59,949 bases of DNA, from assembly GCA_900552115.1 (NCBI GenBank), contig URYP01000001.1, positions 1 to 59,949 on the forward strand. Direction: 5' to 3'. This DNA is from an uncultured Oscillospiraceae bacterium (GTDB taxonomy: Bacteria > Bacillota > Clostridia > Oscillospirales > Acutalibacteraceae). The position numbers and the translations under genes were made by a program. Position 1 is the first letter of the stretch. The number at the start of each line of letters is the position of its first letter. Of the stretch, positions 1-59,949 are shown in pieces. Under the pieces are notes generated by a model that saw only the letters and a program-made list of their open reading frames with translations, made no database searches and was not told the origin of the DNA.

Positions 1-1657
1 TGCGCGGCGGATAGCCGAAACGCAGCATGTAATACAGGAAAAAGTCGTGCAGCTCATATGGCCCGACGATATCTTCGGTCTGCTGAGCGATCTCGCCGTC
101 CCTTGGCGGGAGCAGCTCCGGGCTGACCGGGGTGTCGAGAATATCCCGCAGCGCCTCTCCCATGTCACCGCCGATCCGATCCGCTTCATAGCCCACCAGA
201 AAGCGAACCAGCGTTTTGGGCACCGAAGCGTTGACGGAGTACATCGACATATGGTCGCCGTTGTAGGTAGCCCAGCCCAGAGCCAGCTCGGACAGATCAC
301 CGGTGCCGACCACCAGGCCGTTCACGCGATTGGCCAAATCCATCAGCACCTGGGTGCGCTCCCGTGCCTGAGCGTTTTCATAGGTCACGTCGGGGGAACC
401 GTCGTGGCCGATATCCTCAAGATGCCGCGTCACGGCGTCCCCAATGGGGATTTCATGAAACGTGGTACCGCCGGCCTGCGCGAGAATCTGCGCGTTGTTT
501 TTAGTACGGCCGGTGGTGCCAAAGCAGGGCATAGTGACGGTGTGGATTCCATTGTGGTCCCAGCCGAGCCGGTCATAGGCCCGCAGCGTTATGAGCAGCG
601 CCAGGGCCGAATCCAGACCGCCGGAGAGTCCCAGCACGGCCCGCCCGCCGGTGACCGACAGGCGCTGCGCCAACCCGGCGGACTGGATGGTCAGCACTTC
701 CTCAAATCTCTGCGCGCGAGCCGCCTCGGCCGGCACGAAGGGCAGCGGCGAAAGCGGCCGCATCAAATCCAGATCCACCAGCGGGAAATCGAACCAGACC
801 GGCTGCGCCGGCGTGGGCGACACCGTGTTGTGGCGGCGATCAAACAGCAGCCGGGCCACGTCCACTTCGCTGGCCGTAATCCCGGCGGAGAAGCGTTCGC
901 CTTCCGCCAGAAGCAGGCCGTTTTCAGCGATTAGGCGATGACCGGCAAACACTGCCGAGGAGGTGGACTCCCCCTCCCCCGCGCCAGCGTAGATCACAGC
1001 GCCGGCCAGTTGGGCCGACCGTACCATGCTCCAGTTTTTCCGCCAGGCAGAGCAGCCTGCCGCCTCGCCGACGGCGGACATATACGCCATCAGGGTAGCT
1101 CCCCCGGCCGCCATTCCGGCTGTACCGGCAGCGGCGGCGGGTGTTTCCTCCCCAACCTCCACGCCGAAACAGAATTCCGGCATTTGGCGGCAGGCGAAAA
1201 GCAGGTCCGCATCCATGCAGGCCTCCTGCCCGGCATAGGTGACGGTCTGAGGGCCCGCCGGAGCGGCGGCAAAGGGACGCGGTCCTTTTTTGCCGCCATA
1301 GGCGGACAGTGTGCGTTTGGGTATGATCCCCAGCAACCGCCCCTGCCGGCAGACCAGCGCGCAGTCATACAACGCCGCGCCAGCGGCCACCGGGACGCCG
1401 ATTACTAAGACGGGGGCCAGGGCAACGGTTTCCCGGAGCAGCCACCGCACCGCTTTTTCAGCGGCTTTAAGCAGTACCGGCTGCCAGAACAGATCGCCGC
1501 AAGTCGCCCCTGTAACGCACAGCTCCGGAAACACCATCAGCGCGGTGCCCGCCGGGGCGGCCTGCGCCATATCCCGTATCTGCCGGATGTTATAACCGCA
1601 GTCTGCCACCCGGATATCCGGTGTGGCCGCCGCGATGCGCACAAATCCGTCCCGCAT
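1..1657 (-). CDS. nadE: Glutamine-dependent NAD+ synthetase, N-terminal ~552 codons (C-terminus runs off the window)
   Basis: Absent from the ORF track because there is no stop in the window. Manual minus-strand translation from ATG 1657 gives MRDGFVRIAAATPDIRVADCGYN...MVFPELCVTGATCGDLF (CN-hydrolase glutaminase domain). The PP-loop VLGLSGGLDSA is encoded near nt 600-632. AGGAGG lies 7 nt upstream of the ATG. Confidence 0.85.
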   Translation of the reverse strand, partial: MRDGFVRIAAATPDIRVADCGYNIRQIRDMAQAAPAGTALMVFPELCVTGATCGDLFWQPVLLKAAEKAVRWLLRETVALAPVLVIGVPVAAGAALYDCALVCRQGRLLGIIPKRTLSAYGGKKGPRPFAAAPAGPQTVTYAGQEACMDADLLFACRQMPEFCFGVEVGEETPAAAAGTAGMAAGGATLMAYMSAVGEAAGCSAWRKNWSMVRSAQLAGAVIYAGAGEGESTSSAVFAGHRLIAENGLLLAEGERFSAGITASEVDVARLLFDRRHNTVSPTPAQPVWFDFPLVDLDLMRPLSPLPFVPAEAARAQRFEEVLTIQSAGLAQRLSVTGGRAVLGLSGGLDSALALLITLRAYDRLGWDHNGIHTVTMPCFGTTGRTKNNAQILAQAGGTTFHEIPIGDAVTRHLEDIGHDGSPDVTYENAQARERTQVLMDLANRVNGLVVGTGDLSELALGWATYNGDHMSMYSVNASVPKTLVRFLVGYEADRIGGDMGEALRDILDTPVSPELLPPRDGEIAQQTEDIVGPYELHDFFLYYMLRFGYPPR

Positions 1658-1681
1658 GCCCGTACCTCCTTTAAAAATCAA

Positions 1682-4054
1682 CTACAGCAACAGCCGGCGG
1701 CGAATAAAGTAGACCACCGCATTATACTCGTCGTACAATTTTTTCTCCAGATGCTCATGCGCGGTTTCCACCAGAGCGACCTCTTCCTCGGTCGGCTCAA
1801 TCTGGCCGTAGCGCCAGCGCATCATAATATCAAAGACCTGCCGCATGGCGTCGGGTTCCAGTCCCACGCCCTGCTCCACGCGGGCGGCAAACTGCTTCAT
1901 GGTTTCCCTGGTCTGCGGGACATAATGCAGCAGCTTGAGCTGCCGGATCATATCGGTATAATAATGATCCGCCTGCTCACCGAAGGATTTGAACCGCTGG
2001 CGCACCACATCCGGCTGCCACGCGGTTTCGCTGTAGCGCAGCCGCTTCAAGGCCAGCAGGCCCAGCACCAGCAGCACCAGCACCACGAAGCCGGTGATCA
2101 CGGAATAGAGCATCCAGGAGGGCAACCCGTCGCCGCTCTTGTTTACAATGGCGCTCGTCATGGTACCGGTCGGGCCGGTATCGTTAAAGCGGCTGGAGGC
2201 TGTCGTCGTTGTAGAGGCCGTCGTTTCGCTCGGCTCCGGCTCGTCCTGCGCCAAGTTGGCGTACTGAGAATTGGCCGTGGGGTCAAACGATACCCAGCCC
2301 AGACCCTCAAAGTAGCATTCCGTCCAGGCGTGGGCGTTCTTGCGGGCGGCGTACCAATCGTCGCCTTTTTGGTCCTGCTCCAGGCCGTATCCGGCCACAA
2401 AGCGGGAGGGCACGCCCAGAGTACGGGCCATCATGGTCATCGCCGACGCAAAGTGGACACAATATCCCTGCTTGTTTTCCAGGAAATACGCGACAAAATC
2501 CTCGTCGTCCGGCGTATCGCCCGGCGTCAGCGTATACGAATAATTTTTTCGCAGGGCGCTTTCCAGCGCCACCATCATATCGTAGGGCCGGATTTTACCG
2601 TTGGTCAATGTCTTAGCTGTGTCGGCCACGATGGAGGGCAAATCCGCCGGCACATCCAGATACAGTTTCTGGAACTCCTCGCTGTAAAACTGAACGTCGC
2701 CGCTCTTTGTGCCTTCTTCCAGTAGCTTGTTCACCTGGCCTGTAAAGCTTTTATCCCAATGAGAAAGCACCTGGCCGGTAAAGGTATACTCATACGACTT
2801 ATCCGGCGGAAAACTGTTGATAAAAACCTCAGAATTCATATTAAACAGTACTGGGCTTTTCGCCGGCGTCGTTTCTTTGAAGCTCATCAGCCGGCCCGCG
2901 GTGTACAAAATCGATTCCGACGGCCGCATAACCGTCACCGTCATGCCCGTGTTGGCCCCAATCCCCGACAGAATCGCCTGTCCATTCTCACTGTCCGGCT
3001 TGTTGAGGTCAAAGGCGTTATAATACTCGTCCTTAAACAGGGAACTCCCCAAACGGTAGTAGGTCGCTTTTTCCGCTGACCATTCCTGCCCGTCATAGGT
3101 CGTATACACCTTGCCTTTCAGCAGGGTCGGCGTTTGGGTTTTCACCTTGAGCACCTTGGTTTCATCGTCCAGACGGATATTGCCGCCCAGCTTTCCTTTC
3201 TGTGGCTGCAGCCCAGCCGAAACCAGGTCATAATCGGCATAACCGGTGTTCATTTTGTTGTCAATGCCCAGCAGGGACTGGATATCTTCCGCGGTGTTGG
3301 CCAGCGGCCGCACCTTAATACTGCTGGTATCGGCCGGGAGCAGCAGCATGGAAACCACCGAGCAAATAGCCGTCAGCACCACTGCGGTAGCATAGACATA
3401 CCACGCCGGCTTGCGCCATTTTTTTACGCTCTCCTTGCGCTGCGCCTGGGTCTGCCCTTTCACCTTGGGCAGCTTGGCGCTGGCATACCGCGACATCAGC
3501 GGGAACATACCGGTGGCGAGCCAGAGCAGAGCCATCAGGTTGTTGGCCCGGAAACCGTTGACAATAATGATCCAGAACAGAATACCCGAGCAGACGATCA
3601 TCGCCCAAACCCGCCGGATACCGCGCACGCAGAGGTACAGGAACGATGTGATTAGAATATGTACGATCCAGATGACCAATTGGATATTGACATCGGTATA
3701 GTACTCCGACTTGGTGGGGAATTTATGGATCCACCAATCCATCAGGCCCTGTACATAAGTGAGCATATTGTCCCAGTTGCCGGTAATCAGGATCCCCAGC
3801 AACCCCAGGACGAGGCAGCCGCCAATGGCTGCCGGCAATATCCATTTGCGCCGGGTTCCCAGCGCCAGCACCACCACAATGACAGCGGCATGGATGATCA
3901 TATTCGTCATAGTGGTATGGAAACGGAACAGCTGGTCGAACGCCAGCATGGCGCCGACCGCCATGGCCATGCAGCACAGGCTGTCCAGCAGCAGTTCCAT
4001 CCAGTCGCTGACCGTCATGCGGGTGCGGGAGGGCGATTGGCTTTTGCTTTTCAT
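1682..4054 (-). CDS. Transglutaminase-like domain integral membrane protein (790 aa)
   Basis: Multi-helix hydrophobic N-terminus. TGase core with catalytic Cys in GYCVHFASAMTMMARTLGVPSRFVAGY. Late TM helix after a Thr-rich stretch. Start overlaps the DUF58 stop by 4 nt. Confidence 0.85.
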   Translation of the reverse strand: MKSKSQSPSRTRMTVSDWMELLLDSLCCMAMAVGAMLAFDQLFRFHTTMTNMIIHAAVIVVVLALGTRRKWILPAAIGGCLVLGLLGILITGNWDNMLTYVQGLMDWWIHKFPTKSEYYTDVNIQLVIWIVHILITSFLYLCVRGIRRVWAMIVCSGILFWIIIVNGFRANNLMALLWLATGMFPLMSRYASAKLPKVKGQTQAQRKESVKKWRKPAWYVYATAVVLTAICSVVSMLLLPADTSSIKVRPLANTAEDIQSLLGIDNKMNTGYADYDLVSAGLQPQKGKLGGNIRLDDETKVLKVKTQTPTLLKGKVYTTYDGQEWSAEKATYYRLGSSLFKDEYYNAFDLNKPDSENGQAILSGIGANTGMTVTVMRPSESILYTAGRLMSFKETTPAKSPVLFNMNSEVFINSFPPDKSYEYTFTGQVLSHWDKSFTGQVNKLLEEGTKSGDVQFYSEEFQKLYLDVPADLPSIVADTAKTLTNGKIRPYDMMVALESALRKNYSYTLTPGDTPDDEDFVAYFLENKQGYCVHFASAMTMMARTLGVPSRFVAGYGLEQDQKGDDWYAARKNAHAWTECYFEGLGWVSFDPTANSQYANLAQDEPEPSETTASTTTTASSRFNDTGPTGTMTSAIVNKSGDGLPSWMLYSVITGFVVLVLLVLGLLALKRLRYSETAWQPDVVRQRFKSFGEQADHYYTDMIRQLKLLHYVPQTRETMKQFAARVEQGVGLEPDAMRQVFDIMMRWRYGQIEPTEEEVALVETAHEHLEKKLYDEYNAVVYFIRRRLLL

Positions 4055-5283
4055 CGTCTCAGTCCTCCTCCCAGTCGGTCGCCGATTTCTTCCGGTTTGG
4101 GAATGCCGATCAGCTTAATCATGGTGCCTTCCAAATTGGGAAGTTTGTTTTCATCGCCATCGGGGAACGGCATTACAAACGAGGTTTCGCAGCGGCGCAT
4201 TGCCATATCGTTCAGCGTGCTGAACAGCTCGTCTGAGAAGCGATCGGTAATCACGTAAGCCGCCTGGAGCTGGCCGGCGTTGTCAATACGCATTTGCGAC
4301 ATATCCAGCTTATCCTCCAGCTTGGCAAACGGCGCCATAACCAACTGGTCATACGCTTCTTCAAAGTCGGCTTCACTGATAACCGGCAGATCCAGATCCC
4401 CATGCGGCATATCCGGATTCCCGAGCATCATCAGCCGCACCGTCTGGCCGCCCAGCATATAAAACTGGGCCAGCGTGGCGGCGGTTTCAGTGGCAATGTC
4501 CGCGTAGTCGTCCACCTTGTCGCTGTGCGTCCCGGTGTCCATCACCAGCAGCACATACGGCTCGGATGATATCTCATACTGCCGGGTCTGAAGCTCATGT
4601 GTACGGGCGGTCTGTACCCAGTGAATCCGTTTGAGCGAATCCCCCTGGTGATAAGCCCGGACGCCTGCATAGCTGTCGCCGAAATCGGCTACGGACACCC
4701 GCAGGCTCGACGAATCCGTCGTGAATTTGGGCGTATCCGGATCAATTTCCAAATCATGAAGCTGCGGATAAACGGCCAGAGCCTCGGTCGGGTCAGACAC
4801 AGCTCCCGGTCGCAGCAGCGGCAGAGAAAAAATACCGAATGCGTCGTATACTCGGATGCGATGCGGCACCGATTTCCATAGTCCCCTATGGTCGCAGGCA
4901 ATTTCCATGGAAAACGACTCTTTGAAATAGCCCATCCGCAGGGACAGGCGTGTCATAGACGCCTGTTTGATGGTAAATTTCTGTTTTCTGCCTGTCTTGC
5001 CGCTTTTCGGGGCCATAATTCCAAAATCGGCCAAAGCGGGAAACACAAGGAATCCGCTCAGCGTCACTTCGAGACTGACGTCATCCAGCCGTTTGATGGA
5101 ATTGGTCAGCAACCGCTGGCGGCAAGTGAGGCTGAACGCGGCCAGCAGCACCGATATGGCCGCCAGAGCCAGCAACATGGCCAAAAACAGCACCACCCAG
5201 AATATTTCACGGACGCCGGTGGCAAAAGCCACGAACAGCGTCAGTGCCAAAAGTCCGATATATCCCCAACCCCGTAACGTCAT
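4051..5283 (-). CDS. DUF58 family protein (vWA-like partner of MoxR ATPases)
   Basis: Two N-terminal TM helices. Shows the DUF58 signature region DFGDSYAGVRAYHQGDSLKRIHWVQTARTHELQTRQYE. Has 4-nt overlaps with both neighbours. Confidence 0.8.
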   Translation of the reverse strand: MTLRGWGYIGLLALTLFVAFATGVREIFWVVLFLAMLLALAAISVLLAAFSLTCRQRLLTNSIKRLDDVSLEVTLSGFLVFPALADFGIMAPKSGKTGRKQKFTIKQASMTRLSLRMGYFKESFSMEIACDHRGLWKSVPHRIRVYDAFGIFSLPLLRPGAVSDPTEALAVYPQLHDLEIDPDTPKFTTDSSSLRVSVADFGDSYAGVRAYHQGDSLKRIHWVQTARTHELQTRQYEISSEPYVLLVMDTGTHSDKVDDYADIATETAATLAQFYMLGGQTVRLMMLGNPDMPHGDLDLPVISEADFEEAYDQLVMAPFAKLEDKLDMSQMRIDNAGQLQAAYVITDRFSDELFSTLNDMAMRRCETSFVMPFPDGDENKLPNLEGTMIKLIGIPKPEEIGDRLGGGLRR

Positions 5284-6218
5284 CGTACAGCAGGCACCGG
5301 CAGGGTATTCAGGATCGTCTCGATAACCGCTTCCGGCGTTGTACGGTGCAGACCGGCACGGTTACGCATGATCATGCGGTGGCAGAGCACGTGGCGCGCC
5401 ATTTTCTGGACATCGTCCGGCAGCACAAAGCTGCGGCCGGCCAGCATCGCGCTTCCGCGGGCGGCCTGCATCAACGCGATGGAACCACGCGGGCTGGCGC
5501 CCATCAAAACCTCATCCGCCTTACGGGTCGCTTCCACAATGGCAACCACATAGTCTACCACAGGCTGCGAACAATCCACCTGCTGCAGAATCTGCTGCAT
5601 GGCCAGAACATCCTGAGCCGAAGCAACCGGCTGCAGCTTTACTTTGGTGTGGCGGTCATCATGGCCCGTCACAATCCGCATTTCCTCCTCATGGGTCGGA
5701 TAGCCCATGGATATGCGCATGAAGAAACGGTCCATCTGCGCTTCCGGCAGCGGATAAGTACCCGCCATCTCGACCGGGTTCTGGGTGGCCAGCACCATAA
5801 ACGGCGCGGGCGCGGGATAGGTCTGCCCGTCGATGGTGACCTGGTTTTCCTGCATGACCTCCAGCAACGCCGACTGCGTTTTAGGGCTGGAACGGTTGAT
5901 TTCGTCAGCCAGTACAATCTGGTTCATAATGCTGCCGATGTGCAGCTCCTGTTCGCCGGTCTTCATATTGAACATGGTAAAACCCGTGATATCGGACGGC
6001 AGCACGTCCGGGGTAAACTGAATACGCCGGAACGAACAGCCCAGTGAGGAGGCCAGCGCCGAAACCATCGTGGTCTTGCCCAGACCCGGGATGTCCTCGA
6101 TCAGAACGTGTCCCGAACACAGGAGGGAAATCATCAGCAGATCCACCACATCCTCTTTACCTACGATGACCTTTTTCACATTCTGTCGGATATCCTCGAT
6201 TGTCTTCAAATACTCCAT
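5280..6218 (-). CDS. MoxR-family AAA+ ATPase
   Basis: Walker A in IEDIPGLGKTT and Walker B in IVLADEINR. The 312-aa length and overall sequence are typical of the MoxR/MRP subfamily. Confidence 0.9.
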   Translation of the reverse strand: MEYLKTIEDIRQNVKKVIVGKEDVVDLLMISLLCSGHVLIEDIPGLGKTTMVSALASSLGCSFRRIQFTPDVLPSDITGFTMFNMKTGEQELHIGSIMNQIVLADEINRSSPKTQSALLEVMQENQVTIDGQTYPAPAPFMVLATQNPVEMAGTYPLPEAQMDRFFMRISMGYPTHEEEMRIVTGHDDRHTKVKLQPVASAQDVLAMQQILQQVDCSQPVVDYVVAIVEATRKADEVLMGASPRGSIALMQAARGSAMLAGRSFVLPDDVQKMARHVLCHRMIMRNRAGLHRTTPEAVIETILNTLPVPAVR

Positions 6219-6452
6219 AATGAACCTCCCCCGTTATCATGGGAAAAAATTTGTGCTTTTTACACATAGGGCTATTATACCGTGTCTTTTTTTAAAAGTC
6301 CATGCTTTCTTGTGGGTTTGGCCCACCAAAATCCATAGAACATTTTTGTTGTTTACTTCTGAAAAAGACCGATAAGCCATCCACATTTCAATGAAACGTC
6401 TATACATAATGTCCCTGTGTCCACGCCATACTACCTATGGAGGTGATAAACA

Positions 6453-6626
6453 ATGAGCCCGAAAGAAGTATTGTATATCGACGACGCCCTGGGACATGAG
6501 CAGTATCTGCAGACCAAATGCCAGCAGACGGCCAATCAGCTTCAGGACAAGGAACTCAAAACCTTTATTGAACAGCAGATGACCAAACACCGCCAGTTGT
6601 TCGGCCAATTTTATCAACTCGTGTAA
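6453..6626 (+). CDS. Small helical protein, partner of the CotF-domain gene (57 aa)
   Basis: Below the track size cut-off, found by eye. GGAGGTG lies 7 nt upstream of the ATG. Translates to MSPKEVLYIDDALGHEQYLQTKCQQTANQLQDKELKTFIEQQMTKHRQLFGQFYQLV. Stop is 14 nt before the next gene. Confidence 0.6.
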   Translation: MSPKEVLYIDDALGHEQYLQTKCQQTANQLQDKELKTFIEQQMTKHRQLFGQFYQLV

Positions 6627-6640
6627 GGAGGGACGATTCA

Positions 6641-6892
6641 ATGGATGACAAATGCCTAATGGAAGACATGCTGCTCGTGGTCAAGGGTGCGTGCGATCTG
6701 TATATGCACGGCACCATCGAGTGCCCCACCAGCAACGTGCACAGCGCCTTCAGCACCGCGCTGAACGACACGCTCAAAATGCAGGACGAGATTTACCAGA
6801 AAATGTCGGCGAAAGGCTGGTATACCACCCAGCAGGCCGACCAGCAGCAGATCAACCAGGTAAAGCAAAAACACGCCAGCGCAGCCAACTAA
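6641..6892 (+). CDS. Spore coat protein F (Coat_F domain) family protein
   Basis: 83 aa. DMLLVVKGACDLYMHGTIECPTSNVHSAFSTALNDTLKMQDEIYQKMSAKGWYTTQQADQQQI matches the CotF-family pattern as I recall it. AAGGAGGG lies 8 nt upstream. Confidence 0.75.
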   Translation: MDDKCLMEDMLLVVKGACDLYMHGTIECPTSNVHSAFSTALNDTLKMQDEIYQKMSAKGWYTTQQADQQQINQVKQKHASAAN

Positions 6893-6899
6893 TGCGCAG

Positions 6900-6924
6900 C
6901 CGCTCCTTCGGGAGCGGTTTTTTT
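6900..6924 (+). terminator. Intrinsic terminator after the CotF pair
   Basis: Stem CCGCTCC, loop TTCG, stem GGAGCGG, followed by T7. Confidence 0.8.
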
Positions 6925-7022
6925 ATATTTGTCCGGTCGGCTGCGGCCCGGCGTATTGGATCTATCTATAATAATGTAATAATATAACCACCAGATATCC
7001 TGTCGGTTTCTGAAAAAAGCAC

Positions 7023-7051
7023 TTGACCGCCTGCCAAAATTATGCTATAGT
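7023..7051 (+). promoter_or_regulatory. SigmaA-type promoter of the rpmG-secE-nusG cluster
   Basis: TTGACC, 17 nt, TATAGT, about 110 nt upstream of rpmG. Confidence 0.6.
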
Positions 7052-7161
7052 AGAAAATACCTCAAAAGGGGTTATTTTTTTGCGCCCGTTTTTTGGGTGC
7101 GGGTTCCCTTATTTTCGAGGGAGGCTATGTAAAATTCCGACTATCGGGAGGTGCCGTTAAC

Positions 7162-7311
7162 ATGAGAGTCAAAATTACCCTGGCCTGCACGGAGTGCAAA
7201 CAGCGCAACTACAACATGATGAAAAACAAGAAGAACGACCCGGATCGGCTGGAAATGCAGAAATACTGCCGTTTCTGCCGGAAACACACCACACACAGAG
7301 AGACCAAATAA
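7162..7311 (+). CDS. rpmG: 50S ribosomal protein L33
   Basis: [49 protein letters not shown] with a four-Cys zinc ribbon. The track ORF 7093 start is an upstream in-frame extension. GGGAGGTG SD precedes ATG 7162. Confidence 0.95.
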
Positions 7312-7370
7312 GCACGTCTCATCGGACGGACTTACCGCCCCGGCGGGCGGGAAGAAAAGGAGGGTTCCCC

Positions 7371-7643
7371 ATGGCTGATGAAATCGTCAATTCCCCGGAA
7401 ACGGAGAAAACCGAAAAGGATGCGAAGGCTTCCAAATCCGCCAACAAAAAAGGACCCGGTCCGGGCAAACGGATGGCCAAATTCTTCCGCGATACCAAAG
7501 GAGAATTTAAAAAAATCATTTGGCCTACTTTCCCCACCGTGGTGCGTAACACCGGCGTCACCCTGGCGATGTGCGCGTTCCTTGGCCTGATTATTTGCGT
7601 TGTGGATATCGGCCTGTCGGCCTTGATTAACCTGATGGTGTGA
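7371..7643 (+). CDS. secE: Preprotein translocase subunit SecE
   Basis: Lys-rich N-terminus, KFFRDTKGEFKKIIWPT motif and a single C-terminal TM helix. AAGGAGGG SD before ATG 7371 (interior Met of track ORF 7194..7643). Confidence 0.9.
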   Translation: MADEIVNSPETEKTEKDAKASKSANKKGPGPGKRMAKFFRDTKGEFKKIIWPTFPTVVRNTGVTLAMCAFLGLIICVVDIGLSALINLMV

Positions 7644-7674
7644 TAACCGTCGCACCCTGTTAGGAGGACGAGCA

Positions 7675-8193
7675 ATGTCTGATCAGGCGCACTGGTATGT
7701 CGTGCATACCTATTCCGGCTATGAAAACAAAGTGGCGACCAATCTTGAAAAGATTGTGGAAAACCGGAAGCTGCACGACTGGATCCATGAGATCCGCGTC
7801 CCGACCGAAACGGTCGTGGAAATCAAAGACAACAAAAAACGGGAAGTCGACCGCAAAATTTTTCCCGGCTACGTGCTGGTGAAAATGGTCATGACCGACG
7901 ACAGCTGGTACATTGTCCGCAATACGCGGGGCTGTACTGGATTTGTCGGCCCCAACGGCAAACCCACTCCCCTGACCGACGAAGAAGTCGCGGCCCTGGG
8001 CGTGGAGAAGCACGAAGTGGAAGTGACCTATCAGGTCGGCGATACGGTCCGGATCAACGACGGCCCGCTGGCAAATTTCACCGGCGTCGTCGACGAACTG
8101 GATGTGGAGAAGAACATGGTGCGGGTGACCATTTCCATGTTCGGCCGCGAAACCCCGGTCGAACTGGAGCTGGACCAAGCCGAACCCATGTGA
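7675..8193 (+). CDS. nusG: Transcription termination/antitermination factor NusG
   Basis: WYVVHTYSGYENKV NGN domain and C-terminal KOW (GDTVRINDGPLANFTG). Canonical position after secE. Confidence 0.95.
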   Translation: MSDQAHWYVVHTYSGYENKVATNLEKIVENRKLHDWIHEIRVPTETVVEIKDNKKREVDRKIFPGYVLVKMVMTDDSWYIVRNTRGCTGFVGPNGKPTPLTDEEVAALGVEKHEVEVTYQVGDTVRINDGPLANFTGVVDELDVEKNMVRVTISMFGRETPVELELDQAEPM

Positions 8194-8215
8194 GCAGAAC
8201 AGTTCCGATGTATCA

Positions 8216-8233
8216 AGCGGTTCGCCGCTTTTT
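8216..8233 (+). terminator. Weak hairpin/attenuator after nusG
   Basis: AGCGG, loop TTCG, CCGCT, then T5. The stem is short, so it is probably leaky. Confidence 0.35.
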
Positions 8234-8338
8234 ACTGTGCGCCGGACACGTTTCCGGCTGTGGGAGGAACGGTGCGAAGCCTGTCTTCGCCGGTAGCCGT
8301 TCCGCCATTGACCACGATTTTTGGAGGTGCAAGAAAAA

Positions 8339-8764
8339 ATGGCTCAGAAAGTAACCGGTTACATTAAACTGCAGATTCCGGCTGGCAAAGCTACGCCGGC
8401 GCCCCCTGTCGGACCGGCCCTTGGTCAGCACGGCGTCAACATTATGGCTTTTACAAAGGAATTCAACGAGCGTACGAAAAACGACGTGGGCCTGATTATC
8501 CCTGTCGTCATCACGGTGTATGCCGACCGTTCGTTTACCTTTGTCACCAAGACCCCCCCTGCGGCGGTCCTGATCAAAAAAGCCTGCGGTATCGAAACCG
8601 CGTCCGGCGTGCCGAACAAGAATAAGGTCGCCAAGATCACGCGGGACCAGGTAAAGAAAATTGCCGAGACCAAGATGCCCGATTTGAACGCTGCCAGTGT
8701 GGAAGCGGCCATGAGCATGGTCGCCGGTACTGCGCGCAGCATGGGTATTGAAGTCGTCGACTAA
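8339..8764 (+). CDS. rplK: 50S ribosomal protein L11
   Basis: [46 protein letters not shown] 8339 is preceded by GGAGGTG. The track start 8321 is a TTG inside the SD. Confidence 0.95.
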
Positions 8765-8874
8765 ACCCGCATTGGGTGGGAGGAACATCTCAACCATTCC
8801 GATTTTACCACTCTACGCGGTTTGCTCCGGCAAGGCCCGGCATGCAGCCGCGTATCAACAGGGAGGATAAGCCA

Positions 8875-9564
8875 ATGAAACACGGTAAAAAATATGCCGA
8901 CAGCGTTAAGCTGATCGACAACAATACGTTGTATGATATAAACGACGCGTTGGATCTGGCGGTGAAAACCGGTAAAGCCAAATTCGACGAAACGGTGGAA
9001 GTCCACGTGAAACTGGGTGTCGACAGCCGTCACGCGGATCAGCAGGTCCGCGGCGCGGTCGTGCTGCCCAACGGTACCGGTAAATCGGTCCGCGTGCTGG
9101 TTTTTGCCAAAGGCGATAAAGCGCAGGCTGCTCAGGATGCCGGTGCCGAGTTTATCGGCGACGACGAGACCATCGCCAAAATTAACGGCGGATGGATGGA
9201 CTTTGACGTGGTCATCGCCACCCCGGATATGATGGGTGTGGTCGGCCGCCTGGGTAAAGTCCTCGGCCCCCGCGGTCTCATGCCCAACCCGAAGGCGGGT
9301 ACGGTAACGCCGGACGTGGCCAAGGCGGTCAACGAAGCGAAAGCCGGTAAGATCGAATATCGTCTGGACAAAACCAATATCATTCACTGCCCCATCGGCA
9401 AGGTATCTTTCGGCGCCGGTAAGCTGCAGGAGAACTTTGATGCGCTGCTGGGCGCGATTGTCCGGGCTAAACCGGCGGCATCCAAAGGCCAGTATATTAA
9501 ATCCTGCGTGGTATCGGCCACCATGGGCCCCGGTATTAAGATCAACCCCGTTAAAATCGGCTGA
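8875..9564 (+). CDS. rplA: 50S ribosomal protein L1
   Basis: [15 protein letters not shown]...[37 protein letters not shown] before ATG 8875. The track start 8776 is an upstream extension. Confidence 0.95.
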
Positions 9565-9583
9565 TTTTCATAAAACCGGCCCC

Positions 9584-9612
9584 TTGACAAAGCGTTTCGC
9601 TTTGTATATAAT
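9584..9612 (+). promoter_or_regulatory. Consensus sigmaA promoter for rplJ-rplL
   Basis: TTGACA (9584-9589), exactly 17 nt, TATAAT (9607-9612). Confidence 0.8.
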
Positions 9613-9819
9613 AGTAAACGCTGTTCTTCCACAGACAGCAGGTGTCCCCCGGGACCTAACGGCCAACGCCGCCTGCCGAGGCAGAGAGCTTTAACTGGAG
9701 TGACACGGATTCTTTGTATTCCGATGCTTTTTGTTAATGCGCCCTTCCTGTGGAGCGATCCGCCGGAAGGGCTTTTCTTATGTTGAAGACGGCAGATTCA
9801 GCATGGAGGTGAATTAGAT
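9613..9819 (+). promoter_or_regulatory. rplJ 5' leader (L10-leader-type autoregulatory RNA with terminator-like hairpin)
   Basis: About 200-nt untranslated leader between the promoter and rplJ. Stem GCCCTTCC (9741-9748) pairs with GGAAGGGC (9765-9772), followed by TTTTCTT. The position matches the L10(L12)4-sensing leader known in Firmicutes. Covariance-model match not tested. Confidence 0.6.
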
Positions 9820-10350
9820 TTGCCAAGCGAGAAAGTATTGCAGGAAAAACAGGCGTACGTGGAAGAGCTGGCTGAAAAGCTGAGCAAAGCCACGGCCGGC
9901 GTTGTCGTAAGCTATCAGGGTATCACGGTTGCGGACGATACCAAGCTGCGCCGCCAGCTGCGCGAAGCCGGTGTGGAGTACACGGTTGTGAAAAACACCA
10001 TGCTGCGCCGCGCCAACGAAAAAGCGGGCCTCAGCGACATGGACTCCGTTCTGGAGGGTACCACCGCCGTGGCCATCAGCCCGGAGGATCATGTGGCGGC
10101 TGCCAAGATCCTGTGCGAGTATGCGGACAAAAGCCAGACCTTTAAGGTAAAGGCCGGTTTTGTCGAAGGCAAGGTTATCGACGCGAATGCGGTCGGTGAG
10201 CTGGCCAAAATGCCTCCCAAAGAGGTGTTGGTCGCCAAGGTACTGGGCGGCTTGAATGCGCCGATCAGCGGTTTGGTGTGTGTACTGAATGGTACGATGC
10301 GCGGACTCGTCTGTGCGCTGAACGCAATTGCCGAAAAGCAGGGCGCGTAA
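9820..10350 (+). CDS. rplJ: 50S ribosomal protein L10
   Basis: TTG start 8 nt after GGAGGTG. Sequence PSEKVLQEKQAYVEELAEKLSKATAGVVVSYQGITVADDTKLRRQLREAGVEYTVVKNT. Confidence 0.93.
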   Translation: MPSEKVLQEKQAYVEELAEKLSKATAGVVVSYQGITVADDTKLRRQLREAGVEYTVVKNTMLRRANEKAGLSDMDSVLEGTTAVAISPEDHVAAAKILCEYADKSQTFKVKAGFVEGKVIDANAVGELAKMPPKEVLVAKVLGGLNAPISGLVCVLNGTMRGLVCALNAIAEKQGA

Positions 10351-10413
10351 AGAACCCCATTGGCAGGCCAAAAGGCTGCCTAACTATTAAAAATTGATTT
10401 GGAGGATTTAAAA

Positions 10414-10791
10414 ATGTCTGATAAAGTTTTGAAATTGATCGAAGATGTCAAGGCTCTGACTGTTATGGAGCTGTCTGAACTGGTGAAAGCTCTGGAAGAG
10501 GAATTCGGCGTTTCCGCTGCCGCTCCGGTGGCTGTTGCCGCTGCTCCGGCTGCCGGCGCCGCCGCTGCCGCTGAAGAGAAAACCGAGTTTGACGTTGTTC
10601 TGGCCGAAGTTGGCGCCAACAAGATCAACGTGATCAAAGTGGTCCGCGAGATCACCGGCCTGGGCCTGAAAGAAGCTAAAGAAGTCGTTGACGGCGCTCC
10701 CAAGGCTGTCAAAGAAGGCGTTTCCAAGGACGATGCGGAAGACATGAAGAAGAAACTGGAAGAAGCCGGCGCGAAAGTCGAGCTGAAGTAA
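10414..10791 (+). CDS. rplL: 50S ribosomal protein L7/L12
   Basis: [33 protein letters not shown], an Ala-rich hinge, and C-terminal [31 protein letters not shown] before ATG 10414. Confidence 0.95.
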
Positions 10792-10805
10792 GATTTTTCT
10801 TTAAA

Positions 10806-10836
10806 GCCTCCCACCCGAAAGGGCGGGAGGCTTTTT
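10806..10836 (+). terminator. Intrinsic terminator after rplL
   Basis: GCCTCCCACCC, loop GAAA, GGGCGGGAGGC (one mismatch), then T5. Confidence 0.8.
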
Positions 10837-10850
10837 ATCTACTTTTAAAA

Positions 10851-10880
10851 TCAAAAGCCCCCTGTATAGGGGGCTTTTGA
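10851..10880. terminator. Bidirectional hairpin between rplL and the convergent lipoprotein gene
   Basis: TCAAAAGCCCCCT, loop GTAT, AGGGGGCTTTTGA. A/T runs on both sides. Confidence 0.7.
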
Positions 10881-11156
10881 TTATTTGGTTGGGGACGCTT
10901 TGCTCATGGCATCCGAAACGCCGGTGCGCACCTTATTCATGGCATCCGAAGCGCCTTTACTGATATCGTCTATCAGGTTAGACGAATGCGAAGAGGAAGT
11001 CGTGCTGCTCGTGGTCGTCGTAGTAGTAGTCGAGGTGGTGGTGGTTTTGTCCTTATCGTTATTCTTATCGTCTTTGGACGTACACCCCACCAGTGCGACG
11101 GTCATCAGCAGGGTCCCCGCCAATATGCCGGCTAATCCGCGATTGGACTTGGACAT
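10881..11156 (-). CDS. Small Thr/Ser-rich lipoprotein (91 aa)
   Basis: Signal peptide with lipobox LVGC. A KTTTTSTTTTTTTSSTTSSS linker. C-terminal duplicated G(A/V)SDAM(N/S)K motif. Confidence 0.7.
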   Translation of the reverse strand: MSKSNRGLAGILAGTLLMTVALVGCTSKDDKNNDKDKTTTTSTTTTTTTSSTTSSSHSSNLIDDISKGASDAMNKVRTGVSDAMSKASPTK

Positions 11157-11438
11157 ATCTGCGTCAACTCCTTTTTCATTCCGATCGGAAAGAAACTCTC
11201 TCTTTCCGCTATTTACTATCCCCTATTCTTCGTCATTTATTAGCGTCCATTCTTTTCCTGCTTTTGTCACGCCACCGATAATAAGGCAAACCTATGTTAA
11301 TAAATTAAAATGTTATCCACACTCGGACCGACTACTCGCGCATGGTCTGTTATTATATCTTTATTATGATGATACATAGAGAGGATAATACCCATAAACG
11401 ACAAATAAATACCGTGCTTTGAAACGCTTTTCTGCCTG

Positions 11439-11473
11439 AAAAAGGCGGCCTATTTGCTGGCCGCCTTTTTTTT
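11439..11473. terminator. Hairpin terminator downstream of the AraC-family gene
   Basis: A5, GGCGGCC, 8-nt loop, GGCCGCC, T8. Lies directly after the minus-strand stop at 11477. Confidence 0.75.
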
Positions 11474-11476
11474 ACA

Positions 11477-12262
11477 CTATTTCTGTTTTTTTGAGGGCCT
11501 TGAGGCATAGCGACTGGGAGACACGCCATATTTCTTCTTAAACATCTTTGAAAAGTTATAAACGTTTCCGTAGCCGACACTGAGCGCTGCCTCACTGACG
11601 CTGAATCCATGCTCGGACATCAGCGCCGCCGCATTTTCCAACCGGACATCCATCAGGAACTGGTGGGGAGAAACACCCATTTGCTGCCGGAAAATAGTGC
11701 TGAAATAGCTGTGACTGACATTGAGACTATCTGCCAGGCCTTCAATTGTAATGGGTCTTGTATAATTTTTATGAATATACCCGGCAGCCCTGTCTACAAA
11801 GGTCTTATGGCTTGCGCCGGTGTCCGCACGGTCAATGGTCGCCAGAAATTCGAGAATTTTACCGCTAATATAATATTCACGGCCATGCATCCATTCATCT
11901 GTCGCGCCGAGAGAGCGGAAAATATGCTCTGCATAATGCGCATCAAGCACATACTCGCAGGCAAGCCGCGGGATCTCCAGAGGCGTTTCAAAGCCCACCC
12001 AGCAATAATGCCAGGGATTGGAGTGGTCCGGCTCATAATAGACCGCTTCATGAGGATGAATAATAAACAGCTGCCCTTCGGTGACCGTATATATTTGATC
12101 GTTGGCATAATAGTATCCGACGCCGGAATAAACGTAATGCAGCAGATAATAGTCGTTCATAACCCGGACCTTCGCTTTTTTATGCGGGCATTTTTCTTCT
12201 CCATATTGCAGGGGAACCACGTCCCGCAGCCCTTTATCGTCCAACATAATAAATTTTTGCAT
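11477..12262 (-). CDS. AraC-family transcriptional regulator (cupin sensor plus HTH)
   Basis: N-terminal cupin-like YYLLHYVYSGVGYYY...FIIHPHEAVYY. C-terminal dual HTH (SLNVSHSYFSTIFRQQMGVSPHQF...AALSVGYGNVYNFSKMFKKKYGVSP). Divergent from the GH2 gene. Confidence 0.9.
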   Translation of the reverse strand: MQKFIMLDDKGLRDVVPLQYGEEKCPHKKAKVRVMNDYYLLHYVYSGVGYYYANDQIYTVTEGQLFIIHPHEAVYYEPDHSNPWHYCWVGFETPLEIPRLACEYVLDAHYAEHIFRSLGATDEWMHGREYYISGKILEFLATIDRADTGASHKTFVDRAAGYIHKNYTRPITIEGLADSLNVSHSYFSTIFRQQMGVSPHQFLMDVRLENAAALMSEHGFSVSEAALSVGYGNVYNFSKMFKKKYGVSPSRYASRPSKKQK

Positions 12263-12402
12263 CGTCCATCCCCCCTGCTCTGCTCACTATAATCATAGCA
12301 GATTATGACAAATCCGCAATGGTTTTTGACAAAAAATTTATACTAACAGAGGCAAAACCAGCCTATGGAATTTCCTGCGGCTCTCTGCTACACTAAAGCT
12401 AA

Positions 12403-17910
<5,508 letters not shown>

Positions 17911-17925
17911 TCTCTCTTTCCATCG

Positions 17926-17957
17926 AAAAGCCGTCCGGCTTAAACCGGACGGCTTTT
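17926..17957. terminator. Bidirectional terminator between GH2 and the convergent SDR gene
   Basis: AAAA, GCCGTCCGG, loop, CCGGACGGC, TTTT. Confidence 0.85.
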
Positions 17958-17969
17958 CTTCTGTTACAG

Positions 17970-18965
17970 TCAGGCCCGTTGAGGCCGGTGTTTCATCCAC
18001 AAGATGGTGTCTGCAATCGTTTGGAACAAGTCGCGGGGATGATAGCCAAGCTCCCGCGTCGCTTTGTCATGGGAAAAACGATCGTTGCTGTTCAGCGTAT
18101 TCAGCGAATACTTGGTGTACAGCGGCCGCTGCCGTTTACGTCGGGCGGCCCAGCCCATCACAGGAGCCGCCGCCTTTGCCATCCAGACCGGCAACACCGG
18201 CAGCCGGCGTCCTCCTTGTACCTCCTGCACCATTTTCAGAACATCTTTAACCTCATAATGCCGGTTGGAGAGAATATAGCATTCCCCGGTCCGCCCTTTT
18301 TCCGCCGCGGCGATGCAGCCGGCCGCCACATCCCGAACATCCACAAAATCGTATCCGCCCCGCACGCAGGCGGGCAGCTTGCCATGGATATAATCGCTGA
18401 CCATTTGGACCAGATGATTGCCGGAGCCGTCGTATGGTCCCAGAATCCCCGAAGGATGCACCACCACCGCGTCCAGTCCCCGCGCGACCGCATCCAGCAC
18501 GACCTGGGTCGCCTCCGCTTTGGTCTTGGCATACCCGCCGGAGACTTGCTCTGAGGAAAAGTGCCGGATTTCCTGCTGGACACGCAGGCTGCTCTTTTCC
18601 GGAATGGCGTGTACCGAACTGACATACACCATCCGCTTCACATGGTGCTGCAGGCAAAGCTCCACCATATTCCGCGTACCGCCCACATTGACGTCGTACA
18701 GCGGTTTGGTCACTTCACCGGAAATATCCACAATACCCGCTGTATGAATGACGATGATCTCCTTGTCCTCCAGCCCTTCAAACAAGGGTTGTAAAGTGGC
18801 TATATCCCGCACGTCCCCGCGGATATACGTCATCCATCTGTCGTCGCTTCCAGGTTCACCGGGCAGGATCAGCCCGCGCATTGTTTTGCCCTGCCGCTTG
18901 AGCTGGCGGACAATGGTATTTCCCAGGTGCCCATTGGCGCCCGTAATAATATAGACCCGCTCCAT
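17970..18965 (-). CDS. NAD-dependent epimerase/dehydratase family SDR (extended SDR, reductase-like)
   Basis: Rossmann motif IITGANGHLGNTIV. YAKTK catalytic Tyr-x3-Lys. 331 aa. Confidence 0.85.
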   Translation of the reverse strand: MERVYIITGANGHLGNTIVRQLKRQGKTMRGLILPGEPGSDDRWMTYIRGDVRDIATLQPLFEGLEDKEIIVIHTAGIVDISGEVTKPLYDVNVGGTRNMVELCLQHHVKRMVYVSSVHAIPEKSSLRVQQEIRHFSSEQVSGGYAKTKAEATQVVLDAVARGLDAVVVHPSGILGPYDGSGNHLVQMVSDYIHGKLPACVRGGYDFVDVRDVAAGCIAAAEKGRTGECYILSNRHYEVKDVLKMVQEVQGGRRLPVLPVWMAKAAAPVMGWAARRKRQRPLYTKYSLNTLNSNDRFSHDKATRELGYHPRDLFQTIADTILWMKHRPQRA

Positions 18966-18997
18966 ATCGATGCCTCCCTTTATAAATGAACAGGGTG

Positions 18998-19026
18998 TTG
19001 ATTTTTCTTTCTACTTGTATTATGAT
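18998..19026 (+). promoter_or_regulatory. Candidate sigmaA promoter for the TetR gene
   Basis: TTGATT, 17 nt, TATGAT in an AT-rich divergent intergenic region. Overlaps an 8-bp inverted repeat CTTGTATT...AATACAAG that could be an operator. Confidence 0.5.
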
Positions 19027-19117
19027 AAATTTAGATGAAAATACAAGACTTGAACTTTGAACATTTTTCGAATGAACCGACAAAACCGGCCACACCTGTT
19101 TAAAAGGAGGGGTTGTT

Positions 19118-19744
19118 TTGAAAAATGTTACAAATAGCCGGAGGGTGCTGCATACCAAACGGCGTCTGCGCAAAGCGCTGACCGAGCTGCTGGAACAAAA
19201 GCCACTACAGTCCATTACCGTTCGGGAACTGTGCGAACGGGCCGGGATTAACCGCGGTACGTTTTATATGCACTATACCGACATGTACGATCTGCTCCAG
19301 CAGCTGGAAGATGAGATGCTGACGGATTTTAGCAAAGCGCTGGAGCCCCTTTTGCGCGTAAAGGAAAAGCAGCTGCATCCCGTTGAGCTCAGTACGCAGA
19401 TTTTCCAGTGCCTCAAGGACAACGCGGACATTTGTGTGGTGACGCTTGGGGACTATGGAGACAAGGATTTTGCCCTTAAGCTGATCAATCTGGGACGGGA
19501 ACACTGTTTTGAAGCCTACACCCAGTATTTTGCCGATGCATCTCCCCGGCAGTTGGATTACTTCTACGCCTTTGTCAGTGCGGGCTGCATCGGCCTGCTT
19601 AAAAAGTGGCTGGACGAAGGTATGCTGACCTCCGCTAAGGACATGGCCCTCACCGCTGAGAGTCTCATGCTGCATGGCGTCGGTTTTTTAAAGGGAGAAA
19701 CCCTGGAAATGCCGGCTTTACAGGAAAGGAAGAAACCACTATGA
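19118..19744 (+). CDS. TetR/AcrR-family transcriptional regulator
   Basis: HTH ITVRELCERAGINRGTFYMHYTDMYDL. TTG start after AAGGAGGGG. Confidence 0.88.
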   Translation: MKNVTNSRRVLHTKRRLRKALTELLEQKPLQSITVRELCERAGINRGTFYMHYTDMYDLLQQLEDEMLTDFSKALEPLLRVKEKQLHPVELSTQIFQCLKDNADICVVTLGDYGDKDFALKLINLGREHCFEAYTQYFADASPRQLDYFYAFVSAGCIGLLKKWLDEGMLTSAKDMALTAESLMLHGVGFLKGETLEMPALQERKKPL

Positions 19745-20133
19745 CGACTGCCGCCATTGAAGCGGTGTTTACCGCCGATCTGGAATCGGTATGGAACACC
19801 GTCACCTCTCTCACGGAATATACCTGGCGCAGCGATATCCGCCGCATCGACATTATCCCGCAAGGCTTTGTGGAATATACGGCAGACGGTTACTCCACCA
19901 CCTTTACAGTCACGTCTTTCGAGCCGATGACTCATTATGCGTTTGATATGGACAACAGCCGTATGCACGGCCACTGGACCGGATTATTTACCGAAGAGGA
20001 CGGCTGCGTCACCATCCGTTTCACTGAAGAGGTGACAGCAAAGGTGTTTTTTTTGAAACCGTTTGTGGGATTGTATTTAAAAAAGCAGCAGGCGGCCTAT
20101 GTCGCAGATCTCCACAAGGCACTGGGCGGATAA
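19741..20133 (+). CDS. SRPBCC (START/polyketide-cyclase-like) family protein
   Basis: 130 aa. N-terminus AIEAVFTADLESVWNTVTSLTEYTWRSD is typical of SRPBCC ligand-binding proteins. ATGA overlap with the TetR stop. Confidence 0.7.
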   Translation: MTTAAIEAVFTADLESVWNTVTSLTEYTWRSDIRRIDIIPQGFVEYTADGYSTTFTVTSFEPMTHYAFDMDNSRMHGHWTGLFTEEDGCVTIRFTEEVTAKVFFLKPFVGLYLKKQQAAYVADLHKALGG

Positions 20134-20147
20134 TGATCCATAATCAC

Positions 20148-20193
20148 AAAAACCCCCTGGCCGGTAAACGATTTTACCGGCCAGGGGGCTTTG
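20148..20193. terminator. Bidirectional terminator (SRPBCC gene / peptidase gene)
   Basis: 16-bp perfect stem CCCCCTGGCCGGTAAA / TTTACCGGCCAGGGGG with loop CGAT, flanked by A5 and TTT. Confidence 0.9.
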
Positions 20194-20215
20194 ACATATA
20201 GGAGGCTGCCTGTGC

Positions 20216-21286
20216 TCATCCAACAATGTGCAGGTCTTTTGACGCTTTATTGAGTACTTCGCACCCGGTTTCTGTCACCAGCACAAGATCCTCTATCCGC
20301 ACGCCGATCCGTCCGGGAAGATAGATCCCCGGTTCAATGGAAAAGGTCATGCCAGGCGCGGCCACCGCTTCACTGGCGGAGCCGACATCTGGCGGCTCAT
20401 GGCAATCCAGCCCGATGTTGTGTCCCAGCCGGTGGGTAAAATAGGAGCCGTATCCCGCTTCCTCAATGACCCGTCGGGCTGCCCGGTCAATGTCTTTCAG
20501 CGGTACGCCCGGTTTCACTGCGGCAATGCCGGCCTGGTTTGCTCGTAGCACGGTTTCATATACCCGCCGCTGCTCCTCATCTGCCTCGCCAAAAAACACG
20601 GTACGGGTCATATCGCACCAGTAGCGGCCAATGGGTGTGAAAATATCAAAGGTAACGCCCATCCCTTTATGCAGGACGGTGTGTCCCGGTGCATGGTGCG
20701 GGTCGGCCGCGTTGGCGCCAAAACAAACCAGCTGCGGTCCATCCGCCACATCCGCACCCCGCGCCGCAAACTCCCGGTTGACGAGCGATGCCAGTTCCAG
20801 CTCCGTCACACCCTCCCGCAGCGCCGCGATCGCCGCTTCTACCACCTGATCGTTGACAGCAGACGCCCGCCGCATAGCGGCCTGTTCCTCGGCGTCTTTA
20901 AACCGCCGCGCCATATCCACCGGCGCGCTGCCCAGCACCGGGGTTATATCCTTTCGATGGTCCAGCAGTCCGATTAAAAAACGGCTTGGCCATTCTTTGT
21001 CGATCCCCATTGTCCCCGGCTGAATCGCCGCCGCCAAATCCGCTACCGGATCGTCGCCGTCTTTGTGCGGCCGCCAGTTGAGCCCCTCGGGCTGAATCCC
21101 AAAAATCTCATTGCCAAACAATATGGCGCGGCCGTCGATATCGAGATAGAGGGCCAGCATCCGCTCGTGCGGTTCAATCCACAGGCCGGTTAGATAATAC
21201 ACCGACGCCGTGGAGGATATCAGCGTTTGCCGCAGACCCTCCCGGCGCATATGGCCTATGACATTTGCCAGACGCTGCTGATTCAT
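20216..21286 (-). CDS. M24-family Xaa-Pro dipeptidase / aminopeptidase P
   Basis: Creatinase-like N-domain. Metal ligand motifs FTHRLGHNIGLDCHEPP and FSIEPGIY...GVRIEDLV. Confidence 0.9.
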   Translation of the reverse strand: MNQQRLANVIGHMRREGLRQTLISSTASVYYLTGLWIEPHERMLALYLDIDGRAILFGNEIFGIQPEGLNWRPHKDGDDPVADLAAAIQPGTMGIDKEWPSRFLIGLLDHRKDITPVLGSAPVDMARRFKDAEEQAAMRRASAVNDQVVEAAIAALREGVTELELASLVNREFAARGADVADGPQLVCFGANAADPHHAPGHTVLHKGMGVTFDIFTPIGRYWCDMTRTVFFGEADEEQRRVYETVLRANQAGIAAVKPGVPLKDIDRAARRVIEEAGYGSYFTHRLGHNIGLDCHEPPDVGSASEAVAAPGMTFSIEPGIYLPGRIGVRIEDLVLVTETGCEVLNKASKDLHIVG

Positions 21287-21475
21287 TAGACAACTCCCCT
21301 TTCCTTGCGTACCTATTGATTAGCCACAAACAGAAAAACTGGCGTTTATCTCCAGCGCATTACAGTTATTCTTTGAAGTCTATTGCGAGGCAAAAGGCCT
21401 TTGGCTCAAGCCGACAGGCTTAAAATACGGATTCCCGGTTCCTCGCAGACCAATGTGTCAATCCTCGAGTTGACA

Positions 21476-21808
21476 CTATTTGACCATCATGCACACCAGC
21501 GTGCAGGGCTTGTCGGTGCGGTTTTCACACCAGTGGCGCTCCCCTTTGGGAATCAGGGTCGCCGCGCCTTTTCCCACCACGCCGACGTCCTTGCCGCTTT
21601 CGGTGTAGACCTCTCCCTCCAAAAAATAGGAGTACTCGTCCGCATCGTGGCAGCCATCCCCCTGCTCCGGCACCCGCGCGCCGGGCTGGATGGTGATGAG
21701 GCTAAAATCCATATGTGTGTACGCGCCCTCCATTTTAAAAATTTTTCTCATGTCGTATAGCGGCAGCCCCACCGCCGCTATGTCTTCGTCTACATGTATA
21801 AGGGTCAT
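21476..21808 (-). CDS. Cupin domain protein (~110 aa)
   Basis: GDGCHDADEYSYFLEGEV...IPKGERHWCEN cupin motifs. Start chosen at ATG 21808 (AGGGAGA 8 nt upstream); ATG 21814 is also possible. The track start 21934 overlaps the upstream permease gene. Confidence 0.75.
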   Translation of the reverse strand: MTLIHVDEDIAAVGLPLYDMRKIFKMEGAYTHMDFSLITIQPGARVPEQGDGCHDADEYSYFLEGEVYTESGKDVGVVGKGAATLIPKGERHWCENRTDKPCTLVCMMVK

Positions 21809-21836
21809 ATGCATCGTCTCCCTGAAAATATTTGTG

Positions 21837-21868
21837 GAAAACCGGCGCGGAAATCCGCGCCGGTTTTT
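21837..21868 (-). terminator. Hairpin between the ABC permease and cupin genes
   Basis: AAAA, CCGGCGCGG, loop AAAT, CCGCGCCGG, TTTTT. May be a partial terminator, with the cupin gene expressed by read-through. Confidence 0.6.
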
Positions 21869-22712
21869 ATAATTGCTTGCGCAGTTTCGGGTCCATATAG
21901 TCCCGCAGGCCGTCACCGATAAAATTGGCCCCAATGGCCACGGTAAAGATTGCCAGCCCCGGGAAGGTGGACACCCACCAGTACTGGAATGCCGTCACGC
22001 CGTCGCTCACCATGGCGCCCCATTCCGGAGCAGGCGGCTGGACGCCGAGCCCCAGGAAGCTCAAGCCGGAGAACATCAGAATGGCATTGCCCAAATCCAG
22101 TGTCGCCATTACCAGCAGCGGCCCGATGCTGTTGGGCAGGATTTCCCGGAACAGTATCCGCGCACGGGACGCCCCCATCAAGCGGCTGGCCGTCACATAA
22201 TCGTTTTCCTTCAGCGATATGACGATGCTGCGGGTCAGGCGGGCGTAATTGGGCCACCAGATGATCGCCATGGCGAACACCGAATTGACGATGCTCGGTC
22301 CCATGGCCGCCGCGATCACCATGGCCAGGATCAGCGGTGGGAACGACTGCACCATTTCGCTGAGGCGCATCATAATATCATCGACGATCCCACCCGCGTA
22401 GCCGGCGACCGCGCCGTAAACCATACCGATTAAAAACGAGAACAGCACCGTAATCAGGCCCGCTGTGATGGAATACTGGCTGCCCACCAGCACACGGCTG
22501 AATACATCGCGCCCCAGGCTGTCCGTGCCAAACCAGTGCGCCCCGCTGGGTGCCTGGAACCGCTGCGACAAATCCTGGGCGAGGGGATCCATGGGCGCAA
22601 TCAAGCGGGCCAGCACCATAACCACCAGCCACACCAGACAAATGATGAGCCCGACTTTAAACATGAAATTCTTTTGTTTCCATAAACTGCGTATCGTGTG
22701 CACGCTCGTCAT
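21867..22712 (-). CDS. Peptide/nickel ABC transporter permease (DppC/OppC-like)
   Basis: 281 aa, 6 predicted TM. Conserved GTDSLGRDVFSRV motif typical of OppC/DppC. Confidence 0.9.
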   Translation of the reverse strand: MTSVHTIRSLWKQKNFMFKVGLIICLVWLVVMVLARLIAPMDPLAQDLSQRFQAPSGAHWFGTDSLGRDVFSRVLVGSQYSITAGLITVLFSFLIGMVYGAVAGYAGGIVDDIMMRLSEMVQSFPPLILAMVIAAAMGPSIVNSVFAMAIIWWPNYARLTRSIVISLKENDYVTASRLMGASRARILFREILPNSIGPLLVMATLDLGNAILMFSGLSFLGLGVQPPAPEWGAMVSDGVTAFQYWWVSTFPGLAIFTVAIGANFIGDGLRDYMDPKLRKQL

Positions 22713-22743
22713 CCTCCCTTTCCGTCATTCCATACGCCGGCCC

Positions 22744-23793
22744 TTACTGGTACCGGACACGGGGATCGATAATACCGTAAAGGATATCAATCACAAGGTT
22801 GATGACGACATAGTTCAGGGCGATCAGCAGCGATACGCCGCAGATCGCGGGAAAGTCCAGCGTCGTGGCCGCCTGGTAGGCGTACTGCCCGATGCCGGGC
22901 CAGGCAAAAATCTTTTCCACAAACACCATACCGCCAAGCAGGTTACAGAAACCCATACCGGCTACGGTGATGACCGGGATCAGCGCATTGCCCAGCGCGT
23001 GGCCCGTGACCACCCGCCGTTCACTCATGCCTTTGGCACGGGCGGTGCGTATGTAGTCCATGGACATGGTTTCCAGCAGATTGCTGCGGGTCTGGCGGGT
23101 GATAAGCCCCATGGTGAAGAAGCCCAGCACCAGTGCCGGCAGGATCAGGTGGGACAATGCGTCCCCCACCAGCGACCAGTTCCCGGAAAGCAGTCCGTCC
23201 AGCACATACAGGCCGCTGCCACCGGTGGGGATCTCGCCCCGGATATCCAGCCGGCCGCCGCCGGGGAACCAGCCCAGTGTGGATGAAAACACCGACAGCA
23301 TCAGCAGCGCGAACCAGAAGCTGGGAATCGACACACCGCTGACCGATATCGCCCGCAGGGCCTGGTCGGCGGCTTTATTTCGAAAAACCGCCGAGAGAAC
23401 GCCGAACAGAATCCCCAGCACAATGGCGATGAGCATGGCGAAGACGGACAATTCCACCGTGGCCGGGAAACACTGCAACAGGTCCTGCATCACCGGCTGG
23501 CCGGTACGGATGGACGTGCCCATGTCCCCTTTCAGCAGGTTACCGACATAGACGAAATACTGCTGATACAGCGGCTTGTCCAGTCCCCATTTCTCTTTAT
23601 ACGCCTGCACAACCTCCTCATCGGCCTGCGCCGACTGGCTCAGGTTGGCCGCAACCGGGTCGCTGGGAACCATATGGGAGATCAGGAAAACCATTAACGA
23701 GACGCCAAACAGGAGAAGAATCATCATTCCCAGTCGTCTCAGGATATAACGCCACAAACCGCTGCACGTCCTTTCTGTCATCCGGTATTCCAT
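22744..23793 (-). CDS. Peptide/nickel ABC transporter permease (DppB/OppB-like)
   Basis: LWRYILRRLGMMILLLFGVSLMVFL N-terminal signature. The true start is uncertain and may lie a few codons downstream of 23793. Confidence 0.88.
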   Translation of the reverse strand: MEYRMTERTCSGLWRYILRRLGMMILLLFGVSLMVFLISHMVPSDPVAANLSQSAQADEEVVQAYKEKWGLDKPLYQQYFVYVGNLLKGDMGTSIRTGQPVMQDLLQCFPATVELSVFAMLIAIVLGILFGVLSAVFRNKAADQALRAISVSGVSIPSFWFALLMLSVFSSTLGWFPGGGRLDIRGEIPTGGSGLYVLDGLLSGNWSLVGDALSHLILPALVLGFFTMGLITRQTRSNLLETMSMDYIRTARAKGMSERRVVTGHALGNALIPVITVAGMGFCNLLGGMVFVEKIFAWPGIGQYAYQAATTLDFPAICGVSLLIALNYVVINLVIDILYGIIDPRVRYQ

Positions 23794-23852
23794 AAAACCG
23801 GATCGCCTGTGCGATTAAGCTTTATGGAATACTGGCGTTCGGGATAAGGTAC

Positions 23853-23888
23853 CCGCCGGGAAGACCGGATATCCGGCCTTCCCGGCGG
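23853..23888 (-). promoter_or_regulatory. Intra-operon stem-loop after the substrate-binding-protein gene
   Basis: CCGCCGGGAAG(A)CCGG, loop ATAT, CCGG(C)CTTCCCGGCGG, with no clear U-tract. Could be an mRNA stabiliser or partial terminator. Confidence 0.45.
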
Positions 23889-23924
23889 CTGATTTACCGC
23901 TTTACGTCCACTTCCAAATGGACT

Positions 23925-25550
23925 TTATTTTACTGTGAGCTGCGCCAGCTGGATTTTGCTTAGATCGTTGTAAAGCACATTATCGAGCGTGGTGCGCGAC
24001 GCAAACACCTGGGGATGCTCGAGCAGGAAAGCATAAGGGCTGTTTTCCGCCACCATGTCCTGCAGCTCCTCTGAATACTGGGCGCGTTTGGCTTTATCGG
24101 ATTCGCCCTCAATTTTTTTGCCCAGCTCCAGCATATCCTCATGGCCGTCCGCGCTCCACTTGGCGCGCTCGCCAACCAGTTCGCCCGGCAGGAACGCCAG
24201 CTGGTTGTTGATATCGAAATAGTCCGGGCTCCAGTGCATCAACAGGAACGGTACCTCGCCGTTGCGGTAAGGATCGATGACCACGCTGAACTCGCTGGTC
24301 TTAATATTCACGGTGATGCCGATCTGAGCCAGATCGTTTTTGATTTTCTGGGCGATATCGGTCCATTTCATGCCCGCGGTTTCATAATTGGCCGCATTCA
24401 GTTCAATGGTAAAACCCTTCTCGTAGCCGGCCTTTTTCATCAGCGCCTTGGCCTTTTCAATGTCCTGATAGTTGTCATCACGGGTTTTGGCCCCGGAAAA
24501 TCCCTGCTGTACAAAGGTCAGCGGCAACACCGCGCCTTCGCCGCACATGGCTTTCAGGCCCTTATAATCTATGGCGTAACGCACCGCCTGCTGAACGTCC
24601 GGGTTGGCCATTTCCTTACCAATTTTGGGATCGTTGTTCATCAGCAGGAACGTCATCTGGGCGGTGAGGCCCCGTTTAATGGCCACATCGCTGTTGCCTT
24701 CAAGCTGGCCCACGTTGTCCTGGTTCAGGGAGAGGGCTATGTCAATCTCACCCTTTTGGATCATCTGGATTTGGGTGTTGGTGTCCGGGATTTCCTTGAG
24801 AATGATTTTTTCCACATTCCCGGTCTCACCCCAGTACTCTTTGTTTTTCTCCAGCACCAGTTCGGTGCCCTTCGTCCAGCTCTTGAGCACAAACGGGCCG
24901 GAACCGGCGGAATGCTGGTCGAGATAGGTCTGGGCCTTATCGGTTTTGCTGGCGTCGGCCGCATCGGTGCCGCCGTTCTGCTTCACCAGTTCGCTGTCCA
25001 ACACACAAAAGGCGTTGGAAGCCAGTTTGGTCAGGAACGAGGCGTCTTTTTCTTTCAGCGTGATTTTCACGGTATACTCGTCCGGCGCCTCGATTTTGTC
25101 AATGCCGGCCACATGCGCCGCCGTGTTGGATTTCAGGTTCATCACACGGGTGATCGACCAGACCACGTCCTTGCTGGTCAGGGGATTGCCGCTTACAAAC
25201 TTCACATCCTGGCGCAGCGGGAAGGTATAGACCTTACCCGACTCGTCCAGCGACCATTCTTCAGTTGTCAGGGACGGCTTGGGATTTTCAATATCTTCGC
25301 CCTCAATGCGGAACAGCATGTCATAGGTCGCATACGTGATCATGTTGGCGTAAACTTCGTACGCCGCGCCCGGGTCCAACGTACTCAGGTCGGTCGACGC
25401 GCCTACGACGACGGTTTTAGAAGCGGACGATCCGCCCGACGCATCGCCCGGGCCGTTTTTGCCCCCGCCGGTACAGCCGCTCGCGGCGCCGATCATCAAC
25501 ACGCCGGCCATAGCGGTACAGGCCGCTTTCAGCCAATGGTTTTTACTCAT
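23925..25550 (-). CDS. ABC transporter substrate-binding lipoprotein, family 5 (peptide/nickel)
   Basis: Lipobox GAASGC after the signal peptide. 541 aa with SBP_bac_5-like sequence throughout. Confidence 0.9.
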   Translation of the reverse strand: MSKNHWLKAACTAMAGVLMIGAASGCTGGGKNGPGDASGGSSASKTVVVGASTDLSTLDPGAAYEVYANMITYATYDMLFRIEGEDIENPKPSLTTEEWSLDESGKVYTFPLRQDVKFVSGNPLTSKDVVWSITRVMNLKSNTAAHVAGIDKIEAPDEYTVKITLKEKDASFLTKLASNAFCVLDSELVKQNGGTDAADASKTDKAQTYLDQHSAGSGPFVLKSWTKGTELVLEKNKEYWGETGNVEKIILKEIPDTNTQIQMIQKGEIDIALSLNQDNVGQLEGNSDVAIKRGLTAQMTFLLMNNDPKIGKEMANPDVQQAVRYAIDYKGLKAMCGEGAVLPLTFVQQGFSGAKTRDDNYQDIEKAKALMKKAGYEKGFTIELNAANYETAGMKWTDIAQKIKNDLAQIGITVNIKTSEFSVVIDPYRNGEVPFLLMHWSPDYFDINNQLAFLPGELVGERAKWSADGHEDMLELGKKIEGESDKAKRAQYSEELQDMVAENSPYAFLLEHPQVFASRTTLDNVLYNDLSKIQLAQLTVK

Positions 25551-26683
25551 CCTTGTTCCTCCTCTGGTTTAGTATACAGATGACAGGCCACAAAGTGCCC
25601 TGCGTCTTCCTCTTTTAAGTCCGGCCGCACCTGCCGGCATATATCCATCGCATGCGGGCAACGAGTGTGAAACGGGCAGCCGGGCGGTACGGCAGAGGGG
25701 CTGGGAAGGTCCCCTTTGAGCAGTATCCGCTCCGATTCCTGTCCGTCCACGGCCGGTATGGCGGAAATCAGCGCCTTGGTGTAGGGATGCATTGCCCGGT
25801 CGTAAATGCGTTCAGCGGGAGCCACCTCGACCAGACGGCCGAGATACATCACACCGATCCGCTGGCAGCAGTGCTTCACTACGCTCAGATTGTGGGATAT
25901 AAACAAATAGGTCAGATTCAGCTGCTGCTGCAGGTCCATCAACAAATTGATGACCTGCGCCTGAATCGACACGTCCAGCGCCGATACCGGCTCGTCACAC
26001 ACAATGAGCCGGGGATTCAGCGCCAATGCCCGCGCGATGCCCACCCGCTGCTTTTGCCCGCCCGACATCTCGTGCGGATAGCGGAACAAATAGTTACGGG
26101 ACAGGCCCACCATATCGCACAGCTCCCGCACCTTGTTAATGCGTTCGCTTTTATCGTAAAGATGATGGATTTTATAGGGTTCGGTCAGGATATCCTCGAT
26201 TTTGCGCCGGGGATTCAGGCAGGAGGACGGATCCTGAAAAATCATCTGCGACTGGCAGCGGAACCGTTTCAACGCCTTTCCTCTCAGCCGGGATATATCC
26301 TGCCCATCGAACAGCACCTGCCCGCCGGTGAGCGGCGTCAGGCGGAGAAAGGTCTTGCCCAGCGTGCTTTTGCCGCAGCCGCTTTCTCCCACCAGGCCAA
26401 AGGTTTCCCCCCGCCGGATGGAAAAGGACACGTCGTCCACCGCTTTCACCAGCGCCTTTTTGCCCCGGCTTTTCTTCACTTCAAAAAACTGCCGCACGCC
26501 TATGGCTTCCACTAAAACATCCGGGTCCGCCTCGGCGGGCATTTCCGGCTGGGAATCCTTTAGCGGCGCGATATCCGTTTCCGGTTCCTCGCTCAGGCTG
26601 GCGTAAACGCCGGCGCTGATGCGGGCTTCCCGTTCCAGCTGCTCCGGTTGCTTTTCCTGTTCTTGATTCATGATGCTGGCCAC
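25547..26683 (-). CDS. ABC transporter ATP-binding protein (OppF/DppF-like) with acidic N-terminal extension
   Basis: Walker A GESGCGKST, signature MSGGQKQR, Walker B LIVCDEPVSALD, and a C-terminal oligopeptide-ATPase Cys/His tail. The start is uncertain (GTG 26683, ATG 26671 or a later Met). Confidence 0.88.
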   Translation of the reverse strand: MASIMNQEQEKQPEQLEREARISAGVYASLSEEPETDIAPLKDSQPEMPAEADPDVLVEAIGVRQFFEVKKSRGKKALVKAVDDVSFSIRRGETFGLVGESGCGKSTLGKTFLRLTPLTGGQVLFDGQDISRLRGKALKRFRCQSQMIFQDPSSCLNPRRKIEDILTEPYKIHHLYDKSERINKVRELCDMVGLSRNYLFRYPHEMSGGQKQRVGIARALALNPRLIVCDEPVSALDVSIQAQVINLLMDLQQQLNLTYLFISHNLSVVKHCCQRIGVMYLGRLVEVAPAERIYDRAMHPYTKALISAIPAVDGQESERILLKGDLPSPSAVPPGCPFHTRCPHAMDICRQVRPDLKEEDAGHFVACHLYTKPEEEQG

Positions 26684-26719
26684 GCCTTTCCTGTCTGGTA
26701 GTCGTATAAACCCGCAGGA

Positions 26720-27703
26720 CTATACGGTTTTGCCCGCCTCTTCCATGACTTTAAAACAGCGGACACAACGGCCGTCGTCCAACACGGTCAGCGGCGGCGC
26801 TTCCTGGCGGCACCGCGCCACGGCATAGGGGCACCGGGGATGAAAATGACATCCCTGCGGCATTTCGTCCGCATCCGGCACCATGCCTTCGATCGCTTCC
26901 AGGCGGTCCGCCTGCTCGCTGATTTTCGGCAGGGCCCGGATCAGCCCTTGCGTGTACGGATGGAGAGGCTGCGAAAACAACTGGGAAACCGGTGCGCTTT
27001 CCACCACCTGCCCGGTATAGAAAATCAACACCCGGTCGCAAAAATCCGCCACAATACCCAAATCGTGGGTAATCATGATAATGCTCATGGACTGCTTTTG
27101 CTTGATCGCCTTCATCAGTTCCAAAATCTGGGCTTGAATGGTCACATCCAGCGCCGTGGTCGGCTCGTCCGCAATCAGCAGGGACGGCTGGCAAGCCAGC
27201 GCCATGGCAATCATCACCCGCTGCCGCATGCCGCCCGACATCTGGTGCGGATACTCGCGGAACCGCTGCTCGGGGTCCGGAATGCCGCACAGCCGCAACA
27301 GGTCGATAGCCTTTTCCTTAGCCTGGGAGCGGTTCAGCTTCTGATGCAGGAACATGACCTCCATGATTTGACGGCCGCAGGTTTGTATGGGGTTCAGCGA
27401 CGTCATCGGCTCCTGAAATATCATGGACAGCTTGCTTCCCCGGAAGTCCTGCATTTTCCTGGCAGGCAGCGCCAGCAGGTCTTCCTCCTGTAAAAAAATA
27501 TGTCCCGCCACCTTCGCCGTATTGGCCGGCAGAAGCCCCATAATTGCCAGGGACGTAACGCTTTTTCCACTGCCGCTTTCCCCGACAATGCCCAGCGTTT
27601 CCCCTTTTCCCAGAGAAAAACTCAGATCGTCGATGACACGGACAGTCTGCTCACCGCCGGTGAATTCCACCGATAAATCTTGTACCCGCAGCAGTTCTTC
27701 CAT
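26720..27703 (-). CDS. ABC transporter ATP-binding protein (OppD/DppD-like)
   Basis: Walker A GESGSGKS, signature MSGGMRQR, Walker [13 protein letters not shown]. Confidence 0.92.
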
Positions 27704-27917
27704 ATTCTCAACCCGGTTCTTTCTGGTTTATCGCGTCAAAGCGTTAAACCGACTTTGCTGACCCATCCTCTGCCGCCGGACACCCATACCCGGTGGTTTT
27801 GGGCCGTTCATTTTATATATTGCGGAGGCCTGGCGAATGATGGAGTGTTCCCGACAAAGGCGGATAAATTATCCTCCGGCATCTTTCCCCGGCATCCCTC
27901 TTCTAGCTTGAGGCTAT

Positions 27918-27946
27918 AGTATAGCACATTTTGCCGACTATGGCAA
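27918..27946 (-). promoter_or_regulatory. Candidate sigmaA promoter of the ABC operon
   Basis: On the minus strand: TTGCCA, 17 nt, TATACT. This implies a ~210-nt 5' leader. Confidence 0.55.
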
Positions 27947-27980
27947 ACCTTTTGCGCCACTTTCCCCATCTGCATTCACG

Positions 27981-28022
27981 AAAAGCCGCCCGTCAAAAGC
28001 GCGATCGGCGCTTGACGGACGG
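27981..28022 (-). terminator. Terminator of the desulfurase-sortase-thiI-cinA::spoIID operon
   Basis: Long hairpin CCGCCCGTCAAAAGCGC, loop GATCG, GCGCTTGACGGACGG (one mismatch), followed on the minus strand by CTTTTC. Begins 14 nt after the stop at 28036. Confidence 0.75.
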
Positions 28023-28035
28023 CCGTATATCGATG

Positions 28036-31000
28036 TCACCATTTGGGAGCCACCAGCTGTGCGGCGGACGAGCTGCTGATAGAATAATAATGGCGCAAAA
28101 TTTGCTGGTAATTCCACCCCGCCTCGTTGGCGTATCCGATCGCTCCCATCTGGCTGAGCCCCACCCCATGGCCATAGCCATAGGTCGTGATCGTCAGGCT
28201 CTGTTTTTTGCTGTCGTAGGCCGTCACCGCAAACGCGTGCGAACGCATACGGCTTCCAATCGCGGTGCGCAGCTGCGGCCCGGTCACATATTGCTTGCGG
28301 CCGTTTTTGTCCGTATAGTACCAGTTGGTCTTGGTAACATAGCGGGACGAACCATCCGTTTCCAGCGCATAAAGCGGCGGCTTGCCGTTTTTCGCGTCAT
28401 AGCCGACCGTACCGCTCCCCTGATTCTCCTTTGCCCAGTCCTGCAATTCTTTTTTGAGCTGATCCACCGTGATGGTAAAGGAGGAAGTCCAGCGGTCGGT
28501 GCCTGCGCTGTATTTGCCGATATACGCATCCGAATCATAGGGGCTGGTCACGCTCCGCAGATAGGGCAGGCTGCCCCAGAATACCTTCTGGCAGTTGGCT
28601 GTCACCCCGGCGCTGGAGGCATAATACATGGTGTTGCAGGCTAAGGATTTTAGCGACGACTGCGTCGTATCCAGCACCTTGACCCCCAGCACACTTCCTA
28701 CCGCGTCGTATATCTTGCGGTCGGAGGCCACCGACGAGGGATTCATGGATGGCATGGGAAACGCGTATGGTTTGTCATATTCGGAAACATACCAGATCAC
28801 ATAGGTGTACGAGGCGACCGCCTGGGCTTTCCAGGCCTCAGAGGAATACAGTCCGTACCGTTCAGCCCCCATTTCCCGTTTAACAAGCCGTGCCAGCGCG
28901 GTCTGCAGCTCCGTCTTGTTTTTGGGCTTTGTCACCTTTCCGGTAGAACTGTCCTTCACCTGAAACAGCTGCATAAACTGTGTTTCGGATATTTTTCCCG
29001 CCTGCAGGCCCGCCGCGGAACCGGCAGAGGACCCCGGTTTGGCGGCCGTCGTCGTCCGCCGTGTCGTGGTGGTGGTTTTGGCGGCCGTCCCTTTGGTTAC
29101 GGCGGAACCGCCTGCCTGACCGGTTGCTGTTGTTACAACAGCTATGGAATTCCGGGAGGTGGATTTCGTGGTAACCGGTGTTTCTTCCATCCAGCGCGCG
29201 GGAAGCAGCGCCTGCGTATTACGGACCACGCTTGCCGTGCTGTCGTCCGCCTCTTTATCATTCGTTTGTGTACCCAATGCCGCATCCTGTGTCACAGCCG
29301 TCACGACATCGGGGAGTTTCCGGGCCGCTACCACCAGCCGGGCCCCTTTAAAGCCGGCCTCCTTGGAAGCATCGGTGGATACCAGCAGAAGCCGGTCCTC
29401 CGGGGTCACGTCCACGTCGATGGTAAAAAGCGACCGTTTGCGAATCTCGGTGACAAACGTCTGGAATGCGTCTCCACCAAAACGGGACATGGTATAATCA
29501 AAATAGTCTTCGGAGGCAGGATTGCCATCCACCACCATAACGCCAAACACGTCCCAGTCAGCCCGCTCATACAGCGTATTCATATGGATCGTGCGATGTT
29601 CTTTGACAAAGGCGGCATCCATATAGCCGAGCAGGTCCGACAACATGCGGCCATCCCGCGGATTGCTGCCATAAACCACCAGCGAGCGGTTCTCCGACTG
29701 CGTGGTAAAAAACGCGGCCTCTTCATCAAAATAGAGCGCGCCTACGTCCGATTTGGTTCCATCCGAGGCATGAGTTTCATAGTAGCTGGAATCACCTGTC
29801 CTTTGCATCACCGGATAGGCGATTTGTGTATTATCGATGGACAGCCAACCGCGCACATCCTGGTTCTGGCTATACAGGTTATAGAAGTCGCTCAGCATTC
29901 CCTCCGGCGCTCCGGCGGGAGCGCCGATTGTCGCCGCGCTGTTCTTTTCGGAAGCAAACATGGAACTGAGTGTATCGACGATCCCACCGGAACCGGCCGG
30001 TGCGGATGACGGCTCAAAAAGGGTAAACAATACCCAGCACAGCACCGCGGCCAGAATCGCCACCGTACCCAGCAGCACCGCCGTACGGCGGCGATGATCG
30101 GGTTTTTCGCCTTGAGCCGGCGCCGAGGGGATTTCCGGCGCGGGGGACGGTTCTTCCTCGATGCGTTCCCCGCCGGCCATAACGGTCGGCAGCGCCTCCA
30201 GATACCGCCTGGTCAAATCCAGCGCATGGGATACCGCCATACGCCGCACGGTATCGCGGTCATCGGCACTATGCCCGGCGATAATTTTTTTAATCCATAC
30301 CCGCTTGCCGTCGGCCAGGGCAATATAAACGGTTCCCACCGGTTTGCCCTCGCTGGGCTCGGGCCCGGCAACGCCGGTAATGCCCACGCCCAGCGTCGCA
30401 TGGCTGATCTGGCGCACGCCTACAGCCATGGCGCGGGCCACTTCCGGACTCACCGCGCCGCAGTTGTCCAGCAGCTCCTGGTCGACGCCCAGCAAATGGT
30501 GTTTGATTTCTTTGGAGTAAGCGGCCACGCCGCATTCAAATACGTCGGACGCGCCCGGTACCTCTGTCAGGCGGCCGGACAGCAGTCCTGCCGTACATGA
30601 TTCCGCTGTGGCAATTTTCATCCCTTTGTCCCGCAGCAGACCGACGACCGTTTTTTGCAGGCTGCCGGCGTCCACACCATAAATGCAAATTCCCAGCCGG
30701 TTTTTCAAATCCTCCAGTATCGGTTCGCACATTCGGCGGGCCTGGTCCTCGCTGTCTGCCCTCGCGGTGACACGCAGCACCACTTCGCCCTCTTTAGCGT
30801 AAGGTGCGACGGTGGGATTGGCGCCACTAATCAAATCGGCGATCCGTTCGGCAATGGAGGATTCCGGCATGCCGAACACCCCAACCGTGTAGGAGTAAAT
30901 CCCGCCCTCTGAAAGCTTCGCCAGATACGGCGCCACATAATCGTTGAACATGGGGATCAGCTCACGCGGCGGACCGGGCAGCAGGATTACCCGCCGGCCG

Positions 31001-31425
31001 TCCTTTTCCATGGCGCAGCCGGGAGCGGTTCCGTGATCGTTGCAGAATACGGTGCACCCACGGGGCAGCCGGGCCTGCTTCTGATTGTTATCGGTCAGAT
31101 CGCGGCCGGTATTTTCAAAGTATTCCACAATCCGGCGCCAGCTTTCCTCATGCAGAACCAGCGGCAGGCCGAGAACTTCGCAAACGGTTTCCTTGGTCAG
31201 ATCGTCTTGTGTGGGACCCAGTCCGCCGGCAACAATCACGAGGTCGCTGCGTTCAAACGCCTGCCGAAACAGTAAACTCAGCCGTCCCGTATTGTCGCCC
31301 ACCGTTGACTGGTGTAGGACGGAAATCCCCTGCGCCGCCAACTCGCGGGACAAAAACTGACTGTTGGAATCCACAATATCCCCCAGCAGCAGTTCCGTAC
31401 CGACCGTTATAATTTCAGCCTGCAT
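28036..31425 (-). CDS. Fusion protein: CinA (MoCF-like plus PncC domains), TM helix, degenerate class-B-sortase-like domain, Thr-rich linker, SpoIID/LytB domain (1129 aa)
   Basis: aa 1-412: MQAEIITVGTELLLGDIVDSNS... and KIATAESCTAGLLSGRL (CinA). aa 448-470: TM helix. aa ~520-705 are colinear with the sortase domain of ORF 32669-34255 but read YGSN and STD in place of YGHN and STC. aa ~815-1115: AQAVASYTY..YYASSAG..GYGHGVGLSQMGAIGYA (SpoIID). Confidence 0.8.
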   Translation of the reverse strand: MQAEIITVGTELLLGDIVDSNSQFLSRELAAQGISVLHQSTVGDNTGRLSLLFRQAFERSDLVIVAGGLGPTQDDLTKETVCEVLGLPLVLHEESWRRIVEYFENTGRDLTDNNQKQARLPRGCTVFCNDHGTAPGCAMEKDGRRVILLPGPPRELIPMFNDYVAPYLAKLSEGGIYSYTVGVFGMPESSIAERIADLISGANPTVAPYAKEGEVVLRVTARADSEDQARRMCEPILEDLKNRLGICIYGVDAGSLQKTVVGLLRDKGMKIATAESCTAGLLSGRLTEVPGASDVFECGVAAYSKEIKHHLLGVDQELLDNCGAVSPEVARAMAVGVRQISHATLGVGITGVAGPEPSEGKPVGTVYIALADGKRVWIKKIIAGHSADDRDTVRRMAVSHALDLTRRYLEALPTVMAGGERIEEEPSPAPEIPSAPAQGEKPDHRRRTAVLLGTVAILAAVLCWVLFTLFEPSSAPAGSGGIVDTLSSMFASEKNSAATIGAPAGAPEGMLSDFYNLYSQNQDVRGWLSIDNTQIAYPVMQRTGDSSYYETHASDGTKSDVGALYFDEEAAFFTTQSENRSLVVYGSNPRDGRMLSDLLGYMDAAFVKEHRTIHMNTLYERADWDVFGVMVVDGNPASEDYFDYTMSRFGGDAFQTFVTEIRKRSLFTIDVDVTPEDRLLLVSTDASKEAGFKGARLVVAARKLPDVVTAVTQDAALGTQTNDKEADDSTASVVRNTQALLPARWMEETPVTTKSTSRNSIAVVTTATGQAGGSAVTKGTAAKTTTTTRRTTTAAKPGSSAGSAAGLQAGKISETQFMQLFQVKDSSTGKVTKPKNKTELQTALARLVKREMGAERYGLYSSEAWKAQAVASYTYVIWYVSEYDKPYAFPMPSMNPSSVASDRKIYDAVGSVLGVKVLDTTQSSLKSLACNTMYYASSAGVTANCQKVFWGSLPYLRSVTSPYDSDAYIGKYSAGTDRWTSSFTITVDQLKKELQDWAKENQGSGTVGYDAKNGKPPLYALETDGSSRYVTKTNWYYTDKNGRKQYVTGPQLRTAIGSRMRSHAFAVTAYDSKKQSLTITTYGYGHGVGLSQMGAIGYANEAGWNYQQILRHYYSISSSSAAQLVAPKW

Positions 31426-31457
31426 CTTGTCTCACCTCGTCCCTGTTCATTACCGTG

Positions 31458-32636
31458 TCAGCCGATGGGCACCCGCCGGATGCCTTCCAGGGCCTCCGCC
31501 TCCAGCGCCTCCACATCCAGCGCCCGCTCCGCCTCTTCGACCTGAGCGAGCTTCGGCCGCGTGCGGGGATGTTTGGGCGTAAAGACCGTGCAGCAGTCCT
31601 CATACGGCTGTATGGACAATTCAAACGTATCAATTTTGCGGGAAATTGCCACGATTTCCTCTTTATCCATGCCAATCAGCGGCCGGAACACCGGCCGGTC
31701 ACACACGGCATCGGTGCAGGCCAGGGCCGGTATGGTCTGGCTGGCCACCTGGCCGACGCTTTCGCCGGTAATCAGCGCACCACAGTCTTCCCGCTCGGCA
31801 ATCGCCGCCGCAATCCGCATCATAAACCGGCGCATAATCAGGGTAAACAGTTCTTCCGGGCAATTCCGCTGGATCTCCTCCTGAATATGCGTAAACGGCA
31901 CAATGTGCATCGACATGCGGCCGGCATATCGCGCCACCTGCTCCAGCAGGGAGATCACCTTCTGCTCCGCGCGTTCGCTGGTATAGGGGGGAGAGGCAAA
32001 ATGCACCGGCACCAGCTGAACGCCCCGCTTGGCCAGCATATAGCCGGCCACCGGCGAGTCGATCCCCCCCGATATCAGCAGCGCGGCCCGGCCGCCGGTT
32101 CCCACCGGCATACCGCCGGCTCCCGGCTGCTGCGCCGCATGGATGTAAGCGCCGAAATCCCGAATTTCCACCATTACCTGCGCCTGTGGATGATGGACAT
32201 CCACCCGCAGGTGCGGGCAGCGTTCGAGAAGCGCCCCACCCACCTCGGCCGCGATCTGCGGCGATGTCAGCGGAAAGGTTTTATCGCTGCGGCGGGCATC
32301 CACCTTAAAGGTGGATACGCCGGCCAGCGCTTCCTGTAAATAATCCGCGGCGGCTTCCCGGATGGCGGCCATATCTTTTTCTACCACACGCGCCCGTGAA
32401 AACGCCGATATGCCAAATACGCGCGACACCCGGTCGGCGGCTTCATCCCAATCGATGAAGTCCTCCGCCGGTTCAACATAAATGGTCGACTGCGCTTTAC
32501 GGAGAGTAAACCGCCCCACAGGAGACAGCCTACGCCGCAAGTTTTTCATCAGGATCGCTTCAAATGTTCCCCGGTTCAGGCCCTTTAAAGCCAGTTCACC
32601 TGTTTTAATCAACAATATTTCCTGTACGTCCCGCAT
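31458..32636 (-). CDS. thiI: tRNA 4-thiouridine(8) synthase ThiI (no rhodanese domain)
   Basis: IKTGELALKGLNRGTFE (ferredoxin-like/THUMP N-terminus). PP-loop LISGGIDSPVAGYM. 392 aa. Confidence 0.93.
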   Translation of the reverse strand: MRDVQEILLIKTGELALKGLNRGTFEAILMKNLRRRLSPVGRFTLRKAQSTIYVEPAEDFIDWDEAADRVSRVFGISAFSRARVVEKDMAAIREAAADYLQEALAGVSTFKVDARRSDKTFPLTSPQIAAEVGGALLERCPHLRVDVHHPQAQVMVEIRDFGAYIHAAQQPGAGGMPVGTGGRAALLISGGIDSPVAGYMLAKRGVQLVPVHFASPPYTSERAEQKVISLLEQVARYAGRMSMHIVPFTHIQEEIQRNCPEELFTLIMRRFMMRIAAAIAEREDCGALITGESVGQVASQTIPALACTDAVCDRPVFRPLIGMDKEEIVAISRKIDTFELSIQPYEDCCTVFTPKHPRTRPKLAQVEEAERALDVEALEAEALEGIRRVPIG

Positions 32637-32668
32637 GATGTACTCCTCAAAATCAGATTGTATGTCTT

Positions 32669-34255
32669 TCAGGCCTCCGGCCCATCGCTCGCTACGGCCC
32701 CGGTTGGTTCCGTGGTGGTCGTGGTTTCCGGCGGTTTCTGCGTTGTCGTTGCCTTTTTTGTAGTCGTCGTTTTGGGCGGGGCCTTGGTCGTGGTGGGTTT
32801 GTTGGTGTAAGAGCCGACCGTAACCTTGCCTGTTGTGGTACGCCCATCGCCCGTCATAACCACTTCATGGGCTGTAGTGGTTGTGCTTTCCGGCGTATAA
32901 AAATCGTCTTTGGTATTGATGGTGGTGGTGCCGCCCGCCTCATCGTCCGCCGTGGTTGTGGTGGTGGCCGTAGGAATGACATACTGGCCGTCGTAATAGG
33001 GATGGACCGACATCCCCTGGCTTTTATACCAGGCATACGGCATGATGACGTTCGGATTGTCCGTAACCTGCGTGGTATCCACCGCGGGATTTTCCCCTAC
33101 CCGCACCTTGCGGGCAATGACCGCCAGCCGGCCGTCTTCAAAGCCCACGCCGCTCTTGGTGGTACAGGTGGACAGCACCAGCAGCTCGTCATCCGCTTCC
33201 ACGCTGACACTGTCATAATTATACAAGGAACGCGCCCGGTATTCGTTGACATAGTTGAGGAAATCCAAATCGTCATTAAAGCTGACCCGCAGATAATCAA
33301 ACACCGGTCCGTCGGATTCCTTGGTGTTGGTTACGACCACGGCAAATACCTTGTACTGATCGGAGCCGAACATGGTATCCATCCGGATCGTAGGCGCCGC
33401 CTTGGCCCGCGCCACATTTTCCAGAAACAGGTTCAGATGCGCGAACATCTGCCCGCTGTTCATATTGTGGCCGTAAACAATGGACACCTTGTTTTCCGCT
33501 GATGTCAGCGTGTAATTGTTGCGCCAGTCAAAAAACAGCGCCCCGTTCTTATTATAATTCTTATTAAAGTCATGCTCCAGATAGTAAGAGTTGTCGCCGC
33601 TGTACATCACAGGATAGTCAATCTGTAAAAAGTCGTCCTGTGTCGCCGCTTCATAGGTCAGCCAGGCGCGGAAATCGTTGTTTTTGGCATACATCTGCTG
33701 CATGAATTTCCGGCGGTCTTCCTCGCTGCCATCCCGGACTTTATTGAACTCATTCTGCAAATCCCCGTTGGCACTGGCGTTCTGGGCGGGAATCCAGATG
33801 GTATCATAAACGATATAGACCGCCGAACTGATCAGGGTTAGAAACGCCAGCATAAACAGGCATTTGCGCAGCATTTCCACCGCCCCGTCGCCCCGCTGGG
33901 GAATCAGCCCGTGGAACAGGCGGGTATGCCAGCGTTCCTTTTTCCGCTTCGGCACGGCCGGGGAGGCGACGGCGCCTCCCGCTGTCAGCCCCATCGCGTC
34001 TCCCGCCGCTTTGGCCTGCGCGGCGGGACGAGGCGTCTGCTTCGCGGCCGAAGACGCCGCCGGAGCAGAGGATGCCTGAGCAGGAGAAGAGGAACTGGCC
34101 GCCTGTTTCCCGGCCAGTGTTTCCTTCAGTACCTCGTCCACCGACATAGAGGAAGCCGGCCGGGACGTATCCGCCGCTTTGACCTGACGGATGATCCGCT
34201 CCACTTCCTTGTCGCCGTCCGGGTAAATATATTGTTTATCCTTCGGATTGCTCAT
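32669..34255 (-). CDS. Elongated class-B-sortase-like membrane protein (528 aa)
   Basis: Cytoplasmic Ala/Ser-rich N-tail and a TM helix at aa 131-150. Sortase-B-type motifs IDYPVM, SYYLEHDF, IVYGHNM (His263), LVLSTCT (Cys364), GRLAVIARK (Arg). ~130-aa C-terminal Thr-rich extension. Confidence 0.8.
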   Translation of the reverse strand: MSNPKDKQYIYPDGDKEVERIIRQVKAADTSRPASSMSVDEVLKETLAGKQAASSSSPAQASSAPAASSAAKQTPRPAAQAKAAGDAMGLTAGGAVASPAVPKRKKERWHTRLFHGLIPQRGDGAVEMLRKCLFMLAFLTLISSAVYIVYDTIWIPAQNASANGDLQNEFNKVRDGSEEDRRKFMQQMYAKNNDFRAWLTYEAATQDDFLQIDYPVMYSGDNSYYLEHDFNKNYNKNGALFFDWRNNYTLTSAENKVSIVYGHNMNSGQMFAHLNLFLENVARAKAAPTIRMDTMFGSDQYKVFAVVVTNTKESDGPVFDYLRVSFNDDLDFLNYVNEYRARSLYNYDSVSVEADDELLVLSTCTTKSGVGFEDGRLAVIARKVRVGENPAVDTTQVTDNPNVIMPYAWYKSQGMSVHPYYDGQYVIPTATTTTTADDEAGGTTTINTKDDFYTPESTTTTAHEVVMTGDGRTTTGKVTVGSYTNKPTTTKAPPKTTTTKKATTTQKPPETTTTTEPTGAVASDGPEA

Positions 34256-34268
34256 GACGTGCCTCCTT

Positions 34269-35396
34269 TTATTTGCGCACCAAAACGTCCGCTGCCTGTT
34301 TCAGTGCTCCAACAAAACCGTCAACGTCCTCCTCGGTATTCTCATAACTGAAACTGATCCGCAGCGCGGAGTCAATCTCCCGGTCCGGCAGGCCCATAGC
34401 CGTCAGCACCGGGCTCTTTTTGCCCTTGGAACAGGCGGACCCGGAAGAAACATAAATCTCTCGCTCCGCCAGGAAGTGCAGCATGGTTTCGCTGCGGATA
34501 CCCGGTACCGACATATTTATAAGATAGGGCACGCCCCCGTCGGGAAGATGGAACACCATGTCCGGCCTGTCGGACAGGCTCCGGAGCAGGCGGTCACGCA
34601 GCTTTTCATACAGCTTGTGCTGCTCCGCCGGCGGCGGCAACGCCGTCACCGCCGCACCCATGGCGGCGATGGCGGGTACCGCTTGGGTCCCGCAGCGGAG
34701 CCCCCCCTCCTGTCCGCCGCCGAACGAGCGGGGCAAAATGCGTACCCCTTTGCGGATATAGAGGGCCCCCACTCCTTTAGGGGCATGGATTTTATGTCCG
34801 CTGACTGTGGCCAAATCCACCCCCATGCGGGTCAGGTTTAAGGACAGCTTGCCCGCCGCCTGCACCGCATCGCAGTGGATCAGGGCCTGCGGGCTTACCC
34901 GCCGAATTCCCGGTATCATCCTGTCCACCGCAAACCGTGCCCCGGTTTCGTTGTTCACCAGCATCACGCTGACCAGCGCCGTGTCCTCCCGGCAGGCCTC
35001 CAGCACCTGCTGCGGCGTAATAACGCCGTCGCGTCCGGGACGGACGCGGGTCACCTCCCAGCCCTGCCGCTCCAGCTCGTCGCAGGAAGCGAGAATGGAG
35101 GAATGCTCCACCGCGGTGGTTACGATATGCTGTCCCGCACGCCGCCGGGCGGCCGCCCCGCCCAGCAGGGCCAGATTATTGGCCTCCGTGCCGCCCGCGG
35201 TAAAAACCAGCGAACCGGGAGGAACCCCCAGCCAAGCGGCCACGATCTGACGGGCGGCGGAAAGTTCCTGTTCCGCCCGGAAGCCCAGCGTATGCAGCGA
35301 CGACGGATTGCCAAAACAGGCGGTCATCAGGTAAACGGCCTTTTCCGCCGCCGCCCGGCATACCGCTGTCGTCGCGCTGTTATCCAGATAAATCAT
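34269..35396 (-). CDS. Cysteine desulfurase (class V aminotransferase, NifS/NifZ/IscS-like)
   Basis: MIYLDNSATT. PLP-lysine motif SGHKIHAPKGVGALY. Active-site loop SSGSACS. Confidence 0.92.
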   Translation of the reverse strand: MIYLDNSATTAVCRAAAEKAVYLMTACFGNPSSLHTLGFRAEQELSAARQIVAAWLGVPPGSLVFTAGGTEANNLALLGGAAARRRAGQHIVTTAVEHSSILASCDELERQGWEVTRVRPGRDGVITPQQVLEACREDTALVSVMLVNNETGARFAVDRMIPGIRRVSPQALIHCDAVQAAGKLSLNLTRMGVDLATVSGHKIHAPKGVGALYIRKGVRILPRSFGGGQEGGLRCGTQAVPAIAAMGAAVTALPPPAEQHKLYEKLRDRLLRSLSDRPDMVFHLPDGGVPYLINMSVPGIRSETMLHFLAEREIYVSSGSACSKGKKSPVLTAMGLPDREIDSALRISFSYENTEEDVDGFVGALKQAADVLVRK

Positions 35397-35430
35397 GTGC
35401 GGAGCCTCCCGGAGAAAGTTAGGTCATCTT

Positions 35431-35459
35431 ATTATACAATAGAATGCGCCGGGTGACAA
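35431..35459 (-). promoter_or_regulatory. SigmaA-type promoter of the desulfurase operon
   Basis: On the minus strand: TTGTCA, 17 nt, TATAAT, about 35 nt upstream of ATG 35396. Confidence 0.65.
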
Positions 35460-35628
35460 CCGCTTTTTAGGGACTGGAAAGAAGTTTACAACATTGTCAA
35501 AACCTTGGAAATTGTTTTCAATATTGTCACTTTTTCGACAGAAAAAACTATGGCTTTTTGTCGGGCGACGTCGTATAATGGTAATAGGAAGTGAAGCCGT
35601 GACCGAAAGAAGAAAGGATGTGTGTTCT

Positions 35629-35748
35629 GTGCATAAGTGGATGGTGATTGTCGCAGCTATAGCGACTCTGGCAGCGGCCGTGTGGCATCTTTGGAGGGGC
35701 GAGCGGGACCTGCGCCGTCCCTTTGTGGAGGACTTTGAAACCGAATAG
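35629..35748 (+). CDS. Possible small membrane protein (35-39 aa)
   Basis: GTG 35629 lies 10 nt after AGAAAGGA (ATG 35641 is an alternative). Has a hydrophobic helix MVIVAAIATLAAAVWHLW. Followed by the strong hairpin 35767-35810. Confidence 0.3.
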   Translation: MHKWMVIVAAIATLAAAVWHLWRGERDLRRPFVEDFETE

Positions 35749-35766
35749 CGTGCCGTATCGGGCCGC

Positions 35767-35810
35767 ATAACAAAAGGCGGGATGCTTAAAAGCATCCCGC
35801 CTTTTGTTAT
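35767..35810. terminator. Bidirectional terminator, 20-bp perfect stem
   Basis: ATAACAAAAGGCGGGATGCT, loop TAAA, AGCATCCCGCCTTTTGTTAT. Confidence 0.85.
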
Positions 35811-35823
35811 GGCTCGTTCCGTT

Positions 35824-36033
35824 TTACAGGTCGTCCGCGTCCTGTACCGGCCGGCCGCCGTCGATATCCATGCCGGTATAGCTGCCCTGCACATCAGAGA
35901 GGATCGCTCCAGTCCCTTCTTCCTGTAAGGTGCGGGCACAGCTCTGCGACACGTCCATGACCGGACTTTCATATACATCCGCCTGTTTTTTCTTCTTTTT
36001 GGGCATTTCCCGAGGGGCCCTTTCGGCACTCAT
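35824..36033 (-). CDS. Small hypothetical protein (69 aa) translationally coupled to rubrerythrin
   Basis: The ATG is 1 nt after the rubrerythrin stop, with GGAGGA (inside the rbr 3' end) 9 nt upstream. GC3-rich codons. Lys-rich then acidic sequence. Ends before the terminator 35767-35810. Confidence 0.5.
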   Translation of the reverse strand: MSAERAPREMPKKKKKQADVYESPVMDVSQSCARTLQEEGTGAILSDVQGSYTGMDIDGGRPVQDADDL

Positions 36034-36034
36034 A

Positions 36035-36574
36035 TCAGTAATCCTCCACTTTCAGCTGGAAATACGCCTGCGGTTTGCCGCACACGGGACATTTCTGCGG
36101 AGGCTGTTTGCCGCTATAGATATACCCGCAGTTCAGGCAGATCCACACGCTGTTTTCGGTGCCGCTGAACACCTTGCCCTGCTGAATGTTTTCCAGCAGC
36201 CGTACGAAACGGCGCTCGTGTTCGCTCTCGATACGGCCCACCATCTCAAATAAAGCGGCAATATCCTTAAAGCCTTCCTCTTTGGCCGTTTCGGCAAACT
36301 CCGCGTACATTTCCGTCCACTCATACCGCTCGCCCTCGGCGGCTTCCGCCAGGTTATCCGGCGTACCTTTCAGCGCCCCGCCCTGCAGTTTGGTGAACCA
36401 CAGCTCGGCATGCACCTTTTCGTTGTTGGCCGTTTCGGTAAAAATGTCGCCGATCTGCTCGTAACCATCCTGTTTTGCCTTTTCCGCAAAAAAGGTATAT
36501 TTATTGCGGGCCTGGCTTTCACCGGCAAAGGCAGCCATCAAATTGGCTTCGGTTTTGCTTCCCTTTAATTCCAT
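36035..36574 (-). CDS. rbr: Rubrerythrin
   Basis: Di-iron four-helix-bundle motifs (TEANLMAAFAGESQARNKY, EKVHAELW). C-terminal rubredoxin-like CLNCGY...CPVCG. Confidence 0.93.
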   Translation of the reverse strand: MELKGSKTEANLMAAFAGESQARNKYTFFAEKAKQDGYEQIGDIFTETANNEKVHAELWFTKLQGGALKGTPDNLAEAAEGERYEWTEMYAEFAETAKEEGFKDIAALFEMVGRIESEHERRFVRLLENIQQGKVFSGTENSVWICLNCGYIYSGKQPPQKCPVCGKPQAYFQLKVEDY

Positions 36575-36679
36575 AATTATCGCCTCCTGCTGTCAGTATG
36601 CGCGGCTGTCCGGGTCTTTATTCCTCAGCCGGGGCATTTTTCCAAACGGTCCGCGCTTAAAAATTTTACGCCGTTCCCC

Positions 36680-36707
36680 TTGACATTTTTTCATTCTCTG
36701 CTACAAT
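36680..36707 (+). promoter_or_regulatory. SigmaA-type promoter of the acpP/fab cluster
   Basis: TTGACA (36680-36685), 16 nt, TACAAT (36702-36707). Confidence 0.65.
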
Positions 36708-36715
36708 GTGCTTAA

Positions 36716-36749
36716 ATAATTTTAATTAAAATAATTTAATTAAAATTAT
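36716..36749. promoter_or_regulatory. 34-bp AT-only inverted repeat (candidate operator or 5'-UTR hairpin)
   Basis: ATAATTTTAATTAAA, spacer ATAA, TTTAATTAAAATTAT. Perfect 15-bp arms, starting 9 nt downstream of the -10 element. Confidence 0.6.
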
Positions 36750-36779
36750 AAAACCATTTGATATAAGGAGATGACGGAT

Positions 36780-37010
36780 ATGACGCTGGAAAAGGTACGG
36801 GACATTGTGGTGGATACCCTCAACTGCGATGCGGCGGATGTGACGGAACAGGCGCGTTTGGCCGAAGACCTGGGAGCCGATTCGCTGGACGCCGTGGAGC
36901 TCAATATGGCGCTGGAAGATGCGTTTGGCCAAGCGATTCCCGACGAGGAGCTGGCCGGCATGAAAACCGTAGGCGATATCGTGGCGTATCTGAGCAGCCA
37001 CGAAGCATAA
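36780..37010 (+). CDS. acpP: Acyl carrier protein
   Basis: LGADSLDAVEL phosphopantetheine-Ser motif. ATG 36780 lies 9 nt after AAGGAG. The track start 36771 abuts the SD. Confidence 0.93.
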   Translation: MTLEKVRDIVVDTLNCDAADVTEQARLAEDLGADSLDAVELNMALEDAFGQAIPDEELAGMKTVGDIVAYLSSHEA

Positions 37011-37124
37011 GCAGAGGCGGCCGCTCAAACACAAACACACGTAAAGGCTGAGGAAAAGCGCGGTTTAGCGTCGGCCGACGCGGATGGCGGATCATCGTTT
37101 ATGGCCCGCCGGCGGTTTTTCCGA

Positions 37125-37165
37125 GGGGATGCCGCAAAAGCAACTGCAGCGGCATCCCCTTTCCC
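37125..37165 (+). terminator. Hairpin/attenuator between acpP and accB
   Basis: GGGGATGCCGC, 13-nt loop, GCGGCATCCCC, followed by TTTCCC. The interrupted T-tract suggests partial termination. Confidence 0.5.
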
Positions 37166-37195
37166 TGTGTCAATTTTAAGTAATGAGGTGTCATT

Positions 37196-37621
37196 ATGAC
37201 CATTCAGGATATAACGGATTTGATGGGGCGGCTGGAACAATCCACGCTGACTTTGCTTGAGTGGGAGATCGGCGACGAACGTATCCGGCTGCAAAAAGAG
37301 CCTTCTCCGGCGGCCTGCCAACCGGCCGCGCCCGCGCCCGTGTCCCCTCCGGCAGCCGACGTTTCCGCCGCCCCGGTGGAGGGAACGATGGTCAAAGCGC
37401 CCCTGGTGGGGACATTTTACGCGGCGGCTTCGCCGGATGCCGCCCCTTATGTAAAGGTCGGCCAGTCCGTCCGTAAAGGGGACGTGTTATGCCTTATTGA
37501 AGCCATGAAAATGATGAATGAAATTCCCTCCCCCGCCGACGGCACGGTTGAGGCGGTGCTGGCTCAGAATGGGGACGTAATATCCTTTGACACGCCCCTG
37601 TTCCGGATAAAGGAGAACTAA
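37196..37621 (+). CDS. accB: Acetyl-CoA carboxylase biotin carboxyl carrier protein
   Basis: Pro/Ala linker and biotinyl-lysine motif EAMKMMNEI. Confidence 0.93.
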   Translation: MTIQDITDLMGRLEQSTLTLLEWEIGDERIRLQKEPSPAACQPAAPAPVSPPAADVSAAPVEGTMVKAPLVGTFYAAASPDAAPYVKVGQSVRKGDVLCLIEAMKMMNEIPSPADGTVEAVLAQNGDVISFDTPLFRIKEN

Positions 37622-37736
37622 GCGGCATCGCCTTTGCATTTCTCAAAACGGCGTACCGTACCGAAAGCGCCCTCTTATAAATAACGGGTTTATGTCCTAT
37701 CTGGTCATAAAACCCGGAAAGGACAGGATGCTTTTT

Positions 37737-39125
37737 ATGTTTAAACGCATTCTCATCGCCAACCGTGGGGAGATCGCGGTGCGGATCATCCGCTGCTGCC
37801 GGGAAATGGGCATTGAAACCGTGGCGGTCTATTCCACAGCCGACCAGACGGCCCTGCATGTTCAGCTGGCCACCCAGGCCGTCTGCATCGGCCCGCCCAA
37901 AGCGGCGGACAGCTATCTCGATAAAACCCGTATCCTCTCAGCGGCTCTCGCTACCCACTGCGACGCCGTTCATCCCGGGTTTGGATTTCTTTCCGAAAAC
38001 AGCGATTTTGCCCGCCTATGCGAAGATAATGGCGTAGTATTCATCGGCCCCTCGGGCGACGTGATGGATAAAATGGGCAACAAGGAGGCCGCCCGCCGCC
38101 TCATGCGGGAACATAATGTGCCGGTGGTTCCCGGCTCCGAAGGCCGGGTGGATTCGGCACAGGAGGCGGCCCGCATCGCGCAGGAAATCGGCTATCCGGT
38201 GCTGATCAAAGCGGCGGCGGGAGGCGGTGGACGCGGTATGCGCAAAGCGTTCGGACCGGACGATATCGCCCCGGCTTTCCAAACCGCACAGGCGGAGGCC
38301 GTCGCCTGTTTTGGCAACGGCGACATGTACTTGGAAAAGCTGATTTTAAATCCCCGCCATATCGAGTTCCAGATTCTCGGCGATACTCACGGACAAATTC
38401 TGCACCTGGGAGAGCGCGACTGCTCTCTCCAGCGCCGCAACCAAAAAATGCTGGAGGAGGCGCCTTCCCGCGCGCTGGACGACGAGCTGCGCGCCCGCAT
38501 GGGAGATACCGCCGTGGCGGCAGCCCGGGCAGCCGGCTACGTCAGCGCCGGCACCATCGAGTTTGTCCTAGACGCCGACGGCCATTACTACTTTATTGAG
38601 ATGAACACTCGTATCCAGGTGGAGCATCCGGTAACCGAGCTGGTCACCGGCGTGGATTTGATCCGTGAACAGATCCGCATCGCGGCTGGCCTGCCGTTGT
38701 CCCTGTCGCAGGATGACATTCGACTGTCCGGCCACGCCGTTGAATGCCGAATCAATGCGGAAAACCCTGCGCAGGATTTCCGTCCCTGTCCCGGTAAAGT
38801 GGACTTCCTTCATCTGCCGGGCGGAAACGGCGTGCGGGTGGATACCGCTCTGTACAGCGGCTACGAGGTGCCGCCTTTTTACGACTCGATGGTCGCCAAA
38901 GTTCTCGTCCACGCCCCCACCCGGCTGGAAGCCATTCGCCGCATGCGGCGGGCACTGGAGGAGCTGGTGATCGATGGGATGCAGACCAACGCGGACTTTG
39001 CCCACCTAATCCTTTATCATCCCGACTTTATAAAAGGTCGGTACGACACCGGCTTTCTGGAACGGAACATGGACGACCTGCTGTCCTGGGAGCAGACCTG
39101 TACGTCCCAAACGGCAAAGGCATGA
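37737..39125 (+). CDS. accC: Acetyl-CoA carboxylase biotin carboxylase
   Basis: MFKRILIANRGEIAVRIIRCCREMGI plus ATP-grasp motifs. The start is taken at ATG 37737 (37728 is possible). The track start 37692 is an upstream extension. Confidence 0.93.
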   Translation: MFKRILIANRGEIAVRIIRCCREMGIETVAVYSTADQTALHVQLATQAVCIGPPKAADSYLDKTRILSAALATHCDAVHPGFGFLSENSDFARLCEDNGVVFIGPSGDVMDKMGNKEAARRLMREHNVPVVPGSEGRVDSAQEAARIAQEIGYPVLIKAAAGGGGRGMRKAFGPDDIAPAFQTAQAEAVACFGNGDMYLEKLILNPRHIEFQILGDTHGQILHLGERDCSLQRRNQKMLEEAPSRALDDELRARMGDTAVAAARAAGYVSAGTIEFVLDADGHYYFIEMNTRIQVEHPVTELVTGVDLIREQIRIAAGLPLSLSQDDIRLSGHAVECRINAENPAQDFRPCPGKVDFLHLPGGNGVRVDTALYSGYEVPPFYDSMVAKVLVHAPTRLEAIRRMRRALEELVIDGMQTNADFAHLILYHPDFIKGRYDTGFLERNMDDLLSWEQTCTSQTAKA

Positions 39126-39169
39126 CCTAATCCCGAAAACGATACTTCCGGAAAGGAAGGGATTCCTCT

Positions 39170-40047
<878 letters not shown>

Positions 40048-40051
<4 letters not shown>

Positions 40052-41001
40052 TACGTGATACCGACGACGCCCTCGACCGGATGGAAGCCGAACTCAGCGC
40101 TATAAGCGGCACATCCCCCCGCGAAGAAGTCCGCCGCCGCCAGATTAAGCGGCAGATGCGGGAGCTGTGGGAAGGGGCCTTGCCCCTGTCCCCCGCCGAC
40201 CGGGTTTATCTGGCCCGGCATCCCCGCCGGCCCGGCGTCGCGGCCTATATTGCCGCGCTGTTCGATTCCTTTGTGGAGCTGAAAGGGGATCGGCTGGGAA
40301 AAGAAGACGCTAGCATCCTGGGCGGCATCGCTTTTTATAAGGAGCAGCCAGTCACAGTGATCGGTCACCGTAAGGGAAACGGCCTGGATGAGCATCTGCG
40401 CTGCAATTTCGGCATGCCCGGGCCGGAGGGATACCGCAAGGCTCTGCGGCTGATGCGGCAGGCGGAGAAATTCGGCCGTCCGATCATCACCTTTATTGAT
40501 ACGCCCGGCGCCTATCCGGGGCTGGAAGCGGAGGCCCATGGGCAAAGCGAAGCCATCGCCCGCAATCTGGCCGCCATGAGCGCGCTCACCGTCCCGGTTA
40601 TCGCCGTGGTCACCGGCGAGGGCAGCAGCGGCGGCGCGTTGGCCATCGGCGTGGCCAATACGGTTTTAATGCTGGAAAATGCCGTTTACTCCATCCTCTC
40701 TCCTGAAGGGTTTGCCTCTATTCTGTGGAAGGATTCCTCCCGCAGCGAAGAGGCTTGCGGCCTGATGAAGCTGACGGCGCAGGATCTCAGCCGGTTCGGA
40801 ATCATCGACAGCGTCGTCCCGGAACCTCCCGGCGGCGCGCACCGGAATCCACGCGCTGTTTTTGACGCGCTGGACAACGTGCTTGCCCGCGAACTGAAAA
40901 GCCTGCGCCGACAAAGCGGCACGGCGTTGGCGGCGGGCCGTTATAAGAAATTCAGACAAATGGGCGGAGCCTTTGAACAGGCCGCCGGGGAGGACGCATG
41001 A
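40048..41001 (+). CDS. accA: Acetyl-CoA carboxylase carboxyltransferase alpha subunit
   Basis: FIDTPGAYPGLEAEAHGQSEAIARN motif. ATGA overlap with accD. Confidence 0.93.
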
Positions 41002-41936
41002 ACGGACTGCATATTTGCGCCACCGGGCGCTGTCTGCCGCGCATAGCGGTAACCAATGACGAACTGAGCCGGACTGTGGATACCAGCGATGAATGGATCG
41101 CCTCCCGCACCGGCATCCGCCAGCGGTATTTCTGTAAAGAGGAAACCAACGCCGGACTGGCCGCCGGGGCTGCCCGGCTGGCAATGGAACGGGCTGGGAT
41201 ATGTGCGGAGGATATCGGCGCCTGTGTGGTCGCCACCTTTACGCCGGACTTTGCCACCCCCTCGGTTGCCTGCCTGGTCCACCGGGCCCTGGGCCTGCCG
41301 CAGGAGATCCCCTCCTTTGATATTAACGCGGCCTGCTCCGGCTTTGTATACGGCCTTCAGGTCGTCCGCGGCCTGCTGCTGCAAAGCGAGCGGCGCTATG
41401 CGCTGCTGGTTGGCAGCGAAGTTACATCCCGCGTACTTGATTTTACCGACCGCTCCACCTGCGTGCTGTTCGGCGACGGGGCCGCCGCCGTGGTTTTGGA
41501 GCTGTCCGACACCCATTCCTTTTTCTGTTCCCTTGGCTCCCGGGGAAACGAGGCACCGCTCTCCTGCCCCGGCCCGGGGCAGGACGGTGCGGCGTTGCAT
41601 ATGAACGGGCAGGAGGTGTTCCGCTTTGGGGTGGACATCGTCCCCCGCTGTATGGATGCGGTGCTGCAAAAAGCCGGGCGGACGCTGGACGAGATCGATT
41701 ATGTGGTGTGCCACCAGGCGAACGCACGCATTATCAGCCACGTTGTGCGCCACATGCACGCCGACCCGGACAAATTCTATCTCAACATGCAGACCTATGC
41801 CAACACCTCTGCGGCCAGTATCCCGCTGGCGCTGGACGAAATGGCGGAAAAAGGACTGCTGAAACCCGGCGTATCCATCCTGTGCGTTGGATTCGGCGCT
41901 GGATTTACCTGGGGCGGCGCGCTGCTGGAATTCTGA
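40998..41936 (+). CDS. fabH: 3-oxoacyl-ACP synthase III
   Basis: Active-site Cys in INAACSGFVYGL, then HQAN and NTSAASIP motifs. Confidence 0.93.
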   Translation: MNGLHICATGRCLPRIAVTNDELSRTVDTSDEWIASRTGIRQRYFCKEETNAGLAAGAARLAMERAGICAEDIGACVVATFTPDFATPSVACLVHRALGLPQEIPSFDINAACSGFVYGLQVVRGLLLQSERRYALLVGSEVTSRVLDFTDRSTCVLFGDGAAAVVLELSDTHSFFCSLGSRGNEAPLSCPGPGQDGAALHMNGQEVFRFGVDIVPRCMDAVLQKAGRTLDEIDYVVCHQANARIISHVVRHMHADPDKFYLNMQTYANTSAASIPLALDEMAEKGLLKPGVSILCVGFGAGFTWGGALLEF

Positions 41937-41972
41937 TCGCCGACATCCCGATTTACGAAAGGAAGGCTGCGC

Positions 41973-42908
41973 ATGACAACCTTACAGGAATTGCTTCAAA
42001 CTGAGTTTCCCTTTATCCAGGGAGGCATGGCCAACATAGCCACCGGCCCCTTTGCCGCGGCGGTTTCCAACGCGGGCGGGCTGGGCCTGATCGGCGCCGG
42101 CGGCATGACCCTGGAGATGCTTCGGGATCATATTCATCAGTGCCGCGCCCTAACCAAAAAGCCCTTTGGTGTCAATATTATGCTGATGCATCCGCAGGCC
42201 GGTGAAATGGCCGAGCTGGTTGCGCGGGAGCGCATCCCGGTGATCACCACCGGGGCGGGCAATCCCGCCAAATACATCCCCCTGTGGAAAGAGGCCGGCT
42301 GCAAAATCCTGCCGGTTATACCCGGCGTGGCGCTGGCGAAACGCATGGTGGCGGCCGGGGCCGACGCCATTATTGCCGAAGGGACCGAAAGCGGCGGCCA
42401 CGTGGGGGAAATGACCACCATGGCGCTGGTACCGCAGGTAGTCGACGCGGTTGACGTGCCGGTTGTCGCGGCCGGCGGCATCGCGGACGGACGGCAGCTT
42501 CTGGCGGCACTGGCGCTGGGCGCGACGGGTGTACAGCTCGGAACCTGCCTGCTGGTGAGCGAGGAATGCCCGGTGCACGATAACTATAAACGGGCCGTGC
42601 TCAAGGCCGGGGACAACGATACCGTGGTGACCGGCCGCATCGCTGGTGTGCCGGTACGGGTGCTTAAAAACCGGATGGCGCGCGAATATGTAAAACAGGA
42701 AAAGGCCGGCATGGACAAAATGGAGCTGGAAAAATACACCCTTGGTTCCCTGCGGCGCGCCGTATTTGACGGCGACGTGCAGGACGGCTCCCTGATGGCC
42801 GGACAGGTCGCGGGACAGCTTCATGATATTAAGCCGCTCCGTCAAATTTTTGAAGAACTGGCCGCAGGCGCGGCGAATGCGCTCGCCTCACTGGAAAAGA
42901 GGCGCTGA
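41973..42908 (+). CDS. fabK: Enoyl-ACP reductase II (FMN-dependent, nitronate monooxygenase fold)
   Basis: FPFIQGGMANIATGPFAAAVSNAGGLGLIGAGG. 311 aa. Position in the fab cluster after fabH. Confidence 0.88.
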   Translation: MTTLQELLQTEFPFIQGGMANIATGPFAAAVSNAGGLGLIGAGGMTLEMLRDHIHQCRALTKKPFGVNIMLMHPQAGEMAELVARERIPVITTGAGNPAKYIPLWKEAGCKILPVIPGVALAKRMVAAGADAIIAEGTESGGHVGEMTTMALVPQVVDAVDVPVVAAGGIADGRQLLAALALGATGVQLGTCLLVSEECPVHDNYKRAVLKAGDNDTVVTGRIAGVPVRVLKNRMAREYVKQEKAGMDKMELEKYTLGSLRRAVFDGDVQDGSLMAGQVAGQLHDIKPLRQIFEELAAGAANALASLEKRR

Positions 42909-42909
42909 C

Positions 42910-43977
42910 ATGCCGCTGATCGGACAAAAGGAACTGGAACTGCCTCTCATCCAGGGCGGTATGGGGGTGGGCGTTTCGCTTGGGAATCTGGCCGGGCATG
43001 TGGCGGCGCAGGGCGGCATGGGCGTCATCAGCACGGTAAACGCCGGGTACGCCCGTCCGGACTTTGAACGTAATCCCTTGGCGGCCAACCTCACCGCTCT
43101 GCATGAGGAGATTGCACGGGCTAAAGATATCGCGGCAGGGCGGGGCTTAGTGGCGGTCAACGTGATGGTGGCCACCACCCACTATGCGGAAACCGTGCGC
43201 ACCGCCATCGAAGCGGGCGTGGACGCGATTATTTCCGGCGCGGGCCTGCCAACAGAGCTGCCCGCTCTGGCGGACGCCGCCCCTGTCGCCCTGGCGCCTA
43301 TTGTATCCAGCGGCAAGGCGGCGCGGACGATCTGCCGCTTGTGGGAGCGCCACAATGCGCGCCTGCCCGACTTTGTGGTCGTAGAGGGCCGGGAGGCGGG
43401 CGGCCACCTGGGCTTTTCCCGCGAGGATCTCGAATCCGGCGCCGCGCCCACACTGGAAACGCTGTTGGCGGATGTGCGGCAGGCGCTCGAACCGTTTGAA
43501 AAAGCGGCAGGGCGGCCTATTCCGGTTTTTACCGCCGGCGGGGTCTATACCGCGGCGGATATCGACCGCTTTTTATCCCTGGGGGCGGCGGGCGTGCAGA
43601 TGGCGACCCGCTTTATCGCCACCCACGAATGCGATGCCTCCCCCGCCTACAAACAAGCCTTTATCCGCGCGCGCCGAGAGGATGTGCGGCTGGTGAAAAG
43701 TCCGGTAGGCATGCCGGGACGGGCGCTGGCCAGCCCTCTTTTGCGGCGGCTGGACTCCGGTGCGTCCTATCCCCCGTTGCGCTGCAACGATTGTCTGCGG
43801 GTCTGCCCGCATAAAGAAACCCCTTATTGCATCAGCCGCGCGCTGATTGAAGCGGTAAAGGGCAACTGGGAAGATGGGCTGTTCTTCTGCGGCAGCCATG
43901 TCTGGCGGATGGATCGGGTCCAGTCGGTGCGCGAACTTGTGAAGGAATTGTTTCCCCAAAGGAGGATACCCGAATGA
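42910..43977 (+). CDS. Second nitronate-monooxygenase/FabK-like flavoprotein with C-terminal Cys cluster (355 aa)
   Basis: LPLIQGGMGVGVS NMO motif. CNDCLRVCPHKETPYC (CX2CX3CX7C) at nt 43783-43830. ATG 42910 lies 1 nt after the fabK stop. The track start 42823 is an extension overlapping fabK. Confidence 0.8.
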   Translation: MPLIGQKELELPLIQGGMGVGVSLGNLAGHVAAQGGMGVISTVNAGYARPDFERNPLAANLTALHEEIARAKDIAAGRGLVAVNVMVATTHYAETVRTAIEAGVDAIISGAGLPTELPALADAAPVALAPIVSSGKAARTICRLWERHNARLPDFVVVEGREAGGHLGFSREDLESGAAPTLETLLADVRQALEPFEKAAGRPIPVFTAGGVYTAADIDRFLSLGAAGVQMATRFIATHECDASPAYKQAFIRARREDVRLVKSPVGMPGRALASPLLRRLDSGASYPPLRCNDCLRVCPHKETPYCISRALIEAVKGNWEDGLFFCGSHVWRMDRVQSVRELVKELFPQRRIPE

Positions 43978-44909
43978 AAACAGCTTTTGTATTCGCCGGC
44001 CAGGGCAGCCAGCGCGTTGGCATGGGGCGGGATTTATATGACCGGTATCCGGTGTTCCGTCGTATTTTCGACGATGCGCCGGTGGATTTTGACCTGCCCC
44101 GCCTCTGTTTTGAGGGGCCGGAGGAGCAGCTGGCCCAGACCCGGTACACCCAGCCCTGTATGGTGGCGTTTGCCGCCGGCGTCACGGCCCTGCTGGCCGG
44201 GGAAGGATGGTATCCCTCCATGGCCGCCGGGTTGAGTTTAGGGGAATATTCCGCCCTGCACGCCGCCGGCGTATGGGACAGCCGCACCGTCATCGGCCTG
44301 GCCGCGTTCCGGGGACTGGCAATGGAGCAGGCGGTGGACGGCCGGCCATGCGGCATGACGGCCGTCATGGGACTGGACCGCGGCGCACTGGAACAGGTAT
44401 GTATAAAGGCCGGCGCGGCGGGCATAGTGGAAATCGCCAACGATAACTGCCCCGGCCAGCTCGTCATTGGCGGCGACCAAGCAGCCGTGGACCGGGCAGC
44501 CGCTCTGGCAGTGGATGCCGGTGCGCGGCGCTGTGTACCGCTCAAGGTCAGCGGCCCGTTCCACACCTCCCTGATGGCTCCCGCCGGACGGGCGCTTAGG
44601 GAAAAGTTTCAAACCATTGTTTTTAACGCGCCGCGCTTCCCCATCCTCTTTAACGCGACGGGGCGTCCCATGGCGGAGACGGAAACCATCCCCGCCCTGT
44701 TGGAACGGCAGGTGCAAAGCGGCGTGCGCTTCACCGATACCATTCGTTATCTGGAAGCGCAGGGCGTGGATACCATCCTCGAAATCGGCCCGGGCCGTAC
44801 GTTGAGCGGTTTTGTTAAAAAAACTGCGCCATCCATACAAACCATAGCGGTTGAAGACGCCGTCAGCCTTGGCGCGGCCATCGACCGGCTGAAAGGAGCG
44901 CAATTATGA
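43974..44909 (+). CDS. fabD: Malonyl-CoA:ACP transacylase
   Basis: FVFAGQGSQ and the GLSLGEYSAL active-site serine motif. Confidence 0.93.
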   Translation: MKTAFVFAGQGSQRVGMGRDLYDRYPVFRRIFDDAPVDFDLPRLCFEGPEEQLAQTRYTQPCMVAFAAGVTALLAGEGWYPSMAAGLSLGEYSALHAAGVWDSRTVIGLAAFRGLAMEQAVDGRPCGMTAVMGLDRGALEQVCIKAGAAGIVEIANDNCPGQLVIGGDQAAVDRAAALAVDAGARRCVPLKVSGPFHTSLMAPAGRALREKFQTIVFNAPRFPILFNATGRPMAETETIPALLERQVQSGVRFTDTIRYLEAQGVDTILEIGPGRTLSGFVKKTAPSIQTIAVEDAVSLGAAIDRLKGAQL

Positions 44910-45649
44910 GTATGCAGGGAAAAGTGGCGGTGGTCACCGGCGGCAGCCGGGGGATCGGACGGGCGGTCTGTTTGGAATTGGCCCGAAGGGGCGCCAATGT
45001 AGTGATTGGTTACGCCGGCGATGAACAGGCGGCACATGTGGCGGCGGACGCCTGCCGTGATGCCGGCGGCAAGGCGGTCATCGTGAAAGCCGACGTCGCC
45101 ACCGCGGAAGGCAGCGAAGCCCTTTTCGCGGAAGCCGTAGCCTCCTTTGGCCGGGTGGACATTCTGGTCAACAACGCCGGCATCACGCGGGATATGCTGA
45201 TTCTGAGGATGAGCGAACAGGATTTCGACCGCGTGCTGGATGTCAACCTCAAGGGCGCGTTCTTCTGTATGAAGCTGGCGGCGCGTCTGATGTCCAAACA
45301 GCGTTATGGCCGTATTATCAATATGAGCAGCGTGGTAGGACTGCGGGGAAACGCCGGACAGGTCAACTATGCGGCCAGCAAAGCGGGACTGATCGGCATG
45401 ACCAAATCCCTGGCCAAGGAAATTGCCTCCCGGGGTGTCACGGTGAACGCCATCGCCCCCGGCTTTATTGAGACGGATATGACCCGTACATTGCTGCCCA
45501 CCGTACAGGACAGTATCCTGACGTCCATTCCGCTTAAACGGTTCGGGCAGCCGGAAGAAGTCGCTCACGCCGCCGCGTTTCTTGCCTCGGAGGAGGCCGG
45601 GTATATCACCGGTCAGGTTCTCTGTATCGATGGCGGCATGGCTATGTAA
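44906..45649 (+). CDS. fabG: 3-oxoacyl-ACP reductase
   Basis: VTGGSRGIG, NNAG and YAASKAG motifs. Confidence 0.93.
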   Translation: MSMQGKVAVVTGGSRGIGRAVCLELARRGANVVIGYAGDEQAAHVAADACRDAGGKAVIVKADVATAEGSEALFAEAVASFGRVDILVNNAGITRDMLILRMSEQDFDRVLDVNLKGAFFCMKLAARLMSKQRYGRIINMSSVVGLRGNAGQVNYAASKAGLIGMTKSLAKEIASRGVTVNAIAPGFIETDMTRTLLPTVQDSILTSIPLKRFGQPEEVAHAAAFLASEEAGYITGQVLCIDGGMAM

Positions 45650-45742
45650 ACAAGGGCTTTTCTTCTATTAAAACGGTTTTAGTCCCCCGCTTTGCCTGTA
45701 TAAAACGGGGGTAATAGAACCCGGAAAGGACATGAATTTGTT

Positions 45743-46981
45743 ATGAAACGACGGGTTGTCATTACCGGCCTGGGAGCGGTCACCCCCATTGGGCACACCG
45801 CTGCGGAAAGCTGGGAAGCCGCCAGGCAGGGACGCTGCGGCATCGCCCCGATCACCCTGTTCGACCCCTGCAACCACAAGGTGAAAATCGCGGGAGAGGT
45901 TAAGAATTTAGATATCGGCGCGCATCTGGACAAAAAAGAAAGCCGCAAAATGGACCGGTTTACACAGCTGGCGATGATCGCCGCAGCCGAAGCCATGACC
46001 GACAGCGGTCTTGATATGGAGCGGGAGGATCCCTGCCGCTGCGGCGTGCTGGTTTCCAGCGGAATCGGCGGCCTTTACACCATTGCGGCGGAACACGCCC
46101 GCGGCGAACAGAAAGGCTTTGACCGGGTCTCCCCCTTTTTTGTGCCCATGTCCATCGTCAACATGGCGGCCGGGCATATCGCCATCCGCTATGGCCTGAA
46201 AGGGATGTGCAGCTGTGTGGTAACGGCCTGCGCCGGCGGCAGCAACGCCATCGGCGACAGCCTGCGGCAGATCCGCGACGGCTATCTCGATGTCATCCTG
46301 TGCGGCGGCGCCGAGGCCAGCATCACGGATTTTGGCATCGGGGGCTTCACCTCGCTGAAAGCCCTGTGTGAAAGCAACGACCCCGAACGGGCCTCCATCC
46401 CCTTTGACAAGGAGCGGAGCGGGTTTGTCATGGGGGAAGGCGCGGGGATTCTGGTGCTGGAGGAATACGAACACGCCAAAGCGCGTGGTGCGCATATCTA
46501 CGCGGAAATGGCCGGCTACGGCGCCAGCTGCGACGCCTATCATATGACGGCCCCCGCTCCTGACGGCGCGGGAGCCGCGGCCAGCATGCGGCTGGCACTG
46601 CAGGACGCGGACCTGTCCCCCGAAGATGTGGATTACATTAATGCCCACGGTACCTCCACCCCGCTGAATGACCGATGCGAAACTTTGGCCATCAAAGCCG
46701 CGTTTGGTGAACATGCCCGCCGCCTCATGGTCAGCTCCACCAAATCCATGACCGGTCATCTGCTGGGAGCCAGCGGGGCCATTGAAGCCATTTTTTCCGT
46801 CATGGCGGTTCGGGACAGCTTTGTTCCCGCCACCATCCATTATCAGGTGCCCGACGAGGAGTGCGACCTGGATGTCGTACCGAACGAAGGCCGCAATGCG
46901 TCTCTTCGCTGTGCAATGTCCAACTCGCTGGGCTTCGGCGGCCACAACGCCAGCCTGATTTTCAAACGCTGGGAGGAGTAG
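45743..46981 (+). CDS. fabF: 3-oxoacyl-ACP synthase II
   Basis: MKRRVVITGLGAVTPIG, Cys in VVTACAGGSNAIG, HGTSTPLND, GHLLGASG. Confidence 0.93.
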   Translation: MKRRVVITGLGAVTPIGHTAAESWEAARQGRCGIAPITLFDPCNHKVKIAGEVKNLDIGAHLDKKESRKMDRFTQLAMIAAAEAMTDSGLDMEREDPCRCGVLVSSGIGGLYTIAAEHARGEQKGFDRVSPFFVPMSIVNMAAGHIAIRYGLKGMCSCVVTACAGGSNAIGDSLRQIRDGYLDVILCGGAEASITDFGIGGFTSLKALCESNDPERASIPFDKERSGFVMGEGAGILVLEEYEHAKARGAHIYAEMAGYGASCDAYHMTAPAPDGAGAAASMRLALQDADLSPEDVDYINAHGTSTPLNDRCETLAIKAAFGEHARRLMVSSTKSMTGHLLGASGAIEAIFSVMAVRDSFVPATIHYQVPDEECDLDVVPNEGRNASLRCAMSNSLGFGGHNASLIFKRWEE

Positions 46982-46983
46982 GC

Positions 46984-47412
46984 ATGGAACTGAATTCCAA
47001 TCAAATCCAGGAAATCCTGCCCCACCGCTATCCGTTCCTTCTGGTGGACCGGATCACCGATTACCAGCCCGGAGCTTTTGCCAAAGGAATCAAATGCATA
47101 TCGGCCAACGAAATGCAGTTCTGCGGACACTTTCCCGGAAAGCACGTGATGCCGGGGGTGCTGATTATCGAGGCTCTGGCACAGGTGGGAGCGGTTGCCC
47201 TGTTGACAGAAGCGGAAAACAAGGGTAAAATTGTGTTGTTCGGCGGCATAAAAAATGCCCGGTTCCGTCAGCAGGTGACGCCGGGAGATGTTTTGGAGCT
47301 GGAATGCACCCTGACCCGCCGCATGGGTCCGGTGGGAATCGGCTCGGCAACGGCTAAAGTAAACGGAAAAACCGCCGTGACCGCTGAGCTGTCTTTTGCC
47401 GTCGGAGAATAA
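46984..47412 (+). CDS. fabZ: 3-hydroxyacyl-ACP dehydratase
   Basis: LPHRYPFLLVDRI and HFPGKHVMPGVL. ATG 46984 follows the fabF stop. The track start 46861 is an extension overlapping fabF. Confidence 0.93.
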   Translation: MELNSNQIQEILPHRYPFLLVDRITDYQPGAFAKGIKCISANEMQFCGHFPGKHVMPGVLIIEALAQVGAVALLTEAENKGKIVLFGGIKNARFRQQVTPGDVLELECTLTRRMGPVGIGSATAKVNGKTAVTAELSFAVGE

Positions 47413-47464
47413 ACACACGCCGCCCTCGGGCGGCCGATTATGAGGGAATAGGGAGACTGCCGCC

Positions 47465-47926
47465 ATGCTGGACCAATCATTTTCAGAAGTCTACACCAAG
47501 TTTAAGCTGCACTTTTATCGTTCGGTATTCAGCCGTTTTCAGGACCGGGAGGCCAGCCTGACAACGGTGGAATCCTTTTGCATGGAGATTATCAACGCTC
47601 TCAAGAACCCCACCATCAACGAGTTTGCCTCGTTTGCCCAGATATCTCCGCCCAACGCGGCGTATAAGGTAAACAAACTTATTCAAAAGGGCTATGTCCA
47701 AAAAATCCAATCTCCCACGGACAAACGGGAATACCATCTGGAGCCGACGCAAAAATATCACGACTACTACAACATCAGTTACACTTATCTGCAAACCGTG
47801 ATGCAGCGCATTCAGGACCGGTTTTCACCGGAGGAGAGCGCCCAGCTTGAATCCATGCTGGATATCATTTCGTCCGAGCTAATGCCGGAAATTCCCTCCC
47901 TTGACCGGTCACACCCTAATATCTAA
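47465..47926 (+). CDS. MarR-family transcriptional regulator (FabT-like by position)
   Basis: Winged-helix region NEFASFAQISPPNAAYKVNKLIQKGYVQKIQSPTDKREYHLEPT. Last gene of the fab cluster. Confidence 0.8.
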   Translation: MLDQSFSEVYTKFKLHFYRSVFSRFQDREASLTTVESFCMEIINALKNPTINEFASFAQISPPNAAYKVNKLIQKGYVQKIQSPTDKREYHLEPTQKYHDYYNISYTYLQTVMQRIQDRFSPEESAQLESMLDIISSELMPEIPSLDRSHPNI

Positions 47927-47930
47927 ATAA

Positions 47931-47972
47931 GAAACTCCCGGGAAAACAAAATTGTTTTCCCGGGAGTTTTTA
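47931..47972. terminator. Bidirectional terminator (fab cluster / lgt)
   Basis: ACTCCCGGGAAAACA, loop AAAT, TGTTTTCCCGGGAGT, then T4. Confidence 0.88.
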
Positions 47973-47975
47973 TAC

Positions 47976-48803
47976 TTATGTGACCGGTTCGGCGGTCGAA
48001 TCCGGTGCGGGCGTCATCCGGCGATTATGCCGCCATTCCCGCATCCAGACCACCCCGCTGGCTATCAGCAGAGCCAGGCTGATCCACTGGGAAGTCGACA
48101 GGCCTGCGTAAACACCCCGCACCGCGTCGCCCCGCCAGAATTCGAGCGTGAAGCGTCCCGCCGCATAGAGTGGGAAATAAATCCACAACATTTTGCCTTT
48201 GGGCACACTGGCCTTTTGCAGGAAAAACAGTAGTATAAACAGCAGCAGGTTGAAGCACGCTTCTACCAACTGGATGGGAAAATAACGAATCTGCGGGTCG
48301 GCCAGCGGCGAATGGGGAAAATACCAGCCGTAAGCGCATTCCACCCCATAACAGCAGCCCGCCAACAGGCAGCCGAGCCGCCCGAACATGTGAAACAGCG
48401 GAATGGTGGGAACAATTGCGTCCAGATGCAGCCGCCCATCGATTTTGAGACATTTACAATACCACATACCCCCGACGATCGCACCGAACAATCCGCCATA
48501 AAAGACCATGCCGCCAAATAAAATCTGAACAGCAGTCCAGATATCCTGGAAACCATGGATATAGGTGCCCCAATGGGTCACGAGCTGCCAGAGCGCCGGC
48601 AGACGTGTAAAAAAGAACAGCAGGTGCGCCCCGACAAACGCGCCGCCAGCGCCGGCTAACAGAATATGGAAAATCTGGTCCCGCCGGTAGCCGGGCTTTT
48701 TGGTGGTGAAATACAGCACCAATCCCATAGCCAAGGCCCCCAGGACGGTCATCACCATATACATGCTGATCTCTTTGCCAAACAGCTGGAACGATGGGAA
48801 CAC
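47976..48803 (-). CDS. lgt: Prolipoprotein diacylglyceryl transferase
   Basis: Polytopic. Motifs FYGGLFGAIVGG and GRLGCLLAGCCYG. GTG start 8 nt after GGAGG. Confidence 0.9.
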   Translation of the reverse strand: MFPSFQLFGKEISMYMVMTVLGALAMGLVLYFTTKKPGYRRDQIFHILLAGAGGAFVGAHLLFFFTRLPALWQLVTHWGTYIHGFQDIWTAVQILFGGMVFYGGLFGAIVGGMWYCKCLKIDGRLHLDAIVPTIPLFHMFGRLGCLLAGCCYGVECAYGWYFPHSPLADPQIRYFPIQLVEACFNLLLFILLFFLQKASVPKGKMLWIYFPLYAAGRFTLEFWRGDAVRGVYAGLSTSQWISLALLIASGVVWMREWRHNRRMTPAPDSTAEPVT

Positions 48804-48824
48804 ACGTCACGCCTCCTTTAATGG

Positions 48825-48852
48825 AAAAAAGGCGGAATGACGCGTCATTCCG
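48825..48852 (-). terminator. Terminator after the DUF4190-like gene
   Basis: On the minus strand: GGCGGAATGACG / CGTCATTCCGCC palindromic stem, followed by T6. Confidence 0.75.
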
Positions 48853-48875
48853 CCTTTACCCGCTTTTGCCGGAAA

Positions 48876-49370
48876 TTAATAGTAGTTCGCAAAGCCGCCG
48901 GACGCCAGTTCGTTGGCCAGGCTGCCGGCCGTTGCCAGCACGCAGATCCAGCAGGCCACGCCGATACCGGACAGGACCGTACCAATGATAGCCAGAACCA
49001 AGCCGGCCGTCGCCATACCATGACCTTCATAGCCGATCGGGCATTCGTTGCGGCCTTTAATGCCCAAAATAATGCCAACCACGCCCATAGCCAGCGCCAA
49101 AATACTGAACCAGCCAAACCAGCAGAACACGGCCGATACAATACCTAACACCAACGCGGCAATGGATTTGCCTTTCGCGCCGGGAGGAGGCGTCATCAGC
49201 ATACCGGGCTGCGGGGCATACGCCTGCTGCTGAGGAGCGGCATACGGCGCCTGCGGAGCCGCATAGGGCTGCTGCGGGGCGGCGGGCGGAGTCTGGGGCT
49301 GCGGAGCGACAGGCTCCTGCGGTACCGGCTGCTCTTCCGGCTGCTGAGGAATGTTGTTGTTCTCGTCCAT
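48876..49370 (-). CDS. Pro/Gln-rich N-terminus, DUF4190-like small membrane protein
   Basis: PQQPEEQPVPQEPVAPQPQTPPAAPQQPYAAPQAPYAAPQQ repeats, then hydrophobic helices rich in Gly/Ile. ATG 49370 lies 7 nt after GGAGGG. Confidence 0.75.
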   Translation of the reverse strand: MDENNNIPQQPEEQPVPQEPVAPQPQTPPAAPQQPYAAPQAPYAAPQQQAYAPQPGMLMTPPPGAKGKSIAALVLGIVSAVFCWFGWFSILALAMGVVGIILGIKGRNECPIGYEGHGMATAGLVLAIIGTVLSGIGVACWICVLATAGSLANELASGGFANYY

Positions 49371-49728
49371 AAACGTACCCTCCAAAACACAGTCTAAACA
49401 GTTTGTTCACTGTTTGTTTACATTTTATCATGACCCGGGCGAAATTGCAACTATTTTTCGGGCGGATTTTGCAAATTAAGACAGGCTTTTCCGCTTACCC
49501 ATCGACCGGGGTCGCACGGCCCGCTCCCGCCGGGCCAATCGCGCATATCCGTGCCCACCAGATCTACCGGTTATGCTGGTATAGTTACTTTCGCCTCTTT
49601 ACTATATGAAAAACGGATTGTCCGGTATGCGTATAATCCCACCAGAATATGGTAAAATATATACCTTGACAGGCGAGGTATATTATGATAACGTATATAT
49701 AGAATTCCAAAGGAAGGAGGTCGGCGGG

Positions 49729-50076
49729 ATGTCGATTGCGTCCGATCTGATCCGCGGGCATACCGATACCATCATTTTGGCCCATCTCATGCAGGGCGAC
49801 AGCTATGGCTACCAGATCAACAAGGCGATCCTCCAGAAGACCGACCAGCAATATGAACTGAAGGAAGCCACGCTGTACACCGCATTCCGGCGTTTGGAAG
49901 AAGCCGGATGCATCTATTCCTACTGGGGGGATGAAACCACCGGCGCCCGGCGGCGCTACTATTCTATTACACCAGAGGGGAAACAGACTTATGGGCGGCT
50001 TGTATCCGAATGGGAAACCGCCAAACAATTGATTGATCAATTGATACGACAGGAGGAGTCACATCATGCTGGATAA
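49729..50076 (+). CDS. PadR-family transcriptional regulator
   Basis: GHTDTIILAHLMQGDSYGYQINKAI...YYSITPEGK. GGAAGGAGG SD before ATG 49729. The track start 49606 is an extension. Confidence 0.9.
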   Translation: MSIASDLIRGHTDTIILAHLMQGDSYGYQINKAILQKTDQQYELKEATLYTAFRRLEEAGCIYSYWGDETTGARRRYYSITPEGKQTYGRLVSEWETAKQLIDQLIRQEESHHAG

Positions 50077-50707
50077 ACTGTACGCCTATATCGATTCCAT
50101 TTTTGAGCAGGCGCCCTGTACGCAGAAGGCTATTGAGCTGAAAGAGGAGATCCGCCAAAACAGCACCGAGAAATATGAAGATTTGCTGACGCAGGGCAAA
50201 ACCGAAGAAGCGGCTTACAACATCACCGTCGCCAGTATGGGCGACATCGGAGAGCTGATCGGATCCCTGCGGGGGGATACGGCCGCAGCCGCGCCGCCCG
50301 TAGACAAAACCCGGCGGCGCAGCGCCCTGCTGACCGCCATTGCCATTTCCCTGTATATCCTCAGCGTCGTGCCCTGTATCCTGCTTCAGGACGATATGAT
50401 CGGCCCTGTGCTGCTGTTTGTCATGGTCGCCCTGGCCACGGGCCTGCTGATTTACAACCACATGTCCGCCCCCAAATACCGCAAGCGGGAGGACACCATG
50501 GTGGAGGAATTCCGGGAATGGTCGGACCAGCACAGCCGTGACCGGCAAATATTCAAAGCGGTTTCCTCCGCGCTGTGGTCGCTGACGGCCGTTATCTATA
50601 TACTGGTCAGCTTTCTCACCATGGCCTGGCACATCACATGGGTAATTTTCCTGGTCGCGGGCGCCATCGAGGGCATTATCAAAGCGATCTTTGATTTGAG
50701 AAAGTAG
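50066..50707 (+). CDS. PadR-associated membrane protein (DUF1700/permease-prefix-like N-domain plus TM helices)
   Basis: Soluble helical N-domain (LDKLYAYIDSIFEQAPCTQKAIELKEEI...GDIGELI), then four hydrophobic helices. 11-nt overlap with the PadR gene. Confidence 0.7.
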   Translation: MLDKLYAYIDSIFEQAPCTQKAIELKEEIRQNSTEKYEDLLTQGKTEEAAYNITVASMGDIGELIGSLRGDTAAAAPPVDKTRRRSALLTAIAISLYILSVVPCILLQDDMIGPVLLFVMVALATGLLIYNHMSAPKYRKREDTMVEEFREWSDQHSRDRQIFKAVSSALWSLTAVIYILVSFLTMAWHITWVIFLVAGAIEGIIKAIFDLRK

Positions 50708-50715
50708 GTGCCGAC

Positions 50716-51630
50716 ATGAAAACATCCGCCATTATCCGAATTGTCATTTGGTCATTAGTCGCCTGCCTGCTGATCAGCATCCTCTGCATCGGCCTGGCCG
50801 GCGGATTTGAAGGATTTTCCATTGGCATCGGCACCTCCTACAGTTACAAAGACGCCGACCGTTATGACATCGGCAACGGGCAAACGGACGGTTCCGCTAT
50901 CCATACCATCGAGGTAAACTGGGTAAGCGGCAAAGTACAAGTGGAATCCGGCGACGGGTCGGATATCCGCTGGGAAGAAACAACCAAGCGCACGCTCAAG
51001 GACAGCCAGCGTGTCCATTATCTGGTTGAAAACGGGGTGCTCAAGCTGCAGTTCCGGGATTCTTCCTGGTTTCATTTCGGCGGGTCTCCCGCCAAAGAGC
51101 TGAAAGTCACCGTGCCTGCGGACGTCAATTTGAAAGTCCTCAATATCAGCAGCGTATCGGGAGAGATAGGGGTCGACGGCGTGTCCGTCCCGGTTACCAA
51201 GCTGGACTCCGTATCCGGCAACATGGCCGTGCGCAATCTGCAAGGCGACACACTGGATCTGGACACCGTCAGCGGCGGATTGGCAGCCTCCGGCCTCGTG
51301 GTGGGCACCGTCGATGCGGAATCGGTCAGTGGCAGCCTCGAACTGTCCGGTGAAATTCATAATTGGGACTGGGATACGGTGTCGGGGTCGGCGAACGTTA
51401 CCTCCACGGTCTGCCCACAGACAATCGATACCGATTCCGTCAGCGGGGACGTGACCCTGACCCTGCCGGAAAACGATGGTTTTACCGCCGAATATGACGG
51501 GACCAGCGGTGATTTGCGCAGCGATTTCCCCACCACGGGCCGGAAAGACACGTATATTTATAAAAACGGCGGCGCGGCCTTCTCCTTTGAAAGCGTCAGC
51601 GGCGACGTAAAAATTCTAAAAGCCGGTTGA
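50716..51630 (+). CDS. DUF4097-like beta-strand-repeat protein with N-terminal TM anchor
   Basis: TM helix, then seven x(S/T)VSGxxxV repeats about 20 aa apart (SSVSGEIGV, DSVSGNMAV, DTVSGGLAA, ESVSGSLEL, DTVSGSANV, DSVSGDVTL, ESVSGDVKI). Confidence 0.75.
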   Translation: MKTSAIIRIVIWSLVACLLISILCIGLAGGFEGFSIGIGTSYSYKDADRYDIGNGQTDGSAIHTIEVNWVSGKVQVESGDGSDIRWEETTKRTLKDSQRVHYLVENGVLKLQFRDSSWFHFGGSPAKELKVTVPADVNLKVLNISSVSGEIGVDGVSVPVTKLDSVSGNMAVRNLQGDTLDLDTVSGGLAASGLVVGTVDAESVSGSLELSGEIHNWDWDTVSGSANVTSTVCPQTIDTDSVSGDVTLTLPENDGFTAEYDGTSGDLRSDFPTTGRKDTYIYKNGGAAFSFESVSGDVKILKAG

Positions 51631-51725
51631 CGCGGTTGCCCTCCCCTGGCCTTTATGCTATACTGAAACCGGTAACCGCCGGCCGCTGCGGGAGCGGCCG
51701 GACGTGTGGCATGGGAGGGATCGGT

Positions 51726-52136
51726 TTGAAAATCGTTGTTATTGACGGCCAAGGCGGCAAAATGGGCGGTGCTTTGATTGAACAGATCAAGCGGAATCTT
51801 CCACAGCACCAGGTAGTGGCCGTAGGCACCAACAGTCTGGCTACCGCCGCCATGCTGAAAGCCGGCGCGGACGCCGGCGCCACCGGGGAAAACCCGGTTT
51901 TGGTCAACGCCCGCGACGCCGACGTGATTGTTGGCCCGATTGGCATTGTCATCGCCAACTCCCTGCTGGGCGAGATTACTCCCGCCATGGCGGTGGCAAT
52001 CGGCGACAGCCCGGCCCATCGTATCCTGCTGCCGGTGGACAAATGCTCCCACACGGTGGTGGGAGTTGCCAACCGCTCTCTGGGCGAATACGTACAGCTG
52101 GCTATAGACGCCATCAGCCGCCTTACCGATCGGTAA
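51726..52136 (+). CDS. DUF3842 family protein
   Basis: LKIVVIDGQGGKMGGALIEQIK...VGTNSLATAAMLKAGADAGATGENPV...GPIGIVIANSLLGEITPAMA. TTG 51726 lies 5 nt after GGGAGGGA (ATG 51711 is an alternative). Confidence 0.75.
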   Translation: MKIVVIDGQGGKMGGALIEQIKRNLPQHQVVAVGTNSLATAAMLKAGADAGATGENPVLVNARDADVIVGPIGIVIANSLLGEITPAMAVAIGDSPAHRILLPVDKCSHTVVGVANRSLGEYVQLAIDAISRLTDR

Positions 52137-52160
52137 GGCGGCTGATTTGTTTTTTCTGTA

Positions 52161-52733
52161 TCAGGCGTTTTCGGAGGCGGCCGGCTGGCCCAGCCGATCC
52201 TCCGGCAGCAAGCGTGCGCTCTGCAACCCCAGCACCAGCAGGGGAACCAGGATGATCTGGGCCACAATGCCCGGGATGGCCGTCAGCACCGCACCGCTGA
52301 AAAAGGCCGCCCAGCCGAACGGGTTGCCGGTCACGCCCCAGACAACGAGCTGGGCAAGGCCCCAGGCGATCCGCCCGCCGGCCATGGCGGCCAGCAGGGA
52401 TAGGTAAATCATTGGAACCCTGCGGGGCAGGCGGTGATACAGCCAGCCGCTGATGAGGCCGTAGACCGCCAGCTCCACCGCCATGGTCAGCGCGGTGGGC
52501 ATAGGCGGCATGCCGAAAAGCGCCAGCCGCAGCAGGGGTGAGATAACCCCCACCGCAAGACCATAGGGCCAGCCGCATACAAAGCCGCAAAGCAACACCG
52601 GCAGATGCATGGGCAGCAGCGCTTTGCCGATCTCCGGAATCTGGCCGGTCAAAAACGGCAGCACCATGGCCATGGCCAGGAACAGGGCCGACAGAACCAG
52701 CCGGACAAGCGATAAACGGGTTTTGGATGACAT
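52161..52733 (-). CDS. ECF-transporter substrate-specific (S) component, substrate unknown
   Basis: About 190 aa, 5-6 TM. LPFLTGQIPEIGKALLPMHLPVLLCGFVCGWPYGL is typical of the ECF_trnsprt family. ATG 52733 follows GAGAGGGGA. No EcfA/EcfT genes in the window. Confidence 0.75.
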   Translation of the reverse strand: MSSKTRLSLVRLVLSALFLAMAMVLPFLTGQIPEIGKALLPMHLPVLLCGFVCGWPYGLAVGVISPLLRLALFGMPPMPTALTMAVELAVYGLISGWLYHRLPRRVPMIYLSLLAAMAGGRIAWGLAQLVVWGVTGNPFGWAAFFSGAVLTAIPGIVAQIILVPLLVLGLQSARLLPEDRLGQPAASENA

Positions 52734-52748
52734 AGAAATTCCCCTCTC

Positions 52749-52804
52749 AAAAAAGTAGCCATGAAGGCGCACGGCTCCTGCGGAACCGTTCAGCCTTCAT
52801 GGCT
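52749..52804 (-). terminator. 5'-leader intrinsic terminator (attenuator) immediately upstream of the ECF S-component RBS
   Basis: On the minus strand: AGCCATGAAGGC...GCCTTCATGGCT outer stem, continued by the inner stem GAACGGTTC/GAGCCGT, followed by ACTTTTTT and then the SD. Confidence 0.7.
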
Positions 52805-52871
52805 TTATTTGTAATAATCTTATCTGTGCATAGACACGTAAAAAGCGCCGGCTTCTGCCGGCATTGGTTTT

Positions 52872-52900
52872 ATTATAACGGGAGGTGGACAGTCTGTCAA
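52872..52900 (-). promoter_or_regulatory. Consensus sigmaA promoter for the ECF S-component leader
   Basis: On the minus strand: TTGACA, exactly 17 nt, TATAAT. This implies a ~135-nt leader. Confidence 0.7.
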
Positions 52901-53042
52901 GATTTTGTCGCGCCCGTCTTGCAAACAGGGGATTTTCGTGCTATTCTTGATTTGTATGGAAACCGCGGCGCCTTTATAATGTCCTGTCAAGCCGGCCGCC
53001 GCCGTTTTAAATTAGTCTGATGATAAAAAAGGAGGCTGTTTT

Positions 53043-54206
53043 ATGTCGTTTCGGTATTATATTCCCACCGAAATCCTGTTTGGCCGGGGTCAGCTGGCCC
53101 ATCTGTCCGAGCATCCGCTGCCCGGAAAAAAAGCGCTGATTGTTATATCCGCCGGCACGTCCATGCGTCGGCACGGGTATTTGCAGCGGGTGACCGAGCA
53201 ACTGGATAAAGCCGGCGTAACCTATGCCGTTTTTGACAAGATCCTGCCCAATCCCATAAAGGACCACGTCATGGAGGGCGCGGCCATGGCCCGCCGGGAG
53301 GGCTGTGATTTTGTCATCGGCCTGGGCGGCGGCAGCAGCATCGATTCCGCCAAATCCATTGCCGTGATGGCCGTTAACGACGGCGATTACTGGGATTATA
53401 TCGACGGTGGTTCCGGCAAGGGGCTTTCCGTGCCCTGCGACCCGCTGCCGATCGTGGCGATCACCACCACCGCCGGCACCGGCACCGAGGCCGACCCCTG
53501 GACGGTCATTACCAAAGACGAGGAAAAAATTGGGTTCGGGTACGATAAAACATATCCGGTTCTTTCCATCGTCGACCCGGATTTGATGCTGTCGGTGCCT
53601 CCCCATCTCACCGCTTATCAGGGGTTCGACGCGCTGTTTCACAGCACGGAGGGGTATCTCAATAAAATCGCCAGCCCCCTCAGCGATATTTACGCGTTAA
53701 AAGCCATCGAACTGATTGGGAAAAGTCTGGCGAAAGCCGTAAAGGATGGTACGGACGCGGACGCCCGCGAAGACGTAGCCTTGGCCAACACCCTGTCCGG
53801 CATGGTGGAATCGGTTTCCGGCTGTACGTCCGAGCATTCTATGGAGCATGCGCTCAGCGCCTGCCATCCCTCCCTTCCCCACGGCGCGGGATTGATTATG
53901 ATCAGCCGGGAGTATTACACCCATTTTGCGCGGAGCGGCGGCTGTGATCAGCGGATGATCGATATGGCCCGCGCGCTCGGGAAAGCCGACGCTTCCAAAC
54001 CCATGGATTTTGTGGATGCGCTGGCCGAGTTGCAGACAGCGTGCGGTGTGGATCAGCTCTCCATGGCGGATTACGGCATCGAAAAGGGCCGCGCCATGGA
54101 ATACGCCCACATTGCGCGGGATACGATGGGCGGCCTGTATGAAGGCGATCCCGTGTCGCTGTCCGACGCCGATGTGGCTGGAATTTATGAACGTTCCTTC
54201 CGCTGA
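53043..54206 (+). CDS. Iron-containing (group III) alcohol dehydrogenase
   Basis: FVIGLGGGSSIDSAKSIAV nucleotide-binding motif. Metal-ligand His region EHSMEHALSACHPSLPHGAGL. 387 aa. Confidence 0.9.
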   Translation: MSFRYYIPTEILFGRGQLAHLSEHPLPGKKALIVISAGTSMRRHGYLQRVTEQLDKAGVTYAVFDKILPNPIKDHVMEGAAMARREGCDFVIGLGGGSSIDSAKSIAVMAVNDGDYWDYIDGGSGKGLSVPCDPLPIVAITTTAGTGTEADPWTVITKDEEKIGFGYDKTYPVLSIVDPDLMLSVPPHLTAYQGFDALFHSTEGYLNKIASPLSDIYALKAIELIGKSLAKAVKDGTDADAREDVALANTLSGMVESVSGCTSEHSMEHALSACHPSLPHGAGLIMISREYYTHFARSGGCDQRMIDMARALGKADASKPMDFVDALAELQTACGVDQLSMADYGIEKGRAMEYAHIARDTMGGLYEGDPVSLSDADVAGIYERSFR

Positions 54207-54567
54207 CGCCGCCCTGAGGCGGCGTTGGATCGATCATTGCCTGACCTTTGCCGGCGCGTATGAGGATTATCCTTTCACCGACAGCAACTGGACGGTAATG
54301 CGCCATCGGGAATCCGGCAAAACCTTCGCCCTAATTTATGAACGCCAGGGATACGTCCACATAAATGTAAAGTGCGAGCCCATGCAGGCCGATTTTTACC
54401 GCCGGGCTTACGCGTCGGTCACGCCCGGATACCACATGAACAAGACGCACTGGAACACGATCACGTTGGACGGCTCCATCCCCGACGAGGAGATCGCCTC
54501 CATGATCGGCGAGAGTTTCCATCTCACCTCCCGCCCGGCAACCAAACGCCGCCCGCCGGAGCCTTAA
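54187..54567 (+). CDS. MmcQ/YjbR-family protein
   Basis: YEDYPFTDSNWTVMRHRESGKTFALIYERQGYVHINVKCEP...YHMNKTHWNTITLDG. ATG 54187 overlaps the ADH 3' end by 20 nt. The track start 54010 is an out-of-context extension. Confidence 0.75.
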   Translation: MNVPSADAALRRRWIDHCLTFAGAYEDYPFTDSNWTVMRHRESGKTFALIYERQGYVHINVKCEPMQADFYRRAYASVTPGYHMNKTHWNTITLDGSIPDEEIASMIGESFHLTSRPATKRRPPEP

Positions 54568-54574
54568 AAGCAAC

Positions 54575-54611
54575 AAACGCCCGCAGCCGATGCTGCGGGC
54601 GTTTGGTTTTT
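54575..54611. terminator. Bidirectional terminator (YjbR gene / DUF421 gene)
   Basis: AAACGCCCGCAGC, loop CGAT, GCTGCGGGCGTTT, followed by GGTTTTT. Confidence 0.85.
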
Positions 54612-55319
54612 CTACTGGAAGGGATCCTGTATTTCCTTGGGCGCGTGCATAGGGAACACGGCCAGTGCGTTCTGGTCGTCGCACGTGGCCAGGAACACGT
54701 CCTTTTCGTTGGAAAAGCCCTGGTCCTTAAGCTGGCGTTTCAGCCAAATTTCATCCTTGCCCGCCTGTTTCAGGGTGTCTTGAGTAATGTGCCCATCCAT
54801 AATCACGGTGGGCATAATCTGCTCCTGCTGGGGGGTCAATCCCAAGTCGCTCGGCGTAGCCGGGCGGTTGGCCTCCACCGGCAAAAAGCTGATCTTACCA
54901 TTGCTCTCCATCACCGCGGTCTGAACCTGGCGCAGGTCGAAATATCCCTCTACCCGGCAGATGGTGAGGAATTCGCTCAGATCGATGCGGGCTTTTTTAA
55001 AATTGTCCCGGTAGAGCTTGCCGTTGTCCAGCAGAATCAGCGCGCGTCCGTCGATGAATTTGCGGGCGCCGGTGGATTTCTGAACCACCACGGAGATGAC
55101 GAATGCCAGGACGCCGTATACCACCAGCGCGATCACGGAATGGAGCGGCGTTTCCAGTTCGGTCGACATTTCAGCGGCAATGGAGCCGATGGTAATGCCA
55201 ATCACATAGTCAAACATACTGAGCTGGGAAATCTGCTTGTTTCCCATCAGCTTGGTCATTAGGAACAGCACCAGAGCCGATCCCAGCGACATCAATACAA
55301 TTTTTAATGCGTCGATCAT
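54612..55319 (-). CDS. DUF421 (YetF-like) membrane protein
   Basis: N-terminal TM helices with MGNKQISQLSMFDYVIGITIGSIAAE. C-terminal soluble domain. Family known from Bacillus spore membranes. Confidence 0.85.
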   Translation of the reverse strand: MIDALKIVLMSLGSALVLFLMTKLMGNKQISQLSMFDYVIGITIGSIAAEMSTELETPLHSVIALVVYGVLAFVISVVVQKSTGARKFIDGRALILLDNGKLYRDNFKKARIDLSEFLTICRVEGYFDLRQVQTAVMESNGKISFLPVEANRPATPSDLGLTPQQEQIMPTVIMDGHITQDTLKQAGKDEIWLKRQLKDQGFSNEKDVFLATCDDQNALAVFPMHAPKEIQDPFQ

Positions 55320-55427
55320 ATCGCATCCCCCTTCATACCGGTAGTATGGTCACCGATGAAAGGCGCTATGCAATTGTTGACGGAATAAAGCGCGGCGGGA
55401 TATCCTCCGGTTATAAAGCCGCGCTGC

Positions 55428-55997
55428 TCAGGATTTTCCAGACGGACGCCGGCATAATCCGGCCACGAAACAAACGATGGCCAGCAAGAGCGCAGTCCCC
55501 GCGTTGATCATGGCGTCCAGAGAGGATAGCATCTGGTCGAAAGAGCGGTTCTGCGTCAGCATATTGGTGACAAACGAACCCACGCCCGCCAGCAGGCAGG
55601 CGAGAGCCACCGTAAACCAGAATTTGCGCGTCAGCCAAGCAAACAGGACGATGACCCACACAATCGCCAGCCAAACGCCGGCCAGCGGCAGGGCCAGTTC
55701 GGAAAACCAGTCGACCGGCTGATCCAGCAGGTAGCGGTTGCACACCTCTTCGACACAGAGCAGGAACGGCAGCAGGCCGACGCTCATCCACAGCAGCGAC
55801 ACGAGCCAGCCCCGGCGCGGTGACCAAACGACCGGCAGGGCCATGCCCAGGGCATACACTATGGCGGCGGCCACGATCCACGACCAAGTCAGTTCGCCGT
55901 TGATAGCCGCGTCCGGGATCATAGAGGCCACCATGCCGATTAGTCCTCCGGCGGCGCAGGCGGCCATGGTTCCTTTTTGCATACGGGATAAAGTCAT
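55428..55997 (-). CDS. Hypothetical polytopic membrane protein (189 aa)
   Basis: ATG 55997 lies 5 nt after AGAGAGG, downstream of the valS terminator. Five to six hydrophobic helices. The track start 56240 would overlap valS. Confidence 0.6.
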   Translation of the reverse strand: MTLSRMQKGTMAACAAGGLIGMVASMIPDAAINGELTWSWIVAAAIVYALGMALPVVWSPRRGWLVSLLWMSVGLLPFLLCVEEVCNRYLLDQPVDWFSELALPLAGVWLAIVWVIVLFAWLTRKFWFTVALACLLAGVGSFVTNMLTQNRSFDQMLSSLDAMINAGTALLLAIVCFVAGLCRRPSGKS

Positions 55998-56014
55998 CTT
56001 GTCCTCTCTTTCTG

Positions 56015-56047
56015 AAAAAGCGGCGGCAGGAAGAGTCCCGCCGCCGC
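56015..56047 (-). terminator. Terminator after valS
   Basis: On the minus strand: GCGGCGGCGGG, loop, CCTGCCGCCGC (one mismatch), followed by T5. Confidence 0.75.
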
Positions 56048-56064
56048 TTCTACACGGTTTCCGT

Positions 56065-58686
56065 TTAAGCCAACCCATCCATGCTCTGCTGCAGCAAAGT
56101 GAGTTTTTCCTGCAGGCGCGCCGCGTTTTCGCGGGCGGTGGCCACCACCGCCTCTGGCGCTTTGGAGGTAAAGGCCTCGTTACCCAGCCGGGCCAGCACG
56201 CCGTCCAGCTGCTTCTGCACCGTCTCTTTTTCTTTGGCAAGACGGGCTTTTTCCGCTTCCAGATCCACCAAATCCGCCATCGGGATTTTAATGGTGGCGT
56301 CCGCCGTCACAATGCTCACGCCGCCCGGCACGTCGAACGCCGTCCCCACGGTTACCTCCGACGCCGACGCCAGCCGGCAGATAAAGGGCTTGCCGCTTTC
56401 AAAAGTAGCGGCAAATGCGGTTTCCACAAACACCTGTGCCCGGCGCGAGGGCGGTACGTTCATCTCCGCCCGGCGGTTGCGAATGGCGCGGATCGCGTCC
56501 ATAATCCGCTCCATTTCCTTTTCCTCCGCCGGGAAATGCAGCGGTTCCCGGTACTCCGGCCAGGCGGTGCCCATCAGGGCTTTCCCTTCATGCGGCAGGG
56601 TCTGCCAGATTTCCTCGGTGACAAAAGGCATAAATGGATGCAGCAGCTGTAACTGCCGGGTCATAACATAAACCAGCACCCGGCGGGCGTCCGCCGCGCC
56701 CTCGCCCTGCAGGCGGGATTTGCACAGCTCGATATACCAGTCGCAGAAATTGTCCCAGATGAAATCGTACAGCTTCTGCACGGCCATACCCAGCTCAAAC
56801 TTTTCCAGATTGTCTGTGATGTCCTTTGCCAGCGTATTCAGCTTAGAGAGGATCCATTTATCCTCCAGCGTCAAGGTGTCCGGCAGGGTCAGGGGAACCT
56901 CCTGCCCCTCGATGTTCATCAGAATAAAGCGCGCCGCGTTCCACAGCTTGTTTGCAAAATTACGAGAGGCTGCCACCTTTTCTTCCATAAAGCGCATATC
57001 GTTGCCGGGGCTGTTGCCGGTCGCCAGCATAAAGCGCAGGGCGTCCGCGCCATACTGGTCAATAACCTCCAGCGGGTCAATGCCGTTGCCCAAGGACTTG
57101 GACATTTTGCGGCCCTGTGCGTCCCGAACCAGCCCGTGGATGAGCACGGTGCTGAACGGCGCCGCGTCCATATGCTCCACGCCGGAGAAGATCATGCGGG
57201 CCACCCAGAAAAAGATGATGTCGTAGCCGGTAACCAGCGTGTCGGTGGGATAAAAATAGTCGAGTTCCGGCGTTTTATCCGGCCACCCCAGGGTGGAAAA
57301 CGGCCACAGGGCGGAGGAGAACCAGGTATCCAGCGTGTCCTCGTCCTGATGGAGGTGATGACTGCCGCAGCGCGGGCAGGCCGCCGGTTCTTCGCGGGTC
57401 ACGACCGTCTCGCCACAATCGCCGCAGTACCACGCCGGGATGCGGTGCCCCCACCAGAGCTGACGGGAAATACACCAGTCGCGGATATTCTCCATCCAGT
57501 GATAATACACCTTATCGAACCGATCGGGCACAAATTTGGTCGAACCGTTCCGAACCGCATCAATGGCGGGGCCGGCCAGCGGTTTCATTTTGACGAACCA
57601 CTGCAGGGATACCCGTGGTTCAATCACGGTGGAGCAGCGGTAACACGCGCCCACGTTGTGCTTGAGAGGCTCGGTTTTGATCAGGAATCCCTGATCTTCG
57701 AGGTCCTTCACCACGGCCTTGCGGCACTCGTCCAGCGTCATCCCCTCATATTTGCCGGCCCGTTCGTTCATATGGCCGTCCTCGGTGGTGACGGTGATGA
57801 CCTCCAGATTATGGCGCTGGCCCACTTCAAAGTCGTTGGGATCGTGCGCCGGGGTAATTTTCACCACACCGGTGCCGAAATCCATTTCCACATAGCTGTC
57901 CGCGACCACGGGGATTTCCTTGCCCACCAGCGGCAGGATGACGGTCTTCCCCACGATGTCCCGGTAACGCTCGTCGTCCGGGTGCACGGCCACCGCCGTG
58001 TCGCCCAGCATGGTTTCGGGGCGGGTGGTAGCCAGCTCCACATAGCCGGATCCATCGGCCAGCGGGTAGCGCAGGTGATAGAAGAACGCGTCCTTTTCCT
58101 CAAATTCCACCTCCGCGTCGGAGATAGAGGTACGGCAGTGGGGGCACCAGTTAATCATCCGCTCGCCGCGGTAAATCAGTCCCTTTTCATACAGGCGCAC
58201 AAACATCTCGCGCACCGCCTTGGAGCAGCCTTCGTCCATGGTGAACCGCTCCCGTTCCCAGTCGCAGGAGGAACCCATTTTCTTGAGCTGGCTCACGATG
58301 CGGTCTCCGTAGGTCTTTTTCCAGTCCCAAGCCCGTTCCAAAAATTTGTCCCGGCCGATGTCCTCTTTGGTTAGCCCTTCCTTCGCCATGGCCTCGACGA
58401 TTTTAGCCTCGGTGGCGATGGAGGCGTGGTCGGTACCCGGCATCCACAGCGCCTCGTATCCCTGCATCCGCCGCCAGCGGATCAGGATATCCTGGAGGGT
58501 GTTGTCCAGCGCGTGGCCCATATGCAGCTGCCCGGTGATATTGGGGGGCGGCATGACGATGGTATAAGGCTTTTTGTCCGGATTGACCTGCGCATGAAAG
58601 TAGCCGCCGTCTACCCAGAACTGATAAATACGGTCCTCCACCTCATGCGGGTCATACACTTTAGCCAGTTGTCTTGCCTCTGCCAT
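56065..58686 (-). CDS. valS: Valine--tRNA ligase
   Basis: [28 protein letters not shown]-type motif (HMGHALD), KMSKS, and a C-terminal coiled coil. ATG 58686 lies 9 nt after GGGAGG. The track start 58779 is an extension. Confidence 0.95.
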
Positions 58687-58821
58687 GTTTGTCTGCCTCC
58701 CAGTTGAAAGTAAAAATGATGGCGGGCCCGTCACCCAAAACGGCCGCCTGTCGCAGCGTTTCGGGAATGTCACTCCCACACTTTAAGCTATTGTAGCATA
58801 ACTTGTCTGCCGGCACAAGCG

Positions 58822-59949
58822 TTAATTCAGGCCCTGCCCCCCTACCTGGCCGAACAGCAGCTCGACTTCCCGTTTCAGCCTCACATGCGCAGGCGCGGAC
58901 AGGGCCGGATCTTCCGCAGTGATCTGGCGGGCAGCTTCGCCGGCTTCCCGCAGCCAGGCCATATCGGCCTGTAAATCCGCCATTTTCAGATTAGGCAGCC
59001 CGTGCTGCCGGCTGCCGAAAAAGTCGCCGGGACCGCGCAGCTTTAAATCCTCGTCGGCAATGCGGAACCCGTCGTTCGTTTCACACATCACCCGCAGTCG
59101 GCGGCGGGCCTCCTCGTTTTGTGCGTCGGAAATCAGGATGCAGGTGGACGCGTGCCGCCCCCGCCCCACCCGGCCCCGCAGCTGATGCAATTGGGCCAGT
59201 CCAAAGCGTTCGGCATTTTCAATCACCATAATAACCGCGTTGGGTACATTAACCCCCACCTCCACCACGGTAGTGGACACCAGCAGGGATATCTCCCCCG
59301 CGGAAAACGCAGCCATAACTCGCTCTTTCTCGGCCGCTTTCATCCGGCCGTGCAATAAGCCCAGACGATAACCGGCAAACGCTCCATGGGCCAGCTTCTC
59401 CGCGTACGCTTCAGCGGAAGCGAGATCCGTTTCCCCCTCCTCCACCAGCGGACAAACAATATACCCCTGGCGGCCCTCGTCAATATGCTTTTTCACGTAA
59501 CCATACGCCCGTTCCCGCTTGCGGCTGCTCACAGCAAAGGTGGCGACCGGCTGACGACCGGGCGGAAGCTCATCCAGCACCGACACATCCAGATCACCAT
59601 AGATCATCAGCGCCAGCGTGCGCGGAATGGGGGTAGCGGACATAACCAGCAGATGAGGCCCCGCCCCTTTCTCCGCCAGGCGGCTGCGCTGGCCCACGCC
59701 GAACCGATGCTGCTCGTCGGTGATGACCAGACCGAGGCGCGCAAAATCCACCCCTTCTGATAGCAAGGCGTGGGTGCCCACCAGCAGGTCGACCCGGCCC
59801 TCCCGCAAATCCTCCAATAGAGCACGACGGCGGGCGGCGGTGACGCCTCCTGTCAACAAGCCTACCCGGATGCCGGCCGGCTCCAGTAGTTCGGTCAGCG
59901 ACGTATAATGCTGTTCGGCCAAAATTCCGGTGGGGGCCATCAGGGCCGC
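58822..59949 (-). CDS. recG: ATP-dependent DNA helicase RecG, C-terminal ~375 codons (N-terminus outside the window)
   Basis: Helicase motifs VITDEQHRFG, MSATPIPRTL, LHGRMK and QLHQLRGRVGRG. The reading frame stays open to the window edge. Confidence 0.9.
   Translation of the reverse strand, partial: AALMAPTGILAEQHYTSLTELLEPAGIRVGLLTGGVTAARRRALLEDLREGRVDLLVGTHALLSEGVDFARLGLVITDEQHRFGVGQRSRLAEKGAGPHLLVMSATPIPRTLALMIYGDLDVSVLDELPPGRQPVATFAVSSRKRERAYGYVKKHIDEGRQGYIVCPLVEEGETDLASAEAYAEKLAHGAFAGYRLGLLHGRMKAAEKERVMAAFSAGEISLLVSTTVVEVGVNVPNAVIMVIENAERFGLAQLHQLRGRVGRGRHASTCILISDAQNEEARRRLRVMCETNDGFRIADEDLKLRGPGDFFGSRQHGLPNLKMADLQADMAWLREAGEAARQITAEDPALSAPAHVRLKREVELLFGQVGGQGLN

Follow-up and report, generated by a model that had tools for sequence, protein, structure and literature searches.

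Within the window analysed here (the whole stretch of DNA, 59,949 nucleotides), one gene encodes a genuine single-pass membrane protein, oriented N-in/C-out, in which a cytoplasmic CinA is joined to extracytoplasmic dead SrtB-like and SpoIID/LytB domains. Taken together, its architecture, its topology, the pseudoenzyme status of its sortase and the conservation of the module can be stated with high confidence. The gene is widely conserved among uncultured Clostridia of the gut (Acutalibacteraceae/Oscillospiraceae). The fusion is one state of an Oscillospirales gene module made up of nifS, thiI, cinA, srtB, (pseudo)srtB and spoIID-like genes, and it is built of known parts whose combination is present in the databases, unrecognised as such.

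Domain architecture and membrane topology of the fusion

As the initial annotation had claimed, the reading frame runs without interruption from ATG to stop; an SD-like GAGGTGA lies ~7 nt 5' of the ATG. The domain order is a full CinA, one TM helix, a class-B sortase fold, a Thr-rich stalk and a SpoIID/LytB-type domain, laid out as follows:

28036..31425, minus strand: entire fusion frame (1129 aa and stop), unbroken from ATG
30190..31425, minus strand: CinA (aa 1-412), with MoCF/COG1058, KH-like and PncC domains, from domain and structure matches
30166..30210, minus strand: junction motif RRYLEALPTVMAGGE (aa 406-420), at and just past the natural CinA C-terminus
30019..30099, minus strand: single TM helix (aa 443-469) preceded by HRRR, from the AF2 helix, hydropathy and family charge bias
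29278..29913, minus strand: pseudo-sortase with class-B fold (aa 505-716), from profile, PDB and Foldseek matches
29665-29667, minus strand: codon of S587, in place of the catalytic His (alignment, codon verified)
29371-29373, minus strand: codon of D685, in place of the catalytic Cys (alignment, codon verified)
29338-29340, minus strand: R696, the retained catalytic Arg (alignment)
29191..29229, minus strand: conserved post-sortase segment VVRNTQALLPARW (aa 733-745)
29011..29187, minus strand: Thr/Ala-rich disordered stalk (aa 747-805), pLDDT < 50 and low conservation
28039..29010, minus strand: SpoIID/LytB-type domain (aa 806-1129) with the GYGHGVGLSQMGA block, from profile, PDB and Foldseek matches
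28873-28875, minus strand: E851, catalytic Glu of the SpoIID-like domain, aligned with C. difficile E101

In the AF2 model (mean pLDDT 85), the CinA, TM helix, sortase and SpoIID-like parts are folded and the stalk is disordered, and a Foldseek search with this model recovered the CinA, sortase and SpoIID folds, which was one of the checks proposed initially. The model also moved some of the original limits. The TM helix, placed at 448-470 after HRRR, is indeed single and does follow HRRR, with limits of 443-469; the sortase-like region of aa ~520-705 has a class-B fold, on the evidence of TIGR03064, 2oqw and Foldseek, and extends over ~505-716; and the SpoIID/LytB region of aa ~815-1115, matched by TIGR02669 and 5i1t, is folded over 806-1129. 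The Thr-rich linker described ahead of the last of these corresponds to the disordered stalk. In the Pfam search that had been suggested, Sortase gave no match and SpoIID remained sub-threshold; NCBIfam and PDB searches detected both extracytoplasmic domains.

The hydropathy of the fusion peaks at residue 449, within its only hydrophobic segment, and exactly one TM-like segment is present in 121/121 family members. Across these members the 15 residues that precede this segment carry a net charge of +3.8, against 0 after it, and a positive-inside bias is seen in 117 of the 121, which by the positive-inside rule places CinA inside the cell. Together with the recovered folds and the single helix, this bears out the bitopic layout first proposed, with CinA inside and the pseudo-sortase and SpoIID parts outside.

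CinA (competence/damage-inducible protein A) is an NAD-recycling enzyme, bifunctional as NMN deamidase and ADP-ribose pyrophosphatase; its dimer is asymmetric and undergoes rotation in the course of catalysis. The complete CinA annotated at aa 1-412 was recovered by Pfam as three domains (MoCF_biosynth PF00994, 4-169; CinA_KH PF18146, 180-250; CinA PF02464, 255-409) and by NCBIfam PRK00549 over aa 1-410 at 496.8 bits, above the equivalog cutoff of 379. It matches S. mutans CinA 6mr3 (E 1e-90), and Foldseek paired it with 4cta (E 5.8e-38) and also with 6mr3. K308, invariant among homologues, and T350, at least 90% conserved, align with Lys-301 and Thr-340, the catalytic residues of the T. thermophilus CinA NMN deamidase (PMC4246079), and the GGLGPTxDD and ESCTAG motifs are conserved in the family. 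The fusion's CinA is apparently active both as an NMN deamidase and as a COG1058 pyrophosphatase.

The S. mutans CinA chain stops at about the position of the fusion's junction motif. A missed stop or a frameshift could in principle have joined two genes here through a sequencing or assembly error, a concern that rests on prior caution and on one related MAG locus (L079) that is split. We give it next to no credence, since no stop or frameshift was found at the CinA junction, the motif there (RRYLEALPxVMAGG) is near-invariant in sets of 121 and 79 homologues, and the identical 1129-aa protein occurs on 23 independent contigs. The same fusion is found in more than 120 protein clusters (1114-1236 aa) and its continuous frame in 80 GTDB loci; because independent assemblies carry this frame, an assembly artefact is ruled out.

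The sortase domain is a conserved pseudoenzyme

TIGR03064 matches aa 512-699 (E 5e-28) at 98 bits, under its curated cutoff of 153.75, and Pfam Sortase PF04203 gave no match to this domain. By phmmer it aligns with B. anthracis SrtB 2oqw (E 3.7e-22), and Foldseek retrieved 2oqw (E 1.3e-16) and 5b23 (TMt 0.89). Its likeness to the sortase encoded by the neighbouring ORF 32669..34255, pointed out in the initial annotation, was confirmed by blastp at 29% identity (E 5e-31). The claim that Ser and Asp replace the catalytic His and Cys likewise held when both codons were verified. Among 121 homologues, the His column reads N105/S11/A3/K2 and never His, the Cys column P69/D20/N9/S8... and never Cys, and the Arg is kept in 106. 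With His changed to Ser/Asn and Cys to Asp/Pro, a thioacyl intermediate is impossible. The domain might conceivably still be enzymatic through non-canonical residues such as Ser587 or Asp685, and its fold, Arg and residues adjoining the active site are kept; however, both positions vary freely (N/S/A/K and P/D/N/S/A/T), the commonest pair being Asn + Pro, so that no alternative nucleophile is conserved, and we regard this as very improbable.

The VVRNTQALLPARW segment is common to the active neighbour sortase (NPNVIMPYAW), and the blastp alignment runs into it; N736 and P742 are invariant or nearly so, and residues 733-735 form a strand in the AF2 model (pLDDT ~86). Purifying selection acts on the pseudo-sortase (dN/dS ~0.05). 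Measured against an 88%-identical orthologue, dN/dS is 0.053 for CinA, 0.068 for the SpoIID-like domain, 0.19 for the stalk and 0.046 for the pseudo-sortase, the last value being approximate because dS in the sortase segment (~2.0) is near saturation. A literature search found no described pseudo-sortase.

Gene neighbourhood and distribution of the fusion

The fusion closes a four-gene block in the order nifS-srtB-thiI-fusion, with gaps of 13, 32 and 32 nt:

35431..35459, minus strand: sigma-70-type promoter-like site, TTGTCA-17-TATAAT (11/12), directly upstream of nifS; consensus match only
34269..35396, minus strand: nifS, a NifS/IscS-like cysteine desulfurase of class V that opens the block, separated from srtB by 13 nt
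32669..34255, minus strand: srtB, stand-alone class-B sortase of 528 aa, His-Cys-Arg intact, one TM helix
31458..32636, minus strand: thiI, tRNA 4-thiouridine synthase, directly upstream of the fusion, 32-nt gap
27987..28001, minus strand: weak terminator-like hairpin, directly downstream of the fusion stop; consensus match only

The stand-alone srtB product, a paralogue of the pseudo-sortase, has an N-terminal extension and a Thr-rich C-terminal extension. Patterns for sortase substrates with a C-terminal sorting signal were searched for across the window and 91 loci; no candidate recurred consistently, and the sole find was a small secreted protein with a C-terminal anchor, in ~10 related loci.

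When used as a specific search pattern, the junction motif is matched in at least 125 GTDB species, and the whole architecture is conserved in homologues down to 36-50% identity, which excludes a chance fusion. In 66 loci the arrangement is nifS-srtB(His-Cys-Arg)-thiI-fusion(dead sortase), so that thiI lies between the active srtB, upstream, and the fusion. All but two of 84 loci retain a single catalytically intact SrtB: L056 has none, both its sortase copies being dead, and L091 has two. A fused His-Cys-Arg sortase is found without an active stand-alone srtB in L005 and L083, and otherwise only where a second, dead sortase stands beside the SpoIID-like part, either fused to it (L007) or as a separate gene just upstream (L086). 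The dead fused sortase is specific to one clade, where it is paired with an active SrtB (L056 excepted); in a deep tree of active versus dead copies, a sister relationship receives low support (21/100).

Across lineages, the fusion exists as CinA-Srt, CinA-Srt-SpoIID and PncC-only-Srt with gene order constant, and the split forms L079, L086, L087 and L091 keep the order cinA-srtB-(pseudo)srtB-spoIID-like. These split versions would suit a neutral operon accident, in which cinA and a downstream TM-sortase-SpoIID gene were joined by stop loss, leaving parts that act independently and a sortase that is a relic or spacer. The same could be said of the CinA part, which ends exactly at its natural C-terminus ahead of the linker, and of the nifS-thiI-cinA synteny, which resembles a housekeeping gene set. 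We nevertheless think such an accident rather unlikely, because the fusion and its near-invariant junction persist over those at least 125 species to ~36-50% identity, because the pseudo-sortase combines its low dN/dS with many invariant residues and a confident predicted fold, and because several fusion and fission states have arisen among lineages with the gene order always the same. The linkage to cinA itself could be historical rather than functional, given the conserved thiI/nifS synteny.

The novelty of the architecture suspected at the outset stands in part: a literature search found no paper on a CinA-sortase-SpoIID fusion, but GenBank/RefSeq already contain a large Oscillospirales family whose entries are named after single parts of the protein ('competence/damage-inducible protein A', 'SpoIID/LytB domain-containing protein', 'SrtB family sortase').

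The SpoIID-like domain points to a vegetative cell-surface role

SpoIID is the lytic transglycosylase of engulfment, the function first brought to bear on this domain. TIGR02669 matches aa 837-1115 (E 3.7e-23) with a borderline score of 82.8 against a cutoff of 83.3, Pfam SpoIID PF08486 falls below threshold (19.8 vs 23), and TIGR02870, the SpoIID equivalog, gives 75.8, far from its cutoff of 234.75. The domain matches C. difficile SpoIID 5i1t by phmmer (E 7.8e-14) and by Foldseek (E 2e-13, TMt 0.72). E101 is the catalytic residue of that enzyme (PMC6221140), and the equivalent Glu is kept in 121/121 homologues; with this residue in place, the domain is predicted to cleave glycan strands in the manner of a lytic transglycosylase. 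Its nearest unfused relatives (39-50% identity) consist of a signal peptide, Dockerin_1 (+SH3), a Thr linker and the same domain, and a score gap separates this subfamily, at 208 bits or more, from the ordinary PF08486-positive SpoIID/LytB proteins of Oscillospiraceae, at 99 bits or less. The failure to reach the SpoIID equivalog and the dockerin-bearing nearest relatives suggest that the domain acts at the surface of vegetative cells; engulfment probably does not apply here. A dockerin-bearing GH2, also encoded within the 60-kb window, fits the same view.

A sporulation enzyme might still be imagined, the protein being the lineage's membrane-anchored SpoIID in forespore engulfment with the (pseudo)sortase aiding septum targeting. 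The SpoIID fold and the Glu equivalent to C. difficile E101 would fit, the germination gene ypeB adjoins the operon in the related Provencibacterium locus L005, and B. anthracis has sporulation-specific sortases. We consider this unlikely, however, in view of the equivalog score, the sharp score gap, the dockerin-bearing relatives, the housekeeping genes nifS and thiI in its operon, the sigma-70-like promoter that precedes this operon, and the finding that none of the annotated ORFs of the 60-kb window is a sporulation gene. Cultured Acutalibacter species, in which the fusion is not established, are reported to be non-spore-forming (PMC11316587), which also speaks against it.

A model for the function of the fusion

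The best explanation overall, which we judge to lie just on the probable side, is a bitopic wall-remodelling protein whose dead sortase forms a pair with the active SrtB and works as an adaptor or a binding domain. The ectodomain would form a vegetative cell-surface peptidoglycan-remodelling unit, in which the flexible stalk would allow the lytic-transglycosylase-like domain to extend into the wall. The pseudo-sortase, which keeps the fold, the S/T-T of LxTC and the Arg, would have no catalytic task but would act as an adaptor or binding domain, its partner being either a sorting-signal-like peptide or lipid II, or else active SrtB, its own paralogue; glycan cleavage could thereby be coupled to sortase-mediated surface anchoring. 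We put forward this adaptor or coupling mechanism tentatively, as a possibility that falls somewhat short of probable. CinA would be enzymatic in the cytoplasm and merely held at the same membrane site.

It is distinctly doubtful that the protein is instead a trans-envelope coupling device, in which the tethered CinA has a functional link to wall remodelling along one of two routes. If so, the nucleotide-binding or conformational state of CinA would control the outside sortase/SpoIID-like unit via the TM helix, or the COG1058 pyrophosphatase would act on a wall precursor close to the membrane that carries a nucleotide or pyrophosphate linkage. CinA would then gain a cell-envelope function, and active SrtB would have in the dead sortase an obligate regulatory partner, the first pseudo-sortase to be described.

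Comparison with known systems

When set beside known CinA proteins (T. thermophilus 4CT8/4CTA, S. mutans 6MR3), the CinA of the fusion is complete, with three domains and 36-40% identity, and has in common with them the catalytic Lys/Thr, GGLGPTxDD and ESCT(A/G)G. Known CinA, however, is soluble and ~400-420 aa long, whereas the fusion has 1129 aa, a TM helix and ~660 extracytoplasmic residues. Fusions with other domains turned up occasionally in a 2013 survey of PncC architectures, which left them out of consideration (PMC3855486).

The pseudo-sortase has the same fold as SrtB of B. anthracis (2OQW/1RZ2), C. difficile (4UX7/5GYJ) and S. aureus (1NG5/4LFD), with a TM-score normalised to target of 0.78-0.89. 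As in class B SrtB, it has an N-terminal membrane anchor, the active-site Arg and the S/T-T of the LxTC motif; unlike them, it has lost His and Cys and has other domains fused on both sides. Likewise, the SpoIID-like domain resembles SpoIID/LytB proteins (C. difficile 5I1T, B. anthracis 4RWR) in its fold, its invariant catalytic Glu and its GHGVG(L/M)SQ block. Its identity is ~25%, it is without the C. difficile Zn-binding Cys/His in the aligned segment, and it belongs with secreted, dockerin-bearing proteins in a subfamily of its own.

More distant parallels to the whole protein are the fusions of Anaerotruncus colihominis (WP_278668045.1, 1304 aa) and Provencibacterium (MCI8442061.1, 1252 aa), which have the same domain order, single TM helix and nifS-thiI neighbourhood. 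They differ in having a sortase with His-Cys-Arg intact, which Pfam recognises, no separate srtB between nifS and thiI, another junction sequence and longer linkers.

Architecture and topology of the fusion protein

The fusion is encoded on the minus strand (28036-31425) by a frame of 1129 codons that is uninterrupted, as the initial annotation had read it, with an SD-like GAGGTGA ~7 nt before its ATG. The complete CinA proposed for its N-terminus was recovered as a set of Pfam domains and as a match of aa 1-410 to the NCBIfam CinA equivalog PRK00549 (496.8 bits, exceeding the cutoff of 379). Pfam found two of the four domains put forward, MoCF_biosynth and CinA; its Sortase model had no match in the fusion, leaving the pseudo-sortase undetected, and SpoIID was sub-threshold. 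The NCBIfam models for class-B sortases (TIGR03064, aa 512-699, E 5e-28) and SpoIID_LytB (TIGR02669, aa 837-1115, E 3.7e-23) matched under their curated cutoffs. Precomputed annotations therefore give CinA only and, since Pfam misses the dead sortase, domain databases do not reveal the architecture. In sequence searches against solved structures, the pseudo-sortase region matched B. anthracis SrtB (2oqw, E 3.7e-22) and the SpoIID-like region C. difficile SpoIID (5i1t, E 7.8e-14).

Segments of the fusion protein as placed by Pfam and by an AlphaFold2 model
aa 4-169, MoCF_biosynth (Pfam)
aa 180-250, CinA_KH (Pfam)
aa 255-409, CinA/PncC (Pfam)
aa 1-420, folded CinA (AlphaFold2)
aa 443-469, helix (AlphaFold2)
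aa 505-716, sortase fold (AlphaFold2)
aa 733-735, short confident strand (AlphaFold2)
aa 747-805, disordered Thr-rich stretch (AlphaFold2)
aa 806-1129, SpoIID-like domain, very confident, pLDDT ~97 (AlphaFold2)

The AlphaFold2 model, built from an input alignment of 79 sequences (mean pLDDT 85), contained the sortase fold that had been predicted for the middle of the protein, together with the CinA and SpoIID folds. When compared with the PDB using Foldseek, the CinA part retrieved T. thermophilus CinA (E 5.8e-38), the pseudo-sortase several SrtB structures (E ~1e-16, TM-score to target 0.78-0.89) and the SpoIID-like part C. difficile SpoIID (E 2e-13, TMt 0.72). Exactly one TM-like segment is present in each of 121 family members, with a net charge of +3.8 over the preceding 15 residues and 0 after it, a bias that by the positive-inside rule places CinA in the cytoplasm and the sortase and SpoIID-like parts outside. 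The single segment, the charge bias and the three folds bear out the bitopic architecture first proposed: the fusion protein is bitopic.

Distribution of the fusion

The same protein, identical in sequence, is found on 23 independent contigs, and a homology search returned more than 120 clusters (90% identity) of 1114-1236-aa proteins, aligned with full coverage down to ~36-50% identity. A GTDB scan of one genome per species, with the junction and sortase region as query, matched 125 species, from which 80 loci were kept; all carriers are MAGs of the Acutalibacteraceae, Oscillospiraceae, Ruminococcaceae or 'Candidatus Avimonas', from human, chicken and ruminant guts. The independent contigs, the clusters and the GTDB loci with the same fusion led us to reject an assembly artefact, and there is next to no chance that the architecture is an artefact at all.

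NCBI labels the homologues 'competence/damage-inducible protein A' in Clostridia, Oscillospiraceae or Ruminococcaceae MAGs, and one JGI record is named 'SrtB family sortase'. Literature searches on CinA, SpoIID and sortase combinations, including Ruminococcaceae, found no relevant paper, nor an earlier description of any pseudo-sortase; a survey of engulfment components does not mention the fusion. The novelty suspected in the initial annotation thus holds for the literature, where no paper on the architecture was found, and fails for public databases, where the combination already lies under partial names.

The junction between CinA and the remainder, RRYLEALPxVMAGG (aa 406-419), is nearly invariant and sits at and just past the end of S. 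mutans CinA (6mr3). It includes an invariant Met416, whose ATG is preceded in the window by GGAGG at 14 nt. An internal start there was considered and rejected: across 69 loci GGAGG occurred 32 times where codon usage predicts 23, and GAA is frequent, so that the conservation upstream of Met416 is at the protein level and does not reflect an RBS.

Active sites and selection

Alignment to the solved structures placed the LYGH His of sortases opposite S587 and the LSTC Cys opposite D685, in agreement with the substitutions reported initially, whose codon coordinates proved exact; the Arg is retained as R696. E851 aligns with the catalytic Glu of SpoIID, E101 in C. difficile (PMC6221140). Active-site columns were re-checked with neighbouring residues. 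Across 121 homologues, the sortase His column is never His (N105/S11/A3/K2) and the Cys column never Cys (P69/D20/N9/S8/A6/T6 and others), while the Arg is kept in 106 and the SpoIID Glu in all 121. The sortase domain of the fusion is unable to form a thioacyl intermediate, and the SpoIID-like domain retains its catalytic Glu. In the CinA part, GGLGPTxDD and ESCTAG are invariant or nearly so in the family, as are K308 and T350, the equivalents of Lys-301 and Thr-340 of T. thermophilus CinA (PMC4246079); judged from its sequence, this part has all the residues needed for catalysis.

When compared with an 88%-identical orthologue (L088), dN/dS was 0.053 for CinA, 0.046 for the pseudo-sortase (with dS near saturation), 0.068 for the SpoIID-like domain and 0.19 for the stalk. 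Together with the state of the active site, the low dN/dS indicates that the dead sortase is a maintained pseudoenzyme rather than a decaying remnant; purifying selection acts on it, and its genomic partner is an active paralogue. It is very improbable that the sortase-like domain catalyses by non-canonical residues, as its His and Cys columns vary freely.

Operon context and the neighbouring SrtB

Four closely spaced genes, separated by 13, 32 and 32 nt, make up a block with the fusion at its end.

Genes and signals of the block, in order of transcription
upstream of nifS, sigma-70-type promoter-like site (consensus match)
34269-35396, minus strand, nifS-like cysteine desulfurase, first gene
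32669-34255, minus strand, SrtB, 528 aa, second gene
31458-32636, minus strand, thiI, third gene
28036-31425, minus strand, fusion, last gene
after the fusion, weak terminator-like hairpin (consensus match)

The promoter-like site falls within the 3' end of a 201-aa ORF (35424-36029, minus strand) that lies directly upstream of nifS and has no Pfam or NCBIfam match. Rfam and tRNA scans found nothing near the operon.

SrtB has an intact His-Cys-Arg triad and is 29% identical to the pseudo-sortase, in an alignment that extends into a common post-domain motif (NTQALLPARW in the pseudo-sortase, NPNVIMPYAW in SrtB). This conserved motif, N-x-x-[VA]-[LI]-[LM]-P-x-x-W, lies at aa 736-745 after the dead sortase (29191-29229, minus strand) and at aa 399-408 after SrtB (33031-33060, minus strand). 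In the AlphaFold2 model the short confident strand directly precedes it, and it could be a lid or a pseudo-substrate.

A module in many fusion states

Among 84 non-redundant loci, 66 combine a dead fused sortase with an intact stand-alone SrtB in the window's gene order; in a further 12 the dead fusion lies on a contig that in most cases stops short of the upstream genes. In two (L005 from Provencibacterium, and L083), the fused sortase has His-Cys-Arg and srtB is missing as a separate gene. Other loci are variants:

L007: CinA-SrtB (active, 957 aa), then pseudo-sortase-SpoIID (852 aa)
L087: CinA (430 aa), SrtB (589 aa), pseudo-sortase-SpoIID (971 aa)
L086, L079: further split forms
L091: PncC-only CinA fused to an active SrtB; second active SrtB; separate SpoIID-like gene

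In L091 (3456-5983, plus strand) the PncC-only CinA-SrtB protein (531 aa) is without the MoCF domain, and the second active SrtB (296 aa), which comes next, has a lipoprotein-like signal. The SpoIID-like domain of this locus (6001-7152, plus strand) is circularly permuted, as in the proteins P0190 and P0197, the GYGHGVGLSQ block preceding the catalytic-Glu block.

There is one active sortase per locus across the 84 loci, with two exceptions: L091 has two, and L056 (Ruminococcaceae bacterium UBA6353), the sole locus in which the fused and the stand-alone sortase both lack His and Cys, has none. After alignment correction, 70/72 stand-alone sortases have His-Cys-Arg; apparent 'Thr-nucleophile' forms (His-Thr-Arg or His-Ser-Arg) were rejected as an hmmalign artefact that had put the Cys in an insert column (LSTcT). 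In a neighbour-joining tree of sortase domains (100 bootstraps), dead domains formed one clade (73/100) and stand-alone active ones another (78/100); the branching between the two, and with it the point at which the duplication arose, was supported at just 21/100.

We also searched 1.84 billion cluster representatives exhaustively with aa 440-1129 and classified domains with our own HMMs in the best 150 hits plus the fusion and SrtB. These 152 sequences included 64 CinA-sortase-SpoIID proteins, 25 sortase-SpoIID proteins without a recognisable full CinA and 25 CinA-sortase proteins. Sortase domains with an intact triad numbered 46, many of them in full fusions of 1120-1390 aa, such as those of Anaerotruncus colihominis (WP_278668045.1, 'SpoIID/LytB domain-containing protein') and Provencibacterium (MCI8442061.1). 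Some shorter representatives, about a dozen at ~590-680 aa (P0147, P0159, P0182, P0202, P0204, P0209, P0214, P0220, P0223, P0225, P0227), start at the CinA KH domain (HMM position ~178-183) and end shortly past a dead sortase; either a shorter architecture or truncation of the gene calls may account for them. Given so many states of fusion and fission, the conserved unit is a gene module of nifS, thiI, cinA, srtB, (pseudo)srtB and spoIID-like.

Sortase substrates with C-terminal sorting signals were sought in the window and all loci, with no consistent motif found. Just upstream of nifS in other loci, and absent from the window, lies a divergently encoded family of small secreted proteins of 93-165 aa:

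L009 2132-2533, minus strand
L011 1728-2189, minus strand
L022 990-1352, minus strand
L027 1747-2193, minus strand
L036 2083-2502, minus strand
five more loci, minus strand

These proteins have a signal peptide, a conserved 'GYWTT..D..G..V.IFTYTEPV' block, an acidic/Ala-Pro stretch and a C-terminal TM ending in 'ALYKAV', a layout like that of sortase substrates, yet they show no consistent sorting motif.

The SpoIID-like subfamily

The SpoIID-like domain fell far short of the SpoIID equivalog model (75.8 against 234.75) and just under the generic SpoIID/LytB domain model (82.8, cutoff 83.3). Its closest unfused relatives (39-50% identity) are secreted and consist of a signal peptide, a type-I dockerin, a Thr-rich linker and the SpoIID-like domain; one dockerin-bearing relative also has SH3_3, and one carries the name 'dockerin type I domain-containing protein [Acutalibacteraceae bacterium]'. 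A steep step in score, from 208 to 99 bits, separates them from the ordinary SpoIID/LytB proteins of Oscillospiraceae that match PF08486. In the window, a type-I dockerin forms the C-terminus of an 1827-aa protein of the GH2 beta-galactosidase type (12427-17910, plus strand) that also has a laminin-G-like insert; this implies that the organism has a cohesin/dockerin surface system. As the dockerin relatives and the TM fusions show, the subfamily is displayed at the cell surface by either of two means, a dockerin or a TM-(pseudo)sortase stalk. P0412, considered as a candidate for the canonical SpoIID of the same organism, was rejected, being an unfused, circularly permuted SpoIID-like module gene from another organism.

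Although the domain shares its fold and catalytic Glu with SpoIID, it is quite unlikely to be a variant of the engulfment enzyme: the dockerin-bearing relatives, the housekeeping operon and the sigma-70-like promoter speak against this and favour a vegetative wall or surface role over forespore engulfment. Sporulation genes are absent from the annotated ORFs of the window, which bears neither way. Cultured Acutalibacter species, which may or may not carry the gene, are described as non-spore-forming (PMC11316587).

Other features of the window

1682-6218, minus strand, transglutaminase-like TgpA-type membrane protein (790 aa), a 410-aa ORF with no family match and a MoxR/chelatase-like AAA ATPase; the 410-aa ORF lies between the other two
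8776-9787, plus strand, rplA (ribosomal protein L1), then L10 leader RNA (RF00557, 48.5 bits, 9611-9787)
37692-46981, plus strand, fatty-acid synthesis cluster (accC, accD, accA, fabH, fabD, fabG, fabF) with two tandem NMO/FabK-like genes (41973-42908 and 42823-43977)

Possible function and significance

The ectodomain would act as a peptidoglycan-remodelling unit, the Thr-rich stalk giving its glycan-cleaving domain reach into the wall. The pseudo-sortase retains its fold and Arg, and from the LxTC motif the S/T-T. It could serve as a module for binding or as an adaptor, with the active SrtB as its partner or else a sorting-signal-like peptide or lipid II, bringing glycan cleavage and sortase anchoring to one place. 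We put this coupling mechanism, taken as a whole, forward tentatively, at somewhat below an even chance. The CinA tether may be historical, cinA adjoining thiI and nifS, or functional. A neutral fusion within the operon, with parts that work independently, is unlikely, though a chance to be reckoned with; if the parts merely act side by side, the protein is a gene-fusion curiosity of poorly studied gut bacteria.

CinA has been enigmatic for decades; biochemically it is an NAD-recycling enzyme, and 1998 work on the pneumococcal protein reportedly found it membrane-associated and recruiting RecA. The main interest of the locus lies in this question and in its clean enzyme/pseudoenzyme pair. In a family-level clade of gut Clostridia, conserved fusion and neighbourhood link CinA with a sortase and a domain that cleaves peptidoglycan; this 'Rosetta stone' hint is directly testable in culturable carriers such as Anaerotruncus colihominis. 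At the same time, with one active copy in all but two of 84 loci and a dead copy that remains joined to the SpoIID-like domain under purifying selection, the locus is a clean natural case of subfunctionalisation in the sortase family. At present, these 1100-1300-aa fusions are named after a single domain, and in a survey of PncC architectures, CinA proteins fused to other domains were explicitly left out of consideration (PMC3855486).

Comparison with known families

Every part of the fusion is within a known superfamily. Its CinA part passes all sequence tests of the CinA family, from which it differs in size and solubility. The pseudo-sortase shares the fold of sortases but lacks their defining catalytic triad, so that it should not be classed among the sortase enzymes. 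The SpoIID-like part agrees with SpoIID in fold and catalytic Glu but fails orthologue-level membership, and in the aligned segment the Cys and His residues of the C. difficile SpoIID Zn site are missing.
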